NCBI GenBank assembly: GCA_963701085.1 | Contig: OY969561.1 | Coordinates: 64,001 to 128,000, forward strand | DNA length: 64,000 nt | Direction: 5' to 3' | Source of the DNA: an uncultured bacterium | GTDB lineage: Bacteria; Babelota; Babeliae; Babelales; Vermiphilaceae | Part shown: piece after piece, positions 1 to 64,000 of the stretch | Layout of the letters: each line of letters opens with the position of its first letter | Numbering within the stretch: position 1 is the stretch's first letter | Notes under the pieces: model-generated | Seen by the model: the letters and a program-made list of their open reading frames with translations, nothing else | Told to the model about the DNA's origin: nothing | The model's database searches: none | Made by a program: the position numbers and the translations under genes

Positions 1-296
1 TAATCGGGAAGTAATGCATAAAAGGTTGCCATTCCTTCCTTTCGTCCAGGAAACCAGCCGGCGCAGACAATGACAGTGCAGGTTGCATCGGGGCGTGATA
101 AAAAGAGGCCATGAAGGTTGAGGTTGTCAGGTGTTTTAAACGTAATTTCTGTAAATCCATGCTCTTTTAAAGATTCTCGTACTGCGATGTAATTTTTTAA
201 GAAAGAGGTTGAATAGAATTTATCCAAATTTTCAGTGCAGTGCAGGGAAAATGATAGTAATATTATGGAGCATAAGAAATAATTTTTGTGTAACAT
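1..296 (-). CDS. Alpha/beta hydrolase family protein, 5' part (runs off window start)
   Basis: Read by hand: ATG at 296, open to window edge: MLHKNYFLCSIILLSFSLHC...EITFKTPDNLNLHGLFLSRPDATCTVIVCAGWFPGRK. The F-x-T-x-D-x-x-x-L-x-G plus V-I-V-x-x-G pattern is typical of alpha/beta hydrolase N-termini. Confidence 0.6.
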   Translation of the reverse strand, partial: MLHKNYFLCSIILLSFSLHCTENLDKFYSTSFLKNYIAVRESLKEHGFTEITFKTPDNLNLHGLFLSRPDATCTVIVCAGWFPGRKEGMATFYALLPD

Positions 297-335
297 GTTT
301 GTCACTATTTTATAATTTTAAAAATGAAGTAAATT

Positions 336-1937
336 ATGAATTTTATAGCAATTATTATCAGTATAGCATTATCTCTATTTTCAACAATTGTCATGAGTTA
401 TGTATCATTAGCAACGCCGATTGGTCCATGGATTGCGCCGACACTTGTTTTTTTGGCATTGTTGATTTCACGGTTTATTACCAACATTACGACAACATCT
501 ATGGCTCATATAGTATCAGCAGGATCAATTGGTGGGATTATGGCAACCGCATGTGCGTTTTCATTTCCGACCATTTATTTTTTGGATCCAGCTCTGTTTA
601 CTCTATGGATGAAGTCCCCACTATTTTTCAGCAGCATGCTTGGTTGTTTTTCTTTTTTGGCTGGTGCATTTGGAATATTAGTAGCAGACATGTCGGAAAA
701 AACATTAGTTGATACGCAAAATTTATCATTTCCTGTGGGGCAACTGATTCATAAGATGATTGCTGCACAAAATCAGATTCGTAAAGCATATGAGTTGATG
801 GCTGGTTTTATAGCAGAAGCATTTTTTTCTTTTTTGCAAGGTGGTATTTTTTTGACGCAGGCGGTTGTACCAAAATCAGTGACGGTTTTGCCATCATGTA
901 AGTTTTTAATTTTTTCATTGCCACGCATGGTGATTAATTTTGATATTGCACCAATGATCTGGGCAATTGGTTTTGTTACCGGGCATGTTATAGCATTGCC
1001 TCTTGCAGTAGGTGCGTTTGCCAATATTGTTCTTCTTAATCCTGTGCAGCGATCATTTTTTTCTTATCTATCATCGATGGAATTTACGCTTGCATTTTGT
1101 AGTGGTATTGTTTTTTTCATTACGATGATGAGTGTTCTTTCTATGCCAAAACAAATCATTAATGGCATGAAAAATGGCATTAAAAAGATGATGAATGCAG
1201 ACAATTCCGTTATAAAGTTTTTTCATGCGCGAGATGTTTTGTTTTCTCTCTTGATTGCGGTAGGGTTGATTCTGTTTCTGTCTTATTTTAAATTTCCCTG
1301 GTATGTGCAGCTTTATCTGATTATGTGTAGTGCTATTACCACGTATCAAATTGCAGCGATTGCAGGGCGCATTGGTTTAGCGCTGTTGGGGCGGTTTGCA
1401 ACGTTTGTTATGGTGCCGGCGATGCTTATTTTTAATATTAATTATGTACATATGGTTTTCATTGCCACTTTTGTTGAAATGGCTGGTGGTGTTGCTGCTG
1501 ATGTTTTATTTGGTCGTAAGTTGGCGCAGTTGTCTGATATTTCTCGTGCAACAATGCGTAAATACCAGTTGCTTGGGTTGGTTATAGCATCGGTAAGTAT
1601 TGGAATAATTTTTTGGCTTTTGATTAATCATTTTGGGTTAGGATCACCGGAGTTGTTTGCGTATCGTGCACAATCGCGACAACTTCTTATTCAAGCCAAA
1701 CATTTTGATTATATGGTGTTGGGCTTGGGTGCTCTATTTGGTATGTTGTTACAACAGATACGCCTTAATCCGATGTTAGTATTAGGAGGGTTGTTGATGC
1801 CGCTTGATATTACGTTTGGTCTGGTTGCTGGCGGATTGTTTGCTGCCCTCTCATCTGATAAAGAGGAATGGTATCCATTTTGGTCAGGTGTTTTTGCAAG
1901 CAACTCTCTTTGTATGTTATTACGCGCGCTAAATTGA
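336..1937 (+). CDS. OPT-family oligopeptide transporter-like multi-pass membrane protein
   Basis: 533 aa, many hydrophobic segments, OPT-like motifs (AFSFPTIYFL, NLSFPVG, LFAYRAQ, LGGLLMP). Confidence 0.65.
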   Translation: MNFIAIIISIALSLFSTIVMSYVSLATPIGPWIAPTLVFLALLISRFITNITTTSMAHIVSAGSIGGIMATACAFSFPTIYFLDPALFTLWMKSPLFFSSMLGCFSFLAGAFGILVADMSEKTLVDTQNLSFPVGQLIHKMIAAQNQIRKAYELMAGFIAEAFFSFLQGGIFLTQAVVPKSVTVLPSCKFLIFSLPRMVINFDIAPMIWAIGFVTGHVIALPLAVGAFANIVLLNPVQRSFFSYLSSMEFTLAFCSGIVFFITMMSVLSMPKQIINGMKNGIKKMMNADNSVIKFFHARDVLFSLLIAVGLILFLSYFKFPWYVQLYLIMCSAITTYQIAAIAGRIGLALLGRFATFVMVPAMLIFNINYVHMVFIATFVEMAGGVAADVLFGRKLAQLSDISRATMRKYQLLGLVIASVSIGIIFWLLINHFGLGSPELFAYRAQSRQLLIQAKHFDYMVLGLGALFGMLLQQIRLNPMLVLGGLLMPLDITFGLVAGGLFAALSSDKEEWYPFWSGVFASNSLCMLLRALN

Positions 1938-1996
1938 CCTTGCTGTAGGTGCTTGCTATCCTCTCATAAAATATTTTTAACCTATGAGAGGGTGTA

Positions 1997-3205
1997 ATGA
2001 AGAATATAGCGTGTGTTTTATTTAGTTTTCTTTTTATTGTGCAGAGTGCATATGCAGAGTTTCAGTTTGATTATGATCCAATTCTTGTTGTTGTGTTAAT
2101 GGTCAAAAATGAAGAGACGGTGATGCGAGCAACCTTGCAACCATTTATTGATGGTGGCGTTGACTCGTTTTTTATTTTTGATACAGGATCAACTGATAAC
2201 ACTGTTGCGGTGACGGAAGATTTTTTTGCTGAGCATGGTGTTACGCGAGGATATATTGCGCAAGAACCATTTATTGATTTTGCTACATCACGTAACCGCG
2301 CGCTTGATCTGGCTCAAGAAAAATTCCCTCATGCAGCATTTATGGTGATGCTTGATGCCGAGTGGTATCTTAATGATGCCCGTGCATTGGTTGAATTCTG
2401 TGAACTATGTTTGTTGCGTGGTGACATGCATCTTTCTTATTTGATGCATATTGTTAATCAAGCGCTTGATTTTTATACGTGTAGATTAATTCGCTGTAAT
2501 TGTGGTGTGCGTTTTGGTGGAGTGGTGCATGAAACTGTTCTCCAATCATCTGGCGTTAAAGTTCCTGAAAATATTTTTTTTGAGTATTTACCGGAATTAA
2601 ATGGTATTGAAAAGTCAAATGCTCGGTATGTAAGAGATTGTGAATTGTTGCTCAAAGAACATCAAAAAAAGCCGTGGTGTACGCGAACATTGTTTTATCT
2701 TGCACGTACCTGCGAAGATCTTGGTGATTGGGAACAGGCATATGATTTTTATAAAATACGTGTTGAAATGGTTGGTTGGGATGAAGAAGATTTTATCGTG
2801 AAATATCGTTTAGCGCAGACAATTAAAAAGTTAGTATTGTGTTCAGAGTATGGAGGAAAGTATCAATGGTCAGAGGCGCTTGATTATTATATGCAAGCAT
2901 ACCAAATGCGTCCTCATCGCGCTGAGCCATTGGTTGAGATTGCTGACTATTATATAGCAATTGATCAAATGGCATCCGCATTCTTGTTTGCTCGCCATGC
3001 GGCTGAAATGGAATATCCGGAAAAAGATATTTTATTTGTTGAAAAGTATCTTTATAACTATTATCGCTATGAAGTTCTTGCCCGTTGTGCGTGGTATATT
3101 AATGAGTTTGAAATTGGTGAATGGGCTGCGCGCATGGCATATGAAGCGTATCCTGATTATAAATATGCCAAGATTAATATGAATTGTTATGTATCGCGTA
3201 CATAA
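1997..3205 (+). CDS. Glycosyltransferase family 2 with C-terminal TPR repeats and signal-peptide-like leader
   Basis: LMVKNEE, DTGSTDNT, DFATSRN, LDAE, GVVHE GT2 motifs; TPR-like RTLFYLARTCEDLG and RPHRAEPL; leader MKNIACVLFSFLFIVQSAYA. Confidence 0.9.
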   Translation: MKNIACVLFSFLFIVQSAYAEFQFDYDPILVVVLMVKNEETVMRATLQPFIDGGVDSFFIFDTGSTDNTVAVTEDFFAEHGVTRGYIAQEPFIDFATSRNRALDLAQEKFPHAAFMVMLDAEWYLNDARALVEFCELCLLRGDMHLSYLMHIVNQALDFYTCRLIRCNCGVRFGGVVHETVLQSSGVKVPENIFFEYLPELNGIEKSNARYVRDCELLLKEHQKKPWCTRTLFYLARTCEDLGDWEQAYDFYKIRVEMVGWDEEDFIVKYRLAQTIKKLVLCSEYGGKYQWSEALDYYMQAYQMRPHRAEPLVEIADYYIAIDQMASAFLFARHAAEMEYPEKDILFVEKYLYNYYRYEVLARCAWYINEFEIGEWAARMAYEAYPDYKYAKINMNCYVSRT

Positions 3206-3215
3206 GAGGTGTAAT

Positions 3216-3252
3216 AAACTGCCCGATATAAAAAAATATACCGGGCAGTTTT
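3216..3252. terminator. Bidirectional intrinsic terminator between convergent genes
   Basis: AAACTGCCCG...CGGGCAGTTTT inverted repeat between two stop codons. Confidence 0.75.
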
Positions 3253-3259
3253 GTTTGCT

Positions 3260-3652
3260 TTATACAGGATTTGCGACCGCAAGTAAACATACAGTAATTG
3301 AACTGTCCGGTGCCTCGCTTACAACGCCAAAGCTTACTTGATAAACCATTATGGTTGTAGAGCCGGCGCTATTTGTGCTAACTTCTGCTCCAAATGTTTC
3401 ATTGGTAGAGTGAGGAATGTTTTGTATTACAGCAATTTGAATAAACGGTGGTTGGGTAAACCAACCAACTGGGTAGGTGAAAGTTGCGCCTCCTGTTGTG
3501 TAATTTTGTTGATCAATTACATAGTTTAATTGTGATCGACTAGCCATATCGAATGTTTGTGTTGTTTGAGTTACAACTCCTGTTACCATTCCATAGCAAG
3601 GGATCATTAAAAAAGTGATGGCTGTGATAAGAATAAGTTTAAGTTGTTTCAT
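3260..3652 (-). CDS. Small secreted beta-rich protein, H-type lectin/tail-fibre-tip-like; paralog of 6287-6682
   Basis: Signal peptide MKQLKLILITAITFLMIPCYG; FTYPVGWFTQPPFIQIAV resembles the F..P.V.V motif of H-type lectin-like domains. Confidence 0.6.
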   Translation of the reverse strand: MKQLKLILITAITFLMIPCYGMVTGVVTQTTQTFDMASRSQLNYVIDQQNYTTGGATFTYPVGWFTQPPFIQIAVIQNIPHSTNETFGAEVSTNSAGSTTIMVYQVSFGVVSEAPDSSITVCLLAVANPV

Positions 3653-3679
3653 GTTTTTCCTGTTCTTTATATTATCAAT

Positions 3680-6139
<2,460 letters not shown>

Positions 6140-6198
6140 AACCCCCCTTAATGAATTTATATATATAAAACAGTATCAAATTTTTTATATGAAAAACA

Positions 6199-6240
6199 AT
6201 AATTGCACAACAATAAATTAATTTATTGTTGTGCAATTAT
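6199..6240. repeat. Perfect 42-bp palindrome between the two collagen units
   Basis: ATAATTGCACAACAATAAATT|AATTTATTGTTGTGCAATTAT; no spacer, no mismatch. Confidence 0.9.
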
Positions 6241-6286
6241 GAGCAAACTTGTGTGTATTAAACTGATAATTGATTATACAGTTTTT

Positions 6287-6682
6287 TTATACAGGGTCGG
6301 CAATTGCGAGTAAGTTTATTGTGACTGATCCGTTAGGCGCTTCACTCACAACACCAAATTGGACTACATACACCATCACTGTTGTTGCTGATAAGCTATT
6401 TGAACTAATTTCTGCTACAAATGTTTCACTCGCGGCATGTGGTGCATTTGGTTGGACAGAAACTTGTACTACCGGAGGTAGTGTAAAAATCCCAACGGGA
6501 TACGTAAAAGTGATCCCTCCAGTAGTGTAGCTTTGCGAATCGCTTATGATAAATAGTTCTTCTCGGGTTGTTGATGAAGTTATAATAATTTGCTGTATTA
6601 CTGATCCTGTCATCATGGTGCCATAACAGGAATATGTTTGTAAGGTGGCGGTTAGTATAAAAAGTTTAAAAATATTTTTCAT
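6287..6682 (-). CDS. Small secreted beta-rich protein, paralog of 3260-3652
   Basis: Start reassigned to MKNIFKLF (6682) by analogy with the paralog; shares YTTGG.TFTYPVG.FT.PP, ETF.AE, FGVVSEAP. Confidence 0.75.
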   Translation of the reverse strand: MKNIFKLFILTATLQTYSCYGTMMTGSVIQQIIITSSTTREELFIISDSQSYTTGGITFTYPVGIFTLPPVVQVSVQPNAPHAASETFVAEISSNSLSATTVMVYVVQFGVVSEAPNGSVTINLLAIADPV

Positions 6683-6702
6683 TATATTTTCCAATTTTAA
6701 GT

Positions 6703-8472
<1,770 letters not shown>

Positions 8473-8555
8473 CTACTCTCCTTTGGGTGGAATTATTAAT
8501 AATAAAAAGAAGCTAACATGACTGTTTTTACAAAGCAAATATTGATAAGCACGAA

Positions 8556-9647
8556 TTATTCTGTTGAACTTCTCCACACAAGAAATGCTTCTATAAAGTC
8601 TATGAGTTCGCCATCGAGCACTTTATCTGGTTGTGGAGATTCAAAATCGGTGCGATGATCTTTTACCATTTTATAAGGATGTAATACGTATGATCTAATT
8701 TGTGATCCCCATTCTATTTTTCTTTTTTCAATACCACTCGTGCGTTTTGCTTCTTGCTCTTCTTTCATTTTTTGAGCAAGTTTTGCGTAAAGCATTTTCA
8801 TAGCAAAGGCTTTGTTCTGTTGTTGCGAGCGTTCATTTTGACACTGTACAACAATGTTAGTTGGTAAATGGGTAATGCGAACAGCAGAATCGGTTTTATT
8901 TACGTGTTGTCCTCCAGCGCCACTTGCGCGGTAGGTATCAATACGTAAATCTTTTGGATCTATTACAACATCAAGATCAGGAACTTCTGGTGTTACCATA
9001 ATGCTGGTAAATGATGTATGGCGGCGTTTGTTTGAGTCAAAGGGTGAAATTCTGACCAAGCGATGGATTCCATGTTCACTTTTGAAGTAGCCATAAGGAT
9101 TTTTTCCGCGGATAAAGAGTGTTGCTGATTTTATGCCAGCTTCTTCTCCTGCTTGATAGTCGATAGTATCAACATGAAAATTATTGCGTTCGCAAAAGCG
9201 GTAATACATTCGCAAGAGCATATTTGCCCAGTCTTGTGACTCTGTTCCGCCTGCGCCGGCATGAATGTGTACAAAACAGTTTGATGTATCGCTGGGTTCG
9301 TTTAATAAAAGTTGTATTTTGAATGCAATAACTTTTTTACGTAGGGATGTTATTTCTGAGGATATTTTTGCGAGTTCGCTTTCGTTTTCTGCAAAAAGAT
9401 CAACGAGTTCACTGAGTTCTTTGTGGTTTTTTGTTATTTCAAGGTATTGATCACGAAGGGTACGCACTTGCTGGAGTTCTTTTGATATTTCAGTTTGTTT
9501 TGGGTTTTTCCAGAATTCCTCTTCTTGTGATGTTGTTTCAAGTGTCTGAAACTTTTTTTCCAGCTGTGCATTGTTCCAAAATGATACAATGGTCTGAATA
9601 TCAGGGATAAGGTTTTTTAGTTGTTCGTGAAGTTCATCTATAAGCAT
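8556..9647 (-). CDS. prfB: Peptide chain release factor 2
   Basis: SPF motif (RISPFDS), GGQ motif (GAGGQHVN), GSQIRSYV. Confidence 0.97.
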   Translation of the reverse strand: MLIDELHEQLKNLIPDIQTIVSFWNNAQLEKKFQTLETTSQEEEFWKNPKQTEISKELQQVRTLRDQYLEITKNHKELSELVDLFAENESELAKISSEITSLRKKVIAFKIQLLLNEPSDTSNCFVHIHAGAGGTESQDWANMLLRMYYRFCERNNFHVDTIDYQAGEEAGIKSATLFIRGKNPYGYFKSEHGIHRLVRISPFDSNKRRHTSFTSIMVTPEVPDLDVVIDPKDLRIDTYRASGAGGQHVNKTDSAVRITHLPTNIVVQCQNERSQQQNKAFAMKMLYAKLAQKMKEEQEAKRTSGIEKRKIEWGSQIRSYVLHPYKMVKDHRTDFESPQPDKVLDGELIDFIEAFLVWRSSTE

Positions 9648-9740
9648 AGAGCAGCCTTTTTTATGGTTTGTTAGTTATTGTTAGTATAGCATAGGTAGGT
9701 GGAAATGATAAATTGGCTGCCTTATATAATGCTGCCTTAT

Positions 9741-9790
9741 ATAATAAGGAAAAGGATGCCGCTTTTTGGAGACATCCTTTTCCTTATTAT
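9741..9790 (-). terminator. Stem-loop downstream of 9806-10489
   Basis: ATAATAAGGAAAAGGATG...CATCCTTTTCCTTATTAT, 18-bp inverted repeat. Confidence 0.65.
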
Positions 9791-9805
9791 TGTGAGAAAG
9801 CTATT

Positions 9806-10489
9806 TTAATTATTTTGTGCTTGTTGAGTATTTGTTGCAGCGTTATTTTGAGGTTGCTGCAGGAGTGGCAAAACAATAAATTTTTTCTGTAGTAACCATG
9901 CGCATTGAGCTACTAATCCTGCAGAAATTGCGGTAATTAGCTTTGTTCTGAATGCGGTTGAACTCAGTCCAAGTGCTTTTCCAAAGGCTGTTGGTGTGAT
10001 AACTGTTGCAAGTGCTGTAAGAATTGTATTAAAGACAAAATCATTAAGGGTGAATCCTATTGTTTCAGTGTAAGGATCAGTGTAGTAAAGTTGGTTTTGG
10101 AATAGTTCAGGATAAGCACCGCTGAGTAGTTTTTGGATGCTATTTGCATGAGCAGCATATTTTAAGCCGCTGAGGAGTGAGGCATAAGGGGATAAAGAGG
10201 GATTAGATTGTGCCATGGTTTGGACAGTTTGGATGAGTGTAGTAAAAGCTGCAGCAATTTGTACTTCTTGCATGTTTTGTTGGAGATTGGCATTTGCTTG
10301 TTGCGAGAGATTGTTTACCTCATCTTTTAATGCTTGAGCTATCATGGGGTCTAAGTTAGCTTCAGCAATAATACTATCGAGGGCTGTTTGGACTACAGCA
10401 ACTTGTGGGACGAGATTAGCACTTTGAGAGCATTGAATAGCTGAAGAAGCTCCTGTAGAACATAATAAAAGAATATAGGCGTATTTCAT
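9806..10489 (-). CDS. Hypothetical exported/membrane protein, Gln/Ala/Asn-rich
   Basis: 227 aa ORF with GGAG RBS, short leader and two C-terminal hydrophobic segments. Confidence 0.7.
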   Translation of the reverse strand: MKYAYILLLCSTGASSAIQCSQSANLVPQVAVVQTALDSIIAEANLDPMIAQALKDEVNNLSQQANANLQQNMQEVQIAAAFTTLIQTVQTMAQSNPSLSPYASLLSGLKYAAHANSIQKLLSGAYPELFQNQLYYTDPYTETIGFTLNDFVFNTILTALATVITPTAFGKALGLSSTAFRTKLITAISAGLVAQCAWLLQKKFIVLPLLQQPQNNAATNTQQAQNN

Positions 10490-10951
10490 ATAAAGTCTCC
10501 TTGTTAAAATGAAAATATTTTACTGATGTATACAAAATTGATAGGGGAGGAGTCAAGCACAAAAATATATATGTTTTTTTGTGCTTTATATATAATGATA
10601 CATATAATAGTAAAAACTCCTTTTTTTGTATCATATAGAGTGATTTTTGTTATTGGCTATTGAGGCTCTTATTGAGCGGATTGAATTTCTGATAGCTGAT
10701 GTCTTAAAAAATGTTTTTAGAGAAAAAATGAGGTTTCAGGACGATCTTTGATTGTGTTTGCGTTTTTATTGATTTAAAAAGGGATGTTTTTATAACTTTT
10801 TTTGTCTTTATATTGGATAGTAGGTGCTAGGCATAGGCATGACCAATAAAGCCCTTAAAATGTCTATTGGATCGCTATATTCATTGATAGTATACCTACT
10901 AAAAGTTTCGTATTATTCATTAAATATGGAGACTGCTGGCAGGGCTGACAC

Positions 10952-11009
10952 ATTTTTTTTTAAAAAAGTTTAAAAAAAGGGTTGACTTAGTGTGAAATAG
11001 GTTTATAAT
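10952..11009 (+). promoter_or_regulatory. rrn operon sigma70-type promoter with UP-element-like A/T tract
   Basis: TTGACT (10982-10987), 16-nt spacer, TATAAT (11004-11009); T/A tracts upstream; boxA-like TTCTTTGAAA near 11089. Confidence 0.75.
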
Positions 11010-11156
11010 TTTCAATAACAATTGATTAAAACGTTTTCAGCAACCGCGAATCAGTCGTTATTTAAAAAGATTTTGATAACATAAAAAGTTCTTTGAAATA
11101 CACAAGAAAAAGTTTCGTATCTATCGATTTTTCGGTAGGATCCCAGTTCAATTCAG

Positions 11157-12702
<1,546 letters not shown>

Positions 12703-12794
12703 CGAGGGAGATTCACGAACAATATTTTTATATTGTTCTATATAGGTGTTATTTATTACTGGGTCCTGTCGAAAAATTGATAGATACGGCTTAT

Positions 12795-12871
12795 GGGCCT
12801 ATAGCTCAGCTGGTTAGAGCATTCCGCTGATAACGGAAAGGTCAGTCGTTCGAATCGACTTAGGCCCACCA
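12795..12871 (+). tRNA. tRNA-Ile(GAT)
   Basis: Cloverleaf, anticodon arm TTCCG-CT GAT AA-CGGAA, encoded CCA. Confidence 0.97.
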
Positions 12872-13038
12872 TAAGGTTTTAATTTTAAAAAATTTCCCAA
12901 GCAGTAATGTTTGGTGGTTAAAAAATTTAACTATGCGTGGGCTATAGGCAATATTGCATACAGAGTATTGATAGTCATAGGCACATCGATGATTTTGCTC
13001 TTTATTGACAATATAGCGGTGCCCAACGTGAAAATACC

Positions 13039-13114
13039 GGGGGTGTAGCTCAGTTGGCAGAGCGACCGTTTTGCACGCGGTAGGTCAGCGGTTCGAATCC
13101 GCTCATCTCCACCA
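13039..13114 (+). tRNA. tRNA-Ala(TGC)
   Basis: Anticodon TGC, G3:U70 identity pair, encoded CCA. Confidence 0.97.
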
Positions 13115-13258
13115 AAAACCATTAGTTTTTTTCTTTCTTTAATTTTTCTTGTGTATAAAAGTCGTAAAAAATTGTTAGTAGTAATAACAAAAAATTTGTG
13201 ATCTTTGAAATATATGTATTAATGAGTGCTCAATGTTTGAGTAACCAGCAAAATTTGT

Positions 13259-16326
<3,068 letters not shown>

Positions 16327-16468
16327 TGATTATGAAAAAATTTAGGTAACTCATTCTGCATTCATTAATACATATATTCAAAGATCACGATAAGATAATA
16401 CTTTGATATAAAAAAACTTTTCAAAATTGACTAAATCTGTTAAGATTTAATCAATGAGAATAAAAAAT

Positions 16469-16584
16469 TTCTGGTGTGTATAGCTATGGGGAAACACCCG
16501 TCCCCATTCCGAATACGGTAGTAAAGTCCATAGCGCTGAGAATACTTGGTTGGTAACGGCCTGGGAAGTTAGGTAACGCCAGAA
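16469..16584 (+). rRNA. rrf: 5S rRNA
   Basis: TTCTGGTG...CACCCGTCCCCATTCCGAA...CGCCAGAA terminal helix. Confidence 0.96.
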
Positions 16585-16590
16585 TTAATT

Positions 16591-16626
16591 AAAAAAAACC
16601 CTGTCAGAAATGATGGGGTTTTTTTG
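16591..16626 (+). terminator. rrn operon terminator
   Basis: AAAAAAAACCCTGTCA-GAAA-TGATGGGGTTTTTTT. Confidence 0.9.
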
Positions 16627-16720
16627 TGTCTATTTATCCATGCCCTTGACTTGATTAGGTTCCATAGGCTACGTTTTTTTGTGTGTGGCTGGTTATGCAC
16701 ATAAAAAAAGATAGGGGCAA

Positions 16721-17812
16721 ATGATGAAAATAAAGAGTAATCGGTCTTGTCTGTTTTTAATTTTTATTTATTTTGTTTTTTCATCAACAATTCATGCACA
16801 AAAAATTCTTTTAACGGGTGGTGCCGGTTTTATTGGTAGCCATGTTGCGCAGAAATTATTAGAGCGAGGTGATTCAGTTGTTATTGTTGATAACATCAAT
16901 GATGCATATGATTATCGAATTAAAGAATATAATCTTTCGTTAGTTGTAGCGTCAGATACAAACAATCAGCTTTCAGTATATAAAATTGATATTTGCGATA
17001 GTGATGTTGTTGATCAAATATGTGCAACTGAAAGGCCTGATGTTATTTGTCATCTTGCAGCACGCGCCGGAGTACGTTCAAGTATTACCGATCCACATGA
17101 ATATTTTAGAACTAATAATGATGGAACATTGGTTGTTTTTGAAGCTGCTCGTAAGTATGGCATACAACACGTTGTAGCTGCATCAAGTAGCAGTGTGTAT
17201 GGTGTTCGTGAAGACGGACCTTTTCGTGAAACAGATTCAGTCGATAAACAGTCAAGTCCTTATGGTATGACCAAGCGTGCTGGCGAACTTTTGGCATATG
17301 TCTATCATCACCTTTTTGGTGTCTCTATAACTAATTTACGTTTTTTTACGGTATATGGCCCACGCGGCCGAACTGACATGGCCCCTTTCATTTTTATGGA
17401 TGCTATTCATAATCGTAGGCCAATTACGGTGTATGGAGATGGTAGTGCAATTCGTGATTTTACGTATGTTGATGATATTGTTCAAGGGGTTATCAGTGCC
17501 ATTGATACGCCTGCTGGATATCAAATTATTAATATTGGTCGTGGTGAGCCTATTTTATTAAATGATTTTGTGAGCGCAATAGAAAATATAGTGCAAAAAA
17601 AAGCAGATATTAATTATGTAGCAGGTTTTTCTGGTGATGTCCCCAAGACGCATGCAGCTATTGAAAAAGCACAAGAACTGTTGAATTATATGCCACAAAC
17701 ATCTGTGCGATGTGGTTTAGAAAGAATGTATGAGTGGTATAAAAATGAATATCTCTCAATAGTTCCTTATAAACAATCACTTGTATCAGAAGTCTATATT
17801 TTTGAAGATTAA
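16721..17812 (+). CDS. NAD-dependent nucleotide-sugar epimerase (UDP-glucuronate 4-epimerase-like) with signal-peptide-like extension
   Basis: TGGAGFIG, HLAARAGVR, ASSSSVYG, YGMTK, RFFTVYGPRGR.DMA, RDFTYVDDIV; 26-aa hydrophobic leader ending STIHA. Confidence 0.92.
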   Translation: MMKIKSNRSCLFLIFIYFVFSSTIHAQKILLTGGAGFIGSHVAQKLLERGDSVVIVDNINDAYDYRIKEYNLSLVVASDTNNQLSVYKIDICDSDVVDQICATERPDVICHLAARAGVRSSITDPHEYFRTNNDGTLVVFEAARKYGIQHVVAASSSSVYGVREDGPFRETDSVDKQSSPYGMTKRAGELLAYVYHHLFGVSITNLRFFTVYGPRGRTDMAPFIFMDAIHNRRPITVYGDGSAIRDFTYVDDIVQGVISAIDTPAGYQIINIGRGEPILLNDFVSAIENIVQKKADINYVAGFSGDVPKTHAAIEKAQELLNYMPQTSVRCGLERMYEWYKNEYLSIVPYKQSLVSEVYIFED

Positions 17813-17826
17813 AGACCGGTGAAGGA

Positions 17827-19005
17827 GTGTTGCATATGAGTAATAAAATTTTTAGTAACTTTTTTTCAGTTTTATGTGTTGGAATTTTATCATTTTGTTT
17901 TTATCATACAGCTTTACCTGCAGAGCAAAAAAAGCGGATGAAAATTCTTATGGTTGTTTCTACTTTTCCTCAAATTCATGAAATTTGTATGCTCAATCAA
18001 ATGACTGGTCTTATTGATAGAGGCCATGAAGTGCATATTTTTGCTTCTAACAAGGGAGATTGTACGAATATTCAAGAAGATGTTATTAAGTACGATCTTA
18101 TTAATAAAACTATTTTTAAAAAATTACCACCAAACTTGAGTGACTACGATATCATTATGTTTCAACTTGGACATAAGCTGTTTGATGTAAAAAAGAAACG
18201 TAAATTTAAAGGAAAAGTGGTTGTTTGTTTGCGTGGTTATGATATTACGGTGTTTGTAAAAAAAAATCCGCATGCATATGATAACTATTTTGATAGCTGT
18301 GATCTTTTTATGCCAGTATGTGAGGCATTTAAAAAAATAGCTGAACGCATAGGATGTAAGCCAGAGAAAATTGTTGTGCAGCATTCCGCTATTGATTGCT
18401 CAAGGTTTATATTTAAAGAAAGGAAACGGCCCAAAAAGAGTACTATCAATATAGTGAGTGCCGGAAGATTTGTAGAGAAAAAAGGTTTTGATTATGCTAT
18501 TCGTGCCATTGCACAACTTATCAAAAAGTATCCACGTATACGCTATACACTTATTGGTGATGGCGATCTCAAGCAAGAGTACGAAAAACTTATTCAAGAA
18601 TTAGATATTGCTGATAAGGTAACAATGTATGGTTGGCATGCGCATGATGAATATATTGCCATGCTTAATGAAGCGCATCTTTTTATTTTGCCGAGTATTA
18701 CTGCTCAAAATGGCGATCAAGAAGGTATTGCCAATGTTTTAAAAGAAGCCATGGCGATGGGATTGATTGTTGTTGCTACGGATCATTCTGGCAATGCAGA
18801 GCTTATTGATCATGCTGTATCAGGATTTCTTGTGCCTGAGTGTGATAGCAGTGCGATTGCCAAAGCAATTGATTACATCCTCAGTAATCCAGATAAATGG
18901 TCATCATTACAATTAGCAGCAGTTAATAAAGTTAGACAGGAGTTTGATAAAGAAAAAGAAAATGATAAATTAGAGGCCATTTTTTATACGTTGTTGGAAC
19001 AATAA
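17827..19005 (+). CDS. Glycosyltransferase family 4, WcaL-like
   Basis: RGYDI, GRFVEKKG, GDQEGIANVLKEAMAMG; hydrophobic leader. Confidence 0.92.
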   Translation: MLHMSNKIFSNFFSVLCVGILSFCFYHTALPAEQKKRMKILMVVSTFPQIHEICMLNQMTGLIDRGHEVHIFASNKGDCTNIQEDVIKYDLINKTIFKKLPPNLSDYDIIMFQLGHKLFDVKKKRKFKGKVVVCLRGYDITVFVKKNPHAYDNYFDSCDLFMPVCEAFKKIAERIGCKPEKIVVQHSAIDCSRFIFKERKRPKKSTINIVSAGRFVEKKGFDYAIRAIAQLIKKYPRIRYTLIGDGDLKQEYEKLIQELDIADKVTMYGWHAHDEYIAMLNEAHLFILPSITAQNGDQEGIANVLKEAMAMGLIVVATDHSGNAELIDHAVSGFLVPECDSSAIAKAIDYILSNPDKWSSLQLAAVNKVRQEFDKEKENDKLEAIFYTLLEQ

Positions 19006-19030
19006 ATTTTTTAACCTACATGATAAAAAA

Positions 19031-19963
19031 TTGGAGAGAGCTATGCTCGTACGAAGTTTTTTTTTGATGATGATTGTTTTGTTCACAGCCCCTTTTTCCC
19101 TCCTTTCTAAAAATTATTATACCGGGAATAAAGAGGTTGTTCTCATTGATAGCTTTGAGGGAAGCAATTCTTTTATAAGTTATGTCACTATTGGTGGAAA
19201 TAAATATATTATTAAGCAAAAAAGAGATATGAAAAAGCAGATATCAATAGTGCGTGATGCGCTTGCTGCTTATATTGCTCAAGATCTTAATATAGCTCAT
19301 TTAGTTGAAGTCATTGCAGCAAAAGATAATATTATTGGAAAAAAATATGCATGGTTACCAGCAACACGTCACACGGTTGCTGCAGGTAAGACGTTGCGTG
19401 AGCAACCAGAAAGTAAATATCACAAATTATCCCTACAGCAACATTCTCCAGAAGATCATTCATTGGCGAAAAGTGGGTTAACCACCGTAATTATTGAGTG
19501 TATGACATGGCACGAGCAATTACCAATTATTGTAGCACTTGATTTGTTTATTTGTAATACGGATCGTCACCGTGGAAATCTTTTTTATGATCCAGTAACA
19601 GATACTTTTTGTGCCATCGATATGGATGATATTTTTAAATATAATTTACCTGAATTAGCATGTAAAAAGCTAGATTTGATGATAAATGCTGATAAAAAGC
19701 AGTTTACTAAAAAAGAGATTGAGGCTTTGAAGTGTGTAAGAAATACGATTAAGTTTTTATCGAAAAAATATACTTCAAAAAAAATTATCGACAAACTTCA
19801 TTTTTTTGCTCAACAGGCAGTCTGTATTAAAGATAAGGTAGAATGTAGCAGACGAATGGCAGAGCTCATAGCACAGCATGAAGAAATTATTATTAAAAGC
19901 TGCGCAAGTGTGCACCAATTGATAGTAGTTTTGGATAAAATTATTAAGAATTTTAATAAATAA
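19031..19963 (+). CDS. Atypical kinase, PI3/4-kinase/HipA-like fold, signal-peptide-like leader (start possibly 19043)
   Basis: YIIKQK catalytic Lys, LDLFICNTDRHRGNL catalytic loop, CAIDMD metal-binding motif. Confidence 0.8.
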   Translation: MERAMLVRSFFLMMIVLFTAPFSLLSKNYYTGNKEVVLIDSFEGSNSFISYVTIGGNKYIIKQKRDMKKQISIVRDALAAYIAQDLNIAHLVEVIAAKDNIIGKKYAWLPATRHTVAAGKTLREQPESKYHKLSLQQHSPEDHSLAKSGLTTVIIECMTWHEQLPIIVALDLFICNTDRHRGNLFYDPVTDTFCAIDMDDIFKYNLPELACKKLDLMINADKKQFTKKEIEALKCVRNTIKFLSKKYTSKKIIDKLHFFAQQAVCIKDKVECSRRMAELIAQHEEIIIKSCASVHQLIVVLDKIIKNFNK

Positions 19964-19993
19964 TTTTATCCACTAAAATATTTTGTTACTGTT

Positions 19994-20031
19994 GACTTAT
20001 AAAAGCTTTTTATTTAATGCTTTTATAAGTC
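19994..20031. repeat. 13-bp inverted repeat between kinase genes (terminator or operator)
   Basis: GACTTATAAAAGC...GCTTTTATAAGTC, overlapping a TTGACT hexamer. Confidence 0.6.
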
Positions 20032-20055
20032 TTATTAGTCTGATAGAAAGCGGAG

Positions 20056-20981
20056 ATGTTTATGGTAATGCGTGTTTTTATTATGTTTGGCTTTTTTTTG
20101 ATTACGATATCATCCTCGATGTTGTGTAAAATTTATTATACCGGTAAAGAAAATGTTATTTTAACCGGTGGCTTCGAGTCGAAAAATTCTTTTATTAGCT
20201 ATGTTACGATTAATGGTTCTCACTATATTGTTAAACAAAAAAAAAGAGTACAAAGAAGATAGCATTCGTGCGTGATGCTCTTGCTGCATATATTGCTCAG
20301 GATCTTGGTGTGGCTCATGAAGTTCAAATTGTTTCGGCAATAGATGATATTGCTGGAAAAATGTACAGAGATGTGCCAGCAACGCTTCATACTCGCGCTG
20401 ACGGTAAAATGGTGAGTGATTTGCGGGGGAATAAATATTTTGACCTAGCTTTAAAACAACGATCTCCTGAAGAAGATCCTTTAGCCAATAGGTGGCTAAC
20501 TGAAACAATTATTCACCAAATGACATGGCATAAACAATTACCAATTATTATAGCACTTGATTTGTTTATTAGTAACACTGATCGTCATCGTGGAAATCTT
20601 TTTTATGATGAAAAAACCGATCGTTTTTGTGCAATTGATATGGATAATATTTATAGACGTGATTTACCGGCTCTTGCATGTGAAAAATTAGATTTAATGG
20701 TTAATGTGTATCAGAAGAAGTTTACTCAAGAAGAGATTAAAGCATTGAAGAGTGTCAGAGATACGCTGCAATTATTATTAAAAAAGCATGCACCAGCTAA
20801 GACTATTGCTCAGCTTCATTTGTTTGCCAAGCAAGCAGGTTATAGTAATATGGAAATCATGAATGGCAAAAATAAGTCAAAAAAAATAGCTTCGCATGAA
20901 GAAATGATTGTTCAAAGTTATATGAGTGCGCAGAAATTGGTGGTAGTTTTGGATAAAATTATTAATAGTTTTTATAACTAA
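20056..20981 (+). CDS. Atypical kinase paralog 2, frameshifted in an A9 tract (20237-20245)
   Basis: ORFs 20056-20262 and 20268-20981 together align with the paralogs; one more A gives KQKKKSTKKIAFVRDAL with the paralog spacing; DRHRGN and AIDMD intact. Confidence 0.8.
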
Positions 20982-20987
20982 ATTATT

Positions 20988-21941
20988 GTGGTATTTATGA
21001 AGGCGGAGAAAATTATGGTAATGCGTGTTTTTATGGTTCTTAGTTTTCTTTTATTTACGGTAACATCTTCGATATTTTCTAAAATTTATTATACGGGTAA
21101 AGAAGAAGTTTCGCTTATTAATACGATTGAAGGTAAAAATTGTTTTATCAGCTACGTCATGATTAATGGCCACAAATATCTCCTTAAGCAAAAAAAAGAT
21201 TATAAAAACCAATTGGCCGTTGTACGAGATGCTTTGGCAGCATACGTTGCTGAAGATCTTAACATTGCGCATGAGATTGAGATTGTTGAATCAACAAAAG
21301 AGTTCCCTGGGAAAGTTAAAACCTCGTGGCCTGCAACATTGCATAAAATTGCTCTGGGCGATACGGTCAGAAGGCAACGAGACTGTAAATATAATGCATT
21401 ACGGTTGAGACAGTTTTGGGCACAAGCGCAGTCATTTAATGAAAAAGGGCTCACAAAGGCAATTATCGAGTATATGACATGGCATAGACAATTGCCGAAA
21501 ATAGTTGCGTTAGATCTGATTATAGGTAATTCAGATCGTCATTGTGGAAACCTTTGTTATGATGCTACCACTGATACATTTTGCGCTATTGATATGGATG
21601 ATACGTTCAATAAAGATTTATGTTTTTTGGCATATGAAAAACTTAAATATATGATAAATGAAGATAAAGTAGTTTTTAATAGGCAAGAATTGCGTGCGCT
21701 TGCTCAGATGCGAGATACATTAAAATTTTTGGTACGTAAGCATACTCCCTATGATCTGATTCAAAGGCTTCATTTTTTTGCTCGTAAGGCTGGATTTAGT
21801 AGAGGGCAAGAGATGTATGATGGGCGGATTGAGAGAAAACTGTTGAAGTTTGAAGCAATGATTATAAAAACGCATGCGAGTGCATATAAACTGATATCGC
21901 TGCTTGATAAAATTATTAGTCGTAAACTTACAATAAATTGA
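20988..21941 (+). CDS. Atypical kinase paralog 3
   Basis: YLLKQK, VRDALAA, NSDRHCGNL, CAIDMD; leader MVMRVFMVLSFLLFTVTSSIFS. Confidence 0.8.
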   Translation: MVFMKAEKIMVMRVFMVLSFLLFTVTSSIFSKIYYTGKEEVSLINTIEGKNCFISYVMINGHKYLLKQKKDYKNQLAVVRDALAAYVAEDLNIAHEIEIVESTKEFPGKVKTSWPATLHKIALGDTVRRQRDCKYNALRLRQFWAQAQSFNEKGLTKAIIEYMTWHRQLPKIVALDLIIGNSDRHCGNLCYDATTDTFCAIDMDDTFNKDLCFLAYEKLKYMINEDKVVFNRQELRALAQMRDTLKFLVRKHTPYDLIQRLHFFARKAGFSRGQEMYDGRIERKLLKFEAMIIKTHASAYKLISLLDKIISRKLTIN

Positions 21942-21944
21942 GTT

Positions 21945-23207
21945 ATGGGGAAAGAAATGTTGCGGTATAAATATTTTATTGTACTGGTCATCATTTTTTT
22001 CTATAGAAGTAGTTATGGACAAGATTCGTTAAAACCATTGGATATACTGTTTGTTGTAGGACATTTTCCTGCTCCTTCTCAGACCTTTATTCTTAATATT
22101 ATTACGGGATTAATTGATAAAGGTCATAATATTTCTATTTTTTCATTTAATAAAGATAATCTACTTCACGCGCATCCCAATATAGAAAAATATAAGTTAT
22201 TGAATCGTGTTACGTATAAAAAATTTCCAGCAAAATTACCACACTATGATATTGTTTTCTGTCAATTTGGGTATATGGCTCAAAAAATTTTTCAGATGAA
22301 ACATTTGCGCGAATGGCTACGACAAAGAAAAGTGGTTGTCTGTTTTAGAGGATCAGATATAACAGTGTATCTTCAAAAGGACCCAAAAATGTATAAACGA
22401 ACATTTAGGCGAGGAAATCTTTTTTTACCTGTTTGTGACTATTTCAGACAAAAGCTTATTGCATTGGGGTGCAAAGCTCATAAGATATTAGTGCACCATT
22501 CTGCTATTGATTGTTCACAGTTTTTTTTTACATCACGAGAAAAACCTAAAAAGGATACTATTCATTTGGTTTCCGTGTGTAGACTTGTCGAAAAAAAAGG
22601 CATTGATGATGCAATAAAAGCATGTGCTGAAGTTATAAAAAAACATCCACAGGTACATTATACCATTGTTGGTGATGGCCCAGAACGAACGTATTTAGAG
22701 TTATTAATACATCAATTATATCTTCAGGATAATGTTACGCTTTGTGGGTGGAAAGGTCATGATGAAATAGTTTCTATTTTGGACAAATCACATATTTTTT
22801 TGTTGCCATCAAGAACCGCCTCTGATGGGAATGAAGAGGGGATTGCCAATGCTTTAAAAGAAGCAATGGCGATGGGGTTAATTTCTGTTGGGACATGGCA
22901 TGCTGGAACACCTGAATTGATTGATGATAATGTATCTGGATATCTTGTGCCTGAAAATGATGTATGGAGGTTAGCCAATACAGTTAACTTTATTATAGAG
23001 CATCCAGAACTATGGAAATCTGTAGGATTAGCGGCACGAAAAAAAGTTGAAGATGAATTTGAGACCGGGCAATCTATCGAAAAATTAGAAAAACTATTTT
23101 ATGCATTACTTGGGTGGCAAGACTGTTATCTGTGTACGGAGAATGAATATGCGGATGATGAAAAAATTAATTTTAATAGCGGTTCTTCTTTATTTATGTC
23201 CCATTGA
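21945..23207 (+). CDS. Glycosyltransferase family 4, WcaL-like (start possibly 21957)
   Basis: FPAPSQTFILN, FRGSDI, RLVEKKG, EEGIANALKEAMAMG; hydrophobic leader. Confidence 0.92.
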   Translation: MGKEMLRYKYFIVLVIIFFYRSSYGQDSLKPLDILFVVGHFPAPSQTFILNIITGLIDKGHNISIFSFNKDNLLHAHPNIEKYKLLNRVTYKKFPAKLPHYDIVFCQFGYMAQKIFQMKHLREWLRQRKVVVCFRGSDITVYLQKDPKMYKRTFRRGNLFLPVCDYFRQKLIALGCKAHKILVHHSAIDCSQFFFTSREKPKKDTIHLVSVCRLVEKKGIDDAIKACAEVIKKHPQVHYTIVGDGPERTYLELLIHQLYLQDNVTLCGWKGHDEIVSILDKSHIFLLPSRTASDGNEEGIANALKEAMAMGLISVGTWHAGTPELIDDNVSGYLVPENDVWRLANTVNFIIEHPELWKSVGLAARKKVEDEFETGQSIEKLEKLFYALLGWQDCYLCTENEYADDEKINFNSGSSLFMSH

Positions 23208-24315
23208 AGCAGGTAATCCACATCCCTTGAACATACTTTTTGTCGTAGGGTATTTTCCTTCCTTGTCGCAAATTTATATTTTGAATATGATTACAGGCTT
23301 GATTAATAGAGGTCATAATGTTTCTATTTTTTCATTTCATAAAAGTGATGAGCTTGATATGCATCCTCATGTTGAAAAATATAAGTTATTGAATCGTGTT
23401 ATATATGAAAATTTTCCTGAAATATTACCAGAATGTGATATTGTTTTTTGTCAGTTTGGAGGATTGGGTAAAAAAATTTTGGAGATACCCAATTTATCTG
23501 AATGGTTGCAAAAACGCAAGATGGTAGTGTGCTTAAGAGGTTTTGATGTAATGGGCTATGTTAATAACCCTGCGGGTCTTAATACCTATATTTTTAATAA
23601 GGTCGATCTTTTTTTACCCGTCTGCAACTATTTTAAAAATCGTTTTATTGCTTTAGGGTGTAATCCAGAAAAAATAGTTGTGCATCATTCCGCTATTGAT
23701 TGTACACAATTTTGTTTTAAAATACGACAAAGACCAGAACAAGGTATTGTTCATCTGATTTCTGTTTGTAGGCTTGTCAAAAAAAAAGGCATTGATATTG
23801 CAATAAAAGCATTGGTCGAAGTTATCAAAAAATATCGGCGGGTACATTATACTATTGTTGGTGATGGACCAGAACGAACATATTTGGAGTTATTAATACA
23901 GCAATTATGTCTTCAGGATAAGGTTACGCTTTGTGGCTGGAAGAATCATGATGAACTTGTTTCTATTTTAGATCAATCTCATATTTTTTTGCTACCATCG
24001 GTAACGCCACCTAATGGTAATGAAGAGGGTATTTCCAATGCGTTGAAAGAGGCGATGGCAATGGGGCTCGTTTCTATAGCAACGTGGCATGCAGGAACTC
24101 CTGAATTAATAGATGATGGAGTGTCTGGATATTTGGTTCCGGAAAACGATAGCATCGAATTAGCTAACAAAATTAATTACATCATAAAACGTTCAGGAAA
24201 ATGGAAATCTATAGGTTTAGCGGCACGAAAAAAAATTGAAGATGAGTTTGAGACCAAGCAATCTATAAAACAGCTCGAAAAAATTTTTTATAAATTGCTT
24301 GGTTTGTCATTATAA
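23149..24315 (+). CDS. Glycosyltransferase family 4, WcaL-like
   Basis: Start reassigned to ATG 23149 (GGAG 7 nt upstream); leader MKKLILIAVLLYLCPIEA; RLVKKKG, EEGISNALKEAMAMG. Confidence 0.9.
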   Translation: MRMMKKLILIAVLLYLCPIEAGNPHPLNILFVVGYFPSLSQIYILNMITGLINRGHNVSIFSFHKSDELDMHPHVEKYKLLNRVIYENFPEILPECDIVFCQFGGLGKKILEIPNLSEWLQKRKMVVCLRGFDVMGYVNNPAGLNTYIFNKVDLFLPVCNYFKNRFIALGCNPEKIVVHHSAIDCTQFCFKIRQRPEQGIVHLISVCRLVKKKGIDIAIKALVEVIKKYRRVHYTIVGDGPERTYLELLIQQLCLQDKVTLCGWKNHDELVSILDQSHIFLLPSVTPPNGNEEGISNALKEAMAMGLVSIATWHAGTPELIDDGVSGYLVPENDSIELANKINYIIKRSGKWKSIGLAARKKIEDEFETKQSIKQLEKIFYKLLGLSL

Positions 24316-24318
24316 GAC

Positions 24319-27300
24319 TTAATGTTGTCTATTTATATACCAATACCAGATAGCAGAGAAAGTGCTCACCGCACACGCGCTCATAATTGCTGCAAACACT
24401 TCTCCTGGATATGCATTAAATATCACTTTTTGTGCCAATTTTAGCATAACAAAGCTGCCCGTTGCGAGCGGAATGAGTGCAAAATCATAGCGAATGATAA
24501 AGCGGTACATTGCAAGAAACGCCCAGCCAATTATTGATCCCACGATAATCCACAGCGGTAGATCCTCAAGAGATGGTAATTCACAGAGCGCCATGCCGCA
24601 CAGCGCAGCAAATCCTATAAAGAATACGCAATGCTTTTGCCATTGTTGTGTTGCCGTATCAATGAGCATAAACAGTAGAGAAAATGCAATGGTGATTTGT
24701 GCATAGTACGTGAGTGTGTTTATCAGTGTAGCAACTAATGGAATAATGCAACTCAGAGCATCGTAGTTTGGCCACAGTGGCATGTTGGTTGGAATGAGTT
24801 TATATGCAAAGCCCAAAATTCCTGCAAAAAATAGTCCCACGCACATTCCCGTACTTATGGTTGTTGCATTGTTCGGTAAGTGGTGTGATCTTTTTTGTCC
24901 CATTATATAACTCATAACAGCCGCGTACATAATTGATTTGATGACAGCACTTACCGTGAGTGATGTTATGAATTGAATGAGTTGGTTCATTAAGGGCAGA
25001 CTGGTATTAAAACCACCGGCTATGCTTGGCCAAGTATTAATTATTTCAGCAAAAAAGAGTACCGTTATGATACTAAATAATGTGAAAAAGAGTTGTTTTG
25101 AAAAAATAAAACTTATTTTTTGTCTGTATAAAAGAATGATTGCAAAGAGTAAAAAGAACAGCAAAATGAGAAAGAAAATTATGACGATAATATTCAGCAT
25201 GTTTTGTTTATGCAGTTCATTACGTTCCCATTCTTCAGGAACATGAATGGTGCGTACTGCATCAACAACTTTATCACCAGCAATGGTAATGTTGATACGT
25301 GCTTGGCCACTGTTGAGTGGGTATACTGCCGGATTTGAGAAAATAAATAACCAATTTTTTCTATTCGGCAATTGTGTTTGTGTTGCAGAAATTTCCGTCA
25401 GTTCTGCCGGGTTAAGATTGAACTGTTCTTGCAATGTTGCATGCGCAATTGCACGTGCTTCATGTTGAGACAGTTGCGCGCCAGCGGTAGTTTCAGGTAA
25501 TTGGTGGTAGTAGCGCCAAATGCTATTATCGTAGAACATTACTTTGTGCTCTTCTGCACGTTGTATAATATCAGTATCAAATTGTGCGTAACGGATTGTC
25601 CAGTGTGTCGGGTGTAAATAGGTGCCCAAAAGATTATGATACAACTCTTTGTTGCCTTCTCTCCAGATGAATTTATGTTGAATGGCAATTTGCGGAACAA
25701 GTTTGTAGTGCGTAAATATAAGTGGTAACGTTTTCCATGGCTTGTCCGACGAAGCTTTAGCGAAGTCGGAAGTGTGCGGTAGAAAATTTTTCTCTGCTAA
25801 ATATGCATTTGCCGTTGCAATTGCCTCATTTCTATTCATGGTAATAGTGACGCCATCATGAGTAAATGGTGTTGTCCCTATCCATGCAATAAGACCTGCT
25901 ATACCAAGAACGAGCATTAGTTTTTGCGTTGCTGTGCTTAGTGTGTATGATTCAGTTTGTCTGATGACAGGTTCTACTTTTTCTTTTGTTATTGCAGTAG
26001 CTGTCCATGATTCATTGAGAGCTGATTGTGGCAGTTCTGTCCAGCAACCTTTTTTTATGCGTGCATACAGTATACATGCAAGCGGAAGCATGGTAATGAG
26101 TACAATAGTTATTTTGTAAGCGAGTGCATGTGGTGTTTGGGATACAAAAATGGGCAATGAAAACCAAATAATATCATAAACAGTGTGTGCAATAATATTG
26201 GTGAGTAAACCAAACCGTAAATAAATTGCACCCCAGATGAATGATGGTATGAGTAATTCAACAAGACGTGCATATGATGGTTGCATCGGATAATTGGCAT
26301 GCGCAGCACCAAAAATAACCGCTTGTAAGATAAATGCAGCAGTTATCCACCAATTTCTCTTACCAAAATAGTCTCCTATTAAGGCAGCCCCCGCTAGGGG
26401 GATTGCTCTAAAAAGACATTCTTCCATAAAACCAGCATTCAATGATTGAGCAATGGGTGAAAACCAGGGGACATAAGTTGCTAAGATATTGGGATCGAAT
26501 AACATTTCCGACGGTGACCACCATCCCAAATAACGGGTGGAAAATAAATAAAATCCAATCACAAATGCACAGTTAAAACCAACAAGGAGATATGCGCCAA
26601 CAGTTCTGCCTAATACCGCATATGATGTACTGATATTGTTTTGCCACAAAGACCATAGTTGTGGTTGATGGCCAAAAGCACGGCGTGTTAAGCTTTCTGC
26701 AGTCATAATAACTACTGTTAAAAAGGCTGTTTGAGCGAGCAAATTGATAAAAAAACTGAGAAATAGTTGTATAAGAAAACCATTTGATGAGTGAGCGCTA
26801 TTATAATGCATCCATAAAAAAGGTAATCGATTGATAGCTGTTAGTACTGACATGCATGCAAGCAATATTGCCCATTGTAATGGTTGTTTTATAATGTACC
26901 AGCGTCGTCTCATAATCCAAAATAGACCAAGACAGCAGCCGCCAAGAATATAAAGTAATCCCATAATAAGGTTTGCTGCCCAAGAAATGGTATTATTTGC
27001 TGAACGCATTTCAGCATAACGGCGATTGAATGCTTCAGGTACTTTAACAAAATGGGTTAGTTCGGTCATTTTGTTGCCGCTGACAACTATTTTTAAGCGG
27101 TATAAGCCTTCACCAGACTTCGCCAAGGCTTCGTCGGGCAGGCCTATTTTTTTATCTGCACGTTCATAGACAAAGGTGTGATCAATTCTTTCGCTAGGTT
27201 CTGTTTTTTGTGATGCTTCAACTAATGTGTAGTCAGTAAAGGTAACATTCCAATCAGCAGCACCGTTTTTTTCTGCTATCTGTTGCGCATCAGTTGATGA

Positions 27301-27732
27301 TAATTGTGCGCCAGGAACATTCTCTGAAACAGTTTCTACAAAGCCATACGGCTGGCCATCAGGAGTGAATGTAATGGTTGTTTCATTTTTTTCATGCTCT
27401 TTAAAATGGCGTACGCGCCAGGTATATGGCATGTAAAGATTGTGTTCCATCATTGCTACAAACGCATCTTTGCCGCCAGCTTCAAGTTCCACGAATGTTT
27501 TAACGGCATTGTCTGTGTGAAACATTGCGGCATATTCATAACTGTTAGGACCTAGTTGATGTTGTTCCGCTATTTTATCTGCTTTATCTAAAGCTTGTTC
27601 AAGATCCATACTGATTTTGAGATGGATAAGGGGAAATGTTTGTGGGAAAAAGTGAAATGCAAAAAAGTATAACAGTCCTGAAAGGATTGTTGCGCTAATC
27701 CACATAAGTGGAGAACATGAATAATGTTTCAT
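24319..27732 (-). CDS. Large membrane protein with CPBP (Abi/CAAX type II) intramembrane metalloprotease domain
   Basis: EECLFR, FGAAH, AHTVYD motifs; two similar extracytoplasmic domains and many TM helices. Confidence 0.85.
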   Translation of the reverse strand: MKHYSCSPLMWISATILSGLLYFFAFHFFPQTFPLIHLKISMDLEQALDKADKIAEQHQLGPNSYEYAAMFHTDNAVKTFVELEAGGKDAFVAMMEHNLYMPYTWRVRHFKEHEKNETTITFTPDGQPYGFVETVSENVPGAQLSSTDAQQIAEKNGAADWNVTFTDYTLVEASQKTEPSERIDHTFVYERADKKIGLPDEALAKSGEGLYRLKIVVSGNKMTELTHFVKVPEAFNRRYAEMRSANNTISWAANLIMGLLYILGGCCLGLFWIMRRRWYIIKQPLQWAILLACMSVLTAINRLPFLWMHYNSAHSSNGFLIQLFLSFFINLLAQTAFLTVVIMTAESLTRRAFGHQPQLWSLWQNNISTSYAVLGRTVGAYLLVGFNCAFVIGFYLFSTRYLGWWSPSEMLFDPNILATYVPWFSPIAQSLNAGFMEECLFRAIPLAGAALIGDYFGKRNWWITAAFILQAVIFGAAHANYPMQPSYARLVELLIPSFIWGAIYLRFGLLTNIIAHTVYDIIWFSLPIFVSQTPHALAYKITIVLITMLPLACILYARIKKGCWTELPQSALNESWTATAITKEKVEPVIRQTESYTLSTATQKLMLVLGIAGLIAWIGTTPFTHDGVTITMNRNEAIATANAYLAEKNFLPHTSDFAKASSDKPWKTLPLIFTHYKLVPQIAIQHKFIWREGNKELYHNLLGTYLHPTHWTIRYAQFDTDIIQRAEEHKVMFYDNSIWRYYHQLPETTAGAQLSQHEARAIAHATLQEQFNLNPAELTEISATQTQLPNRKNWLFIFSNPAVYPLNSGQARINITIAGDKVVDAVRTIHVPEEWERNELHKQNMLNIIVIIFFLILLFFLLFAIILLYRQKISFIFSKQLFFTLFSIITVLFFAEIINTWPSIAGGFNTSLPLMNQLIQFITSLTVSAVIKSIMYAAVMSYIMGQKRSHHLPNNATTISTGMCVGLFFAGILGFAYKLIPTNMPLWPNYDALSCIIPLVATLINTLTYYAQITIAFSLLFMLIDTATQQWQKHCVFFIGFAALCGMALCELPSLEDLPLWIIVGSIIGWAFLAMYRFIIRYDFALIPLATGSFVMLKLAQKVIFNAYPGEVFAAIMSACAVSTFSAIWYWYINRQH
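25741..25770 (-). repeat. 30-nt palindromic element (family A), in frame in CPBP gene
   Basis: TCCGACTTCGCTAAAGCTTCGTCGGACAAG, translated SDFAKASSDK. Confidence 0.9.
27113..27142 (+). repeat. 30-nt palindromic element (family A), in frame and antisense in CPBP gene
   Basis: CCAGACTTCGCCAAGGCTTCGTCGGGCAGG, translated LPDEALAKSG on the coding strand. Confidence 0.9.
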
Positions 27733-27768
27733 AGGGTTTCCTTGGTACTTGCCTAATCTTTATATCCC

Positions 27769-27840
27769 GCGCTCACCCTGAACTTGTTGAAGGGTTAAGG
27801 CGCGCTCAAAGAAACCCTTCAACAAGTTCAGGGTGAGCGC
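27769..27840. repeat. Intergenic palindromic element (family B), perfect 28-bp arms
   Basis: GCGCTCACCCTGAACTTGTTGAAGGGTT-N16-AACCCTTCAACAAGTTCAGGGTGAGCGC. Confidence 0.92.
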
Positions 27841-27884
27841 ATCAGGAAATTTAGTAAGCAAATTTAATTATTTATGAATTACTG

Positions 27885-28286
27885 TTATTTATCTTCCGCT
27901 GGTTGGCAAATATCAATAAGGTTGCCATAAAGATCTTTTATCACGGCATCAATGCCCCAAAATTCATTGGTAGGCTGTTTGACAAATTCAACACCTTTTC
28001 CGGTAAATTCTGCGGCTGTTTTATGACAATCATCAGTAAGGAGCACAAAAAGAGGAATACTGCCACTTTGTTTACCAATTATTGTATGATCTTCTGGTTC
28101 CTGAGGTAGGAGTAAAGAAAGAGAAACTGTTGAATCCTTGGTTGGCGCTATGGTGAGCCAGTACCAGGTGTTATCAGGGGCTTTATGAGCTTCTGTTGTG
28201 ACAAAACCGAGTTTTTCGGTGTAAAAGGTTAAAGCTTCATCCTGATTACGCACTAAAAGTGAAAAATGACTGATTTTTGAAGCCAT
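27885..28286 (-). CDS. VOC (glyoxalase/bleomycin resistance) family protein
   Basis: VRNQDEALTFYTEKLGF, KGVEF, WG, KDLYGN motifs. Confidence 0.92.
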   Translation of the reverse strand: MASKISHFSLLVRNQDEALTFYTEKLGFVTTEAHKAPDNTWYWLTIAPTKDSTVSLSLLLPQEPEDHTIIGKQSGSIPLFVLLTDDCHKTAAEFTGKGVEFVKQPTNEFWGIDAVIKDLYGNLIDICQPAEDK

Positions 28287-28466
28287 AGATGGGCCCTTTT
28301 GAGAAAAAGTTAATAGAATACTATACTTAATAATGGTACCAGGCTTTTTAACTAAGGCAATTGGTTAGGTACAAGTAATTATGATTAATATTGCTATTGT
28401 TGTGTCTAAAATGTTAAGTTTGTGCTGTATAATACAGTTTGGGTAAAAATGCTCGAATTAATATGA

Positions 28467-29453
28467 ATGGGGGTTCTTATGAAACGTTATATACATATCG
28501 CATTACTTGCTCTTTTTGCTCAGTGTGGATTATCAAATGTTGTTTATAGTATGAATATAGCGCCTGTAACAGTAGGGCCAGATTCAATTGTGAATGCTAT
28601 TAAACAGTATTCTGATTTAACCGAAGCTGATGTGAATCAATATAAACTATTATGGCTTGGTAGTCTTGGTACAGCGGGTGCATTTGTTTTGGGAGCAGCT
28701 TCAACTATTGGAGCCGGTGTGGGAGCGTATCAACAGGCAGGATTAGTTCAAGGTATTACTTTTGAATCTACTCCAAGTTGGATGAAAAATGCTTTGGTTT
28801 TGGCTGGATTAGGTTCTGTCGGTACGGGTTATGTGAGTTATAAATTATTGTATCCACGTATTCGTGCAGGTGTTCTTAATAAGGTTCAAAGATTTATTGA
28901 TGTGTGTGAGGCTTTGTATGGGGACAGTCCTGCCGATATAACTGGTACAGTTTATAGTGTTGTGACGTATAATTTTGAGTATAGAAATTTGAGTATGCTG
29001 CGATCATATCTTCCTAAGCATTGGCCAGCGGGAGATGATGTAGCCGTGTACAATGCTCTTGATAACTTGGCTAAACAGGGACGTCTAGCTCAAGCTTTGT
29101 TGAATCAAATAAGAACAAGTGATGATGAAGTTAATGCCATGAAAGAAGTGGTAAAAACGTATAGTGATAATTTGTCTGCTAATCTGAAATTATATGAACC
29201 TATGATTGATGTTGCATATAGAAAAAAACGTGAAGCGGCAGAGCTTGCTGGGATAGAAGTAGGTACAACTTTAATGAAAGCAAAAACAATTGAAACATAT
29301 GGAACTATGGTAACAAGCACTTTTAACAATGCTTGGAAGGGATTGAATTTTCTTTATGAAAATCAGCAGTATATTATGGGTGCAGTAGGTTCCATAGGTT
29401 TAATTAGTGCATATAGTTATGTGAAGTCTAAATTACTTGGTGGACAACAATAA
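28467..29453 (+). CDS. Hypothetical secreted/membrane protein
   Basis: 328 aa; leader ending VVYS-MN; Gly/Ala-rich hydrophobic segments. Confidence 0.7.
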   Translation: MGVLMKRYIHIALLALFAQCGLSNVVYSMNIAPVTVGPDSIVNAIKQYSDLTEADVNQYKLLWLGSLGTAGAFVLGAASTIGAGVGAYQQAGLVQGITFESTPSWMKNALVLAGLGSVGTGYVSYKLLYPRIRAGVLNKVQRFIDVCEALYGDSPADITGTVYSVVTYNFEYRNLSMLRSYLPKHWPAGDDVAVYNALDNLAKQGRLAQALLNQIRTSDDEVNAMKEVVKTYSDNLSANLKLYEPMIDVAYRKKREAAELAGIEVGTTLMKAKTIETYGTMVTSTFNNAWKGLNFLYENQQYIMGAVGSIGLISAYSYVKSKLLGGQQ

Positions 29454-29463
29454 ATAATAATTG

Positions 29464-30825
29464 TTATTGCCCAAAGAGAGATAGTAGTTCATAGACATTA
29501 TAAAAACGCTTGACGGTGCAGGAAGTTTTTTCGATGACCTGATTTTTTGCAACCAACAGCGTTGTAATGCCAAATTTTTCAGCCTCCTTGATAAGATGGC
29601 CAATGTTATTAATTGGCTTGATTTGTCCGGTGAGGCTGATTTCACCTAAAGCGATTGATTTTTCAGGCAGCGGTTCTTGGAAATAGCTTGAAAGCAATGC
29701 AAACGCGGTGCCAAGATCACTTTCCGATCCAGTAATTTTAAAGCCACCACTCACTTTAAAAAAGATATCCTGCATACTTAATTTTATTTTTACGTATTTT
29801 TCTAAAATTGCTGCAATGAGTACCACTTGCTTGTGATCCAAGCCAGAGACAACGCGTTGTGGCATTGTTAATTTTGATGCATTGGTGAGTGCTTGTAATT
29901 CCAGCAAAATAGGTCGAGATCCTTCCATAATGCTGATAATAGCAGATCCAGGAGCGTGTGATATTTCACTAATTAAGTGTGCGTTAATATTTGGTACTTC
30001 TTGGAGTCCGTGTTGTTCCATACAAAAAAAACCAAGCTCATTGATTGCGCCAAATCTGTTTTTTACTGCTCTGAGCATACGCGTTTGCCAACGGTCTTCT
30101 CCTTGCAGATAAAACACTGCATCAACCATGTGCTCCAATGTTTTTGGTCCTGCAATAATTCCTTCTTTAGTAATATGTCCGGTGATAATCACGGTAATAT
30201 TATGTTCTTTACTTAATCGCATTAATTGGAATGCAGATTCTCGTAATTGTCCAACACTGCCGGGAAGGGTATGTGCATCATTGATGTAACAATTTTGTAT
30301 GGAATCAATGACCAAGAGATCCGGTTTTTGTTCGCGTGCTGTTGCTATAATACTTGTCAGTTCTGCTGCATCAGAAAAAAGTAGGTTGCTATTAACGGTT
30401 TTCAATCTCATTGCGCGTCCTTTAAGTTGCTGCAGTGATTCTTCTGTAGAAAAATAAAAGACACGTTTTGTTTTTGCTATTTCATACGCAACTTGGAGTA
30501 ACAGGGTAGATTTACCAATCCCAGGATCGCCAGTGATAACAATAAGAGATCCGGGAACAAGGCCACCACCAACAACACGGTCCCATTCACCAATACCGGA
30601 TAGAACTCGTGGTAGCTCTTGCGTATCTATTGCATCCAGTGATATAAGTTGTGCTGCTCGTGTGTGAGCATACATCTTGGTAGAGCTACTTGTTGCGGTG
30701 ATTACATTTTCAATTAATGAATCCCACTCTTTGCATTCGGGGCAGCATCCCATCCATCTGATGGTTGTGTAACTACAGTTTGAGCATTTAAAAGATGTTT
30801 TTGTTTTATTCATAGTTTTTAGCAT
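29464..30825 (-). CDS. radA: DNA repair protein RadA/Sms
   Basis: CxxC-CxxC zinc finger, GDPGIGKST Walker A, KNRFG motif, Lon-like C-domain. Confidence 0.97.
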   Translation of the reverse strand: MLKTMNKTKTSFKCSNCSYTTIRWMGCCPECKEWDSLIENVITATSSSTKMYAHTRAAQLISLDAIDTQELPRVLSGIGEWDRVVGGGLVPGSLIVITGDPGIGKSTLLLQVAYEIAKTKRVFYFSTEESLQQLKGRAMRLKTVNSNLLFSDAAELTSIIATAREQKPDLLVIDSIQNCYINDAHTLPGSVGQLRESAFQLMRLSKEHNITVIITGHITKEGIIAGPKTLEHMVDAVFYLQGEDRWQTRMLRAVKNRFGAINELGFFCMEQHGLQEVPNINAHLISEISHAPGSAIISIMEGSRPILLELQALTNASKLTMPQRVVSGLDHKQVVLIAAILEKYVKIKLSMQDIFFKVSGGFKITGSESDLGTAFALLSSYFQEPLPEKSIALGEISLTGQIKPINNIGHLIKEAEKFGITTLLVAKNQVIEKTSCTVKRFYNVYELLSLFGQ

Positions 30826-30935
30826 AAAGGAGCACTATTATTTTTGCAAAATATTGCTTTAACTCCAATACGTACTACATTCTTATTGGTGACTTTCGTT
30901 GAGAAAATAAAAAAAGTGAGATAAAGGAGTGGTAT

Positions 30936-31884
30936 ATGAAAATATATAAAGGTTTGATTGTTTTTTTATTATTATCTGTTCAATTGGGTATTGCGCGATT
31001 AGAGGTGCTTGATAATGAGCCTCGTAATGTAGAATTGCTGAGCACGCAAGAAATGCGATTTTGTTACATTAGTTTTGTTAGAGTTAATGGAACAAAATAT
31101 ATCATAAAACAAAAAAAATCAGATTGCTTTCGTAAAATTGTTGGTGTTGTGCGTGATGCAATCACCGCGCATGTTGTAGAAAGTTTTGGTAGAGCACATG
31201 GCATAGATGGCTTGGCGCATCAGGTTGATGTAATTCCTGCAGGGAAAGAATTTCAGGGAAAACTTCGAACAGACTGGCCAGCAACAATTCATACCATTGC
31301 GCCAGGAAAAATGATTAAAGATCAGGATAGTCGGTATAATAGCATGAATATAAAACAAGGCTGATGTTGGTTTTAGGCGTGATATGCTTGCATGGATGGC
31401 CAAAGATCCAATATTGATAAAAATTGTTGCGTTGGATACATTCCTTTGCAATCATGATCGTCATCGAGGCAACTTGTTTTATCATCCTCAAACAGATTCA
31501 TTTTGTGCCATTGATATGGATTCTGCATTTAAACACAATCTGTGCGCCCTTGCTTGTCAGAATTTTACGGCAATGCTTAATGATAAAAGATTGCGATTAA
31601 GCCTCAAAGAGGTACGAGTGCTTGTTGAATACAAAAAACACCTCCAGTTTTTGGTTGATAATCACCATCCAGAAGACACATTGCGCATGTATAATTATTT
31701 TGTTGATAAGGCAGGGTTTGTTGAGGGGTCAGATTTATACACAGAAAAAATTGCTTTGGAGCTTGAGCAGAATAGGCAAATGATCATTCAGAGCTATCAG
31801 GATGCCCTAAAGCTGGTGAATATAGTGGGTGAATTGATAAAAAAGGCACAAAAAAGGGACATAGCTGACGTGAATTTGCTATAA
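30936..31884 (+). CDS. Atypical kinase paralog 4, frameshifted near 31360
   Basis: ORF 30936-31364 (YIIKQK, VRDA, WPATIH) plus ORF 31384-31884 (DRHRGNL, AIDMD); removing one G at CAAGGCT gives IKQADVGFRRDML. Confidence 0.8.
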
Positions 31885-31913
31885 AAATATAATGGATCTG
31901 GTATACTCATAGT

Positions 31914-32636
31914 ATGAATATACTAAAAAACCAATCCGATTCTTTAAGTAAACACCTTGCTCAAGCGGGTGTTGCGTCTCGTCGCAAAGTAGTAGATATT
32001 ATTAAATCCAAGGTGGTAACCGTTAATGGGGTTGTTATTGAAGACCCTGGTTTTAGAGTTAACCTTAATGATTGCGTGAGAGTTAGCAATAATATAGTTC
32101 GCGCAGAATCCAAGGTATACCTTTTGCTTAATAAGCCAAAGAACTGTATTACAACGGTTTCTGATGATCTTGGTCGTAAAAGCGTGATTGATCTTATTTC
32201 TACCGAGGTAAAACAACGCGTGTATCCTGTTGGCCGTCTTGATCGCAATGCAACCGGGTTATTGATATTGACTAATGATGGGGAACTGGCTCTTAAATTA
32301 TCACATTCTCGATTTGAAGTTGAAAAAGTATATCATCTCCTTTTGGATAAAGCATTTACCCGCAATGATATGAAAAAAATCCTTTCAGGTGTTCAACTTG
32401 AAGATGGTTTTATCAAAGTTGATGCGGCAAATTTCTTCCCCGATAGACCTAAGCAAAATGTAATGGTTGTTCTTCATAGTGGTAAAGACCACATGGTTCC
32501 GCGTCTTTTTGAGCATTTGGGCTATGGCGTTGAAAAAATTGATCGCGCCGGATACTCAGGACTAATCAAAGTTCGTTTAAAAGTAGGCGAATGGCGCCAT
32601 CTTACCAATGCTGAAGTTTCTCGTCTTAAAAACTAA
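31914..32636 (+). CDS. RsuA/RluB-family rRNA pseudouridine synthase
   Basis: S4 domain (AGVASRR), NKPK, PVGRLD catalytic motif. Confidence 0.93.
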   Translation: MNILKNQSDSLSKHLAQAGVASRRKVVDIIKSKVVTVNGVVIEDPGFRVNLNDCVRVSNNIVRAESKVYLLLNKPKNCITTVSDDLGRKSVIDLISTEVKQRVYPVGRLDRNATGLLILTNDGELALKLSHSRFEVEKVYHLLLDKAFTRNDMKKILSGVQLEDGFIKVDAANFFPDRPKQNVMVVLHSGKDHMVPRLFEHLGYGVEKIDRAGYSGLIKVRLKVGEWRHLTNAEVSRLKN

Positions 32637-32690
32637 TATTTTTTTAATTTTTTGCTGATTTCAAGTACACTGCTCATATTCTAATTTATT

Positions 32691-34079
32691 ATGATACGAG
32701 CGGAGTTTTACATGCATGATGGATATTTAAAAGTTGAACAATCTCCAGCACTCAAAGGTGAAGTCAGACTTACTGGAGCAAAGAATGCAGTTTTAGTTAC
32801 CATTGCATCATTGATTTTAACAACGGGTAAATCATTATTGTACAATGTTCCTATTTCAGCTGATGTTTTTGAGATGATAGAGTTACTGCGCCATTTTGGT
32901 GCAGTTATTTTTTTTGATGAAGAAAAGCATCAATTATTTGTGGATACAACATTACTGCATTCATGGAGCGTGAGTAGCGCGATGATGAAAAAAACGCGCA
33001 CGTCAATTTTAGTCATGGGGCCACTTTTGGCGCGTTTTGGTAAAGTACGTATTGGTGGACTTCCTGGTGGTGATGCTATTGGCAAACGTCCTATTGATTA
33101 TCATTTGAAAAATTTTGCAAAGATGGGTGTTGTTATTCATCACGAAGGTGATTATCTGTGCGCTGATGTTGAAAAGTTAGTAGCTGCCCGAATAGTGTTG
33201 GAATATCCGAGTGTGGGGGCAACAGAAAATATCATTATGGCAGCAACACGTGCCCAAGGGGCGACGAAAATTATAAATGCCGCGTGTGAACCCGAAGTTT
33301 TCAATTTGATTGCATGCCTGACAAAAATGGGGGCAAAAATAATTATTGAAGCTCCTGCCACTATTACCATTGAAGGTGTTGATATTTTGAACCCCATTGA
33401 ACACACCATTATGTTTGATCGTCTTGAAGCGGGATCATTGCTGATTGCTGCTGCTGCAACGGGGGGAGAAATTTATATTCCCGATGCATCGGCTGATGTA
33501 TTAGATGTATTTTTGCTCAAGCTTGAAGAAATGGGACATGCAATTACAATTGGTCCAAATAATAAGGGGATTTATCTTAAATCCACTCAGACACCGCATG
33601 CGGTGTCTTTTAAAACTGGACCATATCCAGGGTTTCCGACTGATTTGCAACCTCCCATGATGGCATTGCAATGCTTTGCATCAGGAACGAGTGTTATTGA
33701 AGAGACAGTATTTGAAAATCGTTTTCATCATGCACATGAGCTTATCAAAATGGGTGCATCAATTAAAATTGAACATAATAAAGTAATAGTCACCGGTGTT
33801 GAAAAATTATATGGTGCGCATGTTGTTGCAGCTGATATTCGCGCATCAACGGCGTTGGTTGTTGCTGGGTTGGTTGCGCATGGCACAACAATAGTTTCTG
33901 GTCTTCATCACTGGAAGCGTGGTTATGAAGCGTTAGAAAAAAAACTCCAGCATCTTGGCGCTAAAGTTGCGGTTCATGAAGGTGAAGATATGAGCGCTTT
34001 AATCCTTCAACAAGTTCCCGACTTCGCCAAGGCTTCGACGGGCACGCAGGATGAGCGCGGAAAGCAAACAGATTTATAA
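32691..34079 (+). CDS. murA: UDP-N-acetylglucosamine 1-carboxyvinyltransferase (start possibly 32712)
   Basis: GAKNA, LPGGDAIGKRP, SVGATEN, PGFPTDLQ, ETVFENRF, DIRA, RGYE. Confidence 0.97.
   Translation: MIRAEFYMHDGYLKVEQSPALKGEVRLTGAKNAVLVTIASLILTTGKSLLYNVPISADVFEMIELLRHFGAVIFFDEEKHQLFVDTTLLHSWSVSSAMMKKTRTSILVMGPLLARFGKVRIGGLPGGDAIGKRPIDYHLKNFAKMGVVIHHEGDYLCADVEKLVAARIVLEYPSVGATENIIMAATRAQGATKIINAACEPEVFNLIACLTKMGAKIIIEAPATITIEGVDILNPIEHTIMFDRLEAGSLLIAAAATGGEIYIPDASADVLDVFLLKLEEMGHAITIGPNNKGIYLKSTQTPHAVSFKTGPYPGFPTDLQPPMMALQCFASGTSVIEETVFENRFHHAHELIKMGASIKIEHNKVIVTGVEKLYGAHVVAADIRASTALVVAGLVAHGTTIVSGLHHWKRGYEALEKKLQHLGAKVAVHEGEDMSALILQQVPDFAKASTGTQDERGKQTDL
34002..34060 (+). repeat. Family B half-element with a nested family A 30-mer (34017-34046) in the murA 3' end
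   Basis: ATCCTTCAACAAGTT[CCCGACTTCGCCAAGGCTTCGACGGGCACG]CAGGATGAGCGCGG. Confidence 0.88.
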
Positions 34080-34095
34080 AGCCTAATATATGTTT

Positions 34096-34947
34096 TTAAA
34101 AATTACCCGCTAATTCAGTAATTTCAGTCGTAATTTTTGCTTGACGTATTTTGTTGTATTCTAACTTGGTGGTGTTCAACAAACTATTTGCGTTGCGCGT
34201 TGAATTATCCATGGAGATAAAGCGAGCGGCATGTTCAGAAAGCAGTGATTGGAAAATGAGGTGCTGAAATTGAGCCTCGATATACTGCACCGCGAGCGTG
34301 TTTAAGATCTCGCTTGGCGCTTCATCCCAGATATATCCTTCTGTTGGAGGTATGGTTGCTGCAGATATTGTTGCCGGATTGAATGGAATAAGATGGGTTA
34401 CGGTTGCCTTTTGGGTAAAAAAATTTTTAAAAACATTGCTGATGATAGTGACTGATGTATAGGCAGGTGTTGCCAGCATAACAAGATCAGTCAATTCTTG
34501 AGCGATTGTTAAAAAATTACGGGCAGTGAGCACGGGAAAAGAACAGATTAATCTATCAGGATAGTTGTTGATTAAATAATCAATTGGTTTTTTCCCGATA
34601 GCGCTAAAATGATAATGGGCTGATGGGTTTTGTTTTAAATATTCTTGTAAAAATTTTGAGAGCTGTGTATTAAAACCGCCACATAAACCTTTTTGTGATC
34701 CAATAACAACAATGAGAGGGTTACTGTTTTCACCGGTTGGCATAAGCCGCTCATGTGACCATGATGGAGTTGCTAGCTGTACCTTGGCAAGTAATGTTTT
34801 GAGCGCATTCAGGTATTCGCTGAGTGGCTCTTGTTTTATTTTAAGCCGTGAGTGAGCTGACATAGAAATAATACGCATCACATCAGTGACTTTTTTTATT
34901 GTTTCAATGGTTTGAATGCGATTGCGCATTTGAATGAGTTTGGACAT
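34096..34947 (-). CDS. atpG: ATP synthase F1 gamma subunit
   Basis: IKKVT.VM, KGLCGGFN, SEHAAR...MDNSTRNA, YNKIRQAKITTEITE. Confidence 0.95.
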   Translation of the reverse strand: MSKLIQMRNRIQTIETIKKVTDVMRIISMSAHSRLKIKQEPLSEYLNALKTLLAKVQLATPSWSHERLMPTGENSNPLIVVIGSQKGLCGGFNTQLSKFLQEYLKQNPSAHYHFSAIGKKPIDYLINNYPDRLICSFPVLTARNFLTIAQELTDLVMLATPAYTSVTIISNVFKNFFTQKATVTHLIPFNPATISAATIPPTEGYIWDEAPSEILNTLAVQYIEAQFQHLIFQSLLSEHAARFISMDNSTRNANSLLNTTKLEYNKIRQAKITTEITELAGNF

Positions 34948-35115
34948 GTTACCCCATGGCTGCTTGTGATAAAGCGATTGTATTAAACTTACTGTACCTG
35001 TACTTTAAGCATTTTTCAATGGTAATTATTTTGGCTTTATTGAAACAATGTTGTGTTAATTGATATACTTGCGATGTAGGGTAATAGGGTAGAAAAGTCT
35101 TAATTACGGATAAGT

Positions 35116-35706
35116 ATGATTATTGTTGTGGATGCGTACAACCTTTTACGTTCCGTGCCGCCGTATAAAAAGACCATTACGGACAAAGAGCGGGTGCAAT
35201 TTATTGCGCAGCTGGGTGCGTATGGCCGTCGCAAGGGTCACAAAATGATCATTGTTTTTGATGGTGGTCCTCATGAGTGGCCATTTAAAGAAAACATGAA
35301 AGCAATGACCATTGTCTATTCTGGCATCCATGATAGCGCAGATGATTATATTAAAGAGTATGTGGAAGCTCATCGTGCAAAGGATCTTTTACTTGTATCA
35401 TCTGATGCTGAATTGAATCGCTGGGCAGCGCGGCACAATATTCCCTCCATTGATTCATCAGGCTTTCATCATTTGTTGCATCAAGAGTTGTTGGCAAAGC
35501 AACCGATTGCTGAAAAAATTTCTGAAGTTACAAAATTGCATCGTGATAATGATGCAATAGATATTGACGCTCTCATGACGGAGGCGAGTAAAAGTGTACC
35601 AATAAAGAGCGAAGATTTAGCTCCGGTGAATAAAAGTCGTGATGCAAAAAAGGCTCAGGTTAGTAAAGGTGAGCGTGAATTATTAAAAAAGTTAAACAAA
35701 TTATAG
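35116..35706 (+). CDS. NYN (YacP/Rae1-like) PIN-fold nuclease
   Basis: IVVDAYNLL, IVFDG, SADDYI, VSSD. Confidence 0.88.
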   Translation: MIIVVDAYNLLRSVPPYKKTITDKERVQFIAQLGAYGRRKGHKMIIVFDGGPHEWPFKENMKAMTIVYSGIHDSADDYIKEYVEAHRAKDLLLVSSDAELNRWAARHNIPSIDSSGFHHLLHQELLAKQPIAEKISEVTKLHRDNDAIDIDALMTEASKSVPIKSEDLAPVNKSRDAKKAQVSKGERELLKKLNKL

Positions 35707-35716
35707 AGCTATTCAT

Positions 35717-36193
35717 ATGAAGAACCATAACAAAGAGATTGTTTATTCATTAGATGAGCATGATAAGGTTATTCAAGAATTGAAAAATGCAATGGCAAGG
35801 TGTCAGGTCTTTGCCTTGAGCGGTCCTCTTGGTGCGGGAAAAACAACGACCATTAAAGCATTGCTACGTAGTTGCGGGGTGACTGGTACTATTACTAGTC
35901 CAACATTTACGTATGTTAATGAGTACGAAAACAGTCAAGGTGAGCATTTTTATCATTTTGATTTATATCGGATAGGTAGTGTGCAAGAGTTTCAGGCGCA
36001 GGGATTTGATGAATATTTGTATCAACCTGCCTTTCGTAGTTCGCAGAACGAAGTAGGGCCAAATAGTTGGGCATTTATCGAGTGGCCGGAGGTTATTGAG
36101 CCGCTTTTAACGCACAATGTCTGCTTTGTTTCATTTGATTATCACGATGACCCTGATAAACGGGTAGTTATCATAAAAGAGAGTGAATTTTAA
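35717..36193 (+). CDS. tsaE: tRNA threonylcarbamoyladenosine biosynthesis ATPase TsaE
   Basis: GPLGAGKTT, TSPTF, YHFDLYR, IEW. Confidence 0.96.
   Translation: MKNHNKEIVYSLDEHDKVIQELKNAMARCQVFALSGPLGAGKTTTIKALLRSCGVTGTITSPTFTYVNEYENSQGEHFYHFDLYRIGSVQEFQAQGFDEYLYQPAFRSSQNEVGPNSWAFIEWPEVIEPLLTHNVCFVSFDYHDDPDKRVVIIKESEF
36026..36058 (-). repeat. 33-nt family A variant, in frame in tsaE
   Basis: Reverse strand CCCTACTTCGTTCTGCGAACTACGAAAGGCAGG; adds PAFRSSQNEVG between DEYLYQ and PNSWAFIEW. Confidence 0.75.
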
Positions 36194-36293
36194 AGATTTT
36201 TATCAAATAATGTGTTTTTCATCAAAATTAAGTTGAAATACATTGAGAAAAACAATATTATAGTTGAACAAGCTTGTAGATGTGCTTGGGTGC

Positions 36294-36378
36294 GGCGAGG
36301 TTCCCGAGCGGCCAAAGGGGGTGGACTGTAAATCCATCGGCTATGCCTTCGCTGGTTCGAATCCAGCCCTCGCCACCA
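36294..36378 (+). tRNA. tRNA-Tyr(GTA)
   Basis: 85 nt with long variable arm, anticodon loop CT GTA AA. Confidence 0.96.
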
Positions 36379-36405
36379 GACTACGCTAAAGCTTCGTCTG
36401 GCAGG
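36376..36405 (+). repeat. Family A 30-mer starting at the tRNA-Tyr CCA
   Basis: CCAGACTACGCTAAAGCTTCGTCTGGCAGG, followed by a second CCA. Confidence 0.9.
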
Positions 36406-36481
36406 CCATCTTTTTAAAGGTTGGTTAGAATTATCAAAAAAACTTGGTAATTTAAAAAGATTAAGAAAACAATTGAAATGT

Positions 36482-36557
36482 GCGGGAATAGCTCAATTGG
36501 CAGAGCGACAGCCTTCCAAGCTGTAGGTTGCGAGTTCGACCCTCGTTTCCCGCTCCA
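36482..36557 (+). tRNA. tRNA-Gly(TCC)
   Basis: GCGGGAA/TTCCCGC acceptor stem, anticodon TCC. Confidence 0.96.
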
Positions 36558-36570
36558 GAAAAGTTATAAG

Positions 36571-36646
36571 GCCGGCGTAGCTCAGTTGGTAGAGCAGCTG
36601 ATTTGTAATCAGCAGGTCACTGGTTCGAATCCTGTCGCCGGCTCCA
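36571..36646 (+). tRNA. tRNA-Thr(TGT)
   Basis: GCCGGCG/CGCCGGC acceptor stem, anticodon TGT. Confidence 0.96.
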
Positions 36647-36674
36647 TACTTCGCACAAGGCTCCGTATGGCAGG
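36644..36674 (+). repeat. Family A 31-mer starting at the tRNA-Thr(TGT) CCA
   Basis: CCATACTTCGCACAAGGCTCCGTATGGCAGG, followed by a second CCA. Confidence 0.88.
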
Positions 36675-36734
36675 CCATTTTTTTCAAAGGTTTGACATTA
36701 AGACTTTTTGAAAAGATTGATAGCAGAAGCGAAG

Positions 36735-36764
36735 TATGCCCTTCGAAGCTTTAGCGTAGTAGGG
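36735..36764 (-). repeat. Family A 30-mer, inverted relative to the 36644 copy
   Basis: Reverse strand CCCTACTACGCTAAAGCTTCGAAGGGCATA. Confidence 0.82.
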
Positions 36765-36869
36765 CTATCCTTATCTTTCTGATTTCTAATACACAATAGG
36801 TGTTCAAAAAGTTTGTCTTTTTCTGTTTTTTTAATTAATCTATAATAAACCGTAAGGATTACGGTTCAT

Positions 36870-36944
36870 GCCCACGTAGCTCAGAGGCAGAGCGCTTCCT
36901 TGGTAAGGAAGAGGCCACCGGTTCAATCCCGGTCGCGGGCTCCA
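36870..36944 (+). tRNA. tRNA-Thr(GGT)
   Basis: Anticodon arm CTTCC-TT GGT AA-GGAAG; one A:C mismatch in the acceptor stem. Confidence 0.92.
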
Positions 36945-36989
36945 GATAGAATCAGTTGAAATCAAGGTCTTATAAGTGTCTTTATAATT

Positions 36990-37148
36990 ATGGCAAAAAA
37001 TAGAAAAACTACTCATTTGGTTTGCGAAATATGCAAAGAACGTAACTATACTCAGGTTGTTTCAAAAAAAAGAACTATCGGTTCTTTAAAATTGAGTAAG
37101 TATTGTCCACGCTGTCGCAAGCACAATGATCATAAAGAAACAAAATAG
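36990..37148 (+). CDS. rpmG: 50S ribosomal protein L33, zinc-binding form (missing from ORF track)
   Basis: [52 protein letters not shown], upstream of tRNA-Trp/secE. Confidence 0.96.
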
Positions 37149-37157
37149 GCCCTTTGT

Positions 37158-37234
37158 AGGTCAGTAGCTCAATTTGGTAGAGCAGCAGACTCCAAATCTG
37201 CCGGTTGGGGGTTCGAGTCCCTCCTGGCCTGCCA
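37158..37234 (+). tRNA. tRNA-Trp(CCA)
   Basis: Anticodon arm GCAGA-CT CCA AA-TCTGC; usual position before secE. Confidence 0.96.
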
Positions 37235-37252
37235 TTAGAAAGAAGAGAGATA

Positions 37253-37453
37253 ATGATAAAAGATGTAACGCAGTTTGTTAAAGACGTGCAACTTGAGCTT
37301 TCAAAAGTTACTTGGCCTAAGTTTGATGAGTTTGTAGGATCAACGATAGTTGTCTTACTACTCATGTCTTTTTTTGCAGTTTATTTAGGTCTCGTTGATA
37401 AAGGGCTTACTGAGCTCTGGCGATTTGTAGTTAGATTGTATGGTGGTTACTAG
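37253..37453 (+). CDS. secE: Preprotein translocase subunit SecE
   Basis: ELSKVTWP motif and single TM helix; start reassigned to MIKDV. Confidence 0.95.
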   Translation: MIKDVTQFVKDVQLELSKVTWPKFDEFVGSTIVVLLLMSFFAVYLGLVDKGLTELWRFVVRLYGGY

Positions 37454-37474
37454 TTTTGACAGGACAAAGATCAT

Positions 37475-61563: not shown

Positions 61564-62426
61564 TGAAAAAAATTATGTTGAGCATAATGCTCATTATTAG
61601 CATTAATGGTGTGTATGGGATGGAAGTCAGAAGAGAAACAGTTAAAACTTTTGTGTGTCCAATATTTCCCAAAATTATTGTAGTGCAGGATGATATTTAT
61701 GATAGACGCACGCCAAATGCAGATATCACTATTGTTGGTGAGACAGAGCAAATAGTACAGCTAAAAAATGCAGAACTGTACCCTAGTCCTTTGATTGGCT
61801 GTATGCAATTGAATTGCAAGAGTATTATGAAAAGAAGTAAGGTATTTACACAATATTTTGATCCTTCTTATGAAGGTAATAGCAAAGATTCTGCAGCAAT
61901 TATAGTGGATGGTGAAAGATTTATTATTACCAATTTACGAAAGCATGTAGAAAAGAAAAAAATGGAAGATCGGTGTTTGATTGTTAGAGAACCACAAGTT
62001 TGGTATGTGCCATCAAAGGATGATTTATCGGTAGATAATCAATATGTTTATATGCGAGAATTTAGAGGTAAAGGAGTATATAATGAATCACATACTTATA
62101 AAGGGTCTGAAGCAATTGAAGAGGCTGTAAAGGATTTAAGATCTTGTTATAAAAGTGTCTTGATTATGTCGCATGACTTTTTTACCAAAGAGAATATAGC
62201 GCGTAGTTTAGCGCTTCCACAATTGAGCGTATCATTGGGTATTCCGGCATATAGGGCAGCACATGTAGCTGTGACATCAGTTATTGAATTTTTAAAACAG
62301 AATAAAGATACATACGGGTTAATAGAGTTTGTTGTACTAGGATTGGAAGATTTTAATTTGTATAAAAATCTTTTACTTGAGTATGCAGCAGAGTTGATAG
62401 ATAAGAAAGCTGCTGTTGAGATTTAA
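61560..62426 (+). CDS. Secreted divergent macrodomain-like protein, paralog
   Basis: Leader ending VYG-ME; IIVVQDDIY, LRSCYKSVL, SLALPQLS, AAHVAVTSVIEFL, IEFVV. Confidence 0.62.
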   Translation: MMKKIMLSIMLIISINGVYGMEVRRETVKTFVCPIFPKIIVVQDDIYDRRTPNADITIVGETEQIVQLKNAELYPSPLIGCMQLNCKSIMKRSKVFTQYFDPSYEGNSKDSAAIIVDGERFIITNLRKHVEKKKMEDRCLIVREPQVWYVPSKDDLSVDNQYVYMREFRGKGVYNESHTYKGSEAIEEAVKDLRSCYKSVLIMSHDFFTKENIARSLALPQLSVSLGIPAYRAAHVAVTSVIEFLKQNKDTYGLIEFVVLGLEDFNLYKNLLLEYAAELIDKKAAVEI

Positions 62427-62489
62427 AGTTGCTTGATCAATTTTGTCTTTTTTTGCTCAATCTAATATGCTTAAACAAAATATATTTAG

Positions 62490-63524
<1,035 letters not shown>

Positions 63525-63548
63525 AAAAAGCGTTACTAAGGAGAACTG

Positions 63549-64000
63549 ATGAAACGATTAATACAGAATAAAATTTTACCTATCATAGTTGGCGTGGGAC
63601 TTGTTGTTTTTATAGGGATCACGTTGATGGATACTCTCTATCGCGCAAAAGATGATGCAGGAATGATGATTGTTCAGGAAGTGGTGCAATTGCGTGATAT
63701 TTTCCATCGTATTCACAAAACATGCGTGATTATTGATTTTGATGAACAAAAAAATCATATTAATTTTTTGAATGTGGCAAAGTTTTCTGGTTCTGAAGTT
63801 GGGCCGATGAATTTGGTTCATCCAGAAAAGTGGGAAGGGCCATATTTGCAAGAAAATCCAACACTCTATCATATTCCGTATCAGGTAGTATCAACCAAAA
63901 AAGGGTACTTTGTAACTCCTGGTGATGGGGTAACATTGCCGAATAAGAAAGTTATTGGCAAAGATATTGTCCTTGATCAAAAAGCTGATATTGATGCAAT
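63549..64000 (+). CDS. Membrane-anchored hypothetical protein, partial; weak GspG pseudopilin-like motif
   Basis: Read by hand: AAGGAG RBS, MKRLIQNKILPIIVGVGLVVFIGITL..., KWEGPYL, open to the window end. Confidence 0.7.
   Translation, partial: MKRLIQNKILPIIVGVGLVVFIGITLMDTLYRAKDDAGMMIVQEVVQLRDIFHRIHKTCVIIDFDEQKNHINFLNVAKFSGSEVGPMNLVHPEKWEGPYLQENPTLYHIPYQVVSTKKGYFVTPGDGVTLPNKKVIGKDIVLDQKADIDA

What the first reader, a model, noticed from the sequence alone, without database searches (positions are those of the whole stretch)
16721..24315. Candidate exported glycosylation-phosphorylation operon: epimerase, three GT4s and three atypical kinases, all with signal-peptide-like leaders
Seen: seven co-oriented, closely spaced genes (epimerase, GT4, kinase x3, GT4 x2). 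Each has a basic-hydrophobic-small-residue N-terminal extension in front of the catalytic domain, e.g. ...FVFSSTIHA-QKILLTGGAGFIG and MKKLILIAVLLYLCPIEA-GN. Established: UDP-sugar epimerases and WcaL-type GT4s are cytoplasmic, start directly at the catalytic domain, and need nucleotide sugars or ATP that the periplasm lacks. No wzx/wzy/ABC exporter is in the cluster. Inference: the pathway is exported to a compartment with host UDP-sugars and ATP (vacuole or host cytosol) and builds a phosphorylated glycan or modifies host molecules. I do not recall such a system being described.
Basis: partly seen in the sequence, partly recalled or inferred. Interest (0 to 1): 0.85.

Follow-up and report, generated by a model that had tools for sequence, protein, structure and literature searches.

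The report
Exported sugar-building and kinase operon
An intracellular, protist-parasitic bacterium carries a conserved operon whose sugar-nucleotide epimerase, glycosyltransferases and unusual kinases all bear export signals, which suggests they work outside the bacterial cytoplasm on sugars and ATP taken from the host.

Summary
Window 16721-24315 is one co-oriented operon directly behind the rRNA operon. It encodes a UDP-glucuronate-4-epimerase-like SDR, three GT4 glycosyltransferases and three PI3/4-kinase-like atypical kinases. The middle kinase is frame-broken in an A9 run.

Every gene starts with a basic, then hydrophobic, then small-residue leader, and a Shine-Dalgarno-like motif precedes most leader-including starts. 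The leaders are conserved in kind but not in sequence: 109 of 116 epimerase relatives, 110 of 114 GT4 relatives and 119 of 129 kinase-family representatives have one. Hydrophobic cores have medians of 11-14 residues. Ala sits at -1 in 87 of 110 epimerases. Twenty housekeeping proteins in the window have no such leader.

The gene order recurs behind 5S rRNA in 7 of 7 related Dependentiae genomes, without a flippase, polymerase, ABC exporter or priming transferase.

Best reading: a Sec-exported glycosylation and phosphorylation module fed by host UDP-sugars and ATP. Export is well supported in silico. The compartment, acceptor and product are inferred.

Large Sec secretomes in this phylum and secreted glycogen enzymes in Chlamydia are already known, so I class this as a new variant of a known kind. 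No searched paper describes this operon.

The parts
16592..16625 (+). Terminator-like hairpin after 5S rRNA. It separates the rRNA operon (11156-16584) from the cluster.
   Evidence: One search finds a 15-pair stem followed by a T run. One search places 5S at 16470-16584.
16721..17812 (+). EPIM: a UDP-glucuronate-4-epimerase-like extended SDR of 363 aa. The leader is residues 1-26 (MMKIKSNRSCLFLIFIYFVFSSTIHA), and the Rossmann strand QKILLTGGAGFIG follows directly.
   Evidence: - Pfam Epimerase, 203.7 bits.
- PDB 6zl6 family at 4.3e-54 and MoeE5 (6kv9) at 2.9e-45.
- Sources name relatives 'UDP-glucuronate 4-epimerase'.
- GGAGFIG and YGMTK motifs are present.
- 'tagggg' lies before the ATG, and there is no ATG, GTG or TTG between the leader and the fold.
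- 109 of 116 relatives have a leader, with Ala at -1 in 87 of 110.
17836..19005 (+). GT4a: a GT4 (GT-B) glycosyltransferase of 389 aa. Its leader is long and atypical (MSNKIFSNFFSVLCVGILSFCFYHTALPA). The relic Met of MKILMVV marks the start of the domain.
   Evidence: - Glycos_transf_1, 131.8 bits.
- WcaL model 197.5 bits against a cut-off of 537.6.
- EX7E motif at residue 296.
- AAGGAG lies 5 nt before ATG 17836, and there is no SD-like motif before the internal ATG.
- Orthologs in 6 of 7 loci (8 genes counting the window's own, two of them in L004; none in L006), all with leaders.
19043..19963 (+). KIN1: a PI3/4-kinase-like atypical kinase of 306 aa with leader MLVRSFFLMMIVLFTAPFSLLS.
   Evidence: - PF00454 at 18.0 bits, below the cut-off.
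- 49% identical to KIN3.
- DRHRGN and DMD motifs present.
- 'ggagag' lies 4 nt before the ATG.
- A KIN1-type ortholog is present in 6 of 7 loci.
20062..20981 (+). KIN2: a third kinase copy in two frames (20062-20262 and 20268-20981). The frame changes inside the A9 run at 20237-20245. Its leader is MVMRVFIMFGFFLITISSSMLC.
   Evidence: - Searches show the break.
- DRHRGN and DMD are kept in the second piece.
- An intact relative exists elsewhere (P0121, 306 aa).
- rpoC is also frame-broken in this window, so an assembly error cannot be told apart from a pseudogene.
21015..21941 (+). KIN3: a PI3/4-kinase-like atypical kinase of 308 aa with leader MVMRVFMVLSFLLFTVTSSIFS.
   Evidence: - PF00454 at 31.4 bits against a cut-off of 27.1.
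- AF2 model with pLDDT 94.7.
- Foldseek top hits are CtkA, PI3Ks, actin-fragmin kinase and CotH, with TM 0.40-0.47.
- Invariant K58, D174-R175, N179 and D193/D195 among 30 close relatives.
- 'aaggcggag' lies before the ATG.
21957..23207 (+). GT4b: a GT4 glycosyltransferase of 416 aa with leader MLRYKYFIVLVIIFFYRSSYG. A C-terminal tail of about 30 aa overlaps the start of GT4c.
   Evidence: - Glycos_transf_1, 116.8 bits.
- WcaL model 218.5 bits against 537.6.
- EX7E motif at residue 294.
- Sequence.
23149..24315 (+). GT4c: a GT4 glycosyltransferase of 388 aa with leader MRMMKKLILIAVLLYLCPIEA.
   Evidence: - Glycos_transf_1, 111.9 bits.
- WcaL model 199.6 bits against 537.6.
- EX7E motif at residue 293.
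- 'ggaga' lies 6 nt before ATG 23149.
- 110 of 114 relatives have a leader.
- A conserved RPLN precedes ILFVV in relatives.

Best explanation
The cluster is a conserved operon of a Babeliales (Dependentiae) lineage. Its enzymes belong to classes that are normally cytoplasmic, but each is made with a cleavable Sec-type signal peptide grafted directly onto the catalytic domain.

**Proposed mechanism**
1. The proteins cross the inner membrane unfolded and are cleaved by signal peptidase I.
2. They fold in the periplasm, or are passed on by the type II system, which is the only secretion system reported in this phylum.
3. The bacterium replicates inside a protist and imports host ATP. Host nucleotides therefore have to pass its outer membrane, so ATP, NAD and UDP-sugars are available outside its cytoplasm.
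4. The epimerase converts host UDP-glucuronate to UDP-galacturonate, or performs a related 4-epimerisation, in the same place.
5. The 3-6 GT4 paralogs add sugars one after another, directly onto an acceptor. No lipid carrier or flippase is involved.
6. The two conserved kinase types phosphorylate the product.

The most likely target is the bacterium's own LPS-less envelope or its secreted surface proteins. A host target is less likely.

**Shown here:** the gene content, intact catalytic motifs, signal-peptide-like leaders and their conservation, the synteny, and the absence of carrier or export genes in the cluster.

**Inferred:** export and cleavage, the compartment, the source of substrates, the linkage of the genes into one pathway, and the acceptor.
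For: **Leaders are translated and conserved**
- Leaders are seen.
- SD-like motifs precede the leader-including starts in the window. They also precede 7 of 8 GT4a orthologs. The internal ATG has none in 6 of 7 and only a weak, distant GGTG in one.
- No alternative ATG, GTG or TTG is possible for the epimerase.

| Family | Relatives with a leader |
|---|---|
| Epimerase | 109 of 116 |
| GT4c | 110 of 114 (96 of 111 by a second measure) |
| Close KIN3 relatives | 103 of 108 |
| Kinase family, 50%-identity representatives | 119 of 129 (100 of 129 with KD12 of 2.0 or more) |

**Leaders look like signal peptides, not anchors**
- Hydrophobic cores have medians of 11-14 residues. Cores of 19 or more occur in only 4, 3, 2 and 5 proteins of the four sets.
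- The N flank is more positive than the C flank in 71, 99, 52 and 103 proteins. The reverse holds in 11, 6, 22 and 6.
- In the epimerases, Ala is at -1 in 87 of 110, and L, I, V, A, S or C is at -3 in 98 of 110.
- In the window epimerase the predicted cleavage site is two residues before the Rossmann strand, so there is no stem for an anchor.

**Controls and context**
- The 20 housekeeping proteins in the window have no leader.
- Catalytic motifs are intact (invariant kinase residues).
- The order EPIM, GT4a, KIN, KIN, then GT4 copies recurs directly behind 5S rRNA in 7 of 7 loci, with no flippase, polymerase, ABC exporter or priming transferase.
- By my manual comparison, 32 contig lengths occur in both the kinase and epimerase hit lists. 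This is only a proxy for the same contig.

**Literature (passages read)**
- 44% of C. destructans CDS have signal peptides, ATP is imported from the host, and there are no LPS genes (PMC6561590).
- Babeliales lack LPS genes, and a type II system with two gspD copies is core (PMC4776705).
- Precedent: Chlamydia secretes glycogen enzymes that use host UDP-glucose (PMC4829429, abstract).
Against: - No signal-peptide predictor was available. All topology calls rest on my own hydropathy, charge and -3/-1 heuristics.
- The epimerase relatives mostly have Lys-Lys at +1 and +2. From recalled E. coli work, basic residues there hinder Sec export.
- For close KIN3 relatives the charge bias is weak (52 for, 29 neutral, 22 against).
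- GT4a has a long uncharged segment followed by a net +3 flank. That fits an N-out anchor with a cytoplasmic domain. It also keeps a Met exactly at the domain start in the window and in 6 of the 7 orthologs from other loci.
- GT4b and GT4c have a TTG exactly at the domain start.
- An SDR exported by Sec would have to acquire NAD outside the cytoplasm.
- The high base rate of leaders in this organism (about 20 of 50 ORFs) lowers the statistical weight of the observation.
- All loci with proven synteny are close relatives. 16S identity is 96.8-97.2% for the 4 loci measured.
- Nothing links the kinases biochemically to the glycan. Operon membership is the only tie.
- Cysteines conserved in the KIN3 subfamily are not conserved family-wide, so there is no disulfide argument for export.
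Confidence: 0.6

Rival explanations
1. The genes are exported effectors that act separately on host molecules rather than forming one glycan pathway. The GT4s would glycosylate host proteins or lipids. The PI3/4-kinase-like enzymes would phosphorylate host proteins or phosphoinositides. The genes would share an operon only for co-expression.
For: - The evidence for export is the same as in the main explanation.
- The closest folds to the kinase are a secreted H. pylori kinase (CtkA), PI3-kinases and actin-fragmin kinase.
- The kinase family is large (365 representatives). Further copies lie outside the operon, for example window 30936-31884.
- Signal-peptide-bearing ankyrin proteins and a methyltransferase in the same window show that this organism exports many host-directed proteins (PMC4378268).
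Against: - A nucleotide-sugar epimerase has no obvious role as a lone effector. It makes sense only as a supplier for neighbouring transferases.
- Having 3-6 paralogous GT4s in a fixed order with two fixed kinase types in 7 of 7 loci looks like stepwise assembly.
- Fold similarity is distant (TM 0.40-0.47, 11-15% identity) and says nothing about the substrate.
Confidence: 0.2
2. The hydrophobic N-termini are uncleaved membrane anchors that hold the catalytic domains on the cytoplasmic face. This would be an ordinary membrane-associated cytoplasmic glycan pathway whose carrier and export genes lie elsewhere in the genome.
For: - GT4a has about 19-23 uncharged residues followed by EQKKRMK.
- Lys-Lys follows the epimerase leader.
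- N<C charge bias occurs in 11 of 109 epimerase relatives and 22 of 103 KIN3 relatives.
- Only the window and 10-kb flanks were examined, so distant carrier or export genes cannot be excluded.
Against: - Hydrophobic cores have medians of 11-14 residues, too short to span a membrane. Cores of 19 or more occur in only 2-5 proteins per set.
- N flanks are basic (mean +2.1 to +2.7), which by the positive-inside rule (recalled) puts the N-terminus inside and the domain outside.
- A conserved small residue sits at -1, and the epimerase has no linker before its first strand.
- No flippase, polymerase or priming transferase is present in 8 of 8 clusters.
Confidence: 0.12
3. The leaders are artefacts of start-codon choice. 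Translation would begin at the internal Met or TTG at the domain boundary, and the enzymes would be ordinary cytoplasmic proteins.
For: - GT4a has MKILMVV at the boundary.
- GT4b and GT4c have TTG at the Leu of PLD/PLN-ILFVV.
- One gene caller started a 95%-range relative at that point (P0400, 'MDILFVV').
- Nine other leader-bearing ORFs in the window have a Met right after the hydrophobic segment.
Against: - The epimerase and the kinases have no start codon at the boundary.
- The upstream frames stay open, basic then hydrophobic, in more than 100 diverged relatives per family while their sequence drifts.
- Arg-Pro just upstream of the TTG/Leu is conserved at the protein level.
- SD-like motifs sit before the long starts and not before the internal ATG.
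Confidence: 0.04

Closest known systems
Chlamydia trachomatis secreted glycogen enzymes (GlgA and partners) that use host UDP-glucose in the inclusion lumen (Gehre et al. 2016, PMC4829429; abstract read)
   Same: An obligate intracellular bacterium places Leloir-type glycan enzymes outside its own cytoplasm and feeds them with host nucleotide sugar.
   Different: - The route there is type 3 secretion. Here the proteins carry N-terminal Sec-type leaders in a phylum reported to have only a type II system.
- The enzymes there are glycogen enzymes of known product. Here there are an epimerase, 3-6 GT4 paralogs and two kinase types, with the product unknown.
- Nothing has been tested experimentally here.
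LPS inner-core assembly genes of Enterobacteria (GT4 WaaG with the sugar kinases WaaP and WaaY). This comparison is recalled and was not tested here.
   Same: GT4 transferases and kinase-fold enzymes are interleaved in one operon and build a phosphorylated oligosaccharide step by step on an acceptor without polymerisation.
   Different: - Those enzymes are cytoplasmic and leaderless, act on lipid A-Kdo, and their product is flipped by MsbA.
- Babeliales lack most LPS genes.
- The kinases here are PI3/4K-like and are not WaaP-like by any search I ran.
Sec-signal effector secretome of Dependentiae (Babela massiliensis, Chromulinavorax destructans; PMC4378268 and PMC6561590, passages read)
   Same: The phylum is the same, the N-terminal leaders are of the same kind, and the presumed route (Sec plus type II) is the same. 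The same window holds leader-bearing ankyrin proteins.
   Different: - Those papers discuss ankyrins, proteases, nucleases and ubiquitin-system proteins.
- 'glycosyl' and 'epimerase' do not occur in their main texts in this sense. The counts are 0, 0 and 1, the single hit being a DNA glycosylase.
- Their supplementary tables were not examined.
Helicobacter pylori CtkA, actin-fragmin kinase, CotH and PI3/PI4-kinases (the PI3/4K-like atypical kinase fold)
   Same: They are the best Foldseek matches to the KIN3 model. The DRHxxN catalytic loop and a DxD metal site are shared.
   Different: - TM scores are only 0.39-0.47 with 11-15% identity.
- No PDB chain matches the family profile by sequence; the best E-value is 0.23.
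- NCBIfam has no model for the family.
- This is a distinct family, almost always with a signal peptide.
Golgi-resident type II UDP-glucuronate 4-epimerases (plant GAE) and the secretory-pathway glycan kinases POMK and Fam20B. This comparison is recalled and was not tested here.
   Same: A nucleotide-sugar epimerase, Leloir transferases and glycan kinases work together in a non-cytosolic compartment that is supplied with nucleotide sugars and ATP.
   Different: - Those are eukaryotic, use uncleaved signal anchors with stem regions, and depend on dedicated nucleotide-sugar transporters.
- I have no evidence of shared descent. The nearest solved epimerases are bacterial.

Membership tests
Sec-type (signal peptidase I) signal peptide | Basic n-region at the extreme N-terminus | tested here: met
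   All seven leaders have 1-3 Lys or Arg before the hydrophobic stretch. The mean N-flank charge in relatives is +2.1 to +2.7.
Sec-type (signal peptidase I) signal peptide | Short hydrophobic h-region of about 7-15 residues, shorter than a membrane span | tested here: met
   Core medians are 14, 11, 14 and 13 residues in the four homolog sets. Cores of 19 or more occur in 4 of 109, 3 of 110, 2 of 103 and 5 of 119. The window's GT4a is the exception, with about 19-23 residues.
Sec-type (signal peptidase I) signal peptide | Small or neutral residues at -1 and -3 before the mature protein | tested here: met
   - Epimerases have Ala at -1 in 87 of 110, and L, I, V, A, S or C at -3 in 98 of 110.
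- The window sites are IHA|Q, IEA|G, SYG|Q and IFS|K.
- This is a heuristic only. No SignalP or DeepTMHMM was available.
Sec-type (signal peptidase I) signal peptide | Actual translocation and cleavage | not testable with these tools
   This needs fusion reporters or N-terminal proteomics.
UDP-glucuronate 4-epimerase (extended SDR) | Rossmann GxxGxxG motif and catalytic YxxxK | tested here: met
   GGAGFIG is at residue 33 and YGMTK at residue 181. Pfam Epimerase covers the full profile, 1-240 of 240.
UDP-glucuronate 4-epimerase (extended SDR) | Closest characterised relatives are GlcA 4-epimerases rather than GalE or dehydratases | tested here: inconclusive
   - PDB 6zl6/6zld (named 'Epimerase domain-containing protein' in the file; I recall it as the B. 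cereus UDP-GlcA 4-epimerase) scores 4.3e-54, and MoeE5 scores 2.9e-45.
- The top hit, 5u4q, is labelled a dTDP-glucose dehydratase.
- JGI names relatives UDP-glucuronate 4-epimerase.
- The NCBIfam GalE model scores 172 bits against a cut-off of 262.
- Substrate specificity was not established.
GT4 glycosyltransferase (GT-B, Glycos_transf_1) | Pfam Glycos_transf_1 above the gathering score, and the EX7E motif | tested here: met
   Scores are 131.8, 116.8 and 111.9 bits against 26.4. EX7E is at residues 296, 294 and 293.
WcaL (colanic acid glycosyltransferase) equivalog | NCBIfam TIGR04005 at or above its cut-off of 537.6 bits | tested here: not met
   Scores are 197.5, 218.5 and 199.6 bits. These proteins are WcaL-like only by best hit and are not members of the equivalog.
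PI3/PI4-kinase-like atypical kinase | Pfam PF00454 above its gathering score of 27.1 | tested here: inconclusive
   KIN3 scores 31.4 and meets the cut-off. KIN1 (18.0) and KIN2 (19.6) do not.
PI3/PI4-kinase-like atypical kinase | DRHxxN catalytic loop, a metal-binding Asp (DxD/DFG equivalent) and an ATP-binding Lys | tested here: met
   K58, D174, R175, N179, D193 and D195 are invariant in 30 close relatives, with H176 nearly so. D193 is invariant and K58, R175 and N179 are at least 90% conserved in 97 diverse members. The motifs are present in KIN1, KIN2 and KIN3.
CtkA, actin-fragmin kinase or CotH families specifically | Sequence- or fold-level membership | tested here: not met
   No PDB chain matches the family profile; the best E-value is 0.23. 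Foldseek TM is 0.40-0.47 at 9-14% identity. The fold class is shared, but the family is not.
Wzx/Wzy- or ABC-dependent polysaccharide gene cluster | Priming phosphoglycosyl transferase, flippase or ABC exporter, and polymerase within the cluster | tested here: not met
   None is present among the window's genes, nor in the 7 related clusters and their variable inserts. Only the window and 10-kb flanks were seen, so genes elsewhere in the genome are not excluded.

The most novel reading that the evidence does not exclude
Babeliales run a Golgi-like glycosylation and phosphorylation line outside their cytoplasm. Signal-peptide-bearing Leloir GT4s, a UDP-uronate epimerase and two glycan or protein kinases would decorate the LPS-less cell surface. 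One candidate acceptor is the Thr-rich (G-X-T)n collagen-like fibres encoded 9-13 kb away (3680-8472). These enzymes would use host UDP-sugars, NAD and ATP that leak through the outer membrane, so the coat could be built only inside a host cell. This would be the first bacterial glycan pathway that needs neither a lipid carrier nor a flippase.
Probability: 0.25. Interest if true: 0.88.

Novelty: new variant of a known kind. Interest (0 to 1): 0.68.

Why it matters
Textbook bacterial glycan synthesis keeps nucleotide-sugar enzymes in the cytoplasm and moves lipid-linked products outward. A conserved operon whose epimerase, Leloir transferases and kinases are all Sec-targeted would mean that an energy parasite has moved that chemistry into a space supplied by its host.

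- It would explain how LPS-less Babeliales could build a surface coat or modify host structures.
- It would define a large family of signal-peptide kinases that has not been described (365 representatives at 50% identity).
- It offers a simple and testable example of host metabolites being used outside the bacterial cytoplasm.

Tried and rejected
- **Disulfide argument for export.** Six Cys are conserved in the KIN3 subfamily but none family-wide, and KIN1 lacks most of them. I dropped the argument.
- **Promoter scan.** It found 50 sites against 38.6 +/- 7.9 in shuffles, which is uninformative in this AT-rich DNA. Only the terminator after 5S was used.
- **Sequence search of the PDB with the kinase profile.** Nothing scored below E = 0.23.
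- **Foldseek against viral models.** Only distant PI3/4K-like and protein-kinase hits appeared, with TM of 0.49 or less. There is no sign of a giant-virus origin.
- **ESM Atlas for KIN3.** The nearest clusters are unnamed, and some carry PF00454, HipA_2 or Fam20C on a minority of members. These are leads only.
- **Genome scan for related loci.** It returned only 8 loci: 7 real ones, all close relatives, plus a 30%-identity fragment in a Blautia contig that I ignored. Broad synteny therefore stays unproven.
- **The convergent 1137-aa neighbour as part of the system.** By Atlas features it is a widespread CPBP/Rce1-like membrane protein with no Pfam hit. The genes next to it (glyoxalase, RadA) are conserved too, so this is general collinearity, and I did not include it.
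- **Twin-arginine export.** No RR motif occurs in any leader.
- **Lipoprotein signal.** No consistent lipobox occurs.
- **My own error.** In one search I entered GT4c out of frame, so that row is void.
- **Not used.** Complex prediction and the second structure job were not used, because no binding claim is made.

Full report
**1. What is there**

The window is bacterial. A complete rRNA operon (16S at 11156-12702, 23S at 13259-16327, 5S at 16470-16584) ends in a terminator-like hairpin at 16592-16625. Seven co-oriented genes follow at once.

| Gene | Coordinates | Pfam result |
|---|---|---|
| EPIM | 16721-17812 | Epimerase, 203.7 bits |
| GT4a | 17836-19005 | Glycos_transf_1, 131.8 bits |
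| KIN1 | 19043-19963 | PI3_PI4_kinase, 18.0 bits |
| KIN2 | 20062-20262 plus 20268-20981 | PI3_PI4_kinase, 19.6 bits |
| KIN3 | 21015-21941 | PI3_PI4_kinase, 31.4 bits (cut-off 27.1) |
| GT4b | 21957-23207 | Glycos_transf_1, 116.8 bits |
| GT4c | 23149-24315 | Glycos_transf_1, 111.9 bits |

- Gaps between genes are 23, 37, 98, 33 and 15 nt, and GT4b overlaps GT4c by 59 nt.
- Catalytic motifs are intact. The epimerase has GGAGFIG and YGMTK. All three GT4s have EX7E. KIN1, KIN2 and KIN3 have DRHxGN and DMD.
- KIN2 is in two frames, and the change lies in an A9 run at 20237-20245.
- rpoC is also frame-broken in this window near 46120-46140, outside any long homopolymer. A fourth kinase paralog at 30936-31884 is broken near 31350-31365.
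- The assembly may therefore carry indel errors. I cannot say whether KIN2 is a pseudogene.
- Sources name the relatives 'Candidatus Babeliales', 'Candidatus Dependentiae' and 'candidate division TM6'. The window's 16S is 96.8-97.2% identical to those of four such genomes.

**2. The leaders are real**

Each protein begins with 1-3 basic residues, then a hydrophobic stretch, then small residues, and the catalytic domain follows directly.

Evidence that the leaders are translated:
- A Shine-Dalgarno-like motif lies 4-8 nt before the leader-including start of each gene ('tagggg', 'gaaggag', 'ggagag', 'gcggag', 'aaggcggag', 'gggaaag', 'acggaga').
- The epimerase has no ATG, GTG or TTG between the leader and the Rossmann strand.
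- GT4a does have a Met exactly at the domain start, and GT4b and GT4c have a TTG there.
- Across 8 GT4a orthologs, the long start has an SD-like motif in 7. The internal ATG has none in 6 of 7 and only a weak, distant one in the seventh.
- In GT4b/c relatives, the Arg-Pro just upstream of that Leu is conserved as protein sequence.

The strongest evidence is comparative. The leader sequences drift, but their character is kept.

| Set examined | With a leader | Rows dropped before the count | Call |
|---|---|---|---|
| Epimerase relatives (55-83% identity) | 109 of 116 | 4 of the 120 listed, shorter than 330 aa | 37 (listed in 25) |
| GT4c relatives | 110 of 114 | 6 shorter than 370 aa | 37 |
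| GT4c relatives, second measure | 96 of 111 | 9 had no domain motif by my pattern | 34 |
| Close KIN3 relatives | 103 of 108 | 11 shorter than 295 aa | 37 |
| Kinase family, 50%-identity representatives | 119 of 129 | 21 of the 150 listed, shorter than 280 aa | 37 |
| Same kinase set, KD12 of 2.0 or more | 100 of 129 | as above | 21 |

None of the 20 housekeeping proteins in the window has such an N-terminus.

**3. Signal peptide or anchor?**

I had no SignalP, so this rests on my own measures.
- Hydrophobic cores have medians of 14, 11, 14 and 13 residues. Only 2-5 proteins per set reach 19.
- The N flank is more positive than the 15 residues after the core in 71, 99, 52 and 103 proteins. 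It is equal in 27, 5, 29 and 10, and less positive in 11, 6, 22 and 6.
- In the epimerases, the residue before the xxILLTGG strand is Ala in 87 of 110, and the -3 residue is L, I, V, A, S or C in 98 of 110.
- That cleavage site leaves no stem between the membrane and the first Rossmann strand. This fits cleavage better than anchoring.

Points against:
- Most epimerase relatives have Lys-Lys at +1 and +2.
- The charge bias of close KIN3 relatives is weak.
- The window's GT4a has about 19-23 uncharged residues followed by a net-basic flank, so it could be an N-out anchor.

**4. A conserved unit**

One scan of species-representative genomes gave 7 true loci.
- All 7 carry EPIM, a KIN3-type kinase and at least one GT4b/c-type copy, in the same order and orientation. 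GT4a is absent from L006, and L007 has a second KIN3-like kinase between EPIM and GT4a in place of a KIN1-type copy. GT4b/c-type copies number one to four per locus.
- The cluster lies 74-235 nt behind 5S rRNA in 7 of 7 loci.
- In 6 of the 7 loci the cluster is followed, after variable inserts, by a convergent CPBP/Rce1-like membrane protein of about 1130 aa, and in some by glyoxalase and RadA. L005 has none of these within the stretch fetched.
- No flippase, polymerase, ABC exporter or priming transferase is present in any cluster.
- Two kinases are the conserved number. KIN2 is an extra copy in the window.
- These loci are close relatives by 16S, so breadth across the phylum is not shown.
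- As a proxy, 32 contig lengths occur in both the kinase and the epimerase hit lists (my manual comparison).

**5. What the enzymes are**

*Epimerase.* Its nearest solved relatives are 5u4q (labelled a dehydratase), the 6zl6 family at 4.3e-54 and MoeE5 at 2.9e-45. JGI names its relatives UDP-glucuronate 4-epimerase. Substrate specificity is not established.

*GT4s.* They hit the WcaL model best, at about 200-218 bits against a cut-off of 537.6, so they are not WcaL equivalogs. The nearest solved structures are BshA-type and other GT4 enzymes, at E = 1e-15 or weaker.

*Kinases.*
- They have no NCBIfam model, and no PDB chain matches the family profile by sequence.
- The AlphaFold model of KIN3, built from a 97-sequence alignment, is confident (pLDDT 94.7, pTM 0.90).
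- Its best structural matches are H. pylori CtkA, PI3-kinases, Vps34, actin-fragmin kinase and CotH, with TM 0.39-0.47 and 9-15% identity.
- Matches to viral models are equally distant.
- This is therefore a separate family of PI3/4K-like atypical kinases with 365 representatives at 50% identity. The substrate class is unknown.

**6. How it most likely works**

Published passages I read say the following:
- C. destructans has signal peptides on 44% of its CDS, imports ATP from the host and has no LPS genes (PMC6561590).
- Babeliales lack most LPS genes and have a core type II system with two gspD copies (PMC4776705).
- In B. massiliensis the type II system is the only secretion system, and signal-peptide ankyrins are taken to reach the amoebal cytoplasm (PMC4378268).

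In the window itself, leader-bearing ankyrin proteins, a SAM-dependent methyltransferase and two collagen-like proteins accompany the cluster.

My inference runs as follows.
1. The operon's products are exported by Sec.
2. Because host ATP has to cross the outer membrane to reach the inner-membrane importers, ATP, NAD and UDP-sugars are available in the periplasm and beyond whenever the cell is inside a host.
3. The epimerase supplies an uncommon UDP-sugar on the spot.
4. The paralogous GT4s extend an acceptor stepwise without a lipid carrier.
5. The two kinases phosphorylate the product.

The presence of an epimerase, and the fixed order of several GT4s, favour one pathway over a set of unrelated effectors. 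The acceptor is unknown. Candidates are the LPS-less envelope, secreted surface proteins or host molecules.

**7. Comparison and novelty**

- The principle has a precedent in Chlamydia, where glycogen enzymes are secreted by type 3 secretion and use host UDP-glucose (PMC4829429, abstract).
- The interleaving of GT4s and kinases recalls LPS core assembly, and the overall logic recalls Golgi glycosylation. Both comparisons are recalled and untested.
- The Sec-leader secretome of Dependentiae is known.
- I found no description of this operon or of leader-bearing Leloir transferases and epimerases in Dependentiae.
  - Searches.
  - Term look-ups in the three genome papers.
  - Their supplements were not read.
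- I therefore class it as a new variant of a known kind. It is well supported as a sequence observation and open as to mechanism.

Noticed in passing
window 44705-48527 (break near 46120-46140): rpoC is in two overlapping frames. The frame changes inside the conserved '...EAEAF / [11 protein letters not shown]' region, in short T and A runs rather than a long homopolymer. An essential gene broken in this way suggests indel errors in the assembly, or an unusual recoding event.
   Followed up: partly
window 30936-31364 and 31384-31884: A fourth member of the same kinase family lies here, with leader MKIYKGLIVFLLLSVQLGIA. It sits outside the operon and is also split into two frames near 31350-31365. 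DRHRGN and DMD are kept.
   Followed up: partly
window 3680-6139 (-) and 6703-8472 (-): Two leader-bearing collagen-like proteins carry long (G-A/N/P-T)n repeats, so there is a Thr in nearly every triplet. From memory, this resembles the glycosylated BclA of Bacillus exosporium. They are possible acceptors for exported glycosyltransferases. They lie 9-13 kb from the operon on the other side of the rRNA genes.
   Followed up: partly
window 16470-16721; L001-L007: The operon sits 74-235 nt downstream of 5S rRNA in the window and in 7 of 7 related genomes. This is an unusually fixed position behind the rRNA operon. Read-through expression is possible, although the window has a terminator-like hairpin there.
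   Followed up: partly
window 3260-3652, 28467-29453, 53355-58554, 60661-62426; also L004 10406-11275, L006 13381-14885, L007 6291-8426: Many other leader-bearing ORFs (ankyrin proteins, unknowns, a methyltransferase) have a Met directly after the small residue that ends the leader: ...HAMEQ, ...HAMEN, ...YAMEL, ...SCMEK, ...YGMEL, ...YGMEV, ...SAMEIE, ...GMDL. It looks as if signal peptides were grafted onto ancestral start codons, or as if small-residue/Met/acidic is a sorting or cleavage motif. It also raises the question of dual starts.
   Followed up: no
window 57670-58554 (-): A SAM-dependent methyltransferase (Methyltransf_25/23/11) carries a signal-peptide-like leader, MNRYIIISLCVINSLSC. 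It is another cofactor-dependent enzyme of a cytoplasmic type that appears to be exported.
   Followed up: no
window 24319-27732 (-): A 1137-aa polytopic membrane protein has no Pfam hit but is CPBP/Rce1-like by ESM Atlas features. It is the convergent neighbour of the operon in the window and in 6 of 7 related loci (none was found within the stretch fetched for L005).
   Followed up: partly
window 18001-24000 and 54001-58000: GC content is 0.33-0.34 in the operon and in the ankyrin-gene block, against 0.38-0.39 in the neighbouring housekeeping genes.
   Followed up: no
window 23115-23207: GT4b has a C-terminal tail of about 30 residues (…GWQDCYLCTENEYADDEKINFNSGSSLFMSH) that GT4a and GT4c lack. 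The tail overlaps the ribosome-binding site and leader of GT4c.
   Followed up: no

Follow-up and report, generated by a model that had tools for sequence, protein, structure and literature searches.

What are the short palindromic segments that interrupt intact protein-coding genes in this 64,000-nt window (the whole stretch of DNA that was analysed) from an uncultured bacterium of the Vermiphilaceae, and how do they spread? A sequence-only reading had singled out four of them, in a 1137-aa gene, murA and tsaE, as 30- or 33-nt units inserted in frame and in both orientations. All four were found where that reading had placed them, and the frames and peptides it had named are correct, while its label "CPBP" for the 1137-aa gene is not borne out, as at E ≤ 0.001 no Pfam family matches this gene. 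About ten copies of the element lie in the window; they are given below together with associated features.

25741..25770, minus strand: 30-nt hairpin in phase 0 in the 1137-aa gene, co-stranded with the gene, peptide SDFAKASSDK
27113..27142, plus strand: 30-nt hairpin antisense to the 1137-aa gene, peptide LPDEALAKSG
33992..34060, plus strand: copy of a second repeat that forms the murA C-terminal tail, split by the hairpin at 34017-34046
34017..34046, plus strand: 30-nt hairpin in the murA tail, peptide PDFAKASTGT
36026..36058, minus strand: 33-nt variant in tsaE with a longer inner stem (GTTC/GAAC), peptide PAFRSSQNEVG
36376..36405, plus strand: hairpin immediately 3' of tRNA-Tyr, its first three bases being the CCA of the tRNA
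36644..36674, plus strand: hairpin A of a module, 31 nt, immediately 3' of tRNA-Thr(tgt) and beginning with the tRNA CCA
36729..36738, plus strand: A', a 10-nt reverse complement of the 5' half of hairpin A, 82 nt past the CCA
36735..36764, minus strand: hairpin B of the module, in inverted orientation
40191..40220, plus strand: diverged intergenic copy, inner stem GTT/AAC
48919..48981, plus strand: hairpin after tRNA-Val whose loop encloses a second copy

Structure and distribution of the hairpin element

When copies were defined as nhmmer matches at E ≤ 0.01, the 1.2 Mb genome was found to contain 99 hairpins of 30, 31 or 33 nt; the further genomic copies for which the sequence-only reading had proposed a scan thus number about 100, some of them nested. 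The element is laid out as 5 nt, a core of 16-19 nt and 9 nt, and its anatomy is that of a 6-bp outer stem, a 3x3 internal loop (TTC/TTC), an inner stem of 3-4 bp and a CAGG-like tail, in which positions 27-30 of 66 unique copies are C (65), A (57), N and G (46). Column counts across the copies revealed covariation in the outer and inner stems: C-G and T-A alternate at pair 1-26 (30 and 25 copies) and at pair 12-15 (44 and 21 copies), in each case beyond all 500 shuffles. The stems contain few G-T pairs, which suggests DNA rather than RNA. DNA folding predictions for intact copies agree with the structural model; individual copies in genes fold weakly (z -0.3 to +1), which we count against the explanation preferred below. 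A 24-nt degenerate pattern with up to three mismatches found six sites in the window versus none in 100 shuffles, and a structural descriptor found 59 matches in the genome versus 0, 0 and 0 in three Markov-3 randomisations.

Half of the copies (50 of 99) lie in non-coding DNA, which itself makes up 13% of the genome. Copies are also nested inside other copies and inside the second repeat, and tail-to-tail pairs are present. In being a multicopy, mostly extragenic imperfect palindrome within the 20-40 bp range, the element agrees with a REP. The terminal inverted repeats and target-site duplication of a MITE were not found, as duplication is not consistent and the junctions are ambiguous by at most 2 nt. 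At gathering thresholds, Rfam models matched nothing but rRNAs and tRNAs in the window, a 35-nt copy compared by BLAST with phages and plasmids gave only partial matches with high E-values, from which we conclude nothing, and literature searches by DNA core, translated peptide words and topic words retrieved no description of the hairpin family.

The core is present in 136 of the 201 genomes of the phylum, versus one control match in total, and one congener has no core copy. The same core was found at at least 122 loci in many phyla, including finished genomes of cultured isolates, and five distant genomes carry 14-94 copies each; Niastella soli and a Bradyrhizobium strain are among the cultured carriers. 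On balance, we consider it more likely than not that these hairpins form a very small, non-autonomous, REP-like family that is spread via small GIY-YIG nucleases.

Filled and empty sites in protein-coding genes

Of nine coding sites that were tested, eight hold the element in this genome, in some cases also in one relative, and are empty in congeners. In the 1137-aa gene, the sites at 25741..25770 and 27113..27142 are each empty in 15 of 16 relatives; at the former, relative G007 has a nested double copy, and at the position of the latter, relative G002 carries a 78-nt insert of independent origin, oriented the other way. In murA, whose product has its Pfam domain at residues 16-419 of 462, the hairpin falls within the C-terminal tail that follows this domain, and it is absent from all 24 other MurA genes compared. 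The TsaE insert is likewise absent from the genomes of 24 of 24 relatives, and the same site is filled, empty or further nested in metagenomic TsaE homologues. A search of sequencing runs returned contigs of relatives only (shares ≤0.25), one of which bridges the empty TsaE site. In the predicted TsaE structure, pLDDT falls below 50 only at residues 105-112, and this single low-confidence loop coincides with the insert. Four of five additional genes tested also have clean empty sites; for the fifth, of 518 aa, none was found in what is a variable region.

The sequence-only reading had proposed a minimal inserted element that adds peptide segments even to housekeeping proteins. The filled and empty sites, together with the approximately 100 copies, support this proposal: the hairpin acts like a minimal inserted element, one by which intact housekeeping proteins gain peptide loops. 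Whole units are inserted in either orientation with no evident target duplication, and the targets include intergenic DNA, other repeats, other hairpin copies and coding sequence. Insertion into several intact genes is in frame and recent. The act of transposition and its chemistry we infer.

That these peptides were inherited as part of the ancestral proteins, or that the repeats are artefacts of assembly, is hardly conceivable. Nothing beyond the open frames speaks for it, and the alignments with empty sites in relatives reject ancestry of the peptides; moreover, identical DNA occurs in unrelated genes, in intergenic DNA and on both strands, and the element is also present in the finished genomes mentioned above.

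The copies that survive in genes are the harmless ones: they are 30 or 33 nt long, free of stops, situated in loops or tails and mostly in the frame that reads S-x-F-A-K-A-S/T-x-D/G-K/R. Of the 41 copies in open reading frames of at least 150 aa, 36 measure 30 nt, and 23 share a single one of the six orientation and phase combinations (S-x-F-A-K-A-S/T). A length divisible by three, which had been ascribed to all coding copies, holds for the four named in the sequence-only reading but not genome-wide, where 40 of 46 copies in called open reading frames are 30 nt and the other six are 31 nt.

The junctions bear on how the copies arise. Those at four mapped sites are ambiguous by 2 nt (GG, CC and TC), and junction microhomology averages 1.14 nt, compared with 0.57 nt at random sites and 0.91 nt (maximum 1.20 nt) in flank-swapped controls. 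This homology, above random sites and not above the flank-swapped controls, is counted against the nuclease-based explanation. Hairpin-induced template switching or microhomology-mediated copying in replication or repair would spread the element without any enzyme of its own, and the 2-nt ambiguities, the excess over random sites, the lack of target duplication, the copies nested in loops of other hairpins and a duplication of about eight codons that flanks one insert are all consistent with such copying. We nevertheless regard it as unlikely, because the junction homology is no higher than in the flank-swapped controls and because it leaves unexplained both the conservation of the core across phyla and the co-occurrence with GIY-YIG genes described below. 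The flanks of target sites favour C at +1 only weakly, in part because of repeated host contexts. The strand of the copies has no clear bias with respect to replication (19 plus and 33 minus on one replichore versus 19 and 27 on the other), which also counts against spread via nucleases. The second repeat, which occurs in 85 uninterrupted copies and in 3+1 copies interrupted at the same point, is one half of the inverted repeats that bracket GIY-YIG genes of a 103-aa type elsewhere in the genome.

Copies at tRNA 3' ends

About 23 of the 35 tRNA genes of the genome are followed directly by a hairpin copy that begins with the CCA of the tRNA, and a T-run often follows, 7-9 nt from the stem. This tRNA 3'-end sub-type starts exactly at the CCA and often lies within a module of about 115 nt that consists of hairpin A at the CCA, a spacer, an inverted half-copy and the inverted hairpin B; the half-copy A' accompanies 7 of 35 tRNAs, versus 0 of 35 in the upstream control.

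Such a location would suit a functional signal, be it a tRNA 3' trailer, a terminator, a processing hairpin or a protein-binding site, with the coding copies being accidental. The stem of the orthologous tRNA-Tyr trailer varies in sequence among congeners and remains paired, an ordinary terminator occupies the post-tRNA-Thr position in one relative, and a tRNA lies within 150 nt at 16 of the 122 loci in other phyla, all of which agree with a signal, as does the high share of tRNA genes with a hairpin at CCA. However, a simple terminator scan did not call the post-tRNA hairpins, whose T-runs stand apart from the stems; other genera of the family have no hairpin between tRNA-Tyr and tRNA-Gly, and the congener noted above dispenses with the core altogether. 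The copies in genes occur in both orientations, and the rarity of G-T pairs points to DNA, not RNA. We therefore judge it quite unlikely that the hairpin is chiefly such a signal.

Candidate nucleases and related repeat systems

We agree with the sequence-only reading that the window encodes no mobilising enzyme; five small GIY-YIG nuclease genes are present in the genome, all outside the window, and are plausible partners of the hairpin. These small nucleases belong to Pfam PF01541, and their PDB neighbours are UPF0213 and SLX1. The other partners that had been suggested, a reverse transcriptase and a RAYT/TnpA(Y1) gene flanked by the repeat, did not turn up: the genome has no reverse transcriptase and no Y1_Tnp match. 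A classical REP moved by a RAYT/IS200-type Y1 transposase is accordingly very improbable here, even though the hairpin resembles REPs and REPINs, as the parts of PMC3733652 drawn on describe them, in size, palindromic form, the pairing of copies tail to tail and a placement that is mostly extragenic, and although 73 of the phylum's 201 genomes have Y1 genes. Genomes with the element carry Y1 no more often than those without it (47 of 136 versus 26 of 65, odds ratio 0.79), Y1 is missing from 10 of the 14 genomes in which copies number at least 20, and the element has no GTAG head.

Across the 201 genomes, which are related and not independent, copy number correlates with GIY-YIG matches (rho 0.62, odds ratio 11.5). 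The 80-aa type is found in 108 of 136 core-bearing genomes versus 18 of 65 without the core; of the 30 genomes compared, 24 have a hairpin within 400 nt upstream of its gene and 21 have a tRNA within 500 nt. The proposal that a GIY-YIG gene is flanked by the repeat thus holds for the upstream side but not for both, as family hairpins lie on both sides at only 1 of 30 loci. The latter is counted against the nuclease-based explanation, as are the bracketing of four of the five GIY-YIG genes by a different repeat, ten genomes with at least five copies and no 80-aa-type gene at E ≤ 1e-8, and 28 genomes with at least two GIY-YIG matches and no core match. Judging from its syntenic tRNA-Lys/tRNA-Glu locus, the 80-aa-type gene looks resident rather than mobile. 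The order tRNA, hairpin, gene recurs in Bacteroidota and Armatimonadota records. From correlation and adjacency among related genomes, we infer the link between nuclease and hairpin.

We propose that small single-domain GIY-YIG nucleases (UPF0213-like, SLX1-like), namely those encoded beside a tRNA and a hairpin, may recognise the elements as single-stranded DNA hairpins, by analogy with Ssn nucleases and SRM hairpins, and that nicking followed by repair or copying would spread them. Ssn nucleases bind and cut single-stranded DNA in a strand-specific way, adjacent to their own hairpins (Chenal et al., Nat Commun 2025, PMC11893778). As that system is set out in the parts of the paper drawn on here, the likeness consists of a multicopy hairpin repeat of 20-50 nt tied, both by genome co-occurrence and by position, to a GIY-YIG-only nuclease gene of about 80-100 aa, with sequence and structure conserved and an unpaired flank that gives orientation (PMC11893778). 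The flanking of gene by repeat and the co-occurrence that mark the Ssn/SRM pair are also found here, with the hairpin mostly upstream only. The published SRM search motif, however, overlapped none of the 99 copies and had no match in the genome, and a cultured member of this group appears in a table of the same paper with neither SRM nor an ssnA homologue (PMC11893778). In structure, the nucleases here come close to UPF0213 and SLX1, which may set them apart from the Ssn nucleases, members of the cd10448 clade. Copies in genes are common for this hairpin and rare for NTS, of which 2% lie inside genes in N. meningitidis according to the discussion of that paper, and anchoring at the tRNA CCA has no counterpart in the parts consulted (PMC11893778).

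Ssn/SRM and the intragenic palindromes REP and RPE are the closest known systems, and the sequence definitions of all of them differ from what is found here. Cyanobacterial SDRs, reportedly described by Elhai and colleagues in 2008, are said to be repeats of 21-27 nt with inverted flanks and nested insertions; on this description, shortness, inverted flanks and nesting are shared, whereas sequence and host range differ. The RPE, reportedly described by Ogata and colleagues in 2000, is said to be a selfish palindromic repeat that, in a bacterium of intracellular type with a small genome, sits in frame in housekeeping genes that remain intact. RPE-1 is about 100-150 bp long. In-frame insertion into intact genes with empty sites in relatives is shared with RPE, but the element here is much shorter (30-33 nt), has no CGTC tag, occurs in many phyla rather than in one genus, and is associated with GIY-YIG genes and the ends of tRNAs.

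In the parts of Di Nocera et al. (2013, PMC3733652) drawn on, RPE-4/6 equal CGTC REPs, and REPs of the GTAG and CGTC super-families are short, imperfectly palindromic repeats that lie mainly outside genes, at times in frame in known genes, and often in pairs, as the hairpins here do; CGTC REPs likewise have no dedicated transposase. The element differs from both in having no GTAG head and, in place of CGTC followed by a stem that starts with an A/T pair, a C-A-N-G tail whose reverse complement reads C-N-T-G-Y and then C. The conserved 3x3 internal loop with its inner stem is also unlike REP, and the core string had no match in the supplements consulted (PMC3733652).

It is quite possible, although we hold this wider reading only tentatively, that the hairpin, the tRNA-end module and GIY-YIG genes of 80-100 aa constitute one widespread, undescribed bacterial mobile system, distinct from RAYT/REP and Ssn/NTS, which parks at tRNA 3' ends, scatters 30-nt hairpins, writes 10-residue loops into essential proteins and supplies tRNA trailers. 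If so, it would provide a concrete pair of enzyme and target for tiny repeats whose spread has lacked an explanation ever since the discovery of REPs and RPEs, place one 30-nt sequence in groups as far apart as Dependentiae-like bacteria, Bacteroidota, Verrucomicrobiota and Alphaproteobacteria, and account for many of the odd, low-complexity loops and tails that small genomes have in their predicted proteins. Such loops and tails are a practical nuisance for annotation and gene calling, and, if the nucleases are sequence-specific cutters of single-stranded DNA like Ssn, every hairpin variant would be a candidate new specificity. Bradyrhizobium GTAG-14 repeats have unusually large loops of the GCGG/CCGC type (PMC3733652), and in Bradyrhizobium records the element is found inside the loop of a CGTC/GTAG-type REP repeat.

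A structured repeat family present in many phyla

A sequence-only reading had placed four copies of a short palindromic element, the hairpin element, in protein-coding genes of the window, and all four were present at the coordinates it gave:

25741-25770, 30 nt, in the gene for a 1137-aa protein
27113-27142, 30 nt, in the same gene
34017-34046, 30 nt, in murA
36026-36058, 33 nt, in tsaE

A 24-nt degenerate pattern matched six sites in the window versus none in 100 shuffles. The genome under study (G000) is a single contig of 1,198,634 bp with 37% G+C; the window covers its bases 64001-128000. In this contig the 17-nt core occurs 60 times at up to 2 mismatches and a structural-only descriptor finds 59 sites, versus none in three order-3 Markov randomisations. 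A profile made from the hairpin copies gave 145 nhmmer hits at E<=10, 99 of them at E<=0.01. The further copies for which the sequence-only reading had proposed a genome scan do exist. G000 contains a structured family of 30-33-nt repeats.

An ungapped alignment of the copies shows 5 nt, then the 16-nt core, then 9 nt; the centre is longer in the 31-nt and 33-nt forms. Positions 7-9 and 18-20 (TTC or TAC) never pair, and the final four bases are C-A-N-G. At six stem pairs, covariation exceeded in each case the maximum of 500 column shuffles, although the same counts could arise from subfamilies copied off palindromic masters.

Table. Base combinations at six stem pairs among 66 distinct 30-mers
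Pair 1-26: C-G 30, T-A 25
Pair 4-23: T-A 38, G-C 13
Pair 5-22: C-G 28, A-T 14, A-A 16
Pair 6-21: C-G 55, T-A 6
Pair 11-16: C-G 59, T-A 3
Pair 12-15: C-G 44, T-A 21

As G-T pairs are scarce in the stems (0-2 per pair), the palindrome fits selection as DNA rather than RNA. Inner-stem variants (GCTC/GAGC, GTTC/GAAC and GTTGC/GCAAC), among which is the tsaE copy, keep the same plan. For intact copies, the predicted DNA fold is exactly the modelled structure, with energies between -4 and -6 kcal/mol; the GAA strand is the better predicted folder (z -2.0 and -3.1), while the predicted folds of stem-mismatched copies (27113 and 34017, for example) are no better than those of shuffles. A variant with a GTC/ATG loop lies near the start of a 4386-codon ORF (G000:C1:416965-430122).

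The hairpin family is present in many phyla. The exact 16-nt core was found in 23 of 41 relatives and a slightly degenerate core in 136 of the 201 genomes of the phylum sample (0-54 copies, with none in one congener), whereas a reversed-pattern control matched once across all 201. In the species-representative collection, a pattern with 20 fixed bases had matches at 122 or more loci; the record titles among the matches listed include Patescibacteria, Saccharibacteria, Alpha-, Gamma- and Deltaproteobacteria, Verrucomicrobia, Planctomycetes, Acidobacteria, Bacteroidetes, Cyanobacteria, Elusimicrobia, Armatimonadetes, Omnitrophota and others, with no Firmicutes or Actinobacteria among 80 titles of the matches listed. 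An R-C-A-R-G tail follows nearly all listed cross-phylum matches, and copy numbers in five distant genomes range from 14 to 94, versus 0-1 control matches. At six Bradyrhizobium-type loci, another palindromic repeat carries the hairpin element in its loop.

Recent insertion into genes

Hairpin insertions are recent at no fewer than eight coding sites. Hairpin-free orthologues exist for TsaE, MurA and the 1137-aa gene, where the sequence-only reading had proposed to look for empty sites, and for four of five additional genes. The 11-residue insert of TsaE is missing in all 24 orthologues from relatives' genomes, and the empty site is bridged by a relative's contig from a lake metagenome. Among 21 aligned metagenome homologues (of 120 listed, with best matches and longer proteins favoured), 11 have an insert at this site and the other 10 lack one; in five of the filled homologues, further material is nested within the insert. 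The TsaE loop is itself a target, with different small repeats nested per metagenome lineage (P0006, P0010, P0013, P0019 and P0027).

The 1137-aa gene (24319-27732, minus strand) was compared with 16 relatives. Site 1 holds an insert in G000 and also in the relative G002 (orthologue L178), whose 78-nt insert occupies the identical position, with opposite orientation and 48 extra bases. At site 2, inserts are present in G000 and the relative G007 (orthologue L176), the latter having a copy nested in a copy. Both codon positions have been targeted again in other species. A search of 25 relatives found the protein conserved in 16. Its earlier label "CPBP" is not confirmed, and the protein matches no Pfam family at E<=0.001. 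The hairpin element of MurA is absent from all 24 other murA genes compared. The five additional genes were set against their counterparts in five congeners. Clean inserts confined to G000 were found in four, adding 10 residues each except for one of 19; near one of these four inserts, at a distance of three to four codons, a congener carries a copy of its own. The fifth gene lies in a variable region and shows no clean empty site. Insert boundaries were concordant at all mapped sites, and no target duplication was evident at the mapped junctions, which showed 1-2 nt of ambiguity only. Copies are recurrently nested in other copies, directly after the inner stem. At residue ~140 of the G000 gene L233 (G000:C1:1141017-1143077), the insert is flanked by a ~8-codon duplication (VTLTDE / VTLTNE), a long flanking repeat that no other hairpin insert seen has.

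The C-terminal tail of G000 MurA is a copy of a different, second repeat with the hairpin element inside. This repeat is ~25 nt long and occurs in the window (33992-34060) and genome-wide, each half being found ~155 times at <=1 mismatch versus 4-7 in a shuffle. G000 has 85 uninterrupted copies, and in four others a hairpin, of 30 nt in three and 31 nt in one, splits the repeat, always at the same fixed point. A related form has a different inner hairpin.

By a simple ORF-based call (1129 genes, 87% of G000), the element is strongly enriched outside genes.

Table. Placement of 99 hairpin copies in G000
Inside called ORFs: 46 copies (40 of 30 nt, 6 of 31 nt)
Intergenic: 50 copies (36 of 30 nt, 13 of 31 nt, 1 of 29 nt)
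Gene edges: 3 copies (3 of 30 nt)

In-gene copies are under a strong filter on frame and length. In ORFs of >=150 aa, 23 of 41 copies lie on the coding strand in phase 0, encoding S/P-x-F/Y-A-K/E-A-S/T-x-D/G-K/R, and direct reading of the common form finds it stop-free in every frame. In the AlphaFold model of TsaE (mean pLDDT 85.4), on which the insert was mapped as proposed, the sole segment below 50, residues 105-112, falls within the insert and is modelled as coil between a helix and a strand.

Hairpins at tRNA 3' ends

The hairpin element is anchored at the CCA ends of tRNA genes. A regular expression found it directly 3' of 16 of the 35 tRNA genes of G000, a number that rises to ~23 once the flanks are read and variant hairpins, as well as copies that contain nested repeats of other kinds, are counted. 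The first three bases of all post-tRNA hairpins are the tRNA's CCA, the stem being CCA-K-A-C / G-T-M-T-G-G followed by GGCC-A and often a T-run. Among the at least 122 cross-phylum loci, 16 of those listed have a whole tRNA within 150 nt, with the element mostly 3' of it. In the orthologous tRNA-Tyr trailer, the congeners' stems differ in sequence yet pair; in the family's other genera, tRNA-Tyr abuts tRNA-Gly with no hairpin. We infer a role of the post-tRNA copies in the tRNA trailer. That they act as terminators would be a guess; a simple terminator scan did not call them.

Seven of the 35 tRNAs have a longer module, in which the reverse complement of the hairpin's first half lies ~76-89 nt past CCA and is directly followed by an inverted second hairpin; the half-copy probe found none upstream of the 35 tRNAs, which served as control. 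The window has one example, with no nuclease gene:

36644-36764, hairpin A at the CCA of tRNA-Thr(tgt), T-rich spacer, 10-nt inverted half-copy, inverted hairpin B

One complete rRNA operon (16S, tRNA-Ile, tRNA-Ala, 23S, 5S) occupies 11156-16584, and its two tRNAs are without hairpin trailers.

Association with small GIY-YIG genes

Of the enzymes that the sequence-only reading had suggested looking for, RAYT/Y1 transposases and reverse transcriptases have no match in G000, while GIY-YIG genes do occur beside the repeats. The hairpin family is associated, in genomic distribution and in position, with small GIY-YIG genes and not with Y1 transposases. Y1 is found in 73 of the 201 phylum-sample genomes, in 47 of 136 with the core versus 26 of 65 without (odds ratio 0.79), and is absent from 10 of the 14 genomes holding >=20 copies; its presence is unrelated to the element, and it is very unlikely to be the mover. 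Four relatives (G010, G137, G207 and G154) have 10-14 matches to Y1 transposases of the IS200/IS605 type, and G000 and most congeners none. Copy number instead correlates with GIY-YIG domain matches per genome (Spearman rho 0.62, 201 genomes), the core occurring in 122 of the 150 genomes that have >=2 matches versus 14 of 51 with <=1 (odds ratio 11.5), an association whose p-values are too strong because the genomes are relatives.

G000 has five stand-alone GIY-YIG ORFs of 84-127 codons, and all three scanned against Pfam are single-domain PF01541. Four (98-127 codons) lie between inverted ~37-45-bp copies of the second repeat, an IS-like layout. The fifth is of an 80-aa type, whose closest solved relatives are SLX1 nuclease domains; it follows tRNA-Glu and a hairpin and has a 30/31-nt copy on either side. 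This type occurs in 126 of 201 genomes, including all 14 copy-rich ones, and the core is found in 108 of the 126 versus 28 of the 75 without the gene. We surveyed 30 loci from 30 genomes, which as best matches represent mostly the orthologous tRNA-Lys/tRNA-Glu locus: a family hairpin lies <=400 nt upstream in 24, a tRNA <=500 nt upstream in 21 and a hairpin downstream in one.

Chenal et al. (2025, PMC11893778) showed that Ssn proteins, 94-aa single-domain GIY-YIG proteins, bind NTS/SRM hairpin repeats as ssDNA only and cleave just upstream of them, and they remarked on an IS-like repeat-gene-repeat order. Our family resembles the Ssn/SRM system on all points testable from sequence and lies outside its definition: the published SRM motif has no match in G000, and the genome table of that study lists a cultured member of the host's group as lacking both SRM and an ssnA homologue. 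Di Nocera et al. (2013, PMC3733652) described GTAG and CGTC REPs, the latter without transposase, and intragenic REPs including RPE-4/6; REPs carry a GTAG or CGTC tag, whereas the hairpin element has neither. A literature search for the core sequence found no paper with it. By analogy, we propose that small GIY-YIG nucleases may recognise the hairpins as ssDNA and that this recognition would drive their spread. Bacteroidota (Niastella soli) and Armatimonadota records also show the order tRNA, hairpin, gene, and the layout of the tRNA-end module is also found upstream of the 80-aa GIY-YIG gene in many genomes.
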